Shown: positions 1 through 58,423 of the stretch, one piece after another
How positions within the stretch are numbered: position 1 is the first letter of the stretch
Layout: each line of letters begins with the position of its first letter
Source of the DNA: a virus
Taxonomy: Duplodnaviria; Caudoviricetes
Reading direction: 5' to 3' (one strand)
Length of the DNA stretch: 58,423 bases
IMG/VR virus record: IMGVR_UViG_3300027822_000013
Span: 1-58,423 of that record
Translations under genes and position numbers: made by a program
The notes under the pieces: generated by a model
Seen by the model: only the letters and a program-made list of their open reading frames with translations
Database searches by the model: none
Told to the model about the DNA's origin: nothing

Positions 1-521
1 GAATACATACCACCACCACCACCCGAATTATAACGCCCACCACCACCACCACCCCACATCTCAACCACAGCAACAGCATTTGCTGATGCCCCAGCAGGTT
101 TGAACCAGGTTCCAGAAGCCGTAAAGACATTACGAGATAACACCCCCCCGGCTGCTGGAGGGGGGTTGTTGGGAGAATAACAACGACTAGAACCACCGTC
201 CCAGCAACCAGCATCACCACGAATTTGTCCTGCTGTGTAAACCCATTTATCCCCATAAGCTCTCATATAGGTGGTATCAGACATATACCACCCACCCCCG
301 TAGGACTCCCAGTATAATCCTTTTGATGATGTACCGTTGAATCTGATCCAGTCATTGAAATACTGACTAACTGTGAAGGTGTTACTCACCCCCGCCTGGG
401 CTGAATTATTCTCTAAATCAATACCCCATTGGCGTACATCAGATTTGGGAGGGTTGTGGACCCCACTACTAGGGACCCCATCAACTACATATTGACGAAA
501 AAGTACTGCTGCTGTGGTCAT
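1..521 (-). CDS. Glycine-rich tail fibre protein, N-terminal part (runs off window start; probably continues at 58423)
   Basis: ATG at 521 overlaps the stop of the tail-tip gene (ATGA). Frame reads MTTAAVLFRQYVVDGVPSSGVHNPPKSDVRQWG...VFTASGTWFKPAG...EMWGGGGGG to base 1; FTASGTWxKP followed by poly-Gly is typical of Gly-rich fibre domains. Absent from the ORF track. Confidence 0.75.
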   Translation of the reverse strand, partial: MTTAAVLFRQYVVDGVPSSGVHNPPKSDVRQWGIDLENNSAQAGVSNTFTVSQYFNDWIRFNGTSSKGLYWESYGGGWYMSDTTYMRAYGDKWVYTAGQIRGDAGCWDGGSSRCYSPNNPPPAAGGVLSRNVFTASGTWFKPAGASANAVAVVEMWGGGGGGRYNSGGGGGMY

Positions 522-2287
522 AGTGTAGTTACCTCTGGCGACCAATCAGATACAGCACCACCCCCTGTGACCGTCCTTATCTGACATACATAATCCGGCC
601 CGGTTTCGATTAACTCACTATATGTGGTGGTTTCTCCTGATGATGATGAAGCATATTGCCAAACATCAGAACCCACTTGTTGATATCGAATTTGGAAAGA
701 GTAACTAGCACGAAATTCATCGGCCCAGGTAAATTGTAGGATGTCCCCCGTAACAGTCCCTACGTCACGAGTTTCCTTAGTGACGGTGAAAGTAGAGGGA
801 TAAGTCAAACTCACGTCCTGGATGTCCCCTACAATAGCCGGGGGGTCCCCCTCTTCTGTGGCAGGGTTCCAATCGTCAATCTCACTCGTCAACATAGCAA
901 AATTCACTTCAACAGAAGTGCCCCCAAAAATTCTCAAACTACCTACCCCAAATGAACTTGCTATATCCAATTCGGATAGGTTCAAATCCATCATTGATTC
1001 CCCAACCAATTTTAGACCGTAAAGATTAGTGATCAATGACCCACTCCAATCTGGATTGGCCTTTAGGGTTGCGATCTTTGCTAATCTACGTGCTTGTGAA
1101 TGACTGGGAACATAACCAAATGTTACTGATTCCTCCAGTATCTCACCCCCACGAGCTATTATGTTGTCCTCATTTCTCCAAGCTTCCCCATCAACCAATT
1201 GGTAATCATGATCTGGAGATAAATACTGAATTTTCAAATAGTTGAAAAGACTCAAAACACCAGTATTTTGATTGACATTGTAGGATAGTATATGACCTTG
1301 TTCATCATTAATAGTAACTTCTGGCTGGTAAAACTTACCAACTTTTATAGCTAATTTACCTTCAGGAGTTTCAAATAAATCAGCCCCACAAGTAACTTTC
1401 ATTTTGTCCAATACATCTTTAGGGTCTTCTGAATATTTTCCATGCCGTCCCCAAGCTCTATAGCGTTTTTCACTTAAACCATTTTTTAAAGTGACCCACT
1501 CATCACAGACATCTGCGGCTGCTGCCCAGGAAGTAAGATCGAGAGTGTCGAGGTCAAATTTCATACCCTCGTCAGAGGTTAGATAGTCCATCATCACCAA
1601 CACTGAATTATCACTCCAGTGTCTTGGGTTAGTATTACGGGGGTCCAGTACTAAAGAACCTCTTAAAACAACACGAAGGGTTGGAACCCCGTTATTGAAC
1701 ATGGTTGAGAAGATTTCTGAGGGAACTTCTTCAATCACCATAACTGAATAAGCTATGCCTTTTAATTGATGGCTGCTGGTCCAAACACCAGGCCAGGCAC
1801 CAATCAGTACATCACAAGCAGCCTGATCTTCATGACCTAGATAGCTCACCACCCGGACCTTACTGACCCCCTCGTGTTGATACTTATCGTGAGTAACGTA
1901 CCCTTCAGCATCCAACTCAACCAATTGGTCCCCCAGCCAATATTCCTCAAACCCATCAATAGGTCCAGTACAATGCATAATACCTATGTAGAATTTACCT
2001 TCTGTACTATCGAAAAAGAATAAGTCCCCCCCTACTTTCGCCCTACCATACACTTGCCTACGTTCTGGGTTGGATTGACGAGACAACTGTTGCCCATCAG
2101 CCGGGTCTTGAGATGTACCACCAGTATCTACATCAGGAGTTAAGAGCGAAGATAGGTACATTGAACCCAGAGATAAGGCCCCATACACTACTATGGAACC
2201 AATCACTGCTGCTGTGGCCGCACTAAACCCGATTGAGGCAACAACTGCCGCTACTGCCGCTACTGCTGGAGGCATTTCAACCTCCAC
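518..2287 (-). CDS. Central tail tip / host-specificity J-like protein with C-terminal FN3-like domain
   Basis: Hydrophobic Ala-rich N-terminus, VYGRAKVGG, WSDN and SQARRLAK motifs, C-terminal YVCQIRTV...SDWS; lies after the NlpC-like gene. Confidence 0.85.
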   Translation of the reverse strand: MEVEMPPAVAAVAAVVASIGFSAATAAVIGSIVVYGALSLGSMYLSSLLTPDVDTGGTSQDPADGQQLSRQSNPERRQVYGRAKVGGDLFFFDSTEGKFYIGIMHCTGPIDGFEEYWLGDQLVELDAEGYVTHDKYQHEGVSKVRVVSYLGHEDQAACDVLIGAWPGVWTSSHQLKGIAYSVMVIEEVPSEIFSTMFNNGVPTLRVVLRGSLVLDPRNTNPRHWSDNSVLVMMDYLTSDEGMKFDLDTLDLTSWAAAADVCDEWVTLKNGLSEKRYRAWGRHGKYSEDPKDVLDKMKVTCGADLFETPEGKLAIKVGKFYQPEVTINDEQGHILSYNVNQNTGVLSLFNYLKIQYLSPDHDYQLVDGEAWRNEDNIIARGGEILEESVTFGYVPSHSQARRLAKIATLKANPDWSGSLITNLYGLKLVGESMMDLNLSELDIASSFGVGSLRIFGGTSVEVNFAMLTSEIDDWNPATEEGDPPAIVGDIQDVSLTYPSTFTVTKETRDVGTVTGDILQFTWADEFRASYSFQIRYQQVGSDVWQYASSSSGETTTYSELIETGPDYVCQIRTVTGGGAVSDWSPEVTTL

Positions 2288-2670
2288 GCAAATCGTATGT
2301 TTATAGGACCATACACTGTGTAGCCATTCCCCATGTTTTTAACCGCCCACCCAATCGGGGTCCGCAGAGTCAACGCTGCTCCTACATTAGGCATATCTAT
2401 TACAGCTATATCTCCCAGAGCGTTTCGCCCATACACTCGATCAGCTAGGGGTGGTATTCGATCAGCTAATAAACCCTCCACCCCCTTACTTTTCACTAAT
2501 AATTTCCCACAACCCAGTTCGGTAGTGTAGGTGCCTCGAAGGTCCTTGCCGGGGTCTTCACCCGTATTAAGTTCAATCCAGTCACATACCCACAACCCAC
2601 AATCACACTGTCCCCACTCAAATTCCTTGGTGATTGTGTCTTTTAAAAACTGTTTTAATAATTCGGCCAT
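2260..2670 (-). CDS. NlpC/P60-like tail assembly protein (DUF6950-like)
   Basis: FEWGQCDCGLWVCDW...TGEDP...RGTYTT motif; synteny. Confidence 0.8.
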   Translation of the reverse strand: MAELLKQFLKDTITKEFEWGQCDCGLWVCDWIELNTGEDPGKDLRGTYTTELGCGKLLVKSKGVEGLLADRIPPLADRVYGRNALGDIAVIDMPNVGAALTLRTPIGWAVKNMGNGYTVYGPINIRFAWRLKCLQQ

Positions 2671-3224
2671 GTAACCTCCTTGTTGGCAAGTGAAGCTACC
2701 AACTCCAAACCCCTATCCCCTGGGTAACGAGCTTGTTGATCACGATCAGAAAATCTAGCACGAACTGGTCTACGTCTTCTGACAAACAATCCCTCAGCAG
2801 TTATTGACACCGTTCTCTTCTGGGCTCCTTGCCCTCGAAATCGAACTTGGTCCATAGTGCCGGCCCACAACTGAAAATAGTTGCCAACAGGTTTTTCTTC
2901 ATCCAATACTTGACCATAAACCTTAATACTGCGATTTGAGATTTCAGCAGCAGCATTTTTGGCCAACTGAACAATTTGAGTATCAACACCACTCAAGGAA
3001 AATTCTGATTGATCAGCAGCACCATCCATTGACCTACTCAGATCACTTACTTGGAGGAAGGTACCCAAGCCAAGCCATTGGTGATTGTCTTCAGTCATCA
3101 AAGTACCCGCTCCATCCCAAACCCTCATAGGTTGAGAAAGAAAATCAGCATAGATCAACCCAGCAAACTGAATTGTTTCTGCTTGCAGTATCCCATCTAT
3201 CTCTATGTTGGAAAAAAAGTTCAT
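2655..3224 (-). CDS. Minor tail / baseplate hub protein
   Basis: WLGLG and FSDRDQQARYPGDRGLE motifs; position between distal-tail and NlpC genes. Confidence 0.75.
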   Translation of the reverse strand: MNFFSNIEIDGILQAETIQFAGLIYADFLSQPMRVWDGAGTLMTEDNHQWLGLGTFLQVSDLSRSMDGAADQSEFSLSGVDTQIVQLAKNAAAEISNRSIKVYGQVLDEEKPVGNYFQLWAGTMDQVRFRGQGAQKRTVSITAEGLFVRRRRPVRARFSDRDQQARYPGDRGLELVASLANKEVTWPNY

Positions 3225-3901
3225 GTCAATTCTCTCCTGTCCAACACTTCGTGAACCTTAATTACCTGTGTGCCGCCCCGGCCTTGCTGTATGGTGCCTG
3301 TAATTTTTGGTTCTATCTTGACTATTACTTGGGGGTAAAAACTTATAACATCCCCTGGTTGTGCTGCTTCTCTTAAACCAGGTCTAATATCAATCACGTT
3401 TGAGGAAACCCCCACTATGGTATGACCCCAATTGTTGATAGAAATATAACCCCCCGGTTGAATAGGTCTAACTACTGACGATAAATCAAGGGCCACTAAA
3501 CGGTCATGTTGTTCAGCAGCCAGGGCCACTTGGACTTCTGGGAACATAGAAAAAACAGAACCATCATCAAAAATACCTCCATCACCAAAGGTGGAAAATT
3601 CCTGGGTGGAATCAAATAAATACCTATGACTGTGGTGGTAAAGATCAAACATCTCCATAAGAGCAAATGATGAGTGATCCTTCAAACGGTTAATGACTGA
3701 TCTCCAGGCTGGAATAGTGTTTGAACCTTGACCCCCAAGTTCAAAGTTCAACGAAGCTTCCCATCTCCCTGCTCCAGAACTTACCGTTTGTTCGTAACCG
3801 TTGGTCGCCACTCCCCCTGACCGCAACCGGGGGTTGTATTGCCAATCTGGGTCTTTGGGTCGCAATAATTCATTGGGCCAGTTAAAAAGCTGAATCGTCA
3901 T
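3221..3901 (-). CDS. Distal tail protein (putative)
   Basis: Immediately downstream of tape measure; GxEQ...GRW and IRPGLR motifs seen in alphaproteobacterial phage tail modules. Confidence 0.6.
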   Translation of the reverse strand: MTIQLFNWPNELLRPKDPDWQYNPRLRSGGVATNGYEQTVSSGAGRWEASLNFELGGQGSNTIPAWRSVINRLKDHSSFALMEMFDLYHHSHRYLFDSTQEFSTFGDGGIFDDGSVFSMFPEVQVALAAEQHDRLVALDLSSVVRPIQPGGYISINNWGHTIVGVSSNVIDIRPGLREAAQPGDVISFYPQVIVKIEPKITGTIQQGRGGTQVIKVHEVLDRRELT

Positions 3902-6468
3902 CCTCTGCGCCTTTCAGCTTCCTTTACTAGGTCATAAACTTTTTTGTTATTCTCAACCAAAGCTTGTTGTACGACTTCCTCTATATTACCAGAACCACCA
4001 CCCTCAAAATGGTTATTGTACGTCACACTTATATTTGTTTGTTTACTGTTACCCCCTCCTGCTGCTTGTACCCCTAGTTTTCCGTTCTTACCGCGAGTAA
4101 GGGGTAGTATTGCTTCAGGTCCTGCTTCACCCATAAGGCCCAACCCACCGCCATGCCCAAAGAATGTTGGGGTATCAACAACACCCCCTGAAGCATAAGC
4201 GGTGAGAGGCCCAGAGGGACCGATGACACCCCCCTGTGCAAACGGGATGAAGCTAACAGCCTGAAGGAGTGCCCGCCTCATCAGCACTTTCGCCAAATCT
4301 GCTAACACAGAAGCAAGAACCTGCTTAAGACCTTGTAAGCTGATCTTACCTTCTTCAACCATGGAGGCCATGGCATCACTGATTTTACCGAACGACGAAG
4401 TCAACCAATTAGATACTTCCTGTCCAAAATTCTGGGTCATCTGATTCAGTTCAATAAGTCCTAATTTCAAACCATCAAATAAATTCCCCTGTCCTAAACC
4501 CACTTTCTGTAGATTAAGTAATTCTTGATTGTACTCTTTGAGAGAAACCTGACCCTCATCCAATAGCTGATTAAGAGCTTGCTGGTCAACCAATCTTCTA
4601 TTGTCAGCCCCTCTAAGTTTCTCCAAGATTTTATCCTTGGCTGTAAGAACCTCTAAATCTGCCACAGCACCTTTCAATGCTTCCTCTAGAACAGCAGCTT
4701 TTTCATCAGACAGCTCTATGCCTTGTTCCAGTAATTTATTCTCCAGTCTCCAGAACTCTAAAGCTGCTTGACGTTCAGTGGGGTCTATGTCAAATAGATC
4801 AATCCTTTCCTGATACTTTTTTATCAGGGCATCTACATCAAAATCAGCTGTCTTAGGTGCTCTTTGAAGACTCAATTTATTGGGGTCCTCAAAAGGTTCA
4901 TCCCCTATTTCCAACCCACGAGTCAAAGCAGCAACGATGTCATTGCCTTCCTTCTTCAATCTGTTACGTTCATTGGCCCGTTTGAGCAATTCAGCAAAGA
5001 TACTTCCGTTATTACTCAAATCACGTTTAAGGGCTACCCAAAACGAACCTAGCATGGCTCCTAAGCCATCCCCCTCTCTCAGGGCACCGTTGATGTGTTC
5101 ATCAATTGCATCCCCCGCCCCTCTCGCCCCGTCCTTAATAGCAACCCAAGCTTCATCCATGACATCCCTAAGAGTGGTACCTTGGTTGGTGGACAACACC
5201 ACACTTTCACCAAACCCGTGAACAGCAGCCACCACAGCCGGGATGGCGACCAATAAAGCTGTGAAGGGGTTGGAAAGAGCCAAAGCTGCCAAAGCTAATC
5301 CTGCTCTGTAAGCAGCTCTAACGAGAGTACCAGCCAACAAAGCTGCAAGGGAATAAATAACGGGCAGCAGGGATTCAGCATTAGCTGCTACTGTGGCCAA
5401 TACATCAGCCAAACCCCACATCATATCGGTCAAACCACGTTCCAACCCTAAATCCCCTAGGGACAACACCAATTCCTGGGCACGAGATTGAACAGACAGT
5501 ATTGCCCCGTTAAGATTATCGTTCATTTCACGAGCAACTCTGTTGGCATAACCCCCAACAGAATTCATTGCTTCACCCAATCTCCTCATTTTGGGGATTG
5601 CGTCAATCAAAACCAGAGCTGCGTTACCACCACGAGCTTCAAACAGCTTGAAGGTATCAGCCACCGATATATTTTTATCAGCTAAGGTTTGGAGTACAGG
5701 CAACAAACCTCTAGTGGATACATCTACATCACCAAGAGTTAACCCTAACTTTTTCAATACTCTTGTGGTGTTGTTAGTGGGGTTCAACAGCTTCAAGAAA
5801 AACTGTCTCAAACCAGTACCAGCCATGTCAGCCTGAAGACCGGCATCAGAGAGAACCCCGATGGCTGCTGAAGTTTCCCTCACACTCAATCCCAGTGCAT
5901 GAGACACAGGTGCTGCAAACTTCATTGCCTGACCTAATTGATCAACATTGGTGTTGGCATTATTGGCTGTAAAAGCCATCACATCGACATAATCTGAAGT
6001 TTGGGAGGCAGAAGCCCCAAACGTAATCATCACGTTGGAAACAATGTCTGCAGCCCGCCCCAGACCCAGTGCCCCGGCTTGAGCAAGAGTCAGGGTGGAT
6101 GATGTTGATTTAAGGATTTGTTGGGTATTAAAACCTGCCCGTCCCAAAAAACTCATACCTTCAGCAGCATTAGTAGCTGTGAACCGAGTGGTGGCCCCTA
6201 ATCGCCGCGCTTCCTCCCGTAGTGATTGAAAAACACTTCCGGTTGAATTAGTTATGGCTTTAACAGTGGACATTTCTTGCCCAAAGTTACGCAACACATT
6301 GATGCTTTGAAATACGGCTTGCCCAAGGGAAATAGCAGATAGGGCTGATCTAAGAGACAATACGTGAGTACGAGCCTGAGATGCAGCCCGACCAATGTTG
6401 GTTACGTCTTTACGTACCTTACCAGCCCCGGTCTGCCTAACTCTTACATTGATTTCGCGTGTGGCCAT
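3898..6468 (-). CDS. Tail tape measure protein (TP901-family core)
   Basis: 856 aa, LGATTRFTA...AGTGLR core, hydrophobic middle segment, C-terminal GLMGEAGPEAILPL. Confidence 0.95.
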   Translation of the reverse strand: MATREINVRVRQTGAGKVRKDVTNIGRAASQARTHVLSLRSALSAISLGQAVFQSINVLRNFGQEMSTVKAITNSTGSVFQSLREEARRLGATTRFTATNAAEGMSFLGRAGFNTQQILKSTSSTLTLAQAGALGLGRAADIVSNVMITFGASASQTSDYVDVMAFTANNANTNVDQLGQAMKFAAPVSHALGLSVRETSAAIGVLSDAGLQADMAGTGLRQFFLKLLNPTNNTTRVLKKLGLTLGDVDVSTRGLLPVLQTLADKNISVADTFKLFEARGGNAALVLIDAIPKMRRLGEAMNSVGGYANRVAREMNDNLNGAILSVQSRAQELVLSLGDLGLERGLTDMMWGLADVLATVAANAESLLPVIYSLAALLAGTLVRAAYRAGLALAALALSNPFTALLVAIPAVVAAVHGFGESVVLSTNQGTTLRDVMDEAWVAIKDGARGAGDAIDEHINGALREGDGLGAMLGSFWVALKRDLSNNGSIFAELLKRANERNRLKKEGNDIVAALTRGLEIGDEPFEDPNKLSLQRAPKTADFDVDALIKKYQERIDLFDIDPTERQAALEFWRLENKLLEQGIELSDEKAAVLEEALKGAVADLEVLTAKDKILEKLRGADNRRLVDQQALNQLLDEGQVSLKEYNQELLNLQKVGLGQGNLFDGLKLGLIELNQMTQNFGQEVSNWLTSSFGKISDAMASMVEEGKISLQGLKQVLASVLADLAKVLMRRALLQAVSFIPFAQGGVIGPSGPLTAYASGGVVDTPTFFGHGGGLGLMGEAGPEAILPLTRGKNGKLGVQAAGGGNSKQTNISVTYNNHFEGGGSGNIEEVVQQALVENNKKVYDLVKEAERRRG

Positions 6469-6872
6469 CAGACTATATGTGCTCCATCAATCGCATCAAT
6501 CGCTTCATGAAGAGCGATTTCCACAAACCCCGCTGGTGCTTGGGCTGATGACCCTTCGTTCAATTTCCCTATATAAGCAAGATTGTTGGTAATGTAGATA
6601 GCGTTAGTGTGGGAACCGTATTGATCTATAACAGCTTTGGATTCAACCAAAACCTGTTCAAAATCAGTACGTTCATGAGAGGTTTTTGTACGAGTGTTGA
6701 GGGTGACTGTCCAGTTAGCTCTAGCACGTCCTGTATCTACGGGGGTGGCCATAACAACTGTCTGGTCAATTCCAGTAGCGATTTGTTTCATCAAGGTATT
6801 GACGTTGGTTTCTATTTCGTCAACTAAGACATTAATCTCCCTGCTGAAGTCTTCTAAGTCCATTGTCCACAC
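6468..6872 (-). CDS. HK97 gp10-like tail completion protein
   Basis: TPVDTGRARANW and NNLAYIGKLNEGSSAQAPAGFV motifs; true start may be ATG at 6863. Confidence 0.85.
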   Translation of the reverse strand: MWTMDLEDFSREINVLVDEIETNVNTLMKQIATGIDQTVVMATPVDTGRARANWTVTLNTRTKTSHERTDFEQVLVESKAVIDQYGSHTNAIYITNNLAYIGKLNEGSSAQAPAGFVEIALHEAIDAIDGAHIV

Positions 6873-7143
6873 CCCTGATGACCTTCACAAAATAGTCAAA
6901 TTCAAATCCCTCAATGCAGTGTCTTAGAGCATATTCGTTGATGGCTGTCCATGGAATCATTCCCACTTCCATCCCCACAGGTCTGCAAGTTTCCAATTCA
7001 TAATAAGCCACCAAATAGATTTCAAGAAACTCTGCCAATTGAGGGGCGTTAGTTATCCCATCAGGAATAGGTTGGCCCCTCTTTATGGCTGCTGATACTA
7101 TTGTTTCTTCAAATTCAAACTTTTCCCGGTGATACTCGATCAC
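6832..7143 (-). CDS. Tail assembly chaperone, GT-like frameshift extension
   Basis: In the -1 frame of the upstream chaperone; IPWTAINEYA motif. Confidence 0.75.
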   Translation of the reverse strand: MIEYHREKFEFEETIVSAAIKRGQPIPDGITNAPQLAEFLEIYLVAYYELETCRPVGMEVGMIPWTAINEYALRHCIEGFEFDYFVKVIRGVDNGLRRLQQGD

Positions 7144-7148
7144 CTCAA

Positions 7149-7568
7149 TCAGTTTTTTACGTCATCCCCCACCGTTTGGAATGATTCCCTGGCTGAAGCA
7201 TATTGCATAACTTCAACGAGAATATCAATGGCAGTCAAAAACTTCACCACGTTTTCTTCATTAAAACTCAGAGGTGATGTCTCATCATCTGGGTCAGGCA
7301 TTTGACCCTCACCGAATTTATTCGATCCCCACCCAATCACCACAGCTTCAGCAACGGCTTCAGCCATGATCTTTTGTTCCACCTCGTAAGGGATGGTCCC
7401 GCTTTGAATAGCTGATTGGTAGGGACGTGTACGCCGGGTCAAAGATTGTTTGTAACGGTTATTTGAACCCCCTGCCCTAAGAACAGTCAACCAAAACTCA
7501 CCAAAGTTCAGTTTGACCCCCTCTTTTTCCGCATCATGGTCCACTCTATATTGATCAAAGATACCCAT
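7149..7568 (-). CDS. Tail assembly chaperone (G-like)
   Basis: Between tail tube and tape measure; RAGGSNNRY motif; ends in a slippery heptamer. Confidence 0.8.
   Translation of the reverse strand: MGIFDQYRVDHDAEKEGVKLNFGEFWLTVLRAGGSNNRYKQSLTRRTRPYQSAIQSGTIPYEVEQKIMAEAVAEAVVIGWGSNKFGEGQMPDPDDETSPLSFNEENVVKFLTAIDILVEVMQYASARESFQTVGDDVKN
7152..7158 (-). other. -1 programmed ribosomal frameshift site A AAA AAC
   Basis: X XXY YYZ heptamer directly before the TGA; the -1 frame reads L-I-E-V into ORF 6832..7143. Confidence 0.85.
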
Positions 7569-7586
7569 TTTGATTCTCCTGTTAAA

Positions 7587-9050
7587 TTAACTTGATGCTG
7601 ATGTTGGTAAGTGAAAAAACCTCTGAATCAACAGTGTGTACCCTAGAGTGGTGTGCTCTGAAGCATCCCCTGATAAAGGCAACATCACTGGTTGATCCTT
7701 TTCAATTTTTGGTTTGCCGTTACCCAAAGAAACGAGGGGAATATCAAACAACCATCCCCCGTTCTTCTTCACAATAGCAAAATCCAACGAGACATCATCA
7801 TTGTCTCGAATAGCATGGACTGCACCAAATGTTGCGAAATAGGCTTCAATAGTTCCGCTCACTGCAAAATCACCCAGGGCCACATCAAAATTACCCAAGG
7901 TGGAAATCGCCTTCAGGGGCGTCAACCCGTTGTCAATGGTCAGTGTGTAATCTGATATATAAGAGGCCATAGTGCTTTGGGTCTCTTCATCCTGAAGGCG
8001 AATACGGGAAAAGTCATTAGAGGCATTGAACATATCCTCTTGAACCGGATCAGGTCTGGTACCTGATTTTTCAGCTACCTGGTCTGAGTGGTTACGACCA
8101 ACAAAATCCATGTTGATCGTCAATTTTTCCGATTTGGTGACTTTTAATTCAAGTTTGTTGGGGATACAACCATCAGTGTATTCAAACCCAGCGTCACCAA
8201 AAGGACGCTCAAACTGGTAAGAATGACACTTCTGTAAAAGTCGGTCTTTCTCGTTCTTGATCACACTTCCAACAAAAATCTCAATGGATTTACCCGCCCC
8301 GGTATCATCAACCATGACGTTAGGTTGACGATCAAGAACAATGGAATTAGCAACCACCGACTTTACACGAGCAAAACCGTTATTGACCTCACTGGTAAAT
8401 TTATTCGGTGTTTGGTCCCCTCCAAGGAAAACCCACTCACCTGGGATGATTCCCAAAGTGGTGAAATCAAACGAAGTGGATTCAATAGTTGCAATCCCTG
8501 ATGCCACGCTGATTTCAATATCCCCCGCTTCAGCGCGTACTCCCACTTTTTGTATTTGGGCCCCGGTTGGTGGGGAAGTTTCCACCGCCAATCCAGGAAC
8601 CGAAACGGACCCTGCTGCTACAGCAGAAACGAGCTTAACCCCGTTGTTGGCGTCGTTGAAAAATCCCGATGCTTTAATTAAATCACCCACCTCAAACCCT
8701 GTCACGTTGGTGGAATAGGATTCAATGGAGACAGTAGTTGGTTCAGCTTTTATTTTTTCATACCAATTGGAGTACATGAAACCCTCTATGAGGGGGTAAA
8801 GGGAAGTCTCAACAAAGTCCGTTTCAAACCCGGCACTGATATCCTTATCAACGATACCCCCTTTGCGGCGTTGTCGTCCCGCATTGATTGGGGTACGAGA
8901 AATTGATTTATACTCTGCCCCAAAGTCACCATAGGAATTGGGGTCAAGCGGCATCCATTCAGGAGTGTCAGGTAACACTCCTGGTGAAGTTTCCCGTGCT
9001 ACACGAAGTCCAACGATATTACTGTCAATTGAGGTTCCTGAACAACCCAT
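7587..9050 (-). CDS. Major tail tube protein
   Basis: DSNIVGLRVARETSPG, LDPNSYGDFG and VSGTIEAYF motifs; synteny. Confidence 0.85.
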   Translation of the reverse strand: MGCSGTSIDSNIVGLRVARETSPGVLPDTPEWMPLDPNSYGDFGAEYKSISRTPINAGRQRRKGGIVDKDISAGFETDFVETSLYPLIEGFMYSNWYEKIKAEPTTVSIESYSTNVTGFEVGDLIKASGFFNDANNGVKLVSAVAAGSVSVPGLAVETSPPTGAQIQKVGVRAEAGDIEISVASGIATIESTSFDFTTLGIIPGEWVFLGGDQTPNKFTSEVNNGFARVKSVVANSIVLDRQPNVMVDDTGAGKSIEIFVGSVIKNEKDRLLQKCHSYQFERPFGDAGFEYTDGCIPNKLELKVTKSEKLTINMDFVGRNHSDQVAEKSGTRPDPVQEDMFNASNDFSRIRLQDEETQSTMASYISDYTLTIDNGLTPLKAISTLGNFDVALGDFAVSGTIEAYFATFGAVHAIRDNDDVSLDFAIVKKNGGWLFDIPLVSLGNGKPKIEKDQPVMLPLSGDASEHTTLGYTLLIQRFFHLPTSASS

Positions 9051-9051
9051 T

Positions 9052-9492
9052 TTATTCTACTCCACAATATTCAAATTGAATTGTCACATTGGTCTGATAC
9101 CATGAACCGTCAGTTCCAATTTCTCTTGCTTCTGTTTTGGTGAAAGTTACATTATCAGTACTTTTACCCCTGGTGGCCCCAACCAATACGTTGACCATAA
9201 AATCATTGACCTGAACACCACTCTTTTTCGGACCAAATAGCTGCACTATTACATAGCCTTTTTGAATGTATTTTCTTTTACCGTTTTGCGAGCCTAGTGT
9301 ATATTGATTATTAGTTGTATGTCTGAGTGTTAATCTCGCCCAAGGGACAAGCTTTGATACCTCATCAACTTTGTTTGGTTTCGATACTTCTGTGGTGGTT
9401 TCAAACAGCATTTCACAAGCCAGGGTGGTTGGGTCGTTTCTCCAAGCATGGTGTATATGGTGTAAAATTTCCTTACGCATGTCTCCATTCAT
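9052..9492 (-). CDS. Tail terminator protein
   Basis: PWARLTLRH, GYVIVQLF and WYQTNVTIQFEY motifs; synteny. Confidence 0.75.
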   Translation of the reverse strand: MNGDMRKEILHHIHHAWRNDPTTLACEMLFETTTEVSKPNKVDEVSKLVPWARLTLRHTTNNQYTLGSQNGKRKYIQKGYVIVQLFGPKKSGVQVNDFMVNVLVGATRGKSTDNVTFTKTEAREIGTDGSWYQTNVTIQFEYCGVE

Positions 9493-9875
9493 AAAGTCAA
9501 CCCCAATATGTACATAATTCTAACAGTCCCCGGCTCTAATACTTTGACCCCCTTAATTGCCCACCTTGTATCCCCGTCCTGTACTCCTGAAAATTCCTCA
9601 AGCTTATTATCCCCTACTGATAAAGCAGAAACAAGGCACATTTTTTGACCGTCTGGTAAATCTGTTAAATTATATTGTTCCCCCAAAGTACGACTATCTG
9701 CGAACACCCCTTTTACGGTGATTTTGGTAGCATACTCATCTGACTCTGACTCATCATCCCCCGCCCAGGGTTCCCATTCTTTTCTTCTATCAGCAGGTTT
9801 AATTACAGTAATTTCCCGACCATTTTTGTTGATTTGGGTGTGAGCTGTGGTGGCTGCTCTTACATAATCAACCAT
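9489..9875 (-). CDS. Head closure / stopper protein
   Basis: Size and synteny; DY...A...I...G N-terminus, VLEPG C-terminus. Confidence 0.65.
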   Translation of the reverse strand: MVDYVRAATTAHTQINKNGREITVIKPADRRKEWEPWAGDDESESDEYATKITVKGVFADSRTLGEQYNLTDLPDGQKMCLVSALSVGDNKLEEFSGVQDGDTRWAIKGVKVLEPGTVRIMYILGLTL

Positions 9876-10357
9876 TACCGATACACCCCAATTGTTTCCT
9901 GTATGTAGGGGGTTAGTAACATATCTGCTTGAGGGTAAGACTTGAAGGGAGAACTGTTGATACCGTTTCGCCCATATTCAATTTCTTCTTCAATGGGACC
10001 TACTTTTTCCCGGCGTTTTATGATAGCCCCCTCCCCCATATCAGGATCAGGCACCAGTGGTGATTCAACTTCCCGTAAAGCATATTCAGCAATAGCATTT
10101 TTAAATGCTACCGGCAAGCCTAATTCTGTGCGAGGAAAGGCTAATGCTTGGGTGGTGGTTAAGGGGTCCCCTATGAACTGATCTCTCCACCTCCTGTCCA
10201 CGTAATCAGTTGCTTTAACCAAAGCAGCCACCTTGAGGGCCTCATCTGTTAGGTTTACCCAAACAGAATTAGCCCTCAAGGTGTGGTAAATGTCAGCAAA
10301 TTCAATACTGATATATGATTGGGCCCCGGTCAACCCGGTGCCGTCTTCAACTATCAT
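9875..10357 (-). CDS. Head-tail adaptor (DnaT-like ssDNA-binding family annotation)
   Basis: IVEDGTG..GAQSY, ATDYVD, QALAFPR and REKVGPIEEE motifs. Confidence 0.85.
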   Translation of the reverse strand: MIVEDGTGLTGAQSYISIEFADIYHTLRANSVWVNLTDEALKVAALVKATDYVDRRWRDQFIGDPLTTTQALAFPRTELGLPVAFKNAIAEYALREVESPLVPDPDMGEGAIIKRREKVGPIEEEIEYGRNGINSSPFKSYPQADMLLTPYIQETIGVYR

Positions 10358-10863
10358 GTGCCTTCATCAGCGGGGTTGCCCCCAACCACCTTTGCTTTAT
10401 TCCCCACCAGTTGACGTACACGGGCTGCTTCATCGAAGCTTTCCTGACGTTGTTTCTGTTGTGACGCTTGAAAAGCCTGAACCATATTTGCCTGGGTGGC
10501 TGGGGGAAACAATTCAGCCCTTCGGGCTTCTGATTTGGCCAACCGTCTTCTCAGATTCAGTCTTTGTTTTTCAAGTTTATCAACCTGGCGGTCAACTTCC
10601 TCAATTTCCCCCACCAACTGAAGGTACTCTTTATCGAAGTCATCTTCATCAACAGGACCTTCCTTGTCCGGTTGTTCCGGGGGTGGTGCGGCCACAGCCA
10701 ACTCCCGATTAAAATCAGGGGCGGCGTCATTGATTTGTTTACGGGAAACAGGTTCCCCGTAAATTTTTTCAACAGCCTCAATCCTGGGCATACCGTCAGA
10801 TGTCCATTGTTCATCGTTGGCAGGATCAAGCTTTTTAAGAGCTTCAAATACAGGGTTTGTCAT
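10354..10863 (-). CDS. Virion-associated protein following the major capsid protein
   Basis: LDPANDEQWTSDGMP motif, coiled coil, synteny. Confidence 0.55.
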   Translation of the reverse strand: MTNPVFEALKKLDPANDEQWTSDGMPRIEAVEKIYGEPVSRKQINDAAPDFNRELAVAAPPPEQPDKEGPVDEDDFDKEYLQLVGEIEEVDRQVDKLEKQRLNLRRRLAKSEARRAELFPPATQANMVQAFQASQQKQRQESFDEAARVRQLVGNKAKVVGGNPADEGT

Positions 10864-11909
10864 CAGTACTCTCTAGTGATCAATCGGGCCATCTTGATCT
10901 GTTTACGTTCTGGAAATACTCGTTTCCAAGAAGTTCCAGCGGCCAAGTTTGCATTACTGGGACCACCCACTACGTCTGTGGGTCCAATATAGGCATACCC
11001 AGAAGGGTGAAAAGACCAAACAACACGACTGTGGAGCATAGTTTGACCACCACCGTTACCGGCATTAGGGTCCCAGTCGGTTTCACTAGGTTTAGCGTCC
11101 GGGGTGATACCCCAACGCATGCAAGCATTACCAAACACATAAGTGTGGAAAACACCAGCTGGTGTTTGAAGAGGACCTGCCCCTGCTGGATTAGGTAGTG
11201 AATCGTCAATCACCACCACAGAATTTTGGTAAATAGAGATTGTCTGTTTACCTTCTGTGTCTACCACCACGTCTTTAATAAGGTTGTTTTTCCGCATTCG
11301 GGCTTCAACGATAGAGTGGACAAAGATAGTGCCCAACATATCTTTACTGTCACCCATGGTAACTGTGGTGTCGATATAAGCAGAACTGGAAAAATCAGTG
11401 ACCCCCGCACTGTAGGCACCACCAGACACATCAACGGTCATATCCTTCTGGATATGAGTACCATCCAAATCTGGAGCCAGGTCATTGTCCTTGAACACCC
11501 CGACAATACAAGCCATGGCAGCAAATTGCGAACGGCGTTTCCAATAGGAAGCAACCAAATCCCCAACATTTTCAAGGGGGTTTTTCCCCGCCAGAGCACC
11601 AGCTAGCTTCATTTCAGCCCAGGACTGGTGACGCTGAAGGCGCACCGAAATTTCTGTGGCAGAAGTCCGCTTTTTGTGTTCTGGTGTTTGGTCAGGATCA
11701 TCTGACTGGATGTTCTCTTCATCGTTAGATAAATCGTTGAAGCTGGGGGCATTGAACGTCAAGCCGCCTCCCTCCAACTTATCATCCATGGCAGCATCTC
11801 TGACGATCATACCGGAATCAATCAGGCGATGTTTTTCGGTCGTTTTATTGCTGACATAGGGATCATAAATCTCAGGTACAACAACATCAGCCACTTGTGT
11901 AGTGGGCAT
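10863..11909 (-). CDS. Major capsid protein
   Basis: TQVADVVVPEIY N-terminus and WKRVFPERKQI C-terminus; GGAG RBS before ATG 11909; follows scaffold gene. Confidence 0.9.
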   Translation of the reverse strand: MPTTQVADVVVPEIYDPYVSNKTTEKHRLIDSGMIVRDAAMDDKLEGGGLTFNAPSFNDLSNDEENIQSDDPDQTPEHKKRTSATEISVRLQRHQSWAEMKLAGALAGKNPLENVGDLVASYWKRRSQFAAMACIVGVFKDNDLAPDLDGTHIQKDMTVDVSGGAYSAGVTDFSSSAYIDTTVTMGDSKDMLGTIFVHSIVEARMRKNNLIKDVVVDTEGKQTISIYQNSVVVIDDSLPNPAGAGPLQTPAGVFHTYVFGNACMRWGITPDAKPSETDWDPNAGNGGGQTMLHSRVVWSFHPSGYAYIGPTDVVGGPSNANLAAGTSWKRVFPERKQIKMARLITREY

Positions 11910-11988
11910 CTCACATTTCTCCAAATCTTAAGAGTGAGATGCCACACACATCCCGGTTACGAATAAAGGGCCACACACCCTGGTTGAT

Positions 11989-12783
11989 TTAAGCCGGGGG
12001 GGCTGTAGCACCCACTTCTGACCCGGCGGCTTTTGCCATCTGATCCGCTTTTGTTTTACCGTGGGCTGTAATAACCCCGGCTTGAGCAGTCATATTCCAA
12101 TTCTCTTTTGACCAAGGGTTGTCAGGATAGGAATTTCCATCTGAGCCTTGCGATCCCCCGCCTTCAGACATAGGCCACCAATGAGGTCTTTCCTGTTTCA
12201 TGGTTTGTTCTAACCAGTCGCCAGCAGTCATTGATCCATCCTTGGTCAACACTTCTCGGTCTTCTGTGAATTCAAAGACCTTGTCACCAGCAGCCAGAAT
12301 ATCTTCAATGGCGGTAGTCTGAACCTTAGCTTCAAGAGCAGCAGCCCGAACAACATCATGAATTTGTGTGGAAGTAATTTCACCACGTAATTCACCAGTG
12401 GTAACTCGTTCTGTGTCTAATTCTTCTTTCAACTTATCCCGCTCACGTTCGATAGGAGCAAGGCGGCGTTTGATCTTCTGTTCAACCAGTTCATCAACGT
12501 CTTTATCGTCTTTATCCCCATTGGACAAACGAAGCTCTTCAAGCTCTTCAAGTTCATCGTGAACCTTGTCTGGGTCAATACCGTCAAACTGTTTCAGTTT
12601 CTGCTTGGTTTCTTTATGCTCATCCCGTTCACGCTTATTTCCTTCGCGAAGGCGATCAATGTCTGCTTGGGTCTTCATACCCTCCACACCACTGAAGTTC
12701 CACACACCATCTTTTTCAGTGTACAGTTCTACATACCCGTTTGGAATGTCGTCACGGTCATCATATTTCAGTTTTAACTTCAT
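11989..12783 (-). CDS. Capsid scaffolding protein
   Basis: Charged coiled coil, PHWWPMSEGGG and NPWSKENWNMTAQ motifs; upstream of the capsid gene. Confidence 0.85.
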   Translation of the reverse strand: MKLKLKYDDRDDIPNGYVELYTEKDGVWNFSGVEGMKTQADIDRLREGNKRERDEHKETKQKLKQFDGIDPDKVHDELEELEELRLSNGDKDDKDVDELVEQKIKRRLAPIERERDKLKEELDTERVTTGELRGEITSTQIHDVVRAAALEAKVQTTAIEDILAAGDKVFEFTEDREVLTKDGSMTAGDWLEQTMKQERPHWWPMSEGGGSQGSDGNSYPDNPWSKENWNMTAQAGVITAHGKTKADQMAKAAGSEVGATAPPA

Positions 12784-12814
12784 GATTTCTCTTTACCTCA
12801 TTTTCATCGGTTTA

Positions 12815-13957
12815 TCAAGTCCTATTTACAATGGCATAGAGTTGTTTGATAGTAAGTTCTTTACCATTGTGATCAACAAACTGTTCCATTCGTATTTTCC
12901 CTGATCTAAATAGGGTCATACGCTCTTTCCCCAATACATCCTGTTGGAACCATTTGGGTTGTTTTCTCATCCACTCCTCATACGTCATCTTAGCCGGAAC
13001 CCGACCAATCATTTCACGTTTTCTTTTGGAAGCAAACTGATCAAACTTACCTTTATGACCATACCCTATTTCCTGGTCAGCAGGGAAACCGTTTTTCTGA
13101 TTATATTCTTTTACCAGTTGTCTCTTGGTTGAAGCATTAAAAGGTCTATGACCCAGGACCCTATCGTTCATTAAAGCAATTCTGATTGATCTACAACTCC
13201 AATGAAGGGGAGGTTTGGGTCCCTGCCCCGTTTTATATAAATTCCCATCCAACCCAGCGCATAACAGGGTGGTACGTCTATCCAGGGTGGCGGTATACCG
13301 TTCATTGCTGATGACTTCCTGATTCTCCAGAAATATGTCTTCACGTATTCGGTTAGCAAATGTTTGTAGTCCGGTTCGAGCTATTGTATCAGCATGACGT
13401 GCTGTAATTATCGTTTGGCCGTTGGTGCCCTTCAACTGGGCTGTCCCCACTATTCGTTCTGAGGCCTCACGAGCTGTCTGACCTTCCATCATGGCTATTC
13501 GTAACTGGGAGGTAATGCGAATGATATCATCGGACACCAATTTGTTTGCCCACACAGACATAACCTGACCCTGAAGGGGGGTGGTGGTAACTATTGAGGA
13601 TATAGCTTGGGGTGTTGGTAACAGAGTTTCAAATATTACAGGCAGGGATTTCTCGATAGACCGGGCTGTATGTTGGGCTTCAAGATCAACCAACTTTTGA
13701 GCCTCATCTTCAATGAGGTGGAAAACTCCCTCCAACGTGGATTTCCGAATTTTGCTGATGGCCTGTTCCATCGCATGGTATCGAGTGGTGGAAATGTTAC
13801 TCCCCAAAACAAACTGATCTGCGATGATTTGTCGCAGATCAGTTTCCGTGTCCTGAAGGAGCGTCAGAACACGATTTTGTACATGTTTCTCGTATCTCCT
13901 AAGATAGATTTGATGACGCAACATCAAATCTATTAGGATTTCATTTGAGGTAGGCAT
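12815..13957 (-). CDS. Head morphogenesis protein (SPP1 gp7 / Mu F family)
   Basis: ATLDRRTTLLCAGLDG and PPLHWSCRS motifs. Confidence 0.9.
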   Translation of the reverse strand: MPTSNEILIDLMLRHQIYLRRYEKHVQNRVLTLLQDTETDLRQIIADQFVLGSNISTTRYHAMEQAISKIRKSTLEGVFHLIEDEAQKLVDLEAQHTARSIEKSLPVIFETLLPTPQAISSIVTTTPLQGQVMSVWANKLVSDDIIRITSQLRIAMMEGQTAREASERIVGTAQLKGTNGQTIITARHADTIARTGLQTFANRIREDIFLENQEVISNERYTATLDRRTTLLCAGLDGNLYKTGQGPKPPLHWSCRSIRIALMNDRVLGHRPFNASTKRQLVKEYNQKNGFPADQEIGYGHKGKFDQFASKRKREMIGRVPAKMTYEEWMRKQPKWFQQDVLGKERMTLFRSGKIRMEQFVDHNGKELTIKQLYAIVNRT

Positions 13958-13959
13958 TA

Positions 13960-14442
13960 TCAGCCTTTTTCTGCAGCAATCTGTTCTTTGTCCACAAACA
14001 CACGAATGTTGCCCTTGGTATCTTCTTTGACCCCGTAACCGTGGTCATAATGAAGAAACTGGATAAGGGCACGGGCTTCTGATTTATAGTGATCCTCTTC
14101 CCACAAGGTTTTACCCTTTTCTGTATGGACTTCTTTATGAAGAGCCACCACATCATCCAAAGGTTTCCCCGGACGCTTGGTCAACATCGCAACCACCCGG
14201 CCACGAAACGATACTTCACGTGGTGCTTTATAGCGATCCAGAGCAAACGGGTAATTGAAGGGCACCACCTTACGACCCTTACGACCCTTGGGGGGTGAAT
14301 CCGGTAACACTTCGCGCAATCTTTCGATCCCTTTTGTTCTGGTGGCAAATTTCTTAATCTTTTTACCAGTTACCTCGTTATAGGTATCCAGAATGGTTTT
14401 GGTTGAAATACTGGTGAAGTCTGAATCTTTATACAGTTCCAT
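13960..14442 (-). CDS. Basic hypothetical protein, possibly DNA-binding
   Basis: 160-aa Lys/Arg-rich ORF with its own promoter and RBS (AACAAGGA). Confidence 0.6.
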   Translation of the reverse strand: MELYKDSDFTSISTKTILDTYNEVTGKKIKKFATRTKGIERLREVLPDSPPKGRKGRKVVPFNYPFALDRYKAPREVSFRGRVVAMLTKRPGKPLDDVVALHKEVHTEKGKTLWEEDHYKSEARALIQFLHYDHGYGVKEDTKGNIRVFVDKEQIAAEKG

Positions 14443-14484
14443 TTTAGTCTATCCTTGTTTCTAACAATCGTCAATCACAGCTTC

Positions 14485-14513
14485 TTTATAGTACCAGGTT
14501 CAGTGTAAGTAAA
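14485..14513 (-). promoter_or_regulatory. Sigma70-type promoter TTTACT-N17-TATAAA
   Basis: Exact 17-nt spacer and upstream A/T tract; points into 14442 and the head-tail operon. Confidence 0.7.
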
Positions 14514-14547
14514 GAAAAAATTCTGATTATGGTAAATTATTTTTCCG

Positions 14548-14579
14548 TTAATCATTCTTTAACCCTTTGTCAGTAATAT
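14548..14579 (+). promoter_or_regulatory. CtrA-box promoter TTAATCATTCTTTAAC with TAATAT -10
   Basis: Exact TTAA-N7-TTAAC; -10 lies 11 nt after the second TTAA. Confidence 0.75.
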
Positions 14580-14613
14580 GGTAATCATTGAAACTTAATA
14601 GGAGAGAGAGAAA

Positions 14614-14823
14614 ATGAAACTCACACTTAAAGAGAAAAAGAACCTGATTTCAATCGGTGAAGGCCATAATGTTGACTGCCTTCCCTCTTTGAAAAAGAAA
14701 AATCTGGTGTTCCCTGACGGAACAGGTCTGACCTGTACTGGGCTTGAAGAAGCCAACCGGATTAAGGAAATGCTGGATAAAAAAGCTGACGATGTTGAAA
14801 AGAAAGTGAGGCGACATGATTAA
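14614..14823 (+). CDS. Small hypothetical protein
   Basis: Strong RBS AGGAGAG; first gene of a plus-strand insert. Confidence 0.7.
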   Translation: MKLTLKEKKNLISIGEGHNVDCLPSLKKKNLVFPDGTGLTCTGLEEANRIKEMLDKKADDVEKKVRRHD

Positions 14824-15679
14824 ATTTCTTGGAATAATCCTCTTCACTGTAGGACTGATTTGCGCTCTTAACGATACCTGGATGAATATCGAGTATCAAT
14901 ATGGGCTGGAAAACGAAATCAACAGTTTGGTGGTTGGTGTAATTGTGATGGCGATCATTGCCAACATTGCCTTACCAGCTATTGAATGGGGAAACCAGGC
15001 TGGGAAACGGTCTCACATCCTCCCTCTGTTGATTGTATGGATGATGGCCGGAACATTTTCGTTTCTGGCTTCTGTGGAAAGATCAGGAAGTTCAGCTGAT
15101 GCGAAAATCACCACCATCCAAAACGAGAATAAAGGACTATCCAATGCCCAATCAAAACTCAAACGGGCTGAGGCGAAACTATCTAAGTACAGAGCAGTTG
15201 CTGCCAAGGAATACGTCAAGGTTTGTGATCGTAACGGAAAAGAGAACCGGACCCAGTGCCCAAAGTACTGGACAGCCAAGGATGAGATGGGAGCTGCCCA
15301 AACAGATAAGGACGTGGCTGAGGAAAAAATTGAAAATGCCTCCGCACCGATTGAAGTACACAGTGGTGGCAGAAGGCTGGCTGCGATCCTTCCTGTGGAC
15401 GAAACAGCATTGTCACTTTATCACCCCCTGCTGATGCCTCTAACCTTACCCATGGGGGGTTATGCCTTCCTGTGGTTAGCGTCCATGATGCTCAAGGTTG
15501 AATCCACTCCCCTAGAAGTGGTGACGGTGATGGACAAAAAGCAAGCCCTGGAATGGTACCGGGTTGAAACAGCCAAGGGCAATCGCCCTATGAATAAAGA
15601 ACTGGCTCAAAAAGCCCAAGTCACACCGGGGACCGCAAGCAAGTGGCTCAAAGCTGACCGCCTACAACATGCCTATTAG
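14816..15679 (+). CDS. Multi-pass membrane protein with Cys-pair coiled coil and C-terminal HTH-like tail
   Basis: About three N-terminal hydrophobic helices, coiled coil with C...C, a further TM, then NKELAQKAQVTPGTASKWLK. Confidence 0.7.
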   Translation: MIKFLGIILFTVGLICALNDTWMNIEYQYGLENEINSLVVGVIVMAIIANIALPAIEWGNQAGKRSHILPLLIVWMMAGTFSFLASVERSGSSADAKITTIQNENKGLSNAQSKLKRAEAKLSKYRAVAAKEYVKVCDRNGKENRTQCPKYWTAKDEMGAAQTDKDVAEEKIENASAPIEVHSGGRRLAAILPVDETALSLYHPLLMPLTLPMGGYAFLWLASMMLKVESTPLEVVTVMDKKQALEWYRVETAKGNRPMNKELAQKAQVTPGTASKWLKADRLQHAY

Positions 15680-15689
15680 GAGAGAAACG

Positions 15690-15881
15690 ATGACGAACAA
15701 TATTGAATACTACAAAGCTGAAGCTGACCTGGTAGAGTGGGTGAAAGCCAATCCTGAAAAAGCTGCTGAAGTGACCGCTCATTTCCTTACCGTAATGTGG
15801 GATGCCAACATTGTACGTCTTTACCACAAACTTGCTCAGGACATTGCTCAATGTCCTGTCACAGAGCTAAACCGGGGGTGA
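15690..15881 (+). CDS. Small hypothetical protein
   Basis: RBS AGGAGAG before ATG 15690; followed by a terminator. Confidence 0.65.
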   Translation: MTNNIEYYKAEADLVEWVKANPEKAAEVTAHFLTVMWDANIVRLYHKLAQDIAQCPVTELNRG

Positions 15882-15908
15882 CTCTCTCCCACTTCCTGGT
15901 TACAGGAG

Positions 15909-15943
15909 CACCCCCAGCACAATTCGGTGTTGGGGGTGTTTTT
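15909..15943 (+). terminator. Rho-independent terminator
   Basis: CACCCCCAGCAC/GTGTTGGGGGTG stem followed by a T-run. Confidence 0.85.
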
Positions 15944-15950
15944 GTGTCTG

Positions 15951-15998
15951 AAAACGACCCACCCCGGCTCTGTTAGCAAGCCGGGGTGAGGTCAGTTT
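15951..15998 (-). terminator. Terminator-like hairpin downstream of the portal gene
   Basis: CACCCCGGCT/AGCCGGGGTG stem; the AAAA at 15951 gives a U-run on the minus strand. Confidence 0.6.
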
Positions 15999-16163
15999 CT
16001 TGGGGAAACTTTTCATGTGGTTCAAGTTTCCCCTCTGGGGTTAAGAAATAATAAGGAAATAATAAGGAAACTTTTAACATTTCGCCCCCACTACTATTGT
16101 ACTGTTGGGGAAACTTGCAACTTTCCTAATGTTTCTTTAAAACTATAAATATTTTCCTAAGAA

Positions 16164-17621
16164 CTACTTTTCAGTTTCTTCTGATTTCTCTTCAGGTTTC
16201 TTATCGGGGTCACCTCCAAAGTTCAACAATCCGGCGATTGGTCCCTCATTGGCGATCAACTCCAACTCTTGCTCCATCGTGAATTCTGTGATGTCATGTT
16301 TGCGCATCTGGTTGTGGATAGTCTTCAACGAGATAGGTGCCCCAGTGAGTTTCGCTTGAGCATAACCTAATATCTCCTGGGCTAGCAGTTCATCGTTGAT
16401 GAAGTCCAGGTTAGGCTGTACCGATACCTCGTCAGGGTCAGCTCCCACCCACCTGGCTGCGATCTTCAAAGCCTCTTCAAGACCCTGACCCCCGGCGCGA
16501 GCGATAGTCACCAGATTGGCTGTTCTAGAGGCCATTCTGATTTTCAGAGCCTCCCCAGAGGCCCGACTTGATGACGCGCTAAAATCTAGGAGCTTGGCCC
16601 CCATATCTGCTGCTTTTTGCTTATCATTTACCAGAGCATCTTGTTGGAACTGCAATCCCGATGACCCCACACCAACATATTTGGCGTCTGCGCCAATAGG
16701 GAGATTCAACCTGGCCCCAGCTCCCACCCGGCTCTTTTTCCCCACCCCGGCTTTGCTTACTTCTGATTTGGCACCAATAACAACCAAGGTGTCTTGAGAC
16801 TGAAGATAAAGAGCCTGTCTGAAATCAGCCTCCTGACGATAGATTGCAAGACAGAGATTGCTCAAACCCGTCAGGGGAGGTCTTTGGGGATCAGGTACCA
16901 AATCTACAGAATTGATAATAACAAAAGGTAGTTCAGCAGGGGATTTTCCTGCAATGTTGTAGGGGGAATACGTGACCCCCTTTAAATCTACACTATCGGA
17001 CACCCCCTGGGTGGGGATTTCTTTGTCAAACCTGACTATTCGGAACTGGTTTTTGTCCACCCACTCGAAATGTTCTGTAGGCTGTTTTCCCGATTCATCC
17101 AGAAGTACAGCCTGAAGATGGCTGATACCTTTTTCATCGGATTTGGAAACCCAATTAACAATAGATTTGGAACTGTACAGAGATATATAGGGCAGGGCAC
17201 CGGGACCTTGCCCAGAGGCAACATCCATCATAAGTCCCAGGCGTCCTGTGGTCAACTGATGTTGATTGATCCGGCTAAGTAATGATAGAAGTGTTTCACC
17301 CTTGTTGGTGGCTTTTTTGCGCAAGGGTTCCAGCTTGGAAGGGAGTTCAATCACCGCAGGTTCCCGGTGGAGCAACCCATTCATGGTTTCAACAGCCTGA
17401 CGTACATCGTCAGGATATACAGCCCGGTCCTTATAGCGGGTATAGTCCACCACCCCCGGTTGGCCCGCCCCCATACCATCATACACCATCCCGGCGGTGG
17501 GTTTTAAATATTCCTCCCCCTTATCCTTGACAATGATCTCCCCCTCAAACGCATCCTCCAACTGTACCCACAGTCCATGATACTTGGTGAAGAGGGGGTG
17601 ATGCTTATTGGATGTAGTCAT
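16164..17621 (-). CDS. Portal protein (DUF4055-like)
   Basis: GEEYLKPT, Y..RAVY and PPLTGLSNL..AIYRQEADFRQ motifs; directly after TerL. Confidence 0.9.
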   Translation of the reverse strand: MTTSNKHHPLFTKYHGLWVQLEDAFEGEIIVKDKGEEYLKPTAGMVYDGMGAGQPGVVDYTRYKDRAVYPDDVRQAVETMNGLLHREPAVIELPSKLEPLRKKATNKGETLLSLLSRINQHQLTTGRLGLMMDVASGQGPGALPYISLYSSKSIVNWVSKSDEKGISHLQAVLLDESGKQPTEHFEWVDKNQFRIVRFDKEIPTQGVSDSVDLKGVTYSPYNIAGKSPAELPFVIINSVDLVPDPQRPPLTGLSNLCLAIYRQEADFRQALYLQSQDTLVVIGAKSEVSKAGVGKKSRVGAGARLNLPIGADAKYVGVGSSGLQFQQDALVNDKQKAADMGAKLLDFSASSSRASGEALKIRMASRTANLVTIARAGGQGLEEALKIAARWVGADPDEVSVQPNLDFINDELLAQEILGYAQAKLTGAPISLKTIHNQMRKHDITEFTMEQELELIANEGPIAGLLNFGGDPDKKPEEKSEETEK

Positions 17622-17626
17622 CTTGT

Positions 17627-19180
17627 CTAAATTCCTTCTGCCCTACCTGTTGACATGGTTCTTACTTCCTGACGCACCCTGTATCGACTTTCATCACCAA
17701 TATGGTCTTCAGCCTTTGAGTCAACATCATCCAAATCTTTATCTGACCGGGGAAGGGAGGGGATGGTGCGCAAGAACTGCTCACAATTATCGAATACGAA
17801 CAACCCTGGGTTTTCCCTGGGACCATACTCAGGGGACATTGCATCCTTCATCATTTTACGCATCCTCTGCCAACCCTGTTTCCGGCTCCCTGAAGACTTA
17901 TCTGCTGCCTCCCACTGGATGCCTGGATAGAGCTTGCCGTCAATCCTCACCTCAGCTTCCATATCCGTGGCCACACAATTATCGTTTTGCTCATCAAAGA
18001 TTGAACCATCAGCAATCCCAATTTCCGTCCTGTGGTGAAGTCCCCACTCCAATTCCCGCTCGATTATTCCCTGGGTGATCTGGTCTGCTGTCATCCTCAA
18101 CCCTTCGTTGGGAGTTCCGTTCCAACCATACCACTCAGCCAGTCTAAATAAATCTCCTGCTACCGTACTCATGTAAGAGCCATCAGCCAACTGGACATCG
18201 GTACCATCACTTTCAGCCCACCACCCCACAGAGAAAGGCCGTGATGAACCCCAGTCAAAGGAGCGATCAATGCGCCATGAAGGAGGTATCTTGAAAGGTT
18301 TGATGACCACTTTGTCTTTCGCCTCATACCATATATCATCAAACATCCCTCCAGCAACAATGTCCCAGTCCCCGTAAACCCATGCCCGGCGTTCAGCCGG
18401 GTTACGGGCAGCAGCAGCCACTCGATTAATATATTCAGGGTCAGCAGAAAGCAAGACTTTATTTTCATGGATTGTCCCATGGATCGCAAGTCTGGTTGGT
18501 TCAGGGGTTCCATCCTCCAATTTGCTGTTGGTAATAACCGTGGTGATCATCTTTCCCGGCTTGCACGGCAACTTGTATCTCGCCTTGACCCAGTTATGCC
18601 CAATACCATAGGGATTGGCTGTGGCACGAATTTTCAGGGGGATGCCTTTCACTGTAGAACGTAGGCACGACATCATGGACTTCAAACACTGATCGTTCTC
18701 CCACGTGGTAATTTCCTCCCAGGCTATCCACGGATAAGCATGACCATGATACTTCCAATAGTCATTAGGACGCTGGAACTGTCTAAACCGTAGTGTCTCC
18801 CCATCAGGAAAAGTCCAGAAACTCTTTTGTGTATTGAATTTCGCGCCAGGGTTGAACTGGGGTATCAACTTATGGGATTTCGCAATGACATCTTCCAGGT
18901 CTGGGTAAGATTTTCTGAATAGAATACCTCGCCACTCAGCTCCCCAGCCCTTGCCCACGTCTGCCAAATAGTCTACAAGGAGACAGTCAGTCTTTCCCGG
19001 TCCCCGTGTGCCCTCATACAGCACTTCGGTGGCTGGACAAGAAAGGAATTTCACCTGACTACCAGGTTGGGGTGCCCAAGCCACAGGTTTATAGGTTATC
19101 GGCTTGGTTTGGACCTTCATGAAAGGCCTGAGGCCCACATCTGTGTTGCGCCACACCAATTGTTCAGCTAAGTTGTTCAT
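17627..19180 (-). CDS. terL: Terminase large subunit
   Basis: Walker A YEGTRGPGKT, Walker B WIAWEE, ATANP, nuclease DRSFDWG and EDHIGDESRY. Confidence 0.95.
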   Translation of the reverse strand: MNNLAEQLVWRNTDVGLRPFMKVQTKPITYKPVAWAPQPGSQVKFLSCPATEVLYEGTRGPGKTDCLLVDYLADVGKGWGAEWRGILFRKSYPDLEDVIAKSHKLIPQFNPGAKFNTQKSFWTFPDGETLRFRQFQRPNDYWKYHGHAYPWIAWEEITTWENDQCLKSMMSCLRSTVKGIPLKIRATANPYGIGHNWVKARYKLPCKPGKMITTVITNSKLEDGTPEPTRLAIHGTIHENKVLLSADPEYINRVAAAARNPAERRAWVYGDWDIVAGGMFDDIWYEAKDKVVIKPFKIPPSWRIDRSFDWGSSRPFSVGWWAESDGTDVQLADGSYMSTVAGDLFRLAEWYGWNGTPNEGLRMTADQITQGIIERELEWGLHHRTEIGIADGSIFDEQNDNCVATDMEAEVRIDGKLYPGIQWEAADKSSGSRKQGWQRMRKMMKDAMSPEYGPRENPGLFVFDNCEQFLRTIPSLPRSDKDLDDVDSKAEDHIGDESRYRVRQEVRTMSTGRAEGI

Positions 19181-19213
19181 GAAAATGGACTATAATGGGG
19201 GTGGTTGCAAATA

Positions 19214-19245
19214 TTAACTGGTTATTAAGGTTTCAAGGTTAGGGT
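19214..19245 (+). promoter_or_regulatory. CtrA-box promoter TTAACTGGTTATTAA with TAGGGT -10
   Basis: TTAA-N7-TTAA-N11-TAnnnT upstream of the DUF2786-like gene. Confidence 0.65.
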
Positions 19246-19265
19246 AGTTGGAAAAGGAGAGAACT

Positions 19266-20018
19266 ATGACAAATAATGCGCAAAAGAAACTGGTAAGAAG
19301 AATCAAGAACCTCATGGACCTGGCTGGGAACAACACTTCAGAAGCTGAAGCTGTTGCCGCCATGGCCAAGGCTAGACAATTGATGGATGAATACGGCATT
19401 TCTGTGACTGATGTCAACGAGGTCGATGAAGAGTGGGGTCAGGCAGGAGTAGAATGGACCAGTGGTAAGGCAAGACGTGCTTATCACCGCTCATACCTTC
19501 TGGGAGGAGTGATTGGTCAGGTTTGTGGAACAACTATGTACCGATGTGGTGGTGAAGTATTCTTCTTTGGGCGAAAACATGAAGTTGAAATTTCCCATTA
19601 CATGTTGATGATGGTTCGCAACCTCGTTGAGGGAGCTTATCTGGGGTGGAAGAAAACCGACCAATACATGGTTATGCGATCTAGGGGCGCGCATGCTCCC
19701 CGACTGAAGACCTCATTTGTTAATGGTATGGTCGCCAGCCTTCATCTCAAGCTTCAGGACATGATCCCCCAACCGGGGGAGGGGAGTGGACGTGACCTGG
19801 TGGTCTGTCATCAGGCCGTCATGGAGAGAAAATTGAAGGAGTTTGGTTTAGACATTAAATCCAGTCCTGTGAGTCTGGAGAAAGGTGACCTTCAAGCCGG
19901 GGTGGCTGGTTACGAAGCTGGAGAAAATGCCCAACTCAGTTCTGGTGTTGGTAAATCTGGGAAAGAGACTGGTGGTTTAACGAGTGGTGTAACTGGTGTG
20001 AAATTAATTGGGGGATAA
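19266..20018 (+). CDS. DUF2786-domain protein
   Basis: RIKNLMDLA...EAEAVAAMAKARQLMDEYGIS, FFG and SFVNG motifs; RBS before ATG 19266. Confidence 0.85.
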   Translation: MTNNAQKKLVRRIKNLMDLAGNNTSEAEAVAAMAKARQLMDEYGISVTDVNEVDEEWGQAGVEWTSGKARRAYHRSYLLGGVIGQVCGTTMYRCGGEVFFFGRKHEVEISHYMLMMVRNLVEGAYLGWKKTDQYMVMRSRGAHAPRLKTSFVNGMVASLHLKLQDMIPQPGEGSGRDLVVCHQAVMERKLKEFGLDIKSSPVSLEKGDLQAGVAGYEAGENAQLSSGVGKSGKETGGLTSGVTGVKLIGG

Positions 20019-20101
20019 ATCCTATGTGGTGTGTTTTGTGGGTTGTTGTAGCATTTTTCTTTGGTGTGATAATTGGGTATTCCATGAAAGGGTGGTGAGT
20101 T

Positions 20102-20350
20102 ATGGAGTGGTGGCTAGTATTTTGCTTTGGTTATTTCGGGGGTTATATTTGGAGGGGTTTTAGGGGAGGTCGTCAATTCTCGTATCGGGAGTATCGCCAG
20201 GTGGTGGACCTCGAATGTGAAATGAAGAGGGTTGATACACTTCTTGCCCAAAGGGAGAGGTTGGATGCGAGTGAGTTGGAACATCTTATGTGGAAAAAAG
20301 ATTATCTGGTGGGGGAAATCCTGGAGATTGTGGGAGGTAGGTTGGTGTGA
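20102..20350 (+). CDS. Small protein with N-terminal TM segment
   Basis: Hydrophobic N-terminus; continues the plus-strand operon. Confidence 0.5.
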   Translation: MEWWLVFCFGYFGGYIWRGFRGGRQFSYREYRQVVDLECEMKRVDTLLAQRERLDASELEHLMWKKDYLVGEILEIVGGRLV

Positions 20351-20684
20351 TGGGGGACTACAGGGAGAAGGGGTGAATTGCCAGGGAAGTTTGGTGTTTG
20401 AAAATGGTGTTTGGTGAATTTTTCAGTTTTGGTAGGTATTTGGTTGTTGCGAGTTCGTGGACCATCCCGACCCCACCATAGACCACTAGGGGGTCCCACC
20501 CACCATGGTCTAATCGGCCCTATACCCCACCCCTCGCCACCATAGACCAGCGAACCTAGCACCAATCAACCCTAACTCCATTCCTATATACCCCAGCTTA
20601 TACGCCCTTAGACCCCAGCTAATAGCAATTCAACCCCCCTCGCCACCAAATTTCCCCTCGTTCCGAAATCCCAAAAGGTAAGTC

Positions 20685-20953
20685 TTAACAAGACCTTAAG
20701 GAAATCTCGAATAGACCCCCATAGGTAGTAAACCCTTAACCTGGGTTAGGGAGCGTTAGGGGTTATTACCAGGAGGTTAAGGCGGGGGGAAACCCGCCCT
20801 ATATTAACCATACCTTAACAATTGAACCAAACAGGAAATAAATCCCCCCTATTAACCAGGGGTTAGGGTTTGTTCTGGGCTATCTAACCCCCCTAAAATA
20901 AAACGAAATTCATTCGTTACATTAAGCTGATATTAAGGAATATACTCTATTCT
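20685..20953. promoter_or_regulatory. Cluster of CtrA-like boxes ending in a plus-strand promoter
   Basis: TTAA-N7-TTAA at 20685, 20804 and 20922; variants at 20766 and 20852; -10 TATTCT at 20948. Confidence 0.7.
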
Positions 20954-21030
20954 TAGATTATAGAGAGTTCGGAATCACCCGGCGCTCGTTACCCCCAGGC
21001 CCCCGCGCTTGGACTTCTAAGGAGAGAATT

Positions 21031-21255
21031 ATGACTTTTACTATTGGAACCCCCGTCACCCTCGTTAACCGCGATACGGGAATTACCTGTAAATCCACCG
21101 TTAGTCGGGTAAGTTCTGACGGTTCCTTCACTACTACCTTTTCGGCTCGTAAATATTCCCCCGCTAAAATCTGGGACGGTAAAAGCGATATGGTCCTTGC
21201 CGGATTGGCGAAAAACGTAGATTTCCGCGCTATCCAGGTTTTCCCCGCCTCGTAA
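21031..21255 (+). CDS. Hypothetical early protein
   Basis: RBS AAGGAGAG, own promoter and terminator. Confidence 0.75.
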   Translation: MTFTIGTPVTLVNRDTGITCKSTVSRVSSDGSFTTTFSARKYSPAKIWDGKSDMVLAGLAKNVDFRAIQVFPAS

Positions 21256-21282
21256 AATCTACTTTAGAAACCCTCTAAACTT

Positions 21283-21323
21283 GACCTTTTTCAGTTTTTC
21301 CGAGCTGAAAAAGGTCTTTTTTT
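21283..21323 (+). terminator. Rho-independent terminator
   Basis: GACCTTTTTCAG/CTGAAAAAGGTC stem followed by T7. Confidence 0.8.
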
Positions 21324-21761
21324 GCGAAAATTCAGGGTAATTCGATAAAAGTCGAAATACGGGAGAGGCCACAGGCGTTGGCTTCTCAAAAAGTCAACCC
21401 CCCGAAAAACAGCTGCGAAATTCTTAACGTGTTTTTAACGTGGGTCTAAAATCTTGGCTGGGTATTGGGTCGGTCATGGTTGGTTTGGTGGGTAGGGAAG
21501 GGGGAAAAGTGGGCTAGCGTCAAGATTTTTCACAGAGGGAGGGTGAGTGGGCCGTTCACGTAAAATCTGGCTATTTTCCACACAATTCACCAGGAAAACT
21601 TGGGCAAATTGGCACCAAACTCCAATATCTTTACTTTCGTTGATTGGCTTTTCACCCAAACATATACACCCCCGTTGGGGCCACATTTATATATTCTCTT
21701 AATCCCTTAACTTAATTAATTATATATAAATATATACAAAAACCGCCCTAACCGTACCCCC

Positions 21762-21897
21762 TCTACTCTCTATTCTCCCTGAATTTTTCATTTACCCAAG
21801 TTGCTTAAGTAAATGCCGGAACCCCCACTCCCTAGACAATAGGACGTACACCCTTGATCCCATTTGCTTAAGTAACTGCCCAAGTTGCTTAAGTAAC
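21762..21897. repeat. Iteron-like locus 1 (putative replication origin)
   Basis: TCTACTCTCTATTCTCCC block, three TTGCTTAAGTAA copies, AT-rich tract at about 21686-21740. Confidence 0.55.
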
Positions 21898-22068
21898 TCC
21901 AGCTTTTCCAACCCCCACAAATACGCGCTTTTCTTTCTTCAGAGAAATCGTACCCCCTTTAACCCCCCTTTAACCCCCCTTCGTTCTAAAATCGCAAAAT
22001 CGGCAAAATCCTCACTTCTGGCAACCTGATACCCCCTTAAGAAATCGTTAAATCAGTCGAAAACACAC

Positions 22069-22095
22069 AAAAAAGCCGGGTTTCCCCGGCTTTTT
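22069..22095. terminator. Bidirectional terminator
   Basis: A-run, GCCGGG/CCCGGC stem, T-run. Confidence 0.8.
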
Positions 22096-22112
22096 CCTCC
22101 TATTTCCAATTA

Positions 22113-22274
22113 TTAAAGAGCAGTAAAACACTGGTCCAGATTATTTCCTATCACTTCTACCCTATACCCTGCCGCCAGCATCTGAGCTCTAACCAAAGGC
22201 AATGTCTTTTCCGATACCTGCTGAACCTGGATTATTCGGTCCTCATCCAAAACGATAAGTGTCTTATTGGGCAT
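22113..22274 (-). CDS. Small hypothetical protein (53 aa, MPNKTLIVLDEDR...)
   Basis: RBS AAGGAGAG, upstream CtrA-type promoter, downstream terminator; below the ORF-track cutoff. Confidence 0.7.
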   Translation of the reverse strand: MPNKTLIVLDEDRIIQVQQVSEKTLPLVRAQMLAAGYRVEVIGNNLDQCFTAL

Positions 22275-22324
22275 TTTGTCTCTCCTTATTAGAGAGACAA
22301 AACCCGCCTCCCTTTCTACTCTTT

Positions 22325-22416
22325 ATAGTACCTAAAAACCATTAACCCTAAGTTACTGAAACTAAATAATAAATCCCTCCCTCTTTAACCCAGTTTTAAC
22401 TCTTTTCCCGTATTCT
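22325..22416. promoter_or_regulatory. Divergent pair of CtrA-box promoters
   Basis: Minus: GTAA-N7-TTAA-N11-TACTAT (22356-22325). Plus: TTAACCCAGTTTTAAC with TATTCT (22385-22416). Confidence 0.75.
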
Positions 22417-22462
22417 CTTATTATAGGGCGGGACTTCCCCGACCCAAACCAAGGAGAGAGAC

Positions 22463-22588
22463 TTGAGCTTCACACAAAAAGCCATCCACATGCACCAAAT
22501 CGCGGTTATCGAGGCCAGAAGAGCCGGACAATATAGCGCGGTTTGGTACCACATTGAACAGATCGAAAAATTGGAGAAACAGCTATGA
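22463..22588 (+). CDS. Small hypothetical early protein (41 aa, TTG start)
   Basis: RBS AAGGAGAG; ATGA overlap with the next gene. Confidence 0.55.
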   Translation: MSFTQKAIHMHQIAVIEARRAGQYSAVWYHIEQIEKLEKQL

Positions 22589-22791
22589 ACGACCATCAAA
22601 TCCACACATTCACCAAAACGCCAGTACGGTTCTTTATTCTTGACGAAAATCTCGAAATCCAACAGAGCCCAGAACACGAGTTCCAGGCCGCAATCAACAC
22701 AGGAGACTACACAATCTCATACGAGCGACACACGGTCAGAGAAAACGGTGTATCACAAATCTGCTTAACCGCCACCCCAAAGTGGATATAG
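22585..22791 (+). CDS. Hypothetical early protein
   Basis: ORF in early operon, GGAG RBS. Confidence 0.65.
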   Translation: MNDHQIHTFTKTPVRFFILDENLEIQQSPEHEFQAAINTGDYTISYERHTVRENGVSQICLTATPKWI

Positions 22792-22883
22792 ACTGGTATA
22801 GCTCCCTTTGACGAAGTCATCGGGAGCTATAGGACCCAGGAACCTCACAACGAGGTCACCACAAACGAATAGGAGAGAGAACT
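22792..22883 (+). repeat. Structured intergenic element, type A copy 1
   Basis: Near-identical to 23736-23824; TATAGCTCCC/GGGAGCTATA stem plus CCTC/GAGG hairpin. Confidence 0.85.
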
Positions 22884-23318
22884 ATGAACAGAGCACTTCC
22901 AGTATCCCAGGTGATGAACTACCTGGTTGAAATCCGCAGCAAGATGAGTTGCCAGAATACGGGATCAGTCCACAGCATGAAGCACGCTAGTTTCAACCAC
23001 AGTAAGAACATGACGGACATAATAGAGGCCAGCGCAGCAGCATCCATCGCTGAAGAACTCTATAAAGAGGTCCAAGTATCAACCAAAACTTATATGAGGG
23101 TCAAGAAGGTAGGGAACGAGCGTCACAACGTAACCTTCATTGATTCCAATGTCGTTAAGGATTTGGTTGTTAAGCTCCTATTGAAATACACAGCCAGGGC
23201 TAAATCACTCTCCTTCACAATCGAAGGACTACAACATCAAGCAGAATTAAACAACCTGACCAAATTTCTCAACTCAACCATGCAAGGCACCTACAGCTTT
23301 GAGGACATGATCAAATAA
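22884..23318 (+). CDS. Hypothetical early protein
   Basis: Strong RBS; flanked by repeat elements. Confidence 0.75.
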   Translation: MNRALPVSQVMNYLVEIRSKMSCQNTGSVHSMKHASFNHSKNMTDIIEASAAASIAEELYKEVQVSTKTYMRVKKVGNERHNVTFIDSNVVKDLVVKLLLKYTARAKSLSFTIEGLQHQAELNNLTKFLNSTMQGTYSFEDMIK

Positions 23319-23428
23319 TCCCCCACCCCCAAAACCAGATGCAACTCAACCTTCCCGGCCACTCGCCAAGGGGAGGTTGAGGCAGTAGAAAGGCCGCAAT
23401 TTCGCGGCCTTCAATCAGGAGAGAAACT
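23316..23428 (+). repeat. Structured intergenic element, type B copy 1
   Basis: TAATCCCC...CCAGATGCAAC head, CTCAACCT/AGGTTGAG stem, AAGGCCGC/GCGGCCTT hairpin; similar to 25158-25267. Confidence 0.85.
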
Positions 23429-23707
23429 ATGACCAGATATTTCGTCATGCCGGCCATCACGGACCCTATCGAAGGCACCAAGCTTCGTTACCTCACAGAA
23501 ACCCAGGCAAACAACGAGGAATTTCAAACCAAATTAGCTGATGAGGAATACGCTTCAATCGCTTGGTTTGACGAAGAAGGTGCAGCCCACCACCCAGGTA
23601 TAGGGGGTCAACTAATTACCATCCAACCTATTGATTTGGGCTACATTGACCCCGACATCCCCACGGCAATCGCCCTCCACGCTGTGGTGAAGTATGTCTT
23701 CACCTAA
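23429..23707 (+). CDS. Hypothetical early protein
   Basis: Strong RBS; flanked by repeat elements. Confidence 0.75.
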   Translation: MTRYFVMPAITDPIEGTKLRYLTETQANNEEFQTKLADEEYASIAWFDEEGAAHHPGIGGQLITIQPIDLGYIDPDIPTAIALHAVVKYVFT

Positions 23708-23824
23708 TAATCCCCTACCCTTAATACCAGATGCAACTGGTATAGCTCCCTTTGACGAAGTCATCGGGAGCTATAGGACCCAGGAACCTCCTAACGAGGC
23801 ATCCACAAACCAAAGGAGAGAGAC
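23708..23824 (+). repeat. Structured intergenic element, type A copy 2
   Basis: Shared head plus about 55 nt identical to copy 1. Confidence 0.85.
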
Positions 23825-24202
23825 ATGAAGAACTTTAACACCCAAGCCGCATTGATTAACCTCACCACCCTGCTTAGAGAGGCCACAGGGATGACCCTAG
23901 TGCTCAAGCTTGAACAGACTACCACTCGAAATGGTAAACCCACCTTAGAAATCACGTCTGAGGACCTTGCTGACCGCCAGGTGCCTCGAATGTTTGAAGA
24001 GCTTAGAGTCATCAACACCCACATAGACCTAGTTGAGGACCCCAAACACGGTAAGGTCTGGGCAATTCCTCTTCACTACCGATACCAACATTTTAGGGGT
24101 GGATCCAACGGCAGCGAGATCACCACAGCCTGGGTCAACGAGAAAGGTGAGATTGTTGGTTGTTACTGCCCCATGAACCCCAAGCTAGACATAAACTCAT
24201 AA
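23825..24202 (+). CDS. Hypothetical early protein
   Basis: Strong RBS; YRYQHFRGGSNG motif seen in small phage proteins. Confidence 0.75.
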   Translation: MKNFNTQAALINLTTLLREATGMTLVLKLEQTTTRNGKPTLEITSEDLADRQVPRMFEELRVINTHIDLVEDPKHGKVWAIPLHYRYQHFRGGSNGSEITTAWVNEKGEIVGCYCPMNPKLDINS

Positions 24203-24206
24203 GACA

Positions 24207-24292
24207 AAAGGGGAAGGGGGTGTGTCCCCCTTCCCCTTATTTTTATTGACCACACGAAAAAGGCTGGGGGAAATTCATCCCCCAGCCTTTCT
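24207..24292. terminator. Two terminator hairpins between convergent genes
   Basis: AAGGGGAAGGGG/CCCCTTCCCCTT followed by a T-rich run; AAAAGGCTGGGG/CCCCAGCCTTTT. Confidence 0.8.
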
Positions 24293-24310
24293 TCTATTTA
24301 CCAATTTGAG

Positions 24311-24745
24311 TCAACGAGCTGGTTTCCCCTCTTTCTTTTTCGCTTCGGAAACAGCCTTGCCCCAAAACTTCAGGTCACTCCCCCCAATTCCCCTTGAGGG
24401 GTGAGCGATGTCGTACCACTTCTGAAACATAATCTGCCCCATGAGATTAGAAATTTGAGAAGTCGATCTGCCGACTACATCACAGGGTCTTACTTCCTCT
24501 TGGGCAATCTCACGGATCAGTTTGACTGTCCATACAGTACCTCCTTTTTGGACCCAACCTCTATACCTGTTAAGGATTTCGAGGGTGGCAGCGTTCTTCA
24601 GACTGTTATCAGCCCAACCTAATGCATGAGCAGGGTCGTTTTGTTGAAGTTTCTCGATAAAGTCCTGGTGTTCTTTTTCTGCGTATTCAATCAGAAAATC
24701 TAGCTCTTCTAACAGGTCTTTTTCGTCCAGTTCTAATTCATCCAT
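24311..24745 (-). CDS. Hypothetical early protein
   Basis: RBS AAGGAGAG before ATG 24745; own CtrA-type promoter. Confidence 0.75.
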   Translation of the reverse strand: MDELELDEKDLLEELDFLIEYAEKEHQDFIEKLQQNDPAHALGWADNSLKNAATLEILNRYRGWVQKGGTVWTVKLIREIAQEEVRPCDVVGRSTSQISNLMGQIMFQKWYDIAHPSRGIGGSDLKFWGKAVSEAKKKEGKPAR

Positions 24746-24794
24746 AATTTCTCTCCTTAGATAGCCCAGGGACAATCCCCGGCCTTATTCCTCT

Positions 24795-24886
24795 ATATTA
24801 CCTAAAAACCATTAAAACTAAGTTACTGAAATTAAATAATAAAAGTTATTTTCATTTACCTGATGTTAATCCTTTTGCCGTACTAT
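24795..24886. promoter_or_regulatory. Second divergent pair of CtrA-box promoters (paralogous to 22325-22416)
   Basis: Minus: GTAA-N7-TTAA-N11-TAATAT. Plus: TTTA-N7-TTAA-N11-TACTAT. About 50 nt nearly identical to 22329-22375. Confidence 0.75.
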
Positions 24887-24932
24887 AGAGGAATAAGAAG
24901 GCAATCACGCTTTCTACACAAGGAGAGAAACT

Positions 24933-25160
24933 ATGAGTAGATACGAAGTTCACGTTATGGATTTTGATAGCGGGTCGGGTTCTATTGGACCAGAGGTGGT
25001 GATCAAAAACCTCTCCCTGGTAAAGGCTCGCAAGATTTGTACCCGTGCGGCAAGGCGGGGATTCAACCTCTATGGGGGCAAAATCACCACAGAAAATTGG
25101 GGTGCTACGGGAGGTACACGTGGTGAACGATACCGTATGGCTGCTATCAGAATGAATTAA
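24933..25160 (+). CDS. Hypothetical early protein
   Basis: RBS AAGGAGAG. Confidence 0.7.
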   Translation: MSRYEVHVMDFDSGSGSIGPEVVIKNLSLVKARKICTRAARRGFNLYGGKITTENWGATGGTRGERYRMAAIRMN

Positions 25161-25267
25161 TCCCCCACCCTCAAAAACAGATGCAACACACCTCCCCCGC
25201 TTTTGCGTAGGGAGGTTGAGGTAGTAGAAAGGCCGCAATTTCGCGTCCTTCATTAAGGAGAGAGACT
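25158..25267 (+). repeat. Structured intergenic element, type B copy 2
   Basis: Same head and hairpins as 23316-23428 with a changed inner stem-loop. Confidence 0.85.
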
Positions 25268-25678
25268 ATGAAAGACAAGTTTGAAGTAGGGGATCGGGTT
25301 GCCCGGTTCAGTTCATCACGTAACTACCCTCGGCGTCCAGGTGAATTCACTGAAGACCGGATTGCCAAAATCTACAAGACGGGTAAAATCATCTTGGAAA
25401 GCGACCCTAAGAAGCAATATGCGCCCTATAATTATTCCAACCGGATCGCAGCCAGACAGACCAAGGATGAGTATCATTCATCGGGTTTCTATCTTTGGGG
25501 TGAGGAAATAGATAAAGAGATCAGTGATACAGCTGCTAAAAGTGACCGCCAAACTCGATACCTAAAGATCAAGGAAAAAATCGTCAATATAGACAAATAC
25601 AGCAGCCGTTGGGATATTGACGAAGAATTGCTTCAGGGCCTTGAAGCTTTGTTTACTGAGAAAGGAGAAAAATCATGA
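25268..25678 (+). CDS. Hypothetical early protein (SH3/beta-barrel-like N-terminus)
   Basis: FEVGDRV...IAKIYKTGKI pattern; RBS. Confidence 0.7.
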   Translation: MKDKFEVGDRVARFSSSRNYPRRPGEFTEDRIAKIYKTGKIILESDPKKQYAPYNYSNRIAARQTKDEYHSSGFYLWGEEIDKEISDTAAKSDRQTRYLKIKEKIVNIDKYSSRWDIDEELLQGLEALFTEKGEKS

Positions 25679-25857
25679 TTGTAAGACGCCATACCGAACC
25701 GAACTGGAGGAAGTTCAAGGAAAGTAACGAATATGCTGATGACGCCCTCTTTTGGTGGTTGTGTGCCCAAATCGCTGTGACCCCAGCCTCAAGGGAAATT
25801 GCCCTCAAGCGATGTGAGACCCAGTTTACATTTGCGATAGACACCCTTTGGGCCTAA
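25675..25857 (+). CDS. Hypothetical early protein
   Basis: ATGA overlap, AAGGAG RBS. Confidence 0.65.
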   Translation: MIVRRHTEPNWRKFKESNEYADDALFWWLCAQIAVTPASREIALKRCETQFTFAIDTLWA

Positions 25858-25974
25858 TCCCCAGAAAGGAAAACCAGATGCAACTCCTATAGCGCCCTTG
25901 GAACCTTTCCAAGTGGCGCTATAGGACCCAGGAGCCTCACAACGAGGTCACCAGAAACTAATAGGAGAGAAAAT
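25855..25974 (+). repeat. Structured intergenic element, type A copy 3 (diverged)
   Basis: CCTATAGCGCC/GGCGCTATAGG stem with a compensatory change; GGACCCAGGA linker retained. Confidence 0.85.
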
Positions 25975-26271
25975 ATGAACCTAGAGCGATTCAACCGATA
26001 CTTATTGGAGCTTGACCACCGTGTCGGGTGTCCTAAATCACATCAATTTCAGTACCTGGTGAAGCAGGTCGATACCACCACTTTCACCTTTGTATTTGAT
26101 GGTTTAGTTTGCTGTGCTATTCGTTTCAACGATGACGGGTCCGTTGACGAGAACCAAGATGTTGACCCCTCTAAACCCATCACCGAATATCACAAACATT
26201 TTGCTTCACATCGAGAATGGATCGAAAATGTATGTGAAGAACTAGCCTTGCCCATAGAGTGTAGAAGATAA
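25975..26271 (+). CDS. Hypothetical early protein
   Basis: RBS AGGAGAG. Confidence 0.7.
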   Translation: MNLERFNRYLLELDHRVGCPKSHQFQYLVKQVDTTTFTFVFDGLVCCAIRFNDDGSVDENQDVDPSKPITEYHKHFASHREWIENVCEELALPIECRR

Positions 26272-26355
26272 CACAACACCACAAAAACTCAACTCCCCCT
26301 TCACCAGTAGAACGCTGGAGGGGGTTTTTCTATAATCCCCAGAAAGGAAAACCAG

Positions 26356-26700
26356 ATGCAACTCAACCAAATGAACCCCCACATCATCAACGATATGCTC
26401 AGGGATAGTCACCAATGGGTGACCCTTGGACACCTGGAACGAACTTGGGGGATGGTGAAACACAAATATCCCATGCTAGATGATGAAAACTATCACGAAT
26501 GGGTCCTAGAGTTGACCAAGCACCCGTCTGGCCTCCCTGATGACCTTAGACAGACTATCGTACAACTCTTGGGTAAGGGGGTGGTGTTCCGCTATAAGGA
26601 CAACCAAATTGAGGCGAAACATCCCAATTATTACTTCATCAACAATATCCAAGTGGATAAGGATGTCTATGTAAATGCCCAGGAAATATTGAACTGGTAA
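26356..26700 (+). CDS. Hypothetical early protein starting within the repeat head motif
   Basis: AAAGGA RBS; its ATG is the one in CCAGATGCAAC. Confidence 0.65.
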   Translation: MQLNQMNPHIINDMLRDSHQWVTLGHLERTWGMVKHKYPMLDDENYHEWVLELTKHPSGLPDDLRQTIVQLLGKGVVFRYKDNQIEAKHPNYYFINNIQVDKDVYVNAQEILNW

Positions 26701-26985
26701 CTATTTGAGTTTTCTCTCAAACCGACAGGAATAAGCTATATCACCTCCTTTGCGGGGGTGGGCCTTTTCACATTGCCGTTCAAAGGCGGCTATGATTCTA
26801 GCATCCCCGTCCCTATCCCCAATCCTTTGGGCTGCTACAATCAAGGTCATCCCGATCATTACCCCAACCAAAAACTTGTACATCGTTCCCACCTCCATCA
26901 CACATAAAAACAGTCCCTGGGGCGGCGTACATTCCCCAGGGACTGTTCGGGTACTGCTGGGCAAGGGTAGTTGGGTGCCCAGCAA
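26701..26985 (-). CDS. Small membrane-anchored protein (start probably internal, MYKFLVG)
   Basis: Hydrophobic segment followed by a Cys pair; GGAGG upstream of the internal ATG. Confidence 0.5.
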   Translation of the reverse strand: MLGTQLPLPSSTRTVPGECTPPQGLFLCVMEVGTMYKFLVGVMIGMTLIVAAQRIGDRDGDARIIAAFERQCEKAHPRKGGDIAYSCRFERKLK

Positions 26986-27513
26986 TCAGTCAACGTCTGC
27001 CCCGTTATCCTCAATCCATTCTTCCATGGAGCCTTCACCAGAAGGAACAACCAACACCCCTGTATTGACGTTAACCTGGGTAGCGTTACCATCAGTACGG
27101 TAGGCAGGGTCATGTTTCTTCAAAGCAGCCAGCAAAAGAGTATCGCTGTAGGTGGTTTTGGTACCTACTTTCTTACCACCAAAGAAGATGTCTTCATCCA
27201 CCCCCTGTAGTGCCCGGCGAAACAATTCTTGTTCCAACACAGTGTCCGTGAATATTTGAACAGCCATCACACAGGCTTCATCAAATTCCCCGTTGATTTT
27301 TCGGGTATTCTTTATCATCCACATACTAACACCACACAATACAGCAGCTGTGGTTTCGTTGCCGTACCGGGCTACAGTACGCACAAACTCATCTTGACGT
27401 TGCTTAGTGAATTTCCTCCCAGATGCGCCGGCAGGAACCGTATGACCTACAACAGTCACATACCCATCGGGAGGGGGTTGGCCCTCTTCAAGCTCAATTT
27501 CACGATCAAACAT
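26986..27513 (-). CDS. terS: Terminase small subunit
   Basis: HTH-like N-terminal half, LEQELFRRALQG, YSDTLLLAALK..P..Y and GVLVVP...EEW motifs typical of TerS. Confidence 0.8.
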   Translation of the reverse strand: MFDREIELEEGQPPPDGYVTVVGHTVPAGASGRKFTKQRQDEFVRTVARYGNETTAAVLCGVSMWMIKNTRKINGEFDEACVMAVQIFTDTVLEQELFRRALQGVDEDIFFGGKKVGTKTTYSDTLLLAALKKHDPAYRTDGNATQVNVNTGVLVVPSGEGSMEEWIEDNGADVD

Positions 27514-27516
27514 TCA

Positions 27517-27840
27517 TCACCTGAAACTTAAAACATACACCATACCTGCTACGGCCCACCATCGGGTGGGTTCAAGCAGATTAGGGGATTTCCAATCTTG
27601 GATGATTTCCAAAATCAGCCGTATAACCATCACAGCTATTACTAAGTGTAGCAGAAACAAGGGGAGCCCAGGCAAACCCCCAATCACCTGATCAATCAAT
27701 TTACTTAAGTCAATTCTCATCTGTACCAACTCCCCATTTATTCTCATATACCCTATACCCCCAGAAAGTAAAACTGCGATAGCCAGAAGCCGGGACTGGT
27801 GCCCCGGCTTCTGTTTTACTCTACACCACCAGATTAGCAA
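27517..27840 (-). CDS. Small membrane protein
   Basis: Hydrophobic segments; start uncertain. Confidence 0.45.
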   Translation of the reverse strand: MLIWWCRVKQKPGHQSRLLAIAVLLSGGIGYMRINGELVQMRIDLSKLIDQVIGGLPGLPLFLLHLVIAVMVIRLILEIIQDWKSPNLLEPTRWWAVAGMVYVLSFR

Positions 27841-28199
27841 GCCATAGGGAGCTTACTACTATCAAAGTCAAGGCGATAAAATCGCCCCAGTGTTGACGGG
27901 TCATATTCTTTCCTTTGTATTGGTGGCCCGCCTCTTAGATATAAGCGTTATTTACGTCTTAAAAAAGTATCGGTGTGGATCCAGATACCTAAACCCAGTG
28001 TAAAGGACATAAACACAGCATACCACGTGGCGAATACCATGATTGGTGCCAACATAATAATTGCCACTCCTAAACGATGCAACCACTTAACCATTCCAGT
28101 GTTTCCTTATACGTTTTCCAACCCATACACTAGCGTCCATAATCAAATCGAACACCAAAAAGACTATAAAAAGACCCCCCACAGCAAGTACAGTATTCG

Positions 28200-28727
28200 T
28201 CATTCTCTGGACCTCCTTACTAAGTTAGTGAACTCCTTCAACTCCAAAAACACATCACATTGTCTTCTTAATTCGTCTGCCGTAGTAACCATAGTGGAAA
28301 CCACCACCACTATTTTCCCCTTTCTTTGCAGTTCTTCCACCAATGCTTTGAAATCTCCATCCCCGCTGAAGATAACCGCCACATCAATGTGGGGGGCCAG
28401 GTTCATTGCCCCCAGAACCAATTCAACATCCATATTACCTTTTCGTGTGATCTCTCCTGCCCCGTTCTCAAACTCTTTTACAGGCTTGGTGACCATTTGA
28501 AAACCGTTATACTGTAACCAATCCAACAACGGACGTAAAGAAGAATAATCGTCACCTTCAGTGACCGCAGTATAGTACAAGGCCCGAATAAAATTGGTGT
28601 TGTGTTGAAACCACTCGATCAATCCGGCATAATCCATTTCCCCGCCAAGGGCTTTAAGACTGGCGTGGAGGTTAGCCCCATCAATAAATAGGGCTGTGCG
28701 TTTGGTGTTTGATTTAAATATGTCCAT
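28200..28727 (-). CDS. NYN-domain (LabA/DUF88, PIN-like) protein
   Basis: FIDGANL, KGNMDVEL, SGDGDF and ADELRRQCDVF motifs. Confidence 0.92.
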   Translation of the reverse strand: MDIFKSNTKRTALFIDGANLHASLKALGGEMDYAGLIEWFQHNTNFIRALYYTAVTEGDDYSSLRPLLDWLQYNGFQMVTKPVKEFENGAGEITRKGNMDVELVLGAMNLAPHIDVAVIFSGDGDFKALVEELQRKGKIVVVVSTMVTTADELRRQCDVFLELKEFTNLVRRSRE

Positions 28728-28728
28728 G

Positions 28729-29118
28729 TTACTTATTCCAGGGTTTAAAGTTGAGAAGATCGCTGATAGGGGGCCATGTACCGTTAAAAGTCAACGCCCG
28801 GTCATCAATCGTTACCATCGCCGGGGGTTTGGAAATAGGCCATTTAATGTGCTTATAGACTAATTCGATCACGTTGATTTCGGGGGCGTGTTCTTCAAGA
28901 CAATACTGCAACCATTCCTGCATTGCCTCAATACCCCCTGGTTGGCTTGACCTTGAGGAGTATATTTGAACATTAAAGTGTTTATGAGCCACAACCAGAA
29001 AATCCAAAGCACCTCTTACCGGGGGATCAGATATGATTGCAGCTCCACTCCACCCACTAGTGTAGCTATGAATCACCCCATCAAAGTCCAGACATAGTAT
29101 TGGTTTACGTTTTGACAT
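28729..29118 (-). CDS. HAD-family phosphatase (PNKP / 5'-nucleotidase-like)
   Basis: LDFDGVIHSY, YSSR and KPPA..TIDDRA motifs. Confidence 0.85.
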   Translation of the reverse strand: MSKRKPILCLDFDGVIHSYTSGWSGAAIISDPPVRGALDFLVVAHKHFNVQIYSSRSSQPGGIEAMQEWLQYCLEEHAPEINVIELVYKHIKWPISKPPAMVTIDDRALTFNGTWPPISDLLNFKPWNK

Positions 29119-29120
29119 AA

Positions 29121-29552
29121 TTAATTTCCTGTACGTTCGGGCACTTTAACAATAGTCCCTAGTTTACTGTCCCAGGTATAAGTCGTACGAGTATCTGCGG
29201 TGGTGATGGCTATCTCTTTGCCCTCAAACACTCGAACCTCATTCACAATATGTCGGTGACTGTTGAGATACTCCAGCATACTGCTCAGTGCCTCCACATC
29301 ATCAAAAACTCTGATTTGAGGTTCCTTGTTACTGTCCCTATAGATTACCATGTATTCGCTACTCATGTTTCCGTCCTTCTTTTCTTTCGATCTTTCTTCA
29401 TTGATACCATACACCACTTTATCCAATGTTTCTTCAGAACCTACCACCACCCCTCCCCTCAAAGTGATTTCTGTGTAAAGCCCCCGCTTGGTTCTGACCT
29501 TCCTAATTTGCCCCACAGGAACATCCACAAACCGTGGTTGAGCAAACCTCAT
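29121..29552 (-). CDS. Hypothetical protein
   Basis: TGATG coupling to the primase stop codon. Confidence 0.55.
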   Translation of the reverse strand: MRFAQPRFVDVPVGQIRKVRTKRGLYTEITLRGGVVVGSEETLDKVVYGINEERSKEKKDGNMSSEYMVIYRDSNKEPQIRVFDDVEALSSMLEYLNSHRHIVNEVRVFEGKEIAITTADTRTTYTWDSKLGTIVKVPERTGN

Positions 29553-31852
29553 CACCAATCCCCCTTCATTCCAGTTGTTGTTTCCCACATCTCTCTACAC
29601 TCCTTCAATTCAGGCATCACGTAAAAATAGGGTCTGCGATCCTCCCATTTTTCCCAGCCTTCCTTATCAAACACCTTCACTTGGGCAGCTTTCTGGATGG
29701 TTCCTACATCACCCACCCTCTTCAAATATTTACCCAAAGTCATCTTTGTGAGCCGTTTATAAATCCCGGCATTGCGTGCCCACACAATATAGTCCTCCCA
29801 GATTTCTTCTTTCTGGACCTCCACCTCCCATTTGTCGTGATCAACCAACATACGACCTTCGCACAACTTATGGTACCACCAGGAACTTTCATGAGTCATG
29901 TTAAGCATTTTTTGTTCCTGCAATGCTCCTGTTTTGGGCACTGCTCGTATATCGAAATCAGTTAAATCATAGTTCAGTAGATACCATAACAGGTTTTCAT
30001 ATCCCCCGTTTTTTAAATCTTTGGCTAGTTGCCCAAAGTAGATGCTGTCTTGCATTACACCATCACCCACATCCAAAACAAAGTACCGTCTTTCATCCAT
30101 TCCCGCCGGGATGACCCACTCAGCGTTTGAAGCTAGAAATAGGTGAACATAGTTTGGGGCGGCAACAACATCAATGCCCTTGGCTTCAATGGCTAGCAAT
30201 TCTTCAGTCACCAGACTTTTCAAGACGCTCTCATGCTTTTTGTCCCCAGCATAGAAAGCTTCATCACCAAACAACACTACGCAGTCTCGTAAATGAGCAT
30301 TAAAACTGCCAACCAAATGTTTGGGGTCACTCACCTGAAGATAATGACGACCAAATAGCTTCCCAAAGTGTTTAACAAAGAAAGATTTACCCACTCCCTG
30401 CCTCCCCCGCATGACGACTGCCACTTGTCCGGGGGTGGCGGGGTCTTTTACACACCTAGCCAATAACCCAAGCAAATACTCGTAATACATGGTGTTGTTG
30501 TTACACACATTTCTCCTAAGGTGGGTGAGAAAGCTTTCATGTTTCGTTCCGGGTACAGCCTCCACCCCGAACCCTTTCCAAAGATTGTACACATCTCCTT
30601 TCACTTCTTTTCCTGGGTGGAAAACAATTGTTTCATATTGTCGCCGGGAAGGGTGGTCAAGCCACCATCCCCCAACAGGCTTCATTACAGGTCCATTCTT
30701 GTTCATCCCCACTTGTATTTTCTGATGAGAGTATCGGTTTTTAAAATCAGTGAAAGCTTGAAGGGTCAGTTTAGGTCTATCCAAGATGTGGTCTTCAACT
30801 TCCTCCAGTATTCTACACTTGCCACCAATGTTACCTATCACAGCATGTTTTTCGTTCAGCCTCATCAACCAGGGGTCAATTGCATCTTCTCTAGCTCGTT
30901 CTATCTGGCGCTTGGCGTACCCCTCTATGTTTGATCCTTTATCGAGTACGCTTTCACTGATCAAAAAGTCGGGATCAGTAATGACTGAAAATATAAGGTC
31001 ATCACTGCATTTTTGGCGCACCATTTCACAACATACAGCAAACAGTGCTTCAGACCTGGAACTGTATTTGTCAGGGTTATCGGGATGGACCCCCTGAACG
31101 ATGGTAGCTTTACACCAATCCGGTACGTCTTCCAACTCATCTACTGATGAAAGTCTTTCCACGTTACCTGATACCTGGACAGTACCACTATTAGTGCCCC
31201 CTTCAACCTGGACTTTAGGAGCAGGGGTGAAGATTTCTAGGGGGTATTCCTCTGCCCCGAACTTGACCAGCCTCGCCAAAGCTCTAACACGTCCTTTGGC
31301 TGCTTTCTTAGCATCAGGGATGTTAACAGTACCCGGCAACCGCATGATGCGATCAATGTTATGGCAATTATCTGCAGTAAATAAATTTTCCAAAGCAATA
31401 TTATACCGGGCAGCATCTTCAGCCAACGGTACGTTTCCCCCAATGGGAATGGGTTCCATGAGTTTCCAAAATCCTTGATAACCACCACCCGAAAACACCA
31501 CCACCGTAGGGGGTGTTTGGGCATTCTCAAGCAACAATCGTGCCCTGTCTTGTTCCTCTTCAATATTCTCCCCTATGCGAGGGTCAATATCTACGTGTAA
31601 CCACCGCACTTCAGAGATATCAGCCCTGGCTGCTTTACGATTCATAAACCGTAAAGCTGGATTTACTTGAAAATATATGTTACGTTTACCGTTCCATTTT
31701 TCCAACCAGGGACGTAATTCACTGAGTTTTAGTTGATTTGTAGCAATTGTCTTTTTATCTGGGTCAATACAGGTGAGCACAAAGGGTTCGCCCCACCGTC
31801 TGAGAAAATCAACCGCTTCCTCATTGTTCCCAATACCAGAGTAACTCATCAC
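29552..31852 (-). CDS. Primase-helicase (RepB-like primase plus DUF5906/SF3 helicase)
   Basis: LHVDID, VFSGGGYQGFW, RIMRLPGTVN; Walker A GRQGVGKS, FGDEA, ASN, DERRY. Confidence 0.9.
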   Translation of the reverse strand: MMSYSGIGNNEEAVDFLRRWGEPFVLTCIDPDKKTIATNQLKLSELRPWLEKWNGKRNIYFQVNPALRFMNRKAARADISEVRWLHVDIDPRIGENIEEEQDRARLLLENAQTPPTVVVFSGGGYQGFWKLMEPIPIGGNVPLAEDAARYNIALENLFTADNCHNIDRIMRLPGTVNIPDAKKAAKGRVRALARLVKFGAEEYPLEIFTPAPKVQVEGGTNSGTVQVSGNVERLSSVDELEDVPDWCKATIVQGVHPDNPDKYSSRSEALFAVCCEMVRQKCSDDLIFSVITDPDFLISESVLDKGSNIEGYAKRQIERAREDAIDPWLMRLNEKHAVIGNIGGKCRILEEVEDHILDRPKLTLQAFTDFKNRYSHQKIQVGMNKNGPVMKPVGGWWLDHPSRRQYETIVFHPGKEVKGDVYNLWKGFGVEAVPGTKHESFLTHLRRNVCNNNTMYYEYLLGLLARCVKDPATPGQVAVVMRGRQGVGKSFFVKHFGKLFGRHYLQVSDPKHLVGSFNAHLRDCVVLFGDEAFYAGDKKHESVLKSLVTEELLAIEAKGIDVVAAPNYVHLFLASNAEWVIPAGMDERRYFVLDVGDGVMQDSIYFGQLAKDLKNGGYENLLWYLLNYDLTDFDIRAVPKTGALQEQKMLNMTHESSWWYHKLCEGRMLVDHDKWEVEVQKEEIWEDYIVWARNAGIYKRLTKMTLGKYLKRVGDVGTIQKAAQVKVFDKEGWEKWEDRRPYFYVMPELKECREMWETTTGMKGDW

Positions 31853-32147
31853 ACCCTATTTTTCCTGTTTCTACTAACCAAACCCATTGTTTGGTTTTCC
31901 CGATTTCTTTTCCAACCTGATCCATGGTTTTTCTACATCTACGCCTCATGATGTAGCACCGTTCAGCATGGGTGGGGGTAATATCCCCAGTCAATTTCTT
32001 TAAATCTTCAGCAACTTTCCTTTGACCCCTTTCCATTTCCCCTATGGCCCAGGGAGTGTGGGGTGGGATTTGATTGCGTGGGGTCTTAGTCCTGCGCCGC
32101 CATAGGAGCAGTTTCTCACTTGAAGTAAGAATTATGGAGTGGCTCAT
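31821..32147 (-). CDS. Cro/CI-type HTH protein (tandem HTH-like)
   Basis: RRRCRKTMDQVGKEIGKTKQWVWLVETG. Confidence 0.7.
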   Translation of the reverse strand: MSHSIILTSSEKLLLWRRRTKTPRNQIPPHTPWAIGEMERGQRKVAEDLKKLTGDITPTHAERCYIMRRRCRKTMDQVGKEIGKTKQWVWLVETGKIGCDELLWYWEQ

Positions 32148-32539
32148 CTACAATACTTTCTTAGGAATGGAGTCAACCCAGCAATACCTGTTTCGCTATA
32201 CCACACACATAGTTCTATTAATTGGGGGCGGGTTAAATCACCCACTTGCTTTACTTCGTTTCCAGGAATCAACAACCATTCTCTTTTACATTGAATCAAC
32301 AACCAAGAAACTCCCCCACTCATCCATCGTCTTCTGAGAAATAGTTTTTGTTCCAAGTTGAAATGATCCAATCTGACGGGTCCTTCCCTAACAGGCCAGG
32401 ACCGTAACCACTTCAATTCGATCCACCCGGATAAATAATTGACGTCTGGCGTGCCCGGCCAACAGGGGTTTTCTACGGCAACAGCGTGAAGGGGTTTAAG
32501 CTCCTTCACCACTCTTGACCGTTGATCTGTTTCAGCCAT
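32144..32539 (-). CDS. PD-(D/E)xK nuclease, VRR-NUC / Holliday junction resolvase-like
   Basis: VEN...PGTPDV...WIELK...Q..F..RR motif. Confidence 0.8.
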   Translation of the reverse strand: MAETDQRSRVVKELKPLHAVAVENPCWPGTPDVNYLSGWIELKWLRSWPVREGPVRLDHFNLEQKLFLRRRWMSGGVSWLLIQCKREWLLIPGNEVKQVGDLTRPQLIELCVWYSETGIAGLTPFLRKYCR

Positions 32540-33098
32540 AGTACTCTCTCCACAAATCTTCCGTGAAGGTATCGGGCACGTTTTCTTCAACCAGTTTGAT
32601 AAGTTTTTTCAGTTTGGTCGTCAATTCTTTCTCGTTTTCCGATTGGGTGTGTCGCAAAAATAACTCAGAAGGTTTTGCCCTCTTTCTTTGGCGGTTCCTA
32701 TCTCCACTTTTCTTGTAAGCTTCCTTGGCCATTTCCTTAGCAGCCAACATGGCTTCAGCGTGGTTGGAGTACAAAAGTTCTTCACGGTAAACAGAACCGG
32801 ACCCCACGCCAGTTTCTTTACACATATAGGTGACTTTATCCTCTTCACCTAATTGTTCCTGGACTTTACGTTGGCCAACGGTAAGCATCTCTACTGACGG
32901 GTCAAACTTTTCAACAATTAGACTGTGACGATTATGGATGTCAGTACACCGAGGACAATTCATTTCCAGAATTTCCCCGCCAGGGGTGGTGACTTTCCAT
33001 TTCCCAGTGTTTAGGCAATCAGGACAATCCAGAGTGTGAGCACGTCCCTCAATCACCGGGTAGTACACTTTTTGGTTCAGTTCGTACTTCATCATCAT
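32532..33098 (-). CDS. Hypothetical protein with Zn-finger (CPDC...CPRC)
   Basis: Two CxxC pairs, the first as CxxCxxTG. Confidence 0.65.
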   Translation of the reverse strand: MMMKYELNQKVYYPVIEGRAHTLDCPDCLNTGKWKVTTPGGEILEMNCPRCTDIHNRHSLIVEKFDPSVEMLTVGQRKVQEQLGEEDKVTYMCKETGVGSGSVYREELLYSNHAEAMLAAKEMAKEAYKKSGDRNRQRKRAKPSELFLRHTQSENEKELTTKLKKLIKLVEENVPDTFTEDLWREYYG

Positions 33099-33306
33099 TT
33101 CCTTTCACAGGGTTCATCCATTCCAAGGCACTTTCCAGTGTTTCAATTAATTTCCTGGCTGCTTCTTGAGACATAGAAAAACTATTATCCACACCCACCT
33201 CTGGATGTAGGTGTCTCATTTTTACCATAGGTCCATATAGGGTATCATCTTTGCGGCTTACGTCCAGAAAGCTGTGTCCACTACTCAGTACTATTCTTTT
33301 TGTCAT
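33049..33306 (-). CDS. Hypothetical protein
   Basis: Overlapping operon arrangement. Confidence 0.55.
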   Translation of the reverse strand: MTKRIVLSSGHSFLDVSRKDDTLYGPMVKMRHLHPEVGVDNSFSMSQEAARKLIETLESALEWMNPVKGNDDEVRTEPKSVLPGD

Positions 33307-33781
33307 CCTCTTTTCCTTTCCCTAAGTTGTAGAGATTCAGGGACCTAATCTTACCCCCACTGTAAACATCCCTCATACAGGCAATCTGAACAGCCCAACC
33401 AGCTTGGTCGTGTTCAACAGGGGCGTCTTTCATCCCTGTAAAAGCATCCATGGCTGCTAGAGCAAATTGATATCCAGAACCAAGTGCTGCTGGGGCCTGG
33501 ATTTCGATAGGATGGCCGTTTGTGAATTCTCTCATAATCCCTGAATCCCAAACCCAGAATACAAATTTTACATCAGAGGGTACGGGATAGGTTGAGGGTA
33601 GCAGTTCGGTACTTAGGTACCAATCTATGCAAGGCTGAAAATAGGAAATATCGCCAGCAGAAGCAAACACACTCCCCCCTACCACCTTGATTTTCTCAAA
33701 TTCCATCTCTTCAATGGTGCCGTTACTATGAATCAACCCATCAGCAGCCAAGTTCTGTCCGTCCCAAGCAATAGTAGTCAT
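33281..33781 (-). CDS. HslV / proteasome-like Ntn-hydrolase
   Basis: MTTIAWDG..LAAD N-terminus with Thr nucleophile, AG, ALGSG..FA.AAM and DVYSGG motifs. Confidence 0.8.
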   Translation of the reverse strand: MTTIAWDGQNLAADGLIHSNGTIEEMEFEKIKVVGGSVFASAGDISYFQPCIDWYLSTELLPSTYPVPSDVKFVFWVWDSGIMREFTNGHPIEIQAPAALGSGYQFALAAMDAFTGMKDAPVEHDQAGWAVQIACMRDVYSGGKIRSLNLYNLGKGKEDDKKNSTE

Positions 33782-34053
33782 TTCACTTCCTCTTTCCATT
33801 TAAACCACAACAACCGTACCTTACCGGGTACAAGCTCAACCCATTGTTCCCCCTCAATCCAATCTGCCCAACAGGAAATCCAGCGGAACCAGTTTTCAGA
33901 AATGTCTGGAGGTATTCCATTCACCCCTGTATCGGGAATTGGACCTGTCCATTCATCAGGGCGGTGCATCCAATCGCCCTCACAATGAAGGTTCACGCAT
34001 TCCCATGTACAAGTAGTCTCGTTGTATAATTCCAGCCCCACACTTCGGGTCAT
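33778..34053 (-). CDS. Hypothetical Trp-rich protein
   Basis: ATGA-coupled ORF. Confidence 0.55.
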   Translation of the reverse strand: MTRSVGLELYNETTCTWECVNLHCEGDWMHRPDEWTGPIPDTGVNGIPPDISENWFRWISCWADWIEGEQWVELVPGKVRLLWFKWKEEVK

Positions 34054-34232
34054 ACCAGTTCCTTCTCTTCAGCCAACCATTGGGGGATAGAGAAAAAACT
34101 GAACCCTTCTTTTTTGTCAATTATCGCGACCTGTGATTTGGGCAACCACACTTCCTGGTCACCGTCACCCACCAGGTAAGCTCCATCAGTTTCTCTTACA
34201 ATTTCCAACCATATTTCTTCTACTTCGTCCAT
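34050..34232 (-). CDS. Small conserved phage protein
   Basis: ETDGAYLV...VWLPKSQ...IPQWLAEEK motif. Confidence 0.7.
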   Translation of the reverse strand: MDEVEEIWLEIVRETDGAYLVGDGDQEVWLPKSQVAIIDKKEGFSFFSIPQWLAEEKELV

Positions 34233-34250
34233 ATCATCTATCCTTTGGAT

Positions 34251-34685
34251 TTAGTGAGCTGTACCTTCAGCCTGGGGAGGGATAAAGGGTCTAAATGAAG
34301 ATAACCATTGAAAATGTTTGTACAACATTGCATCAACCTTTTCACATTGGACGTTGAATTGAGCCCCTTCCAATGTCTGTAAATTCTGATATTTGTTGTC
34401 TTGGTCTCCCCGGATTTCTACGTCTAAATTCATGAAAATTCTGGACCCAATCGCAGGCACGAAATTTGGTATGAACATATCTTCATGCCAATCAACATGT
34501 TGCATCATTCCCCCGTTCCTTTTATCCAGGGTCATAAAAGGGCTGATACCGTCCCGGCTGTTCCAAATCCATTCAATGAAACCGTCTTCAGGATTGACAT
34601 ACTTCATCAATCTATAAGCTTCTTTGAATTTGGGGTTTAGAGGGACTGGACGGGGTTCAACACAATCTGTCTTAAATTCAACCAT
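34251..34685 (-). CDS. Hypothetical protein
   Basis: EAYRLMKY...WIWNSRDGISPF motif; RBS. Confidence 0.65.
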   Translation of the reverse strand: MVEFKTDCVEPRPVPLNPKFKEAYRLMKYVNPEDGFIEWIWNSRDGISPFMTLDKRNGGMMQHVDWHEDMFIPNFVPAIGSRIFMNLDVEIRGDQDNKYQNLQTLEGAQFNVQCEKVDAMLYKHFQWLSSFRPFIPPQAEGTAH

Positions 34686-34686
34686 T

Positions 34687-34917
34687 TTAACTACTCCTTA
34701 CAGCTTTAAATAATCCGTCATCAGGGGTCCAATGGACCACCCACACTTCGTTGTCAATAAACACTTCTACATTATTAGGGGTAATTTCTGAGCGCGCAGC
34801 CCACCTACTTACCATTCCTTCAGCAATAGATTGATTAGTGACATTTCCTGTCATACAGTAAACCCAGGAAGGTTGTCCAAGATCAGGACACATCCATTTG
34901 TAATTTCTGGGACTCAT
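34687..34917 (-). CDS. Hypothetical protein
   Basis: Operon context. Confidence 0.55.
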   Translation of the reverse strand: MSPRNYKWMCPDLGQPSWVYCMTGNVTNQSIAEGMVSRWAARSEITPNNVEVFIDNEVWVVHWTPDDGLFKAVRSS

Positions 34918-35150
34918 GAATGTCCCTCCCCCACCAACACCAATCCGGCGGTTATTAGAAAGACCACTAAAACACCAACCCCCATCATAGTTGATTCATC
35001 AGTGGTTAGACCTAGAGCAACCACCCCTAAGGCTTGTAAAGCACATAAGAATAAGATGAAGATGAGAGTAAATCCCCCCGCTACAAAAACTACACCTACC
35101 CTATACATCAGTTTCTTCATTCTGGTTTCCTTTTTTGTACCAGCAGCCAT
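34914..35150 (-). CDS. Small two-TM membrane protein
   Basis: Two hydrophobic helices. Confidence 0.55.
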   Translation of the reverse strand: MAAGTKKETRMKKLMYRVGVVFVAGGFTLIFILFLCALQALGVVALGLTTDESTMMGVGVLVVFLITAGLVLVGEGHS

Positions 35151-35332
35151 CCCACCACCAGTAACAACACTGGTACCGCAACTATTATAGTTACCACTAT
35201 GTCCAAAATAGTTAGCTCATATCGTTGAAACCCTATAAGGACATATGCTGTGTAGTAAAACATAACGGCCATTAAACCCAATCCACAATATACCATAAAA
35301 TACCCAAGTTGTTTCATTCTATCTCTCCCCAA
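35117..35332 (-). CDS. Small two-TM membrane protein
   Basis: Two hydrophobic helices. Confidence 0.55.
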   Translation of the reverse strand: MGRDRMKQLGYFMVYCGLGLMAVMFYYTAYVLIGFQRYELTILDIVVTIIVAVPVLLLVVGWLLVQKRKPE

Positions 35333-37206
35333 CTAGGTCCAGTTTCAACATCTACTTTGCTGGGAACCTCAAGAGGTACACACTCCACCATTATATCGGC
35401 CAGCATCTTTGCATCCTTAGGGGAACCACTCATGTTGATTTCATCGTGTACTTGTAATTGTATTTCCAACCCAGCTTTGTCGGCTTCAACCATGGCCTGT
35501 TTTGTTTGGTCGGCACTACTACCTTGTATAAGTCGGTTAAGAGCTTTATGTGTCCAATCAAACCCACCCCCGTTAATTTGAGGAAACCTGCATTTGCGAC
35601 CCAGGATAGTTCGTATGAACCCAACACGCTTTGCTTGTGTTTCACACTTCTTTGATAACCTCTTTATGTAAGGTGCGTGGTGATTAAAAGTGTCCAGAAT
35701 GTTTTGTGCTTCGGGACCGGCCACCTCATAAACTTTTTCAAATTTCCCACTGCCTTGCCTCCTCATAGCTGTGGGCAATCCAAGGTTTCGTGCTAGTTTA
35801 GCTCCTCCCATTCCATAACAAAGGCCCAAGAAAATATCTTTCGCATAGGTTCTTTTTAGTCCTGTTAGATCAGCCATAAATTGGTGGTTGTCTAGATCAG
35901 GGTTTTCAACATAGGCTTTTACAGCTTTATCAGCCCCACCACACCTAGCCAGATAGGCATAATGGGTGGTCATACGAGGTTCTTGCTGTGAATAGTCGTT
36001 ACAAATCCACTCCCCGTGATCCGGCCTATATATACCGCGCCACTGCTTGGCGTAGGCTCCACGGGAAGGTTGTTGCTGTAGGTTGGGCTGTTCTGAACTT
36101 AACCTCCCAAAGCCTGCGCCTCCTAAGCTGCCGTCATCCTTCTGTTTCCTAAGCTGGTTGAATAAGCAATGAATACGGCCATCCACCATTCTATCCATTA
36201 TGGATTGTACAAAGGTGGTACGCAATTTGTTGTATTGACGAGCCACCAAAATCTGTTTACAAACGGGGTGATCACTTCCTTCAAGAATTGCTTTGTCAAT
36301 CTTGGGTTTCCCGGTCGGGGTTTCTCCCAAGGAAAAATTGATGGCTTTCATGACTGGTACCAGTTTGGCTGCTTTGTATACATCCCCTTCAGCCACCATC
36401 ACCCCACTCAATCGTTTTATTTCGTGCAAGGCAGCTCTTTCGGTTTCCAGTGCCATGTTTGATATTTGGGCTAATCGGTCCTGATCAATCAGCACTCCCC
36501 TCTGCCTCATCTTTAAAAGAACCGGCATAACAGCAGATTCAAGCTCGTATATTTGCCCTAATTCCTGTTTGTCGATTTCTCTTTCTTGTTTCCTCAAAAT
36601 TTGTAGAGGTAACGAAGCATCTTCTTCAGCATAAGGTCCTACATATTCTGCCGGCAAAGTCCATATTTTTCCTTTCCAGCTTCGGGTCTTTAGGTTGATA
36701 CCGTAAGATACACAGGCCTCTTTCATCAAATTCTCTTCTTTACCAGAAAACCCCCACCGTTCCGCAATTGCTTGAAGAGAGTACGATTTATGAAGTTCAC
36801 TGATTAGGGGATCAGCAATCATAACATCAAGAAATCTAGATATACCAGTAAACCGTACACTATAAGCATCAAGCCAATCAAGATCATACTGTAAATTTGC
36901 CCCACATATTATTCCTTCATAGTTTTTGGCTTGATGTCGAAGGTAGTTCATCACGTTCTCTTCAGGAAGGTTCCCCCCTCCCTTATGACCTGTGGGAAGG
37001 TAAAATGAGGGACCATCCTCAATCGCAAAGGATATTCCCGCAATGTGACTATTACCCCGGCGTGCCCCCGGCCCCATTGTAGTTAGGTCAGGATCATTGG
37101 TTTCAGTGTCTATCCCAATCCGCTTAATTCCCTTCCAATCAGGAAGGGAATTAAGGTCAGGGGCAACCCAATCGGAATCAGGTTTAAAGAGAGGCAATTG
37201 ATCCAT
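35314..37206 (-). CDS. polA: DNA polymerase family A with 3'-5' exonuclease
   Basis: IDTET (ExoI), GRLSS..PNLQQ, DYSQQEPR (motif A), R..AK....G..YG (motif B), QVHDE (motif C). Confidence 0.95.
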   Translation of the reverse strand: MDQLPLFKPDSDWVAPDLNSLPDWKGIKRIGIDTETNDPDLTTMGPGARRGNSHIAGISFAIEDGPSFYLPTGHKGGGNLPEENVMNYLRHQAKNYEGIICGANLQYDLDWLDAYSVRFTGISRFLDVMIADPLISELHKSYSLQAIAERWGFSGKEENLMKEACVSYGINLKTRSWKGKIWTLPAEYVGPYAEEDASLPLQILRKQEREIDKQELGQIYELESAVMPVLLKMRQRGVLIDQDRLAQISNMALETERAALHEIKRLSGVMVAEGDVYKAAKLVPVMKAINFSLGETPTGKPKIDKAILEGSDHPVCKQILVARQYNKLRTTFVQSIMDRMVDGRIHCLFNQLRKQKDDGSLGGAGFGRLSSEQPNLQQQPSRGAYAKQWRGIYRPDHGEWICNDYSQQEPRMTTHYAYLARCGGADKAVKAYVENPDLDNHQFMADLTGLKRTYAKDIFLGLCYGMGGAKLARNLGLPTAMRRQGSGKFEKVYEVAGPEAQNILDTFNHHAPYIKRLSKKCETQAKRVGFIRTILGRKCRFPQINGGGFDWTHKALNRLIQGSSADQTKQAMVEADKAGLEIQLQVHDEINMSGSPKDAKMLADIMVECVPLEVPSKVDVETGPSWGEIE

Positions 37207-37666
37207 CAGACCACCCTTTTAGTTCCAAATCAAGCAGAGACCGAAACAAGTTCAACACCAAACCTGGCTTCACGTTAAACACATCCCATTTATTGACATT
37301 AAATTCTGCTGCTTGTTCAAGTAATTCCCAAGCCATGAACTGACTGTCCACAGTCATGCCTTCTGCATAGTCCAGGGGTTCATGAAGTTCATGAAGTACC
37401 AAGATTAGATACCTCCTCAAATCCCGTACATCATCCCTGATACCTTCGTCACGGTCATCATTACCCATAGCCGCCAACAAAGATCGCTGTTGGGTTTGCT
37501 GGCTAATCCGGTCCCACTTTCTAGCCAACATCATAAAGGCCCCTCCCCCTCCCCTCTTTTTCCAACTGTCCCCGTAGTCTTCAGCTTTTTTGATCAAAAC
37601 TTGAACATCGTTCTTTACAATATTCAAGGCAAGATCACCACTGATGCGGCTTAATCGAGTATCCAT
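37184..37666 (-). CDS. Nucleotide-modification-associated domain 1 (Nmad1/DUF1599-like) protein
   Basis: KKAEDYGDSWKKRG..GAFMMLARKWDR and DLRRYLIL motifs. Confidence 0.75.
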   Translation of the reverse strand: MDTRLSRISGDLALNIVKNDVQVLIKKAEDYGDSWKKRGGGGAFMMLARKWDRISQQTQQRSLLAAMGNDDRDEGIRDDVRDLRRYLILVLHELHEPLDYAEGMTVDSQFMAWELLEQAAEFNVNKWDVFNVKPGLVLNLFRSLLDLELKGWSDGSIASL

Positions 37667-37680
37667 TTCATTTTCCTGTT

Positions 37681-38217
37681 TTAATTAGAAGCTTCACAAA
37701 CGGGGTAATACAGAGTTTCCCAAACTCGATATGAGGGTGTTTTATCCACAGCACAGTTTTTGACAAACCAACCATCAATTTTTATCAGAAATTCCATGGC
37801 TTTAGGCCACGACATTTCGTATTGTTCAATTGCCCAGATACCAAGTTCCAGGATGTCAATTTGCTTGAGTATAAACTCCCATCCCGGTTCGAGATTGACG
37901 TGTTGAATCCACCCGTTATCAGAGTTGATCTTATGTTCGATATTTTTGATCATTCTGGCAAACTCAGGGTTGTCCCATTTAACATGAGTTGGTATATCAC
38001 CCAAATCGTATTCGGCTTGGTCGTGGTATAACAACGATAGGATGACATCACGAGGGGCTTGTGGGTAAAGTTCCAGAAGGATACAAATTGCATCGTAACT
38101 GTGTTTACCAACAGTGTAGTCCGGCCCCAAGTGGGTGTGGATGTGGCAGCGTCTTACGTTGCTGCCGTTCCTTAGTCTCCTGATCTTATTTACCTGTTCC
38201 ATATTCCACCCCATCAT
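37681..38217 (-). CDS. HD-domain 5'-deoxynucleotidase (YfbR-like)
   Basis: VRR.H...TVGKHS, LLYHDQAE..LGDIPT and LKQID.LE motifs. Confidence 0.85.
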   Translation of the reverse strand: MMGWNMEQVNKIRRLRNGSNVRRCHIHTHLGPDYTVGKHSYDAICILLELYPQAPRDVILSLLYHDQAEYDLGDIPTHVKWDNPEFARMIKNIEHKINSDNGWIQHVNLEPGWEFILKQIDILELGIWAIEQYEMSWPKAMEFLIKIDGWFVKNCAVDKTPSYRVWETLYYPVCEASN

Positions 38218-39214
38218 CCTTAACCCGATTGTAAGCTTCTTGCCGGCGTCTCAACCATTCAGTACAAGCTTGCCGCCAATCCAGTGCCTTAATCGTTGAT
38301 GCCCAATACATAGCTTCATTGAAGTTTTTTGCCTTGTAGAACTTATGGGACATCTCCATAGGCTGTATTACTTGTTCAAAAAATGGTGTTGCCCACTCAC
38401 GAGGGGAAGGGTTGTCCATTGCCCACTTAAAGAAGTTTTGTAAATCAAGGTCCCATTGTGGATTTCCACTACCAAGCGGGAAGTGGGTATAATCTTCTTT
38501 TTCATAGGGGGTTCCCTTAAACACATTCACTGCCGGGTGGGCTTGTTTCTCTAACACGTCTACATAGGCGTGATAGTTATTACTGATTTGACGATAACGT
38601 CCTATTTTTACCCCGATTTGTTCAGACATGTATTCATGGAGAACAGATAGATGGACTGCGTTGGCCCCATAAGCCCCCCACACAATGTCGTTTGAGCGAT
38701 TGCAGACTGTCATGTCTAGTCGATCATCAGCTGTGATAGAGAAATAAATATGGGTATTACAGGGGGTGTCTTTTCCCTCGTATTTCAAATCAATCCAGGA
38801 ATCCCAAATCCCAAGAACAACCCGGCGGTCATTCGGGTCTTTTCTCAGTTTGTCTATAATCACTTGGATTTGGTCATAGTCAAATCTCCACCGCCAACGA
38901 CTTCCATAAGCCCCATTAAAGATTTCCCCATCATCAGAAAAGGTTTTCATCCTTTTGACGTAACGAGAAACGAATTCAACGTCTTCACGGCCCCCCAACA
39001 TCCAGAGACTTTCCATCAAATGGAAAAAGGGGTTAGCATCCCGTTTTTCATGGAATATAACTCTCTCCAAGGGTTGGTCATATACTGTAGTAACGGGTTC
39101 TGGTGCCACCACCACTTCCCCGGCCCGGCTCTTTCGTCTATCCCCTACTTGCCATAGGAGTTTAACCCCAACTGGTAAGGCTTCATGTACGTTTCTAACT
39201 CTAAGAACTATCAT
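38186..39214 (-). CDS. Thymidylate-synthase-family protein, probable dUMP hydroxymethylase
   Basis: DRRVV, DTPCN, NRSNDIVWG..AN (Asn indicates dUMP specificity), HAY; adjacent to hypermodification genes. Confidence 0.88.
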   Translation of the reverse strand: MIVLRVRNVHEALPVGVKLLWQVGDRRKSRAGEVVVAPEPVTTVYDQPLERVIFHEKRDANPFFHLMESLWMLGGREDVEFVSRYVKRMKTFSDDGEIFNGAYGSRWRWRFDYDQIQVIIDKLRKDPNDRRVVLGIWDSWIDLKYEGKDTPCNTHIYFSITADDRLDMTVCNRSNDIVWGAYGANAVHLSVLHEYMSEQIGVKIGRYRQISNNYHAYVDVLEKQAHPAVNVFKGTPYEKEDYTHFPLGSGNPQWDLDLQNFFKWAMDNPSPREWATPFFEQVIQPMEMSHKFYKAKNFNEAMYWASTIKALDWRQACTEWLRRRQEAYNRVKDDGVEYGTGK

Positions 39215-39497
39215 CTTGGTTTTCTTTCATTTCGTTAAATATGGGGCCATCAATACAGCAGCCACGACCCAACTTGGGCATTTCAACCACCACATGTGAT
39301 ACCTGAAATTTACCATCCTGGTGTGTAAACTCAAACACTCCTTCAGGCTCTAAACCTAAAGCCATCATCAAAGGCCACTGTTGTCTTTGGAACTGTAAAG
39401 CCAATTCGACAGTTTCAAATAGAGTATTGGTGGCTGGAAAAAACACCACATTATCATTGTTGTCTTTCCATTTGGGGGTGTACCCGGTTTCATCCAT
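39201..39497 (-). CDS. Hypothetical protein
   Basis: RBS AAGGA; operon context. Confidence 0.6.
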   Translation of the reverse strand: MDETGYTPKWKDNNDNVVFFPATNTLFETVELALQFQRQQWPLMMALGLEPEGVFEFTHQDGKFQVSHVVVEMPKLGRGCCIDGPIFNEMKENQDDSS

Positions 39498-39810
39498 TTT
39501 TCATTTCCTTATTAATAGGTGTACCAGACCAGGTAAACACCCCAGCCAGCTACAGCCATAGCTGCTGCTAGTTTAAATATCACCATAAAAGCGGCCCAAT
39601 TAGACATAGGGGTCATGTTTGTGTTTCCTCATCAAGTTTTAGTTGTTCTTGTATTAGGGTCAACCGTTACCATATTTCGTGTCGAACTTGGTTTACAGCA
39701 GCTTTATTCAATCCCAACAAACGACGGTAACGAGCTAAATCTGTGATTTCCCATTCTAACTTCATTCTTTCCTGTTTGGTTAATTGAACAGGTTTGGGTT
39801 GTGGTACCAT

Positions 39811-40020
39811 TTAACTGTTTTCCCTGGCATTGTCCATAAGCTCTTTGAATATAAGTTCAACTTTTGGACCCACGTGGGTTTCCACGAATTCATCCATGAT
39901 GCTATTTAACAGTTCAACAGACGTTTTAATTGGTGCCCCGGCCCGATCATATTCCACCATCGCATTATGGCAAATATCCTCCAACTTTTCCTCTAACGTC
40001 ATGTCAATGTTTCCTTCCAT
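39811..40020 (-). CDS. Hypothetical protein
   Basis: Operon context. Confidence 0.55.
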   Translation of the reverse strand: MEGNIDMTLEEKLEDICHNAMVEYDRAGAPIKTSVELLNSIMDEFVETHVGPKVELIFKELMDNARENS

Positions 40021-40931
40021 CTACTCCTTGGGCGTCCTTCCCCTAATTTAGCACGTTGCCATTTATCATATTCACACAGACTATGTTCAATATCTCTCAT
40101 TTCCAAAGCAGGAACCCATAGAGCAATCTTATAGACTGATTGCGCCAGTAGTTCTTGCATCTCTTCCATCAAACTGTCTATCCTCAAATTTGCGTTGATA
40201 GGACGCCCGTGGATACGATTAAGACCCCGCCTTGCTCCAGGACCGGGATTTGCCCAGGTCATGATATCGGGGGCCTCATTCAGATATCTGGTGTGTCGCA
40301 TATCCGTCACCACCTCATAAGAGGTAAACGGCCCCCACCCGTAAAACGAAGCAATATAGGTCCAGGTTTCCTCTTGTGTTTCACATGCCTCAATGACGTG
40401 AGTATGCTTTTTTATCTTGGGCCAGAACTGACCAATCAGTTTACATGCTACGTAATACTGTTTGTCATCATAAAAATCAGCAGCCCTGTCGCTCTCAGCC
40501 CGAACCATATAGGCCCCAGTATAGAGTTTCAATCTTTCCTTTTTTATGCGGTTCATCTCCTTGGCCATTTCAACAGGTTTGAAATTCTTATCGTATGGCC
40601 AGGTTTTTGGGTCCTCCATCAACCGTTCAAGAGTGGGAGGCCAATTAATGGACCTTGCTATGGCCAACATAAACCACAAATAGGGGTGATCCTTGAATGG
40701 TTCCCTGATGTGATTTTTGATCCAAACAGTGACCGTGTCCAACTCTCGAAAAACATTACAGAAACGGTACTGCTGTAGCTCCTTATCCTTGGTATACAGA
40801 CCAGGATAAGGGGAGGATGCCGTAGGCTTATTTCTCATATATCCTTCAGGGATTTCGTGACCCAAGGCCAACTCCCGTCTTAGATATATGGCGTGGCGCT
40901 CATTGATCCAATCGAATAGTGTGTGGGTCAT
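39999..40931 (-). CDS. 5-hmdU DNA kinase (aGPT-Pplase1 / HMUDK family)
   Basis: WINERHAIYLRR, YRFCNVFRELD, GPFTSYEVVTD, GPGARRGL and DIEHSLCEYDK motifs. Confidence 0.88.
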   Translation of the reverse strand: MTHTLFDWINERHAIYLRRELALGHEIPEGYMRNKPTASSPYPGLYTKDKELQQYRFCNVFRELDTVTVWIKNHIREPFKDHPYLWFMLAIARSINWPPTLERLMEDPKTWPYDKNFKPVEMAKEMNRIKKERLKLYTGAYMVRAESDRAADFYDDKQYYVACKLIGQFWPKIKKHTHVIEACETQEETWTYIASFYGWGPFTSYEVVTDMRHTRYLNEAPDIMTWANPGPGARRGLNRIHGRPINANLRIDSLMEEMQELLAQSVYKIALWVPALEMRDIEHSLCEYDKWQRAKLGEGRPRSRWKETLT

Positions 40932-41539
40932 CTTGGAAGGTACTTTCTGATGATGGTGCCCATAGATTTTTCGGGGGCTGTGTGGTCAACTATTTCTACT
41001 TTCTCGCCAGTAAATTTCAACTTGTCTCGAATACCGTTGATGGTTTTGTACTTCGCTGTAATCTGATCCGACTTTACGGGTTTGCCCCCGTTGCGATGTT
41101 GTACCCGTTCAAGACAGGTTTCAATTGGGGTGTCAAGAAATGCCCAAACAAAGGTATGGCCCTCTGCCTGCATCATCTGGGAAAACTCTAACCAAGGTTT
41201 ATAGGTGGTGCCGGCAATGATACCTTCTGCAAACACCACGTCATGTTGCTGAACTGCTGATCTCACACCTTCTTTCATATGGCGTTGGGTACTGATTCGA
41301 TCCATCCCCCCGGAATAAGTCAGGTTGGAATAGTGACCCACCGTACAAATCTCGATAGGCCAGTCAGTATAGAGAGGGGAGTTACTTGAGTCATTGGTAT
41401 TGCCTACCACCCGACCCATTTTTCCCCTATTATTCTCAAACTCCAACAACACTTCTTGTCTTGTGGGGTCTATATAATGACTGACCAGGGTGGATTTCCC
41501 ACTGCCGTTAGTACCTCTGATGTTGATGATTAAACTCAT
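40928..41539 (-). CDS. P-loop nucleotide kinase of base-modification clusters
   Basis: IINIRGTNGSGKST, GGMD and FLDTPIETCLERV..R motifs. Confidence 0.85.
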   Translation of the reverse strand: MSLIINIRGTNGSGKSTLVSHYIDPTRQEVLLEFENNRGKMGRVVGNTNDSSNSPLYTDWPIEICTVGHYSNLTYSGGMDRISTQRHMKEGVRSAVQQHDVVFAEGIIAGTTYKPWLEFSQMMQAEGHTFVWAFLDTPIETCLERVQHRNGGKPVKSDQITAKYKTINGIRDKLKFTGEKVEIVDHTAPEKSMGTIIRKYLPR

Positions 41540-42414
41540 ATTCTTTTCATCTCCCTTAAAAAATCATTAGCAGAATTATTTTCTTCAGCCCAATCACTTA
41601 AGCCATGACTGATCTCGTCAATGTCGTTGTTGAATGGGTAGTGGCCGTTACAGTGGGATTTCCACTTACACAGAATAGTCTCTATTTCCTGTATGTTGAC
41701 CCCTCGATCAAATACAGGGGGAGCTAGGTGGTTGGAAAATATCACCTCAAGGTGGGAAATTGCGAGTTCAATTCCCCGCTCTTTCTCCCCCGGTCTCCAA
41801 TCAAGATAGTTTGAGGATTTGAGGCTGGGGTCCACCCCCTCTTTAAGCTGCAAATACAGTCTCAATGCTGCTTCCTTGGGGTCTTTAAACATCATCACCC
41901 CGTTGGGTTGAAACTCAGTTTCATAACCAAGAACCCGTTCAGCCATGTCTGCGATCTTAAATGCAATCCAAGGACCAAACTGGGGAACTGTTTTGACCCT
42001 TTCTGTAATACCCTCCAATGTGTCAGAAGCGATCATGAAATCCACTGCTGCTTCAGGACGTTTAAACTCCATGGATACGTACTGCAAAGCGTCAAGGGCT
42101 TTTTTACCCCTGAAATGTCGCCGCTCTTTCCCTCTAGGCCATACATCTGATGCCGGGATTTCTACTGGGCACCCCCCTTGTTGGTTCAATACCAAATTAC
42201 AAGCGTGATCAAACCAATACTGGTCTTCAAAATCACTCAACCAGGAAGCAATACCACAATGGTAAAAACACCAATAACCTAACAACCACCGCTTGACCTT
42301 GTCCTGATCCCAGTCTAGTTGAGTCAGTACGTTATAAACTGGGTCAAGGTCTTGTGTCTCAAGAAGTTGAAGCCCGAAATCTTTAATGGATAGTGTTTTG
42401 TAGCGATTATGCAT
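41536..42414 (-). CDS. Amino acid:DNA transferase (aGPT-Pplase2 / AADT family)
   Basis: DLDPVY, YWCFYH, WPRGKERRHFRG, FGPWIAFKIADM and QEIETILCKWKSH motifs. Confidence 0.88.
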   Translation of the reverse strand: MHNRYKTLSIKDFGLQLLETQDLDPVYNVLTQLDWDQDKVKRWLLGYWCFYHCGIASWLSDFEDQYWFDHACNLVLNQQGGCPVEIPASDVWPRGKERRHFRGKKALDALQYVSMEFKRPEAAVDFMIASDTLEGITERVKTVPQFGPWIAFKIADMAERVLGYETEFQPNGVMMFKDPKEAALRLYLQLKEGVDPSLKSSNYLDWRPGEKERGIELAISHLEVIFSNHLAPPVFDRGVNIQEIETILCKWKSHCNGHYPFNNDIDEISHGLSDWAEENNSANDFLREMKRI

Positions 42415-43711
42415 TGAACGGGTCCTTGAAGTCTTTGAGCTTTAGAGCATCAGCCTGTTTCATAATTTCTGAACCACAACCCCCAGAACAAGTCAAACAA
42501 CCTGAAGGCTCACACTCCTTAACTTCTTTGAATCTCTGTGCCGCGCCCTGTCTTTTAAACATAGGTACTTTGTGTCCATGACATTGTTCCGAGGTCATGA
42601 ATTCAGGTCCTATAGAAACACACCCCGGATTAGCATCACGGTATTCATAGCATACTGAATAAGTCATCCCTAGTTTGGTGGCGCATTTTTGGTACCGTTT
42701 ATGTCCTTCCAAACGGTATTCCTGTTCAATAGTCCTTTGACCCCCTATATTCTGGGTGAATAGTTCTCTGAAGGCTGCTGATCTATTATCCCCAAATCTT
42801 TGAGTCATACGAGCTACCATGGCTGGTGCCCAAGAATAACCAGCTTCAACGAATTTTACAATCACATGGTTGGTACCACATGAGGCCAGCTTCTCAAATA
42901 GGATTTCAATTTCATCGTGATCCGTAATACCAGCAATTATTGGGTTCACCTGGATTGAAACATAAATCCCTGCTCTACGCAGCTTCTTGATTTCTTCAAA
43001 ATGGTCCTCAAGAGGTAAGGCCCCCGGTGATAGTTTTTCCCAGTCCATTTGCGTAGCACAATTGATTGACTTTTGGGCATAACTGTACTTACTCTGTTGG
43101 AGTAGGGTTATTGCCCAATCAGGATAGGACAACCGGGACAAAAAGAATATCGGCAAACCCTGCTTCACAAATTCACGTGCCGCAGTTTCGGTGTTGTGGT
43201 AATAGTCTTCAATTGGAAGAAATGGATCACTGAATGATGAGAAATATCCGGCTGCTGATGCCTTCAAGGTTCTCAACTGTTTTTTGATCTGTTCTCCATA
43301 GTGCATGGGAACGGTAGTCAGTCCACTACCTCGATAACCCCTGAAACCAGAATTTATGTAACAGAACGCGCATCCTACAGTGCAGTACCCACCGTAAGGT
43401 TCAGTGAGCATCGCTTCTGTGTAGCAAGGTCTATTACGACCCCTAGAGCCTTTATTGCTGGTTTTGGGTTGGTACCATCCCTGAAGCTGTTTTGCCTTGC
43501 CTAAACGAATATGGGGAATGGGGTCAAGAAAGATTTTAACTTCTTTCTTTTCCTTAGCATTTCTAACCATACCAATCTCGCCCGTGCGCCACCTCATATC
43601 CCGGTCGGTGAGTTCATCATAGGTGATTTGAATTGGCCCTAACCCCTCCTTGGGTTCCGGTCTCATGAAATACTTATAACCTTCTTGCTCTAACTGGTTG
43701 TCACCCGTCAT
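42407..43711 (-). CDS. Radical SAM enzyme (M6 gp53-like isomerase, putative)
   Basis: CxxxCxxC (CTVGCAFC), SFSDPF, extra C-terminal Cys cluster; cluster context. Confidence 0.88.
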   Translation of the reverse strand: MTGDNQLEQEGYKYFMRPEPKEGLGPIQITYDELTDRDMRWRTGEIGMVRNAKEKKEVKIFLDPIPHIRLGKAKQLQGWYQPKTSNKGSRGRNRPCYTEAMLTEPYGGYCTVGCAFCYINSGFRGYRGSGLTTVPMHYGEQIKKQLRTLKASAAGYFSSFSDPFLPIEDYYHNTETAAREFVKQGLPIFFLSRLSYPDWAITLLQQSKYSYAQKSINCATQMDWEKLSPGALPLEDHFEEIKKLRRAGIYVSIQVNPIIAGITDHDEIEILFEKLASCGTNHVIVKFVEAGYSWAPAMVARMTQRFGDNRSAAFRELFTQNIGGQRTIEQEYRLEGHKRYQKCATKLGMTYSVCYEYRDANPGCVSIGPEFMTSEQCHGHKVPMFKRQGAAQRFKEVKECEPSGCLTCSGGCGSEIMKQADALKLKDFKDPFNA

Positions 43712-43716
43712 CGTTT

Positions 43717-44556
43717 TTATCCTATGTTCCAGAGTAATGTGTTGCGGAAGTCATGAATACCCTTACTCATCCACCATTGAAATGCCTTCAGGTCGTAATA
43801 CTCATTACAAGGCCAGGTCGGTTTGATATCCTTCTGTGAGGCTTTATCTTTGTACTGGTACCCTTCATCAACGATGTGGAGGGGGAGTTCAGTAAGGTCT
43901 GCCCCTACTTTCTGTGAAATGTATTTGTATACAGCATCTTTTGATCTGGAATACCCCAAATGGATGATAACAATTGGGGTCATTCCCTTGGTGTACTTAG
44001 ATTCAAGAATACCCTTGATGACCCCGGACGCTATAGTGGCTGATGAAGAAGGAATCAACACTGACGAAAACGATTTCCCCTTTGAATTAAACCAAGCCTG
44101 GGTTCTCAAATACTCCTTGGCTGTTTCTTCAACTGTCTCATCCAGTTTCAGAGCGTTAGGCATCATGTAAGGTTGGTCATAATAGTCCACCAAGTGTTTC
44201 TTTGCCCCGTGGTATAACACTGCTGATCTTCCAGCAGGAAGTCCCACCAGTTTAGCTCCTAAGTCCTTTGCGTGATCCTGGGGTAGCCTATGACCGGGAT
44301 CGTTTTTATATTCGGGATAAAAGTTGATACACTTCTTACCCAAAACACTACAGGCATGAGCCACGGCCCACCCGGCTTGAGAATGAAAGGTATCTAACAC
44401 CCCAATTGAATGTTCCGGTCTTTTCTTCAGGTGGGCAAATACCCCCCTGGTTTTACTAAAGGGAGGTCCGGGTGTGGGGCTACATAAATCTTCACGCTTT
44501 ACCCATAAACCATAAGCATCAATATAGTCTTCAACAGGGGTGTTATTCTTAATCAT
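43717..44556 (-). CDS. PLP-dependent enzyme, fold type II (M6 gp52-like decarboxylase, putative)
   Basis: WVKREDL...FSKTRG, SQAGWAVA, YYDLKA and LLWNIG motifs. Confidence 0.82.
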   Translation of the reverse strand: MIKNNTPVEDYIDAYGLWVKREDLCSPTPGPPFSKTRGVFAHLKKRPEHSIGVLDTFHSQAGWAVAHACSVLGKKCINFYPEYKNDPGHRLPQDHAKDLGAKLVGLPAGRSAVLYHGAKKHLVDYYDQPYMMPNALKLDETVEETAKEYLRTQAWFNSKGKSFSSVLIPSSSATIASGVIKGILESKYTKGMTPIVIIHLGYSRSKDAVYKYISQKVGADLTELPLHIVDEGYQYKDKASQKDIKPTWPCNEYYDLKAFQWWMSKGIHDFRNTLLWNIG

Positions 44557-45494
44557 ACCAGTTCCAATATTTTTGAGGCACGCAGTTCAATTTCTTTTCT
44601 GTTGGGCTTATCCTTGGCCCAATGAGTGGCGGCATTTAGTACGCCCCAATAGGACTCATCCTTGACTTCATCAGAAATGAGTTCTATGTGGTTTTTACCA
44701 AAACCAACCTTGCCCAGGATTTCACGCCGTTCATCAATTCCTGGGGATAATCTTTTCTTATTGGCTCCCTTCATCTGAGTGACCAGCAGTGGAAATTCGG
44801 CAATGATATCCTTGAAGGTTTCTTCAATTCGGTCACTAGACCTTACGTCAAGCAGATCAGGGATGGACATCTCACCAACAGGGTTTGGACGGGTCAAATG
44901 CATCTTAGTTAGGCCCACCACTGAACTGGGGAAGGTTAGACCGTTTTCACATTCCAGTCTGTAGAAATAGGCATTCATTCCCATCCGGGTTGACCCATCC
45001 TGGGAATTATAAAAATAGAACCCGCCTTGAACCACATCCCCTACCGACACGTCAAAGTTAAGTGAAGGGGATCGAAATGAGCAGGACATTTCCGTTTTAG
45101 AAATAGTATGCTGATCCATGATGAAATTATACTCTTCAACCATAGGACGTATGGTGACCAATAAGTCACTATCCGATACCCGGCGATAAGAGGGACTCAT
45201 TATAGCATAAATTGATGATGTGGTTTCCCTAACCATTACAGCTGTTTCTGATGAGAAAGAGGATAACCAGGTGTTGACGTTATACGCCCAAAGATCACCG
45301 TCAATGAACATGCGCCAATAGTAAGCCGGGGGGATGTTGAGAAGAGAACGAAGGTTGGAATGGGCCGATTTATCAAGCTTCTTACCGTTTAGCTGAAATT
45401 CATTATCAGCCACGAGTTCATTGGCATAAACTATTGTGTCTGTACGGCGTTTCTCAATTCCACGACACTTCTTCATTAAAGTTTCAAATTGCAT
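44553..45494 (-). CDS. DUF932-family protein
   Basis: A.MSPSYRR, VGDVVQGG...NS.DG, YRLECENG and YWGVLNAATH motifs; RBS before ATG 45494. Confidence 0.8.
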   Translation of the reverse strand: MQFETLMKKCRGIEKRRTDTIVYANELVADNEFQLNGKKLDKSAHSNLRSLLNIPPAYYWRMFIDGDLWAYNVNTWLSSFSSETAVMVRETTSSIYAIMSPSYRRVSDSDLLVTIRPMVEEYNFIMDQHTISKTEMSCSFRSPSLNFDVSVGDVVQGGFYFYNSQDGSTRMGMNAYFYRLECENGLTFPSSVVGLTKMHLTRPNPVGEMSIPDLLDVRSSDRIEETFKDIIAEFPLLVTQMKGANKKRLSPGIDERREILGKVGFGKNHIELISDEVKDESYWGVLNAATHWAKDKPNRKEIELRASKILELV

Positions 45495-45521
45495 GGTAAA
45501 TATCCTTGTTTCTGATTCCCC

Positions 45522-45558
45522 TCGTTGGTACCTTAACGAAGGCACCAACGAAAGTAAA
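45522..45558 (-). promoter_or_regulatory. Sigma70-type promoter TTTACT-N17-TAAGGT overlapped by a 13-bp inverted repeat
   Basis: TCGTTGGTACCTT-AACG-AAGGCACCAACGA (12/13 match) covers the spacer and -10. Confidence 0.6.
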
Positions 45559-45573
45559 CTAAATTATTCCTGG

Positions 45574-47259
45574 TCAATTACACTCTTTCACTCCCGTCAC
45601 GGGATCAACAGTGCAAGTTTCACCCCCCTCCCCTTTTTGTAACAACCCAGCACGTTTACAAGAAGGTCTGAAAACTGATACGCCTTTACATCCCCCCTTC
45701 CAGGCTTTGAAATAGAGTTGTTCAAAATCTTCCCAACTCACTTCGTCACCACAGTTTACAGTTTTAGACACAGCACTATCTACGTACTTTGATGCGGCAA
45801 TCAATACGTCCATGTGTTCCTGGGCAGTTACCTGATCGTGTGTTTTTCCTCTAACTCCTAATTCCCTGAAAGCATAATCCTGAATTGTCACAACTTTATC
45901 CCCAGTGGGGGTCCGAATTGGTCTGATCGTTTCATAATCAAACACAGGCTCTATACCTCCAGACACATTTCCGGCTGTTAAGCTGATGGTTCCTGTAGGG
46001 GCAATTGAGGTTAGGTGGGAATTACGAAGCCCGTGTGTCTCGATTGCTTTACGGGTCTTGCTGCTCAATTTCTTCCACACACGGGATTTCTTATAGTGGC
46101 CCAAATCAAACTTTGGGAAGGCACCTTTTTCCTTGGCTACCATAGCTGAAGCTCTGTAACTGTGATCCAGGATGGTGTTCAATATATCTTCCATGACTTC
46201 TATGAACAAGGGTGAACCGTAACTGAACCCCATAGCTTCGATTGTATTGGCCACCCCAGTTACTCCAATACCAATACGGCGTTTGGCTTTGGCTTCTTGC
46301 TCCATTTCGTGAAGGGGGTACTTGGATTTGTCGATAACCATATCCATAGCCCGAACTATTGAGGGGATGTCTTCTATCAACAATTCGTTATCAAAGAAGT
46401 AACCCGTGGGTGTTTTGGAGAGGTATTTTGGGAGGTTGAAACTGCCCAGGAGGCAAACACCGTTGGGTGGTAGGGGTTGTTCCCCGCAGGGATTAGTGGC
46501 CGCAATAGTTTCACAGTAGCTAAGAGCATTATTGTTGTTGATGGTGTCCAAGAATAAGATACCGGGTTCAGCCCAATCCCAAGCTGATCTCATTATCTGG
46601 TTCCATAACGTGGCAGGGTCAATCGTCTTATATACTTGACCCCCCCATTTCAAATTGAAGGGTTTACCCTTCTCCAGACATTCCATGAATTCATCAGTCA
46701 TACCGATTGAGAGATTGAACCCGGTTAATTGATCAGTGTTCTGTTTACAATGGATAAATTCTTCAATGTCTGGGTGATCTATTCGCAACACCCCCATTTG
46801 AGCACCCCGGCGGTGTCCTGATGAGGCAACACATAACCCCAACGCATTAAAGATATGCATAAAAGGAACAGGACCTGATGAATTTGAATTCAACTTTTTG
46901 ATCAAAGCTCCTTTTGGACGTAGGGTGGAGAAGTCGTAACCATTTCCACAACCCATCCTCATTATAGTGGCTGCTTCCTTGACGATGTCCATGATACAGT
47001 TTTTACCATCAACCATTGAATCTTCTATTACTGAAGAAACAGCGCAATTGAATGACGTTACTGCTTTGGTTGAACCAATTGATGATTGTACTCTCCCCGC
47101 CGGAATGAACCTCATCAATTTAAAGATATGTCTCAATTTATCATAGTGGGAGGTCTCACTGGTAAGTCCTCCAGCTATTCGATTTGCTGCCTCCCTACGT
47201 GTTTCACCATCAAGACGATGTTTTGAGGCCTGAAGCTCCTCAAAGAATTCATATGACAT
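45574..47259 (-). CDS. nrdJ: Class II (adenosylcobalamin-dependent) ribonucleotide reductase
   Basis: PAGR, NC, RRGAQMG, TNPCGEQ, CLLGS, IAPTGTIS and a C-terminal Cys pair; no beta subunit recognised. Confidence 0.9.
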   Translation of the reverse strand: MSYEFFEELQASKHRLDGETRREAANRIAGGLTSETSHYDKLRHIFKLMRFIPAGRVQSSIGSTKAVTSFNCAVSSVIEDSMVDGKNCIMDIVKEAATIMRMGCGNGYDFSTLRPKGALIKKLNSNSSGPVPFMHIFNALGLCVASSGHRRGAQMGVLRIDHPDIEEFIHCKQNTDQLTGFNLSIGMTDEFMECLEKGKPFNLKWGGQVYKTIDPATLWNQIMRSAWDWAEPGILFLDTINNNNALSYCETIAATNPCGEQPLPPNGVCLLGSFNLPKYLSKTPTGYFFDNELLIEDIPSIVRAMDMVIDKSKYPLHEMEQEAKAKRRIGIGVTGVANTIEAMGFSYGSPLFIEVMEDILNTILDHSYRASAMVAKEKGAFPKFDLGHYKKSRVWKKLSSKTRKAIETHGLRNSHLTSIAPTGTISLTAGNVSGGIEPVFDYETIRPIRTPTGDKVVTIQDYAFRELGVRGKTHDQVTAQEHMDVLIAASKYVDSAVSKTVNCGDEVSWEDFEQLYFKAWKGGCKGVSVFRPSCKRAGLLQKGEGGETCTVDPVTGVKECN

Positions 47260-47270
47260 GACTACTCCTA

Positions 47271-48425
47271 TTAATTATATACCAGGGTTACTGATTCCTG
47301 GGCTCGTGTGATTGCAGTGTAGAGCCATTTCCACCTGTTATTTCTAAAGGCAGATGACTCATCGTAAATGAGCACAGAAGGCCATTGACTACCTTGAGAT
47401 TTATGGGTGGTGATTGCGTACCCATAGTCAAACTCTAAAGCATCAAATTTTTCGTGGTATGGTATTTTTTCCCCCAAGAATATCCCGCTGTGTGACCTTA
47501 CGACCTTACCCGAATCAAGCTCCATTACAACTTGTGAATAAGGGTCTTTTGAAATGATTTCTTCAACAGTGGATAACTCACCGTTGAGGATTTGGGCATC
47601 CTTATCGTTGCGAAGGCAGATGACTTTGTCCCCCTCAACGGGTAAGGTGTCCTCAATCCCCTTTATCTCCCTTACCCGGTGGTTAAAAGCACATCTCGTG
47701 ACATTACGACCAACAAGCATTTGATCGTGTTCCATCACCATTTCAGCATTCATAAAAATCCTGTCAATCACCCTGCTTTCCCCGTATTCCCCCGGTTCAG
47801 GGTGACGGTGTGACCTAACTTCTGTGGCTAACCTGATAATGGGGTTATCTTTTGCTTGACGATGAATTTCAGTCAACATTATTTCTGGGTTATTCATCAT
47901 AAAATACCCCTCCCCTTTTACTGGAGGAAGTTGAGCCGGGTCACCCATAACAAGAATTTTAGTACCAAATTGCATCAAGTCTAGAGCGATTTTCTCATTG
48001 ACCATAGAACACTCATCCAGGATCAATAGATCAGCATCACCCAACTCTGAATCAAGGTTCAGGGTGAATCCTGGTTGAGCAATATTGTCCTCTTCAATCT
48101 CAATGTCCCTCTCAAGTTCAGGGGATGGATCATGAAGAAATTCTGCTCTCAATTCCTGGAGCTTCTTTTTACTCTTCTCAAGGGGATGGTAAATCAGTGA
48201 GTGAATTGTGGATGCCTCTGGGCAACCGTTAAGCTTCATCACACTAGCAGCTTTGCCGGTGTAGGCACTAAATTTTACGTCTTTTATCCCTTCTGCTATC
48301 TTTTTAGCTAAGGTTGTTTTACCCGTTCCTGCATAACCAAATAAATGAAAGACTTGGTCATCAGACTTAAGCCAGCGAGAAATATCACACAAAGCTTTAT
48401 CTTGTTGGGGAGAGTATTTCACCAC
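47271..48425 (-). CDS. RecD/Dda-like SF1B helicase
   Basis: GYAGTGKT, DECSM, GDPAQLPPV, HKSQGS and YTAITRA motifs. Confidence 0.92.
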   Translation of the reverse strand: MVKYSPQQDKALCDISRWLKSDDQVFHLFGYAGTGKTTLAKKIAEGIKDVKFSAYTGKAASVMKLNGCPEASTIHSLIYHPLEKSKKKLQELRAEFLHDPSPELERDIEIEEDNIAQPGFTLNLDSELGDADLLILDECSMVNEKIALDLMQFGTKILVMGDPAQLPPVKGEGYFMMNNPEIMLTEIHRQAKDNPIIRLATEVRSHRHPEPGEYGESRVIDRIFMNAEMVMEHDQMLVGRNVTRCAFNHRVREIKGIEDTLPVEGDKVICLRNDKDAQILNGELSTVEEIISKDPYSQVVMELDSGKVVRSHSGIFLGEKIPYHEKFDALEFDYGYAITTHKSQGSQWPSVLIYDESSAFRNNRWKWLYTAITRAQESVTLVYN

Positions 48426-48703
48426 GGTATCTCATTGCCCAATATATCGAAGCCTGACGCTTGGCAGTTTTGTCTGATGGACTCAAGGGAATGGTGTTTA
48501 GTTTCTAAGTCCAGGGAACATAAACCAGTCCCTGTATGTGTTGCAATTCTCCTGATAGTGGTTTTTAGGGATTTGATTTCTTCTTCTTGTGATTTAAATC
48601 TTTTGGCAGGTTTGTCTTCATCGGTCATGGTAATTACCTTTTTAAAAATAGAAGGCAAGATGGTTGGATTGGCCAACCGTTTCAGAGGGGACATGCGCGT
48701 CAT
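48419..48703 (-). CDS. Hypothetical protein (start probably MTDEDK)
   Basis: Operon context. Confidence 0.45.
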   Translation of the reverse strand: MTRMSPLKRLANPTILPSIFKKVITMTDEDKPAKRFKSQEEEIKSLKTTIRRIATHTGTGLCSLDLETKHHSLESIRQNCQASGFDILGNEIPW

Positions 48704-48750
48704 GCCGCATCTTGCCGTGTCTAGGTTCGGTCAAGGAGGGAACCCCGAAC

Positions 48751-49518
48751 CTAGAAGGGGGTGTCACCATCTTCTGCTTTACCGGCAGATTTGGTATCAG
48801 CATGGGCTGTACCTGAAATCACAGCTTCTTTACACATTTTGGCCGCAACGTAGAGATCATTATCAGGCATAACCATTGACCCCCTTAGATCACCATTTGC
48901 TGGAGAAATCACCATGTTGTAGAATTTACCCTTGGGGTTTTCCTGCTTGATTGAGGTCAGTTTATTGAGGTGGGAAAACAAGGGTGGTCGGACTTTACGA
49001 CCACCAGGACCAGGTACTGTAAACATTTTCAATCTTGTATTCCAGCGTTTGTAGACACCAATCTTAGTACTGGTGAATGGTATGACCACAGTGTTACCAT
49101 CGTCCAATACCCCATATACATAGAAAGTTTCCACCAGGTCATTTTCATCAGGGGTGATGTATTTCCCAAATTCCTGGTTTTCCTGACAATGTACTACTAC
49201 ATCATCACCCGGTCTATGAATGCCGGCAATTCCACCACCTTTTTCTCGTGGTATCCATTCAACAAATACATGTTCGGTATATGCTGCAACGAAGTTCACT
49301 TCATCATAAACTTCTTCAGTTACCGTATTGAGGAATTGTCCCGCTTTGCCGTTACCTTCCTCAACTGTCGGGGATAATTGCTGAAGTACGCTCAAAAACG
49401 GAATGGACATATCATCCTGGGATTGGCCTTCAAAGCCGCCCCCTACGTCATCCCCAAAATCATATTCACTTTCTGTTGCCACCTTAGTGGGTTTCTTCTT
49501 TGCTACGGCTCTTGCCAT
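48751..49518 (-). CDS. Single-stranded DNA-binding protein (putative)
   Basis: GFEG...IPFLSVLQQLSP, EW.PR..GGG, acidic C-terminus ending DTPF. Confidence 0.7.
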   Translation of the reverse strand: MARAVAKKKPTKVATESEYDFGDDVGGGFEGQSQDDMSIPFLSVLQQLSPTVEEGNGKAGQFLNTVTEEVYDEVNFVAAYTEHVFVEWIPREKGGGIAGIHRPGDDVVVHCQENQEFGKYITPDENDLVETFYVYGVLDDGNTVVIPFTSTKIGVYKRWNTRLKMFTVPGPGGRKVRPPLFSHLNKLTSIKQENPKGKFYNMVISPANGDLRGSMVMPDNDLYVAAKMCKEAVISGTAHADTKSAGKAEDGDTPF

Positions 49519-49612
49519 TTTCTTTGCTCCTTAATTTTGAAATAAATTCGGGGTCCAACAACGATGTACCGGACTATTGGACCCCTGGTCAACTAGGGTA
49601 TGCGGACCCTAA

Positions 49613-50104
49613 TCAACCAATCTTGCTGCGTCTTTGTCTAAACACAGAAATCTCTGAAGGGAGTTCAATGCCCTCCCCTAACTGTTCTCGAACAAAAGCC
49701 GATAGTGTTTGGGCATGAATGCTTTTATCATCTTTATACTTCCAAGCATGAGACTGAAGAATTTCAGATAATTCTTCTGCTGCTTCCTCGTTTCCCTTAC
49801 CAAAATCCACCACCACCTTGTGTTTGATGATACCATCTTTACCTTCAGACTTCAACCAGGCAAATACTCTTGCTCTATTGTCTGGACTAATATTAGCCCT
49901 GATGGTTTCCTTAACATCAATTTTAAGGCCATCAGAAGTGGTGAAATCCTCCAACCCTAGTTGTTCCATTAATTCAGGTAAAGCTTCATCAGCGATAAGG
50001 CTCAACCGTTTCTTGGCTGCTTTTAAACCTTCCTCCATTTGGGCCACAGTCACTTCTGCCGCCTGTTGTTCATGGGCCAACTGGGACAATCGTTCCATAC
50101 TCAT
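49613..50104 (-). CDS. Conserved replication-module protein
   Basis: LPELM..LG, F.WL...G...IIK and IHAQTLSAFVRE motifs, common next to phage SSB genes. Confidence 0.7.
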   Translation of the reverse strand: MSMERLSQLAHEQQAAEVTVAQMEEGLKAAKKRLSLIADEALPELMEQLGLEDFTTSDGLKIDVKETIRANISPDNRARVFAWLKSEGKDGIIKHKVVVDFGKGNEEAAEELSEILQSHAWKYKDDKSIHAQTLSAFVREQLGEGIELPSEISVFRQRRSKIG

Positions 50105-50430
50105 ATTACTACTCCTATTTCCAGATATTTATTGTATTTTCCACTCCATTGCAGGAATTTTAAAAATCCCCCACTTTTACGTGACGCAATCGCCGTAGCC
50201 AAACCAATCAAACAAGGGTTTCCGGTTAACAACAGAAAATCACTTGAGGAAAAATCCTTCAATTTAAGTTTCAATTCACGCACCACCTTTTTATCGTATG
50301 GGGTGGCCTTTGGCCCAAGGAGATAAACCACCTCCCCGTACTCGTGCGCCTGATTCATGTTGAATTGAGGCACCCACTCTTCAGTGTCGTTATCCCATTT
50401 CATTTGACGCTGTATTACATATACTGTCAT
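50101..50430 (-). CDS. Conserved hypothetical protein
   Basis: A.EYGE, DFLLLTGNP..IG and LQW motifs. Confidence 0.65.
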   Translation of the reverse strand: MTVYVIQRQMKWDNDTEEWVPQFNMNQAHEYGEVVYLLGPKATPYDKKVVRELKLKLKDFSSSDFLLLTGNPCLIGLATAIASRKSGGFLKFLQWSGKYNKYLEIGVVI

Positions 50431-51872
50431 TGAGTAAAGTCCCCGTCCACGATAGCATCAGCCACCGATTTATTTTGTCTTAGTGAATCCAGAATTTTCT
50501 GGTCATAACTATCCCGCGCTACAATGTCAATATACTTCACCGTGTGTTTCAACCCGGCCCGGTGTGCCCGATCTTCTGATTGTTCTCTTTGCCAGTTGCT
50601 GAAGCTGTTGCTGTAGTAAACCACAGTTTCTGCGGCATGAAGAGTCAATCCAGAAGCAGCAGCTGCCGGATTAGCTACAAAGAACCGGGCATCACCTTCT
50701 TGAAAACGGGTTTTATTCTCATGGCGATCAGCTGTAGGGACGTCACCATCGTATCTCACAGCCTCATTCTTAAGGTGGTCCATTATAAGATTGATGTCAG
50801 GCTTAAACCGACACCATATAATCATTTTACCAGGGTGGGTTTCAATTATTTCATCCAGGGCTTTAAGCCGGGGGTTCCTCTTTTCGAGTTGATGGACCTC
50901 ACCCCCGTCAATTTGCATAAACCCACAAGATACCTGTTGGCATCTTGTTAACCTCACAATTGCTAATTCAGCAAATACAGCTTCCTGTTTGTCATCGGCA
51001 GATTGGATGACGGTCATAAACTCTTTCTTCAGTTCTTTAAAAGCTTGGGAAGTGGCTGAAGGCATATCAAAGTAGCATTTAGAATATTGTTTGGGAGGGA
51101 GGTCCAACACATCATCCTTGCGTACTCTAGAGGTCATATCAGATACCATCACAGATAATTCCTCAAGGTTGCAGTATTTAACCAGTTTATCAAACGACTG
51201 ATTTGGTCCAACCTGGATTGGTTGCCACTCCCCAAAATAATTCTTGAAAGCATAAAAGGAATTAAGCCCGTGAGCTTTCCAAAAATCGTTGACCAAGAAT
51301 TTCATCTGTGCATATAGATCGAAGGGGGAATTGGTCACAGGAGTGCCAGTCAATACCCTTCGATAATCAGCCCGTTTACCAAAGGCTAAAAGGGACCGGG
51401 TCAGTTTGATTCCAGGTGATTTAATCTTGGTGGATTCATCCAAGATAAAAAACACTCTGTGGGTCTCAAAGAATTTAGTGATATAGGATTTACCAGCCTT
51501 GGTCATATAAGCCGAATAAGTCATAGAAAGAAATTTGAGGCCCCCTTCATACTCCATCAAGCTTTTAAACTTCTTTTTATGGGCAATGGTGGTGGCTTTA
51601 CTTGTCATCCACTCATGAGCGAGGTATGGTTGGTCGGGAGAAATATGCTCTGGGATTTCGTCCAACACCCAATTAGTATGAACTCCCTCTGGTGCTAGAA
51701 TAACCACAGCATCAATCCGGCCCTCTATAAAGAGCTTAACAGTGTTGTCGATTTCAAGCTTGGTTTTACCCGTGCCTTGCTCCCAAAACACCCCCCAATT
51801 GATTTGGTGGTAGTTCCGTTCAAGTTCCTCACGTTGGTGGGTAAAAGGCGAATGCCTTGTAGGGAAGTCCAT
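50427..51872 (-). CDS. SNF2-family (SF2) helicase
   Basis: EQGTGKT, DEST, LTGTP, GLTL and QSEDRAHRAG motifs. Confidence 0.92.
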   Translation of the reverse strand: MDFPTRHSPFTHQREELERNYHQINWGVFWEQGTGKTKLEIDNTVKLFIEGRIDAVVILAPEGVHTNWVLDEIPEHISPDQPYLAHEWMTSKATTIAHKKKFKSLMEYEGGLKFLSMTYSAYMTKAGKSYITKFFETHRVFFILDESTKIKSPGIKLTRSLLAFGKRADYRRVLTGTPVTNSPFDLYAQMKFLVNDFWKAHGLNSFYAFKNYFGEWQPIQVGPNQSFDKLVKYCNLEELSVMVSDMTSRVRKDDVLDLPPKQYSKCYFDMPSATSQAFKELKKEFMTVIQSADDKQEAVFAELAIVRLTRCQQVSCGFMQIDGGEVHQLEKRNPRLKALDEIIETHPGKMIIWCRFKPDINLIMDHLKNEAVRYDGDVPTADRHENKTRFQEGDARFFVANPAAAASGLTLHAAETVVYYSNSFSNWQREQSEDRAHRAGLKHTVKYIDIVARDSYDQKILDSLRQNKSVADAIVDGDFTQ

Positions 51873-51902
51873 CTCAATTCATATCCTTGTTTCTTGACTC
51901 CT

Positions 51903-51931
51903 CTTATAACCCGGACCCCTTAAATACGAAA
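51903..51931 (-). promoter_or_regulatory. Putative sigma70-type promoter TTTCGT-N17-TATAAG heading the replication operon
   Basis: Spacing, plus the shared AGAAACAAGGATA leader. Confidence 0.45.
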
Positions 51932-51993
51932 CAAACAAATTTGCCCAAACGAAAAGGAGGATCAAACCAGGGAAAATTGGGTGTTCAACTTAG

Positions 51994-52260
51994 GTTACTT
52001 AAGCAACTGAGTCTGAACTTAAGGAGCTTACTTAAAGATTTTCGTTTTATATCAATAACTTCTTAAGCAACTTAAGCAATTTAAGTTTATAAATAAAAAT
52101 AGAGTTATAGCCCTATTCTACTCTCTATTCTCCCGGATTAAAAAACTACCCAAGTTGCTTAAGTTTTTAAGTAACTGCCTCATAACTCGTTGAACCGTAA
52201 CCAATAATCTGCCCTTAAGCAAGTGAGTTTGGGTGGGTTTTGCTTAAGTAACTTAAGTAA
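51994..52260. repeat. Iteron-like locus 2 (putative replication origin)
   Basis: Many full or partial TTGCTTAAGTAA copies in both orientations, an AT-rich core and the same 18-bp block as locus 1. Confidence 0.6.
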
Positions 52261-52261
52261 A

Positions 52262-52537
52262 TCATTTCTCTGGTTTGGGTGATGCGGACCTTTCAACCCA
52301 CTTCTGCAGGTCCGCGAACCTATCAAGTTCAGGAGCAACCAAGGTCCGGTCGCGTGCTCTGTTTGCTTCACATTGTCGCAAATCCCCCTCAAAATCCTTT
52401 TTATAGGACTTAGGGAACCGCTTAACAGAGGTCATCAGTCGATTATCCGGCAAACCAGGGGGGAGAGAATAGGCTGTCCACTTCCCACAACCGTTCAAAC
52501 CCAACCCCAATACCCCTATCAGTAACCATTTCATCAT
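52262..52537 (-). CDS. Outer-membrane spanin-like lipoprotein
   Basis: Signal peptide with lipobox LNGC, Pro-rich segment; last gene of the lysis block. Confidence 0.7.
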   Translation of the reverse strand: MMKWLLIGVLGLGLNGCGKWTAYSLPPGLPDNRLMTSVKRFPKSYKKDFEGDLRQCEANRARDRTLVAPELDRFADLQKWVERSASPKPEK

Positions 52538-52866
52538 CGTATTTCTCCAATCATTTTGTTCACCTCATCTGGGGTGACGCAAGCATCACCACGTGGTGCT
52601 ATTATAAGACGAATGGTTCCCAAAAGATGGTTCCCACGTTTTAAGTCAACCTCTGACTGTACTTGGGCTAGTTTACCCATGAATTCATTTACCAATACCT
52701 TATTCTGATCGTTTTCTCTGACCAATTCAAGTGCTGCCTGGCTAACTTCTGCCCCACACACAGACTTCCCTGTTTTATAGGCCAAAAATACTACCCCAGA
52801 TAAGCCCAAAAATACTAGGGTGATGGCAGCGAGATATATTAGGGGAGAGTTGAGAAAATCTTTCAT
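52534..52866 (-). CDS. Inner-membrane spanin-like protein
   Basis: N-terminal TM plus helical domain; between endolysin and lipoprotein. Confidence 0.65.
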   Translation of the reverse strand: MKDFLNSPLIYLAAITLVFLGLSGVVFLAYKTGKSVCGAEVSQAALELVRENDQNKVLVNEFMGKLAQVQSEVDLKRGNHLLGTIRLIIAPRGDACVTPDEVNKMIGEIR

Positions 52867-53528
52867 CGCATATAAACCTTCACGTTGGAGGGGTCGTGTC
52901 GGGACATAGCCCGCTTCATCTTACGAGTGGCCCACCTCTTTATACCCCCTATTTGTTTGTACTTTTTTAAAAACACGTTATTCTTGAATACCTGCTCCCT
53001 AAGCACATTCGTTGAAATAGCATGGTTAGGGGCTGCTAAAACCTTTTTCGCATCACCCAGCCCAAGGAAATGAGCAAGATACACACTTCCTGGTGGTGGG
53101 TTAGGGTGAACCATCTTTAAACCCCGGATATTATCACGAGTAAACCTGGCCCCCGCATCTGCTTGGGCAGCAGCATCTGATTGATGGGTCAACCCGTACA
53201 TGGTCCCTGTAGAGTTGATGAATTGGAACAACCCCCTGGCTGTCCCAATAAATTTCCCAGTCTTTCTGTTTCTAGGTCTGATTTTAGGGTCAAAAGTCCC
53301 AATAGTCTCGATATCACTAATACCCAAAAGTAGGGATTGGTTGACTCCATGACGTGTGGCTGCTAACATAATGTGGTGATAGGGGGAGCCGTACTTGACC
53401 GGACGTTTAATCAAGTGTAGGGGTTCGGCAGTAAAATACAGTAACACCATACCTACCAGCCCTGCAATAAATACAGAGCTGGAGGCATTTTTGGTTATGG
53501 TCAAACTATCCAAAATACACCTTACCAT
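52863..53528 (-). CDS. Endolysin, lytic transglycosylase-like, with N-terminal membrane anchor
   Basis: Catalytic IE, ARGLFQF..ST and YLAHFLG motifs; hydrophobic N-terminus. Confidence 0.85.
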   Translation of the reverse strand: MVRCILDSLTITKNASSSVFIAGLVGMVLLYFTAEPLHLIKRPVKYGSPYHHIMLAATRHGVNQSLLLGISDIETIGTFDPKIRPRNRKTGKFIGTARGLFQFINSTGTMYGLTHQSDAAAQADAGARFTRDNIRGLKMVHPNPPPGSVYLAHFLGLGDAKKVLAAPNHAISTNVLREQVFKNNVFLKKYKQIGGIKRWATRKMKRAMSRHDPSNVKVYMR

Positions 53529-54855
53529 CAGCGATTGACATGTCTTCTCTAGTCATTATTGCAGTGGTTACTTCTGAAATGAAATCAATCTTTGGGTATT
53601 CCACATTCCTGGAATGGTCGTTACACCAGTTAATGTAAAGGGTGTACATTTCAGACATCTTCTTTCGTTGATTGAGATAAGATGAATGTGTTTCAGCCAG
53701 AAACAAAGATAGCCCTTCATTCACTTTCACCTCTGGATCATCCAACACAAAATTGGTAACGTGTTGGTCGTTAGTCAATAAGGTGTCCCCGGCCTTAATA
53801 CCTTTGCGGCGTCTTTCAATCCTTTTCTTTACTCTAGCCACCCCCGCAGCACGGCGTTCGCCCAATTCATCCCCTATCATAAGATGAATAATGGTGGTAA
53901 GGAGAACCAAGATGGTTCCGATGATGGTCATCATATATTTTCTGAAAAAGTCCTTTGACAAACTTCCCCCGGATAACCCAGAAAGAGCTGAAGCCAGGGG
54001 GTCTTCATCCCGGCGCACCTTGATCTTACCGCTGGTGAGAGATTTGACACTCTTTCTACTACCAACCCTCAACTCATCTATCCTTTGGGCAATACCAACC
54101 CTAGATTGGTACTTTCTGACTTTCTCTTTCCAAAGCATACAACGAGGCCCACACCCACCCTTATTAGTCTCGTAAGACACTTGCCCCTGGGCATACTTCA
54201 ATTCAGCCATTTCACTTGCGACTGGTTGAATGTCTTGTTCCTGTTTTTTGACTTTAAGTTTTTTCAATTCCTCTCTACTCTCTGAAATATTATCTACTTC
54301 AGAGTTATAGTTGACCACCTGAGTGGTCTTAGAGGCACTAGAAGTGGTGGCAACTTCCCCCGTGGACCCTATTACTGATATGAAAGAAAGCATGGTGGCT
54401 AACCAAATAGCCAATCTTACCCGGATAGGTCTGGACTTACTGTACCAGTTCCCCTCCCCCGTATCGGTTTTATAGGTCATAAAGGGTAGGGAAAAGTCAG
54501 CAGCAGCAAAAAACGGTCCGATAACAATCAGCCCAAGAGCTAAACCGCCGATGGCAATACCAAACACGAAATCTAGACCAATCATGATACAACTTAAGAC
54601 CACACCAACCTTGAATAGGGGGATGTATTGAAGGTAAGGCCACCACTTTCCTGCGTCCAAAATAGCTTTTTCAAATACATCTTCAGCATCATCTTGAAGG
54701 AGGCTAGTGTAGGGATCATCTGGCACTGTCGTGACGGATTTTTTTCTTTTGAGAAAGGCACTGACCATAGTTAATACGAGAAATATGATCAAGCCAATTA
54801 GAGCGACCGCTGCCATGATGTACATGTTGCGGTCCATAGTGAAACCAAAATTCAT
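53506..54855 (-). CDS. Multi-pass membrane protein, DUF4407-like, with C-terminal winged-helix-like tail
   Basis: Four to five hydrophobic helices, coiled coil with GGCGPRC, C-terminal FL.E...MYTLYINWC...F. Confidence 0.6.
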   Translation of the reverse strand: MNFGFTMDRNMYIMAAVALIGLIIFLVLTMVSAFLKRKKSVTTVPDDPYTSLLQDDAEDVFEKAILDAGKWWPYLQYIPLFKVGVVLSCIMIGLDFVFGIAIGGLALGLIVIGPFFAAADFSLPFMTYKTDTGEGNWYSKSRPIRVRLAIWLATMLSFISVIGSTGEVATTSSASKTTQVVNYNSEVDNISESREELKKLKVKKQEQDIQPVASEMAELKYAQGQVSYETNKGGCGPRCMLWKEKVRKYQSRVGIAQRIDELRVGSRKSVKSLTSGKIKVRRDEDPLASALSGLSGGSLSKDFFRKYMMTIIGTILVLLTTIIHLMIGDELGERRAAGVARVKKRIERRRKGIKAGDTLLTNDQHVTNFVLDDPEVKVNEGLSLFLAETHSSYLNQRKKMSEMYTLYINWCNDHSRNVEYPKIDFISEVTTAIMTREDMSIADGKVYFG

Positions 54856-54880
54856 CGAATGCCCCCATTAAATCAAAATG

Positions 54881-55129
54881 TTATTCTTTCCAACGACAAG
54901 CTGGCCAATTCTCATTAAACCCGCAGTTAGATTCAGACCCCCAAAGGTTGCCATACCAAGGTTTTTTGTCAGCCACCGGGGAATGATCTGTGGGAGTAAT
55001 GTCTCCTTGAGCTGGTTGCCAAGTGACAGCAATAAAAACCACCATGGGGATAAGAACCAGTAACAACATCCCCCAATTACTTTTGATGACCGCATAAACA
55101 GACCTATGTAGTTTTGATTCCTTAACCAT
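54881..55129 (-). CDS. Small single-TM protein
   Basis: Hydrophobic helix and a C-terminal Cys pair. Confidence 0.55.
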   Translation of the reverse strand: MVKESKLHRSVYAVIKSNWGMLLLVLIPMVVFIAVTWQPAQGDITPTDHSPVADKKPWYGNLWGSESNCGFNENWPACRWKE

Positions 55130-55421
55130 TAGATTTTATCTCCAGGTTGCGAGTGATTTTCTTGACGTTAGATACCAAATCTTGACCCATATCATTGACA
55201 GCCACTTTAGTACGTCTGAGCAATTCCTCATCAGCCACCAAATCATCGTTAGCTGCGCATTGAGCTCTAGCTGTATTACTAATGGAATAAACCAAGGTTG
55301 CCACCGCCCAACCAAAACCGTAGGCAGCGAAGGCAACGACCCCCATCAAGGTACTGTGGAGATTGCCCAAAGCATAGACAATAGGGGAGGACAAAAACAA
55401 AACCAATAAGATCACTTTCAT
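55122..55421 (-). CDS. Two-TM protein, holin candidate
   Basis: Two hydrophobic helices and a charged C-terminus; heads the lysis block. Confidence 0.5.
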   Translation of the reverse strand: MKVILLVLFLSSPIVYALGNLHSTLMGVVAFAAYGFGWAVATLVYSISNTARAQCAANDDLVADEELLRRTKVAVNDMGQDLVSNVKKITRNLEIKSNG

Positions 55422-55432
55422 AGCAATTTTCC

Positions 55433-55897
55433 TTAACTAACACGTTGAACAAACAGACTTGTGAAACCCCATCCCGTTGATCCTCGAAGTCTCCACACCC
55501 CAGCCAGTGCTACCATATCTGAATTGGTTGATTGAGTGGTCGCATACCCCACTAACCTCCACACCGTGCTGATTTTTTTAACATACACATAAATTCTATC
55601 GTTTGGTTGGTGTGCTGGTGAATCGTTACCTTCGGAACACAATAACGTAGTGCCAATGGGATAGCTACTGTTGTTTTGAGTAGTACCCGTGTATAAATCT
55701 ATGTTTCCGGGAGGTCCTGGACTACCAGTTAATCCGTTAGAACCATTGGAACCATCCAACCCTGGAGTACCTGGATTGCCTTGCGGACCTTGAGGGCCTG
55801 TACCACGACCATCATCAATATATTGACGGGTGGTGACCTCCCCCGTATAGACGGGAGAGAGACCACTTGCCAATAAAAGTCTCCCAAGGATTTTCAT
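55433..55897 (-). CDS. Collagen-like fibre protein
   Basis: About 11 Gly-X-Y triplets; C-terminal YPIGT...GVWRLRG...FVQRVS domain typical of fibre tips. Confidence 0.75.
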   Translation of the reverse strand: MKILGRLLLASGLSPVYTGEVTTRQYIDDGRGTGPQGPQGNPGTPGLDGSNGSNGLTGSPGPPGNIDLYTGTTQNNSSYPIGTTLLCSEGNDSPAHQPNDRIYVYVKKISTVWRLVGYATTQSTNSDMVALAGVWRLRGSTGWGFTSLFVQRVS

Positions 55898-55902
55898 GGT
55901 GA

Positions 55903-56904
55903 TTAACCTACTACAACACAGCGAAACGCATTTTGGAGTTGACTGGCCCCGAATGAAAGGGTGACCGTATTAAGGTCAGTAATGTCGACATCACACAGTA
56001 TCATTTCATCTGTGGTGTTATCATAGACCTGAACCACTACATCAGTAGTACCCAAAGCATGAGCCACCACAGCTGTTGTCCCCGCAGCAGAAGGACAATC
56101 AGCAGCAAACTTTTGAATCAAAGTCGGTTTGTTTGCAATGAAGTCATCAGCAGAGGTACTAGACTGATTCCAATCAGATTTGACGTTGACTTCAGCACCC
56201 GTTGCTATAGCAGCCAATTTAGATTTTTCGGCATTGGTGTAGCCATTGGTGTCAGCATTAGACTCATATTTAGTCTTGATGCTGGCTGCTGTTTCCCCAG
56301 AAACCGTTACCCGGCGCCAAAAGCCAGCACCACCAGTTTGGTCTGTAGGAGCCACGTCACCAGAAACAGCAGACACATCATAGAAATAATCAGAGGTATC
56401 ATCCTCAACATAACGTCTTTCCTTATCTGTGGCTGAAGCTTCAGGAATAGCAGCCAAGGCAACTGTATCTTGAACCGGGTCCCCATAATGAGCAGCATCA
56501 ATAGCAGCCAACTTGGATTTTTCAGCATCAGAGAAAGCATTAGTGTCTAATTCACCTTCATAGGCAGTTTTGATTTCTGAACCAGATTGGTCTCCTGTGG
56601 CCCCGGTTTCAATAGCCGCCAGCTTTACAAATGCTGCCAAAGGCATTAAACCCGCAGCAGTTCCAGAAGCCTCATCATGACTATGGGTAGCTGGAGGAAA
56701 TGAAGCAGGTTTATTCTCTACGTCATCCCAATTGGTAATACCAATCTTTTTCCAAGCAGAACCCGTATCTTCATACGTGACTCCACTAACACTAACTAAT
56801 CGTCCAGCACTTCCAAATGCTGGTAATGACCCTAGATTTTCAACCCTAAAGTTGACAATCTGATTCCCCGACATATCAATGGGGGTAAGAAACTTTTTTG
56901 CCAT
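55903..56904 (-). CDS. Tail / head fibre protein with internal repeats
   Basis: NKPASFPPATHSH; two copies of IKT.YE...DTN.....EKSKLAAI; H.LGT.DVVVQVY C-terminus. Confidence 0.75.
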   Translation of the reverse strand: MAKKFLTPIDMSGNQIVNFRVENLGSLPAFGSAGRLVSVSGVTYEDTGSAWKKIGITNWDDVENKPASFPPATHSHDEASGTAAGLMPLAAFVKLAAIETGATGDQSGSEIKTAYEGELDTNAFSDAEKSKLAAIDAAHYGDPVQDTVALAAIPEASATDKERRYVEDDTSDYFYDVSAVSGDVAPTDQTGGAGFWRRVTVSGETAASIKTKYESNADTNGYTNAEKSKLAAIATGAEVNVKSDWNQSSTSADDFIANKPTLIQKFAADCPSAAGTTAVVAHALGTTDVVVQVYDNTTDEMILCDVDITDLNTVTLSFGASQLQNAFRCVVVG

Positions 56905-56910
56905 GATATT

Positions 56911-57228
56911 TTACGATAGCCTCGCTGTTCCGGCAAATGAAGCTGAAAAATTCAGCTGTACCTGATTTACACTTATATGGGTAACATCACCCACACACTC
57001 TTGCCCAGAAGTGTCCAACACGAACACTGAAGGGAAAAATCCTAAATTGTGGTATATGTCCCACTGTGGTGAGGGTTGGGTTTGGTCGTGATTATACACA
57101 GGGGCTGATTCCCCTTGCACTCCCTGAACGCCCCTGATCCCTTGAACACCGTCTGTGCCTTGAGGACCCCTACCCCCGGTTGAGCCGGGGATTTCAATAA
57201 CTACAGAAGCAACTTTAACGTCTGTCAT
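56911..57228 (-). CDS. Short collagen-like fibre-associated protein
   Basis: Gly-X-Y run; W.I.HNLG..PSV.V.D domain. Confidence 0.7.
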   Translation of the reverse strand: MTDVKVASVVIEIPGSTGGRGPQGTDGVQGIRGVQGVQGESAPVYNHDQTQPSPQWDIYHNLGFFPSVFVLDTSGQECVGDVTHISVNQVQLNFSASFAGTARLS

Positions 57229-57596
57229 TGCACTACATCAACCTCCACCGATACGAACCCACTCAAAGCTCTAAACACGTTTCCTATACTGTCTGTCAAC
57301 TCCAGTTCGTATCGCCCTGATTCCTTCAACAACGATGTTTGTTCTGGTGTCGCATTCAACCAAATTCTACCTGTACCCCCTTCATTCACAATTGATCCGT
57401 CGTCTGTTGATAAAGAGAATATCAGTTGTGATTTTTTATTTCTCACCTGGAGTTTGGCTGTCCACCCAGTTATGTCTATGGGCTCAAAGCCTCCCCAGAT
57501 AATAGCAAATCTTAAAGTTTTCCCAGCAAATATCGTCAAGTGTACGTCAGTACCATCCGGTGTCACTCGTACTCCACTGGTGGTACCAACCATCAC
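57225..57596 (-). CDS. BppU-N-like fibre-anchoring protein
   Basis: PIDITGWTAKLQVR...G.YELEL...G.V motif. Confidence 0.7.
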   Translation of the reverse strand: MMVGTTSGVRVTPDGTDVHLTIFAGKTLRFAIIWGGFEPIDITGWTAKLQVRNKKSQLIFSLSTDDGSIVNEGGTGRIWLNATPEQTSLLKESGRYELELTDSIGNVFRALSGFVSVEVDVVQ

Positions 57597-57982
57597 TCAC
57601 CATCCTGAACCGTTAAAGCATCCAATTGATCTGTGAAATCACGTGCGATCTGTTCTCGTTGATCCTCATGGGTTATAGCTTCAATACTTGCAACAATAGA
57701 AACCTTCAAAGATTTAGGAACCCTCCCCACAATCCGAATTTCAGTAGTCTGGACATAACCAGCAAAATCAGCCATCAATTCTTGACGTACTTCCTCAGTA
57801 GGTTTGGGGGGGTTTACAAAATCCCCTTCCTCGTTCCTAACCATACCTGTACCCCACACAACATCATCAGGCATGGGGATTAGAGTTTCCCCTGCCTTAA
57901 CTTTGAATTCCTTTTCGTCGTCTACAATTACCATGTTAGTAATAATGTCCTCACTAACAATTGCACATACCCGTTCAACCAT
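57593..57982 (-). CDS. Tail fibre-associated protein / chaperone
   Basis: A.V...I.N..IV...G...F..P pattern that typically follows Gly-rich fibre genes. Confidence 0.6.
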   Translation of the reverse strand: MVERVCAIVSEDIITNMVIVDDEKEFKVKAGETLIPMPDDVVWGTGMVRNEEGDFVNPPKPTEEVRQELMADFAGYVQTTEIRIVGRVPKSLKVSIVASIEAITHEDQREQIARDFTDQLDALTVQDGE

Positions 57983-57986
57983 ATCC

Positions 57987-58423
57987 CTATCCTATTACTG
58001 TTATTATAACTTCCCCACGAGCACCGTTACCGTAATTACCACCCCCGCCTGAAGGGATTGAGCCATGAATAGAGCCTCCGTAACCACCACCGTTACCAGC
58101 ATGTTCACTAGAACCTCCAGCCCCATAAGTGGTACCACCACCACCACCACCCATTATAGATCTACCCCCTCCTCCATAACTATCAGTTCCACCACCACCA
58201 CCACCACCCATCAGGGAGGGACCTCCATAGGATCCACCATTTGCCGTACCTGATAGACCTCCATACCCCCCTCCCCCTGCTCCACCACCACTCATAGAGC
58301 TGGTGCCCCCGTAAGAAGTTTTGCTGTTAAAAGTACTATTGCCTCCAGGGGTAGGGGTCCCCCCACCCGATCCTCCTGCCCCCACCACCACCGCCTCACT
58401 TGAGGCCAAGCTACTTAAAAGAA
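57987..58423 (-). CDS. Glycine-rich tail fibre, C-terminal part
   Basis: VVVGAGG.GG...GGNSTF...GARGEVIIT; frame stays open to the window end. Confidence 0.75.
   Translation of the reverse strand, partial: LLSSLASSEAVVVGAGGSGGGTPTPGGNSTFNSKTSYGGTSSMSGGGAGGGGYGGLSGTANGGSYGGPSLMGGGGGGGTDSYGGGGRSIMGGGGGGTTYGAGGSSEHAGNGGGYGGSIHGSIPSGGGGNYGNGARGEVIITVIG

Follow-up and report, generated by a model that had tools for sequence, protein, structure and literature searches.

Two-hairpin intercistronic elements with an invariant head in a small-gene island of a marine siphovirus

Why would a phage place nearly the same structured sequence between one small gene and the next, when the genes themselves are unrelated? 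This question is raised by a 58,423-nt stretch of DNA (here called the window) from an uncultivated marine siphovirus of the YuA/RDJL-like type; phage YuA is a relative, with a TerL ∼54% identical. The sole sequencing run containing the sequence is a DNA run. Between the genes for the small and large terminase subunits lies a + strand island (19.2 to 26.7 kb), in which eleven small open reading frames (ORFs) of 41 to 144 aa (22463..26700, + strand) are separated by the elements studied here. A first-pass annotation had read this region as an array of unrelated small genes punctuated by repeated elements, and this was borne out: the genes are mutually unrelated and have no known relatives. Since they belong to no known families, an anti-defense role for them is pure speculation.

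Anatomy and setting of the elements

The elements sit within two promoter-to-terminator operons of the island. The promoter and leader region of operon 1 (22321..22462, + strand) contains sigma-70-like sites at 22342-22370 and 22396-22424 and is divergent from a − strand gene (22113-22274). That of operon 2 (24791..24932, + strand) is likewise divergent from a − strand gene (24311-24775) and carries the second copy of a 53-nt repeat (22321-22373 versus 24791-24843; 91% identity). Both operons are closed by canonical terminators according to a terminator scan, which listed 22 terminator-like sites. Operon 1 ends in two intrinsic terminators (24208..24290), the first of which is bidirectional. 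A further intrinsic-terminator-like hairpin with a T5 run (26293..26329, + strand), located 3' of gene 25975-26271, was read from the sequence and is not on the list of the scan. The elements were found only between cistrons, always oriented with transcription. Element-free junctions consist of 4-nt start/stop overlaps (22585-22588 and 25675-25678).

Five elements and one head-only copy are present where the first-pass annotation had placed them, with the sequences it described. Their modules follow a fixed order. A stop codon and the two-block head come first, followed by a long hairpin that carries an apical one and, across a purine-rich linker, by a short hairpin; an A/C-rich stretch without structure then leads to a stereotyped ribosome-binding site and the ATG. 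By their hairpin bodies, the elements, all on the + strand, fall into type A (n = 3; 22790, 23734, and 25881) and type B (n = 2; 23342 and 25184). In element A1 (22792..22883), hairpin 1 spans 22793-22839, with outer arms at 22797-22806 and 22822-22831, followed by the linker GGACCCAGGA (22832-22841), hairpin 2 (22843-22855), the ribosome-binding site AGGAGAGA (22871-22878), and the ATG at 22884. Element A2 (23708..23824) begins with its head (23708-23737) immediately 3' of the stop codon of gene 23429-23707 and continues with hairpin 1 (23737-23783), linker (23776-23785), hairpin 2 (23787-23799), ribosome-binding site (23814-23821), and ATG (23825). Element A3 (25855..25974) has a head (25855-25884) whose TAA also terminates gene 25675-25857; in its hairpin 1 (25885-25926), the apical hairpin is replaced and one pair is compensatory. 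Linker (25924-25933), hairpin 2 (25935-25947), ribosome-binding site (25963-25970), and ATG (25975) follow.

In both type B elements, too, the TAA of the head serves as stop codon of the preceding gene (22884-23318 and 24933-25160, respectively). Element B1 (23316..23428) comprises the head (23316-23345), hairpin 1 (23345-23381) with one G-U pair, a purine-rich linker, hairpin 2 (23392-23409), a ribosome-binding site (23417-23424), and an ATG (23429). Element B2 (25158..25267), which has the weakest fold, comprises the head (25158-25187), hairpin 1 (25190-25216), hairpin 2 (25231-25248) with one mismatch, a ribosome-binding site (25256-25263), and an ATG (25268). The head-only copy (26333..26364, + strand) is an exact 32-nt duplicate of 25855-25886; its TAAT and the two preceding bases read TATAAT. 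The motif AGGAGAGA occurred 15 times versus 2.0 expected, and 11 of the 15 occurrences are at island gene starts. Covariance models run with filters off recovered no further copies of the elements in the window (next-best matches, E = 0.28 and 0.14).

Searches of Rfam, of phage, viral, and metagenome collections, and of the genomes of relatives found no homologues of the element, in agreement with its earlier designation as undescribed. The phage has no close relative. Its relatives do possess analogous but private repeat families at equivalent places. In the closest complete relative, a small-gene array carries a separate repeat family composed of a head, a hairpin with an internal loop, and a ribosome-binding site, and the early array of RDJL3 combines unique hairpins with a stereotyped ribosome-binding site.

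Predicted folds and the invariant head

Folding of the elements was compared with that of 200 shuffled sequences each. All type A elements folded better than every shuffle (A1, z = −4.5; A2, z = −4.6; A3, z = −6.3; 0/200 as good in each case). Among type B elements, B1 reached z = −4.3 (1/200) and B2 only −2.0 (6/200), while the head-only copy was unstructured (z = +0.5). The ribosome-binding site was unpaired in most predicted folds. Fold stability was equal on the + and − strands; therefore, the folds alone do not demonstrate a function at the RNA level, and a role at the DNA level is possible. The hairpins had been judged not to be intrinsic terminators, and indeed they lack U-tails and none of them is among the 22 terminator-like sites.

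The claim that pairing is kept by covariation stood only in part. Strictly, covariation is weak: 1 of 13 alignable type A pairs, an outer one, had changed on both sides, as was also seen in 185 of 500 shuffles, and a formal test on the type A alignment was not significant with 3 sequences. The stronger signal is the replacement of apical hairpins, which differ in sequence between copies of both types while the fold is retained. In shuffles of the inner segment, 150/2,000 (A1), 0/2,000 (A3), 337/2,000 (B1), and 195/2,000 (B2) folded as well, so that three of the four apical-hairpin tests are weak if taken singly. A G-U pair of B1 is a G-C pair in B2. Because B2 carries three changes that break pairs, it looks like a decaying copy.

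A ribozyme or an antiterminator had been among the earlier proposals. The two-hairpin architecture of 60 to 75 nt would be compatible with a self-cleaving ribozyme, with a riboswitch, or with an antiterminator RNA that modifies the polymerase; with no Rfam family matched, any of these would represent a new class. However, beyond the general layout, no nucleotides in or between the hairpins are conserved from type A to type B, the loops are not conserved, and Rfam gave no match at E ≤ 1 over the hairpins. Moreover, the elements are not situated between promoter and terminator as antiterminators are. With no conserved core and a blank Rfam search, RNAs of this kind are unsupported as an explanation, and we give them hardly any credence.

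The head TAATCCCC-N12-CAGATGCAAC occurs in 5 copies, all on the + strand (23316, 23708, 25158, 25855, and 26333), with 0.00 expected from shuffles; allowing ≤3 mismatches returned the same 5 copies (0.09 expected). Its blocks TAATCCCC and CAGATGCAAC are identical at 18/18 positions in 5/5 copies, while the 12-nt spacers differ at 2 to 8 of 12 positions among four distinct versions. Blocks that stay invariant despite spacers changed at up to 8/12 positions argue for selection; the head is under sequence-specific constraint, which the first reading had missed. That reading had taken the first copy as headless; A1 does lack an intact head, but alignment to the intact heads revealed a decayed head-like stretch (22764..22791, + strand) inside the end of ORF 22585-22791, which reads through it. 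Since the hairpins of A1 are perfect behind this decayed head, the hairpin module can stand without a head, and the head-only copy is the converse. In the latter, the ATG at 26356, which lies in block 2, opens ORF 26356-26700, and AAGGA is found 8 nt upstream; hence, the head is probably transcribed.

The head shows a classic promoter pattern, in which two unlike, invariant blocks stand a constant 12 nt apart with a spacer of free sequence between them, and it is always directed at the next gene. The main alternative, likewise missed at first, is that the head is a phage-specific internal promoter. Host RNA polymerase, with either an alternative sigma factor or a cofactor from the phage, would read the blocks like −35 and −10 boxes, each transcript would begin with hairpin 1 as its 5'-terminal stem-loop, and the elements would amount to promoter cassettes of the kind seen in the YuA repeats or the PeSLs (see below). 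This reading is a serious rival because intergenic hairpin repeats of YuA are experimentally mapped promoters. YuA has 5 annotated 28-bp intergenic repeats, each a "putative sigma70 promoter requiring phage-encoded cofactor" (NC_010116), and in a transcription study (PMC10914365, Table S3), 9 mapped start sites share one conserved motif whose −35-like part lies between copy-variable stems. The heads of the closest complete relative resemble a −10 box. The lone head of the head-only copy lies right 3' of a terminator and upstream of ORF 26356-26700, the position where a promoter fits best. A two-block, invariant, single-stranded head is also not obviously needed for RNA processing and is more typical of a promoter.

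Against this stands that none of the 17 sigma-70-like sites of a consensus scan was a head, and that the blocks match neither hexamer of that scan. No gene for a sigma factor or single-subunit RNA polymerase was found, although one of these searches was weak (its control gave no match), and the YuA motif did not occur beyond chance in the window. A transcript starting 6 to 9 nt past block 2 would begin in the 5' arm of hairpin 1, which would account neither for the conserved outer pairs nor for the AAGGA-N8-ATG seen in the head-only copy. Furthermore, the operons already possess promoter regions of their own, and A1, with no intact head, still works or has at least persisted in perfect form. 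Taken together, we regard internal promoters as rather unlikely.

Stoperators of cluster A mycobacteriophages block transcription elongation, and the head could similarly be a DNA-level binding site of a phage regulator (an elongation block or an activator site) that would switch the whole island. It is asymmetric, invariant, in one orientation, and placed in short intergenic gaps at stop codons; strand-symmetric fold energies permit roles at the DNA level, and the divergent small gene preceding each operon could encode the regulator. On the other hand, most dimeric regulators have related half-sites, whereas these two blocks are mutually unrelated; the island proteins showed no DNA-binding domain; and the hairpins would be left unexplained, which makes such a site quite improbable.

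Direct repeats and recombination

The elements had also been suggested to be a scaffold for recombination, and the expected marks are there. Gene units of 944 nt and 478 nt are flanked by exact direct repeats, 55 nt and 32 nt long, respectively. The assembly graph breaks exactly at these repeats, whose depth is twice that of the surroundings. In addition, the elements form a similarity mosaic: hairpin 1 of A1 is nearest to that of A2 (40/42 positions), while its 3' part is nearest to A3 (40/45, versus 38/45 to A2).

A cassette system in the integron-like, site-specific form is not supported. In such a system, the head or the hairpins would be sites folded in single-stranded DNA, used by a dedicated recombinase to insert and excise circular single-gene cassettes. 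The 478-nt unit (hairpins, gene, and terminator) between identical 32-nt heads looks as after integration of a circle, the hairpins keep structure rather than sequence, and the genes between the elements are mutually unrelated. As in integron attC arrays, structured, sequence-variable imperfect palindromes stand in one orientation between unrelated genes, and units are flanked by direct repeats. However, neither a tyrosine nor a serine recombinase gene was found in the 93%-complete genome (controls were positive) or in Pfam scans, so the integrase of integrons has no counterpart here. The 12-nt spacer between the blocks is variable, unlike a crossover region, and the invariant part is a linear two-block motif, unlike in attC sites. 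Again unlike in integron arrays, the element supplies every gene with a strong ribosome-binding site. The contigs of the sole run, which drop rare variants, contained no alternative junctions, and homologous recombination accounts for the repeats without a dedicated enzyme. We thus consider site-specific cassette exchange very unlikely.

The repeats could also lack a function of their own, being either scars of repeated duplication and recombination of one ancestral junction (stop codon, leader, and the start codon of ORF 26356) or a small selfish repeat spreading between gene borders. The exact 55-nt and 32-nt duplicates indicate recent events, one head copy holds a working-looking ribosome-binding site and ATG starting a real ORF, the family is private to this genome, and B2 and the A1 head appear to be decaying. 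But the head blocks stayed invariant at all 18 positions next to the diverged spacers, apical hairpins were swapped for different hairpins rather than lost, and relatives keep analogous elements at equivalent places. We therefore judge the two forms, even jointly, to be improbable.

Known systems and a tentative model

Among the systems compared, the promoter-early stem-loops (PeSLs) of T4-type phages (PMC2839356, PMC4122927) are short composite regulatory repeats bordering small genes of unknown function in a plastic genome region, as the elements are here. Both have a conserved G/C-rich stem-loop followed by a ribosome-binding site and ATG; and both lie 0.4 to 1.4 kb apart, close enough for recombination over <50 bp of shared sequence to delete, duplicate, or circularize intervening genes, a dedicated recombinase not being known. 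In PeSLs, a terminator stem-loop precedes a near-consensus sigma-70 promoter. In contrast, the present hairpins lack a U-tail, no consensus promoter is present, there are two hairpins with a separate two-block head upstream, and promoter and terminator are already provided by the operons in which the elements lie.

The YuA repeats (NC_010116, PMC10914365) resemble the elements in being highly conserved, in lying in short gaps from stop codon to ribosome-binding site and ATG, in containing an inverted repeat with a stem that varies from copy to copy, and in not working as ordinary host promoters. In YuA, −35-like and −10-like boxes are conserved and the stems vary around the −35 box, whereas here the variation lies in the apical part, with conserved stems and a conserved linker. 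The YuA repeats are spread along the genome and their motif is absent from this window, where the elements are confined to one island. Start sites were mapped at the YuA intergenic hairpin repeats, which are comparable to ours, a point against the RNA-level reading given below. ESAS (PMC3203893, PMC12699233), of putative function, are stereotyped repeats that contain a ribosome-binding site, directly precede the starts of nonstructural genes, and share a single orientation; in about half of the copies, imperfect inverted repeats around a variable spacer come first, which is another likeness. They differ in sequence and host phylum, each being one 17-bp inverted repeat of conserved sequence described without a head or second hairpin, and number 11 to 19 copies per genome, conserved across a whole phage cluster.

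The early operon of T7 has one promoter region, one terminator, and several structured intercistronic hairpins, which are RNase III sites. These hairpins have internal loops, lie directly before the ribosome-binding site of the next gene, and lack U-tails; the upstream message keeps the hairpin at its 3' end, where it acts as a stabilizer. The present elements share the operon layout, the structured hairpins with internal loops, the position before the ribosome-binding site, and the missing U-tails, with cleavage here only proposed. They have no sequence similarity to T7 sites, their helices are shorter and interrupted (∼15 to 22 bp), and the T7 sites have neither an invariant single-stranded head nor a second hairpin.

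The reading that we tentatively favor is an RNA-level intercistronic module that would process, stabilize, and insulate each cistron, with a protein-recognized head and with the repeats also providing homology for recombination, as PeSLs do. Transcription of each operon would begin in the promoter region upstream, run to the terminator, and yield a single RNA, in which the elements would act. Cutting, or at least partitioning, of this polycistronic RNA may take place in the single-stranded linker that the two hairpins bracket. Hairpin 1 would then shield the 3' end of the upstream message and hairpin 2 the 5' end of the downstream one. The open ribosome-binding site would be insulated from unrelated upstream coding sequence, so that any gene behind the module would be expressed alike. 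The invariant head would be recognized by a protein acting in trans, which would be either a nuclease or a regulator. RNase III-type processing is plausible, and it is conceivable that an NYN-domain nuclease encoded by the phage (28200-28727; Pfam E = 4.9e-33) is the processing enzyme. In the linkers, which are poor in U and not the same in types A and B, no known cleavage consensus can thus be recognized.

Because the same 30 to 60 nt recur at gene borders, the modules would at the same time offer homology to the recombination system of the phage, by which one- or two-gene units may be duplicated, deleted, or swapped, as with PeSLs in T4-type phages. Most likely, then, the elements set the expression of each gene and let genes shuffle, like known regulatory repeats in other phages.

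Genomic setting and operon structure

The record (58,423 bp; completeness estimated at 93%) carries siphovirus-type structural and replication genes in the window. Its large terminase, encoded at 17627-19180, is at most 59.6% identical to those of cultured phages, the nearest being Roseobacter phage RDJL3, Bordetella phage FP1, and the Pseudomonas phage Ab18 and YuA group, and at most 59% identical to the large terminases of 46 IMG/VR loci. Nearly all genes of the window lie on the − strand; the elements are located in a + strand island at ∼19.2 to 26.7 kb. This island (19248-26985; 7.8 kb) separates the large terminase gene from the small one (26986-27513; PHROG E value of 2.5e-30) and is oriented opposite to both; it has promoters and terminators of its own and contains ∼1.7 kb of noncoding DNA. 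In RDJL3 and YuA the terminase genes are near neighbors, with one small gene between them in RDJL3 and none in YuA, where they are adjacent.

The only public sequencing run containing the stretch is a DNA run labeled marine metagenome, possibly the record's own source. One of its contigs (54,921 nt) has window positions 26335-28000 at one end and 19000-22821 at the other, and is 11 nt longer than the 54,910-nt path leading from 26335 across the window end and start to 22821. Such a contig would close the record into a circle, making the genome complete and probably circularly permuted; in IMG/VR the record is listed as linear. Positions 1-60 and 58017-58405 contain + strand runs of CCACCACCACC, which would encode glycine-rich repeats in − strand ORFs; their presence at both record ends fits a single gene spanning the ends. 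A thymidine-hypermodification cluster on the − strand (38186-44556) comprises a thymidylate-synthase-like gene, a PLP enzyme, 5-hmdU DNA kinase domains (PF18723 and PF18748), an amino acid:DNA transferase (PF18724), and a gene annotated in PHROGs as "DNA repair photolyase." Judged from this gene content, the phage DNA probably carries modified thymidine; modified thymidine is also present in the DNA of the M6/YuA group.

The elements lie in two arrays, here termed operons 1 and 2. Their promoter regions (22321-22373 and 24791-24843) share a 53-nt repeat that is 91% identical; both regions contain sigma-70-like sites, and from each a small − strand gene diverges. Operon 1 encodes, in order, proteins of 41 and 68 amino acids (aa), element A1 (at 22792), a 144-aa protein, B1 (23316), a 92-aa protein, A2 (23708), and a 125-aa protein, followed by two terminators (24208-24290). 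Operon 2, likewise on the + strand, consists of genes for 75 aa, B2 (25158), 136 aa, 60 aa, A3 (25855), and 98 aa, a terminator-like hairpin with a run of five Ts (26293-26329), the head-only copy (26333), and a gene for 114 aa. The elements are intercistronic, and both element-free junctions are 4-nt start/stop overlaps. Of the four heads located behind a gene, three supply the stop codon of that gene with their TAA, and the remaining one is abutted by the gene's own TAA.

All island genes, whichever strand they are on, share the ribosome-binding site (RBS) AGGAGAGA-N4-5-ATG. The AGGAGAGA RBS occurs 15 times in the window (2.0 expected), with 11 copies within 19.2-26.0 kb and 2 within 14.6-15.9 kb, where there is a second, small + strand island. 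The RBSs of the remaining phage genes are weaker and more varied. This second island (14480-15980) lies inside the structural module and holds three ORFs, one of them of 287 aa without a family match; besides the AGGAGAGA RBS, it shares the motif CTTTATAGTACC with both promoter regions of the larger island. A second repeat family consists of boxes containing TTACTTAAGCAA, three in 21784-21901 and six, on both strands, in 51999-52265, where in each region one box is followed by GGGAGAATAGAGAGTAGA on the − strand (at 21808 and 52162). Both regions probably hold operators and promoters that serve leftward transcription. Similar ACTTACTTAA repeats are present upstream of YuA start site P002 (PMC10914365).

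The genes between the elements gave no PHROG match at an E value of ≤0.001 and no Pfam match above cutoff. Among 5.8 billion proteins, the 144-aa and 114-aa proteins matched only themselves, and scans for loci related by cassette proteins returned no real relatives. Identical cassette proteins are also indexed for a second contig, of 58,575 nt. Eighteen distant homologs were found for the 136-aa protein. Its weak match to a phage ProQ-C-like Pfam family (E value of 0.014, below cutoff) was not borne out: among the 19 members of the protein's family, 2 match this Pfam entry at an E value of ∼0.002, the protein has no sequence match in the PDB, and its confident structural model (pLDDT of 87.6) has no Foldseek match at an E value of ≤0.001.

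Anatomy and modularity of the elements

All features listed in the first-pass annotation are present in the sequence. The head, TAATCCCC-N12-CAGATGCAAC, occurs in five copies, all on the + strand (0.00 expected), and no extra copy appeared when three mismatches were allowed. In the complete elements it is followed by hairpin 1 with its apical hairpin, a purine-rich linker, hairpin 2, the RBS, and ATG. In the window, the type A covariance model retrieved exactly three copies (96 to 107 bits) and the type B model two (94 to 102 bits), the next-best matches with filters off having E values of 0.28 and 0.14. Compared with shuffled sequences, folding was pronounced in A1, A2, A3, and B1 (z scores of −4.5, −4.6, −6.3, and −4.3) and reached only −2.0 in B2; it was unremarkable in the head-only copy and in the leaders of the genes that open the two operons.

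All 18 positions of the two head blocks are invariant in the five copies. The 12-nt spacer exists in four distinct versions that differ pairwise at 2 to 8 of 12 positions. By parsimony, this amounts to ∼1 change per spacer site versus 0 in the 18 block sites, which on sequence comparison argues that the blocks are read in a sequence-specific manner. The reader might be a DNA-bound regulator with the head as its site, which we consider improbable. The element folds are equally stable on both strands, and therefore sequence alone cannot separate RNA hairpins from DNA palindromes; strand asymmetry of folding was dropped as a test between the two, as no asymmetry was found.

Pairing had been described as maintained despite sequence change. 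This holds for the apical hairpins, which are replaced as a whole (TGAC-GAA-GTCA versus TTGGAA-CCT-TTCCAA in type A and GGC-CACTC-GCC versus CGC-TTTT-GCG in type B), but formal covariation is modest: a two-sided change (U-A to G-C) is seen in 1 of 13 alignable type A pairs, a score attained by 185 of 500 shuffles. Replacement of the apical hairpins is the better evidence for maintained pairing than this pair count. Out of 2000 shuffles of each apical segment, 150 (A1), 0 (A3), 337 (B1), and 195 (B2) folded as well as the original. A G-U pair of B1 is G-C in B2. In the latter, hairpin 1 contains a mismatch plus a bulge, and hairpin 2 is mismatched at one position.

The first copy, A1, had been reported to lack a head. 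An intact head is indeed absent, but a decayed remnant is present and the upstream ORF reads through it; the hairpins of A1 are perfect, with 55 nt identical to A2. Conversely, the copy at 26333 is a head without hairpins. Thus, head and hairpins are modules that can be separated. Between the A1 and A2 copies of the 55-nt repeat, which are 944 nt apart, lie two genes and B1. The head of A3 and the head-only copy are exact direct repeats of 32 nt at a distance of 478 nt, with the A3 hairpins, the gene at 25975-26271, and its terminator in between. Similarity among type A copies is mosaic: in hairpin 1, A1 matches A2 at 40 of 42 positions and A3 at 28 of 42, versus 38 of 45 and 40 of 45, respectively, in the 3′ part. 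Contigs of the public run end exactly at the 55-nt and 32-nt repeats, whose depth is twice that of their surroundings. It is unlikely that the elements are neutral duplication scars, a reading under which they would have no function of their own.

No alternative junctions were seen in this single run's contigs, from which rare forms are lost. A tyrosine recombinase (PF00589, E value of ≤1) was not found in the 93%-complete genome with a search whose control was positive in 14 of 14 genomes, nor was a serine recombinase (control positive in 13 of 14), and Pfam scans likewise gave neither. An integron-like site-specific system, which would need such an enzyme, is accordingly very unlikely; the integron integrase, a tyrosine recombinase, sets integron arrays apart from this genome. 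Type B showed only a partial resemblance to attC sites, which have conserved paired core sites and extrahelical bases, and this was not counted.

Relation to known systems

Over the whole window, Rfam 15, with its ribozymes, riboswitches, and known phage cis-RNAs, gave no match at gathering score, and none of the six matches at an E value of ≤1 in 19000-29000 covered the hairpins, in agreement with the earlier view that the element is undescribed. A microRNA-model match on the − strand that overlaps the A3 head (E value of 0.17) was taken as chance. That the elements are a ribozyme, riboswitch, or antiterminator is scarcely credible, the first two having left no Rfam match over the hairpins at this threshold. 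A tRNA-like element was discarded, as there are no tRNA genes.

Positions 22400-26800 had no blastn match in 50,697 phage records. Exact patterns of the head and of the type A linker each matched three viral contigs singly, always in unrelated coding DNA, and the head pattern gave 54 single matches in metagenome contigs; against all 106 retrieved loci, blastn of 19001-28000 produced only three short matches (E values of 0.013 to 0.53). The covariance-model search proposed in the first-pass annotation was run on relatives and found no homolog: neither model had a match at an E value of ≤1 in 47 loci (675,669 bases), and in five whole records type A had one 13-bit match (E value of 0.09) and type B none. 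No element of this kind was found described in the literature beyond the papers on promoter-early stem-loops (PeSLs) of T4-type phages, YuA repeats, and the start-associated repeats (SAS/ESAS) of cluster K mycobacteriophages.

The elements functionally resemble these three systems but are a member of none; they have no consensus promoter, terminator tail, or shared motif, and their parts are ordered differently. PeSLs are regulatory repeats that flank genes of unknown function and, through recombination between copies, shuffle them by insertion, deletion, or minicircle formation (PMC2839356, PMC4122927). Here, exact 55-nt and 32-nt repeats flank segments of 944 and 478 nt, the genes are without relatives, and the contigs of one run contain no variant junctions. 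The sigma-70-like promoter of PeSLs (two hexamers 17 nt apart) was absent from all six elements in a consensus scan; a perfect second hexamer is present in the head-only copy alone, where the first hexamer is poor. Unlike the PeSL terminator stem-loop, the hairpins lack a T-run and are followed by GGACCC, TCACC, or TTCAATC. The claim that they are not intrinsic terminators was thus borne out: none is among the 22 terminator-like sites, and ordinary terminators are used elsewhere.

YuA has five annotated 28-bp intergenic repeats, termed "putative sigma70 promoter requiring phage-encoded cofactor" (GenBank NC_010116). Nine YuA start sites that share a conserved motif have been mapped by ONT-cappable-seq; these sites were inactive in a promoter trap, YuA transcription units are short, and the repeats include an inverted repeat, differing in sequence between copies, around a −35-like box, which is followed by a −10-like box (PMC10914365 and its Table S3). 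The two YuA boxes are no commoner in the window than expected by chance (7 occurrences versus 4.5 expected, and 51 versus 47.6 expected), and none lies inside an element. SAS/ESAS are start-associated repeats preceded by an inverted repeat, with a putative function (PMC3203893, PMC12699233); AGGAGAGA-N4-5-ATG differs from the 13-bp SAS consensus, which is located within a few bases of the start codon, and the layout alone is alike.

The closest complete relative is a 61,843-bp IMG/VR record (terminase identity of 57%; G+C content of 38%), one end of which holds a small-gene array on the strand opposite the terminase genes. There, three copies of a private repeat comprise an AT-rich head, a hairpin (outer stem, 2-by-2 internal loop, and inner stem), ∼30 nt, a GGAGAA RBS, and ATG. 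The 9-nt head core is present 18 times on the array strand within 2.3 kb and 3 times elsewhere, and the repeat was found in that record alone. The early array of RDJL3 has unrelated hairpins in its gaps and a stereotyped AGGAGAA-type RBS, with no repeat family. Dispersed repeats upstream of terL in high-GC relatives were rejected, being shared 5′ ends of paralogous genes rather than intergenic elements; in L014, L016, L021, L032, and L037, paralogous small genes 2.5 to 8 kb upstream of terL have a near-identical 5′ end encoding MKDA-GHGSN-.

Proposed mode of action

We rank first a reading at the RNA level, to which we give somewhat less than an even chance. Each operon would be a single transcript, divided by hairpins that would protect the new ends and hold the RBS open irrespective of the upstream gene; the head would be a recognition sequence for a protein, and the repeats would drive shuffling incidentally, via homologous recombination. 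This reading is favored because each operon contains a single promoter region and a single terminator, like the early operon of T7, because the hairpin module persists headless in A1, and because the basal pairs of hairpin 1, directly 3′ of the head, are maintained. T7-type RNase III sites are cleaved in an interrupted helix of about two turns; by comparison, the helices here span 15 to 22 bp with internal loops. Also in favor of this reading, AAGGA in the head-only copy is located 8 nt 5′ of an ATG that lies inside block 2 and opens an ORF, which implies transcription of the head.

In the main rival reading, possible though clearly less probable, the head would be a phage-specific promoter, with hairpin 1 as the 5′-terminal stem-loop of its transcript. 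A pair of invariant blocks that differ from each other and are constantly spaced, a head just 3′ of a terminator, and the precedent of YuA would suit a promoter, whereas a start site after block 2 would remove the conserved outer stem, the window scan placed a consensus promoter at no head, and no sigma factor or polymerase gene was found in the genome (the control of the polymerase search was uninformative). Several narrower ideas were dropped. For a T7-like promoter in the type A CTATAGG, no such polymerase gene was found, again with an uninformative search control. A YuA-style −35/−10 pair inside hairpin 1 is 2 nt off in spacing between A1/A2 and A3 and has no type B counterpart. Sequestration of the RBS by a C-rich head spacer conflicts with the purine-rich spacers of A3 and the head-only copy, and a Rho-loading site in the C-rich head would be too short and, in two copies, not C-rich. 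A mini-ORF from the head ATG would have inconsistent lengths and stop positions, and three of five copies lack an RBS.

An NYN-domain (PIN-like) nuclease gene (28200-28727, − strand; Pfam E value of 4.9e-33) is the second gene upstream of that for the small terminase; its product is a possible phage RNA-processing enzyme. In a more speculative scheme, which we hold to be improbable, the island would be an integrase-free system of cassette exchange in which a sequence-specific phage enzyme, for example this nuclease or an island protein of unknown function, would recognize the head and cut the RNA or DNA at every gene border. Punctuation of expression and excision or capture of one-gene minicircles would then be one dedicated mechanism, serving the acquisition of accessory, possibly counterdefense, genes.

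The elements are real, neatly modular, and confined to one uncultivated genome that has no close relative, and the mechanism is a proposal. In phages, the accessory genes that evolve fastest are kept in arrays of small genes without known relatives; to our knowledge, a detailed picture of how such genes are uniformly expressed and exchanged exists for the PeSLs of T4-type phages alone. The punctuating module described here is a different and compact one, with an invariant head, two hairpins, and a fixed RBS, and related phages each have their own version: a mapped promoter in YuA and a private repeat family in the closest complete relative. Should its parts prove assignable, with the head as a promoter or a processing signal and the hairpins as end protectors, the element would reveal how any captured gene becomes expressible in YuA/RDJL-group siphoviruses, and it could supply a portable insulating junction for synthetic operons.

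Follow-up and report, generated by a model that had tools for sequence, protein, structure and literature searches.

The gene string on the minus strand of this phage DNA raises the question of whether it encodes a working thymidine hypermodification pathway of the type known from phage M6 and, if so, which base that pathway would make. According to Lee et al. (2021, PMC8989533), the M6 route runs from the gp54 kinase through glycine transfer by gp51 and isomerisation by the radical SAM enzyme gp53 to decarboxylation by the PLP enzyme gp52, which yields 5-(2-aminoethyl)-2'-deoxyuridine (5-NedU). Judging from its sequence, the window, by which we mean the whole 58,423-nt stretch analysed, very probably encodes such a pathway, and its product is, with about the same confidence, most likely 5-NedU.

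The phage genome and its gene cluster

The window is IMG/VR record IMGVR_UViG_3300027822_000013, for which CheckV gives a completeness of 93%, and is best explained as the nearly complete genome of an uncultured marine siphovirus that is distant kin of the M6-like phages. It has a G+C content of about 45%. The single sequencing run holding this DNA is labelled as a marine metagenome and may be the DNA's own source; no RNA datasets holding the stretch were listed, and neither a tRNA scan nor an Rfam scan of the whole window gave a match. TerL is closest to that of roseophage RDJL3 (60% identity), as is the major capsid protein (54%), with a small margin over Pseudomonas and Bordetella phages, to which these two proteins are 51–55% identical. 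The best matches of the J-like tail-tip protein are in phages of Brucella, Paracoccus and Rhizobium (27–31%). The alphaproteobacterial host proposed in the original prediction is plausible, with no more than moderate support: the marine source, the RDJL3-like TerL and capsid and the tail-tip matches speak for it, but Pseudomonas and Bordetella phages follow close behind.

The cluster and its immediate neighbours comprise the following features, given in the direction of reading:

44553–45548, minus strand: DUF932-like protein, directly upstream of the PLP gene, with a 4-nt overlap with the PLP gene start
43717–44556, minus strand: fold-type II PLP enzyme, orthologue of M6 gp52 (48% identity, full length)
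42407–43711, minus strand: radical SAM enzyme, orthologue of the M6 gp53 N-alpha-GlyT isomerase (59% identity)
41536–42414, minus strand: amino acid:DNA transferase (clade 2 aGPT-Pplase, or Pplase2; PF18724), orthologue of M6 gp51 and PaMx11 gp46
40928–41539, minus strand: P-loop 5-hmdU DNA kinase (5-HMUDK; PF18748 'HMUDK_HMUD1'), orthologue of M6 gp54
39999–40931, minus strand: HMUDK_hel / aGPT-Pplase1 protein with a helical domain, orthologue of M6 gp55 (PF18723, 3e-45; 44% identity)
39201–40020, minus strand: four small ORFs of 69 aa (39811–40020), 47 aa (39667–39810), 34 aa (39512–39616) and 98 aa (39201–39497)
38186–39214, minus strand: thymidylate-synthase-family enzyme, orthologue of M6 gp58 (PF00303, 1e-18; phrog_5131, 6e-120; 49% identity)
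37681–38217, minus strand: HD-domain YfbR-like 5'-deoxynucleotidase, orthologue of M6 gp59 (PF12917, 32.9 bits, cut-off 25.9, 6.5e-8)
37184–37666, minus strand: 160-aa all-helical protein (PF07659 sub-threshold; 41% identity to Pam3 gp54)
35314–37206, minus strand: family A DNA polymerase (PolA), orthologue of M6 gp62 (PF00476, 2e-47; 55% identity)

Full-length orthologues of M6 gp51, 52, 53, 54, 55, 58, 59 and 62 are thus found in one gene string, at 36–59% identity and in the order PLP enzyme, radical SAM enzyme, transferase, kinase, Pplase1, TS homologue, HD nucleotidase, Nmad1-like protein and PolA. All nine genes named earlier are intact minus-strand ORFs with family or orthologue support; the range first assigned to them, 37184–44556, holds eight, but PolA lies outside it save for a 23-nt overlap. 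The genes are packed in the same orientation with overlaps of 4–32 nt or gaps of 0–95 nt, the biggest gaps being those between small ORFs (39617–39666 and 39498–39511). Consensus scans of positions 35000–49000 returned no excess of promoters (15 sites versus 25.5 expected from shuffles) or of terminators (13 versus 13.9), so the packing of the genes is the sole basis for an operon structure.

When a panel of 29 queries was compared with the window by six-frame tblastn (E<=0.01), 25 were without a match. In agreement with the original prediction, the flavin lyase and acetyltransferase of the PaMx11 branch (gp47 and gp48) and the dCMP deaminase (M6 gp65) had no match in this search, and Pfam agrees. 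No Nmad5 was found in the window by tblastn at the same threshold or by Pfam, and no TET/JBP was found in the window either. Among the 81 ORFs scanned with Pfam, none had a methyltransferase, acetyltransferase, flavoenzyme, amidoligase or glycosyltransferase domain.

Enzymes predicted to act on the DNA

The transferase matches PF18724 at 54.2 bits (cut-off 26.2; 2e-14) and PDB entry 8z2m, the PaMx11 glycinyltransferase, at E 2.8e-62; it is 39% identical to M6 gp51 and 39–41% identical to the proven glycine enzymes. The catalytic Cys249 and Glu245 (reference residues: PMC13458397, PMC11472151) are kept, as are six of six residues of the YuA glycine pocket, D24, E97, K153, K250, Y259 and D264 (as defined by the structure of the YuA transferase in PMC13458397). 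The protein has a lysine after the catalytic cysteine and a tyrosine at +10, both glycine-type, where PhiW-14 gp109 has G and D; according to PMC13458397, G-to-K and D-to-Y changes at these two specificity positions made a diamine transferase act as a glycine transferase, and Pplase2 enzymes as a family use diverse donors, with few residues deciding which. In a quick tree of the AADT family, the transferase falls into a clade of 27 rows (SH-aLRT 90) together with the two proven glycine transferases, and PhiW-14 gp109 lies outside that clade; the window sequence is in no branch supported at 95 or higher. The donor is predicted to be glycine.

The P-loop kinase matches PF18748 at 58.1 bits (cut-off 27; 1e-15) and is 36% identical to M6 gp54 over its full length, with an intact Walker A motif (GTNGSGKS). 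The identity of kinase and transferase to characterised enzymes is moderate (36–39%). HMM searches for the HMUDK and AADT families, suggested earlier as a check, matched PF18748, PF18723 and PF18724, all in the cluster. The label '5-hmdU DNA kinase', however, had been placed on the HMUDK_hel protein, which is the gp55 orthologue, whereas the proven type of kinase is the P-loop protein orthologous to gp54. For M6, gp55 is reported to be dispensable for N-alpha-GlyT formation in lysates (PMC8989533).

The radical SAM enzyme reaches only 20.9 bits against PF04055 (cut-off 29.5) and matches phrog_9252 at 8e-184; its CTVGCAFC motif (CX3CX2C) is the same as in M6. Seven additional cysteines, C96, C354, C377, C400, C405, C408 and C412, are invariant in all four aligned sequences, which fits a second Fe-S cluster. 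The PLP enzyme matches PF00291 at 35.6 bits (cut-off 35) and phrog_7093 at 4e-67, and the lysine of its FSK motif, which aligns with M6 K36, is kept in four of four sequences; K36 of M6 gp52 is the reference position of the Schiff-base lysine in PMC8989533. This enzyme is predicted to decarboxylate C-alpha-glycinylthymidine to 5-NedU. Sequence searches of the PDB with the radical SAM, PLP and gp55-like proteins returned nothing at E<=0.01; the window supplies divergent, motif-complete sequences of a radical SAM isomerase and a PLP decarboxylase, for neither of which a structure came up in that search.

The M6 reading of the cluster is supported by the presence of each of the four enzymes as a full-length orthologue, catalytic residues intact, and by the absence of the PaMx11-branch enzymes. 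In the pathway that we propose, the TS-family enzyme would convert dUMP to 5-hmdUMP before replication, host kinases would bring this to the triphosphate, which the phage PolA would incorporate, and the HD nucleotidase, perhaps with the Nmad1-like protein, would skew the pool against canonical T. Going by orthology with M6, the P-loop kinase would then, after replication and on the DNA, turn 5-hmdU into 5-PmdU; the Pplase2 cysteine would attack C6, with expulsion of the phosphate and addition of glycine via its amine to give N-alpha-GlyT; the radical SAM enzyme would move the link from N to C-alpha; and the PLP enzyme would decarboxylate the product to 5-NedU. Part of the T would end up bearing a primary amine, which would hinder host restriction endonucleases. 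By homology we infer that this phage has the same base as M6 and gains restriction resistance from it.

Precursor supply and alternative outcomes

The TS homologue, the only TS-family gene in the window, has the catalytic cysteine of the PCN motif and an Asn of the dUMP type. Its first PDB match is the CMP 5-hydroxymethylase 5b6d (3.6e-13), with the best thymidylate synthase behind it (1.7e-10), and its six matches to NCBIfam ThyA equivalogs are all under the cut-off. Its relatives are found in M6-like phages and then in SPO1-like and ViI-like phages. We predict that it is a dUMP hydroxymethylase producing 5-hmdUMP; for this clade of TS proteins, M6 included, the hydroxymethylase activity is a presumed one in the accounts cited here. 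The HD protein is 36% identical to M6 gp59 and keeps the H...HD...D residues, and it may drain canonical dTMP or dTTP precursors. PolA belongs to a polymerase group different from the UDG-fused PolA family described for SP-15-like/YerA41-like phages (PMC13697223), which was set aside.

The 160-aa protein had been called Nmad1, and this assignment is weak. PF07659 scores 14.3–15.9 bits where the cut-off is 25; 27 of 30 ESM-Atlas feature matches, which serve as a lead only, fall in DUF1599 clusters. PF07659 was matched by none of seven IMG/VR homologues at E<=0.1, nor, in a Pfam scan, by Pam3 gp54 or M6 gp60/61. The AlphaFold model (pLDDT 68.7) is all-alpha; Foldseek returned nothing at E<=0.001, and VIA-align gave middling helical-bundle matches (best Z 8.5) with no informative PDB match among them. 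The entries 2a3q and 2p06, which we take to be MazG-like pyrophosphatases, scored Z 6.2–6.4 in VIA-align, within noise. The protein may be a divergent Nmad1 (DUF1599). Phage 15599 gp18 is described as a dTTPase (PMC13458397), and one idea, by analogy, is that the 160-aa protein may act likewise.

The four small ORFs, of which the 34-aa one is hydrophobic and the 98-aa and 69-aa ones have no Pfam, PHROG or NCBIfam match, fill the slot that is held by Nmad5 in M6 and Pam3. The DUF932-like protein scores 21.8 bits against PF06067 (cut-off 23) and matches phrog_1362 at 8e-22, and 29 of its 30 Atlas matches are in DUF932 clusters. Together with this translationally coupled gene, the small ORFs could add an unrecognised step. 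At E<=1e-5, homologues of the DUF932-like protein are missing from all 80 IMG/VR radical SAM loci; its gene is therefore not a conserved part of the pathway, and the protein probably stands outside it.

These features bear on whether the scaffold described above could lead to a final base other than 5-NedU, either because the transferase uses a different small amine or amino acid or because 5-NedU is processed further by the product of a neighbouring gene, be it the DUF932-like protein, one of the small ORFs or the gp55-like protein. Such an outcome would accord with the diversity of Pplase2 donors and the few residues that decide among them (PMC13458397), with the 39–41% identity of the transferase to proven glycine enzymes, and with the extra genes at the locus, namely four small ORFs without annotation and the coupled DUF932 gene. 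We consider it unlikely, however: the glycine pocket is complete, the best conserved enzymes are the radical SAM (59%) and PLP (48%) enzymes that act on the glycine adduct, the scanned ORFs have none of the five kinds of tailoring domain listed above, and the DUF932 gene does not recur in the 80 related loci. A further reading, to which we give still less credence, is that the marine lineage has a stripped-down M6 core without Nmad5 and dCMP deaminase, in which a private gene (the DUF932-like one or the small ORFs of the Nmad5 slot) adds a step to a base that is not 5-NedU or replaces a function that turns leftover 5-hmdU into T.

It is also conceivable that we are dealing with a relic, or with a cluster that functions in another way: the TS homologue would then be a normal thymidylate synthase, and T only, or unprocessed 5-hmdU only, would be found in the DNA. 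The match to PF00303, the presumed nature of the activity in the TS clade and the lack of a dCMP deaminase that would raise the dUMP supply are compatible with this. Yet all of the ORFs are intact and the catalytic residues kept, the kinase and transferase would be left with no substrate if there were no 5-hmdU, no TET/JBP is present as another source of it, and the TS homologue falls under every ThyA equivalog cut-off while having a hydroxymethylase as its best PDB match. This renders the relic reading highly improbable.

Relatives and comparison with known phage systems

A search of IMG/VR with the radical SAM sequence as a single query found 2 loci, and one with a four-sequence alignment found 100; another 69 relatives are in cultured-phage records, those of Rhizobium phages among them. 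Identity to IMG/VR relatives stays at or below 67%, also in the case of the enzyme that is best conserved. Of the 32 IMG/VR loci in which the radical SAM gene is flanked on both sides by 5 kb or more, the six-gene set is complete in 27, Nmad5 is present in 9 and dCMP deaminase in 12. M6-like clusters in ocean and IMG/VR viromes had already been reported by Lee et al. (2021, PMC8989533). The cluster is thus widespread and metagenomic contigs with it have been described before; the one in the window is a fresh example of a known anti-restriction trick, the chemistry is not new, and what is known of it is unchanged.

The 5-NeOmdU system of ViI and CBA120 and the putrescinyl-T system of PhiW-14 share with the window the logic of 5-hmdU, 5-HMUDK and Pplase2 (PMC8989533), but ViI and PhiW-14 are described in PMC5889632 as lacking a radical SAM enzyme; the transferase of the window does not match the ViI enzyme at E<=1e-3 and shares only 27% identity with PhiW-14 gp109. 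The 5-AcNmdU cluster of PaMx11 (gp46–gp49) has in common with the window a kinase, a glycine transferase (40% identity), a TS homologue, an HD protein and a gp50-like protein, whereas its flavin lyase gp47 and acetyltransferase gp48 are missing in the window, where radical SAM and PLP enzymes take their place.

Rhizobium phages RHph_I72 and RHph_I65 encode the radical SAM and PLP enzymes, Pplase2, kinase, Pplase1, TS homologue, HD protein and PolA as in the window, at 33–57% identity, so the pathway is already present in cultured phages of Alphaproteobacteria. They encode baseplate genes and resemble myoviruses, share no structural genes with the window phage and, unlike it, possess a dCMP deaminase.

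M6 and YuA (Lee et al. 2018, PMC5889632; 2021, PMC8989533) share with the window the four defined enzymes as well as the gp55-like, TS-like and HD proteins and PolA, with the same motifs and glycine pocket. In M6, 28 window genes find a match, at a mean amino-acid identity of 42%. Its gene order, transferase, PLP enzyme, radical SAM enzyme and kinase, is different from that of the window (PLP enzyme, radical SAM enzyme, transferase and kinase), and it encodes Nmad5 (gp56), dCMP deaminase (gp65) and a DUF3310 protein (gp61), all three of which the window lacks. The window is further set apart from M6 by its marine source, its G+C of about 45% and head genes nearer to those of roseophage RDJL3.

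In Pam3, a cyanobacterial phage of Pseudanabaena, the cluster (genes 43–56) has an order identical to that of the window, and the flanks match as well (gp32/33/34-like genes, Dda helicase and RNR genes). Pam3 is, however, a myovirus without structural genes in common with the window; it carries Nmad5, absent from the window, together with an HNH insert and additional ORFs, and in the quick tree its transferase is in a different clade. With the window, a characterised pathway of DNA hypermodification is extended to a divergent lineage of marine siphoviruses, and the Pam3-type gene order is seen on an M6-like siphovirus.

Organization of the modification cluster

Full-length orthologues of gp51–gp54 of Pseudomonas phage M6 are encoded in the window with their catalytic residues retained, which upholds the original prediction of an M6-type pathway; the modified base itself is predicted from these genes. 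Orthology was assessed by BLASTP against the annotated M6 proteins.

Genes of the cluster in order of transcription, with full-length BLASTP identity to M6 proteins
43717–44556, minus: PLP enzyme, 48% to gp52
42407–43711, minus: radical SAM enzyme, 59% to gp53
41536–42414, minus: amino acid:DNA transferase, 39% to gp51
40928–41539, minus: P-loop kinase, 36% to gp54
39999–40931, minus: HMUDK_hel protein, 44% to gp55
39201–40020, minus: four small ORFs between the HMUDK_hel and TS-like genes
38186–39214, minus: thymidylate-synthase-family protein (TS homologue), 49% to gp58
37681–38217, minus: HD/YfbR-like protein, 36% to gp59
37184–37666, minus: 160-aa protein, last gene within 37184–44556
35314–37206, minus: PolA, 55% to gp62

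All genes originally placed at 37184–44556 are present and co-oriented, only PolA lying beyond that range. Adjacent genes overlap by 4–32 nt or are separated by 0–14 nt, except that gaps between the small ORFs reach 50 nt. Since scans of the cluster region for consensus promoters and terminators found no more sites than in shuffled sequence, it is the packing that points to a single transcription unit. A gene for a DUF932-like 331-aa protein (44553–45548) overlaps the PLP gene by 4 nt, an arrangement of translational coupling; a homologue search of the 80 related IMG/VR loci (E≤1e-5) was negative.

Predicted pathway and its product

Lee et al. 2021 (PMC8989533) describe, for purified M6 proteins, phosphorylation of 5-hmdU in DNA by gp54, addition of glycine via its amine by gp51, SAM- and reductant-dependent isomerization of the adduct by gp53, and decarboxylation of the isomer to 5-NedU by gp52; gp55 was dispensable for the glycinylated intermediate. 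Each window protein was aligned with its counterparts from M6, cyanophage Pam3 and Rhizobium phage RHph_I72. The radical SAM motif CTVGCAFC is identical to that of M6 and seven further cysteines are invariant among the four sequences. Also retained are, in the PLP enzyme, the lysine that corresponds to M6 K36; in the kinase, Walker A; in the transferase, the motif ETILCKWKSH with its essential Cys and Glu; and in the HD protein, the H...HD...D residues. By orthology to biochemically characterized enzymes, the kinase, glycine transfer, isomerization and decarboxylation steps can be assigned, and would act in that order on DNA after replication. They would be preceded by dUMP hydroxymethylation by the TS homologue and incorporation of the hydroxymethylated base by PolA, with the HD protein biasing the nucleotide pool.

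The TS homologue is the only candidate source of 5-hmdU, being the sole TS-family gene in the window, where no TET/JBP dioxygenase was found. In the alignment with M6, Pam3 and RHph_I72 it keeps the catalytic Cys and the Asn at the base-specifying position. Its top PDB matches are CMP 5-hydroxymethylase entries (3.6e-13; best thymidylate synthase, 1.7e-10), and all six of its matches to NCBIfam ThyA equivalogs fell far below the cut-off. Coverage is at least 80% in 96 of 554 matching cultured-phage records, of which those listed belong to M6-, PaMx11-, Bordetella- and Rhizobium-phage types; SPO1-like Bacillus phages and ViI-like Ackermannviridae rank next. Both of these groups have 5-hmdU-derived DNA (known in part from PMC5889632). 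A role as dUMP hydroxymethylase is favoured, short of proof from sequence. At the base-specifying position, where ThyA-type enzymes share Asn with the window protein, the TS of Roseobacter phage RDJL3 (L007:25153–26043) shows Asp in the alignment, perhaps through misalignment or because it acts on a different substrate.

Donor specificity bears on the product. The structure of YuA Pplase2, a transferase of the same family, was solved with 5hmdU-DNA and glycine, its donor pocket consisting of D24, E96, K159, K248, Y257 and D262; substituting K for G and Y for D at the K248/Y257 positions switched the donor of a diamine transferase to glycine (PMC13458397, 2026). The window transferase has D24, E97, K153, K250, Y259 and D264 at the matching positions; in PhiW-14 gp109, a putrescine enzyme, the two switch residues are G and D. 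By sequence, the window transferase matches the PaMx11 glycinyltransferase 8z2m in the PDB (E 2.8e-62). A quick ML tree of 73 rows (66 IMG/VR-locus ORFs longer than 220 aa, shorter ones being dropped, and 7 references) places the window transferase in a 27-row clade with M6 gp51 and PaMx11 gp46 (SH-aLRT 90), outside which fall the Pam3/RHph_I72 clade and PhiW-14 gp109; no branch of support ≥95 encloses it. The product is likely to be 5-NedU; a variant base in its place is improbable, and an inactive or different system would be quite surprising. A part of the T in the phage DNA would be replaced, and the modified base would be expected to protect that DNA from restriction, on the basis of the Discussion of PMC8989533 and the abstract of PMC6449724.

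Six-frame tblastn of the window with 29 query proteins from PaMx11, M6 and Pam3 (E≤0.01) gave matches for only four: PaMx11 gp46 and gp45, M6 gp63 and Pam3 gp54. The PaMx11 flavin lyase gp47 and acetyltransferase gp48, the M6 dCMP deaminase gp65 and both Nmad5 queries found no match, in agreement with Pfam scans of the 81 ORFs and family searches over the entire record; the flavin lyase, acetyltransferase and deaminase had likewise gone unrecognized in the original reading. M6, RHph_I72 and many IMG/VR loci have the deaminase gene directly after PolA; since the window is intact there, the missing 7% of the genome does not explain why this gene is lacking.

The 160-aa protein, originally called Nmad1, is probably a divergent member of that family. 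For this speak its ESM-Atlas feature matches, 27 of 30 in clusters where 16–75% of members carry DUF1599, and Pam3 gp54 (41% identical; labelled 'nucleotide modification' by its depositors); against it, the PF07659 score is below threshold and none of seven IMG/VR homologues matches PF07659 at E≤0.1. The family shares the motif Y-G-D-S-W-K-R-R-G-G...R-K-W-D-R...D-L-R-R-Y. The predicted model is all-helical, and structural searches with it gave no informative match.

Genome layout and host

The entire IMG/VR record is linear, 58,423 bp and 93% complete (CheckV), with G+C of about 45% throughout and nearly all genes on the minus strand. PHROG and Pfam scans revealed a siphovirus layout: TerL, portal, MuF-like protein, scaffold, major head protein, connector proteins, tail tube, chaperones, tape measure, distal tail and J-like central fibre. 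The replication block encodes an SNF2 helicase, Pam3 gp32/33/34-like proteins, a Dda helicase, a class II-like RNR, PolA and primase, as well as an NYN-domain protein (PF01936, 5e-33; 28200–28727), a phosphoheptose-isomerase-like protein (phrog_1238; 28729–29118) and an HslV-family peptidase-like protein (phrog_1040; 33281–33799). The contig ends (3–545, 57987–58421) truncate ORFs in the tail-fibre region, not in the replication block, and collagen-like repeat proteins lie at 55433–55897 and 56911–57228; the missing ~7% probably belongs to the tail-fibre module.

A search for ORFs of ≥80 aa finds none on either strand of a stretch of about 1.8 kb (20565–22396), where no ORF exceeds 74 aa; the same stretch contains three tandem-like 27-nt repeats (21791–21901). 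At 22300–26400, small ORFs on mixed strands are interspersed with repeated intergenic cassettes that look like phage-specific promoter/terminator modules: a 32-nt box, TAATCCCC...AACCAGATGCAAC, in five copies (23316, 23708, 25158, 25855, 26333), a 78-nt unit with a 16+16 hairpin (22792 and 23736, 92% identical; a weaker copy at 25884), and a 62-nt unit with a GC hairpin and strong ribosome-binding site (23371, 25210).

By tblastn of the 81 ORFs (E≤1e-5), the whole M6 genome matches 28 (mean identity 42%), with structural and replication modules in common. Pam3, searched over its first 50 of 54.5 kb, matches 17 (44%) and RHph_I72 16 (42%), both in replication/modification only. Roseophage RDJL3 matches 16 (38%), mainly structural; its TS, DHFR and deaminase are of ordinary type, and it has no modification genes. 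RDJL3 is the best match for TerL (59.6%) and major head protein (53.6%), closely followed by Bordetella and Pseudomonas phages (51–55%). The J-like tail-tip protein scores highest with phages of Brucella, Paracoccus, Rhizobium/Sinorhizobium and Rhodobacter (27–31%), then Vibrio phages. The single sequencing run containing the DNA, which may be its own source, is labelled marine metagenome, and hosts reported for Mesyanzhinovviridae include alpha-, beta- and gammaproteobacteria (Lydia paper, PMC11946847). Taken together, these observations make an alphaproteobacterial host plausible rather than proven; the cluster would have a precedent in such a host, namely the Rhizobium phages that already have it.

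Distribution among known phages

Among cultured phages, 96 records match the transferase and 69 the radical SAM protein, the latter from hosts Pseudomonas (53), Bordetella (9), Rhizobium (2) and, one each, Sphaerotilus, Stenotrophomonas, Pseudanabaena, Escherichia and Bacillus. A four-sequence alignment search yielded 100 IMG/VR radical SAM relatives (best 67% identical), of which 80 were kept. Their gene content was determined with HMMs from 1–4 sequences per family against stop-to-stop ORFs of ≥50 aa (E≤1e-5). Of the 32 loci with at least 5 kb on each side of the radical SAM gene, 27 hold all six core genes; 20 of the 32 carry an HD gene, 12 a dCMP deaminase gene, 9 an Nmad5 gene and 4 a member of the 160-aa family. 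Duplicated kinase or transferase matches occur in some related loci (L025, L093). Another, L075, sits in a 288-kb contig, which extends the pathway to phages with far larger genomes.

Among 57 loci holding transferase, radical SAM, PLP and kinase genes, the M6 order is found in 26, that of the window in 16 (one with a duplicated kinase match) and kinase–radical SAM–transferase–PLP in 15; Pam3 has exactly the window order. Contigs with M6-like content were reported from IMG/VR v2 and GOV2.0 by Lee et al. 2021 (PMC8989533). The window cluster is a divergent new example of a known, widespread pathway type.
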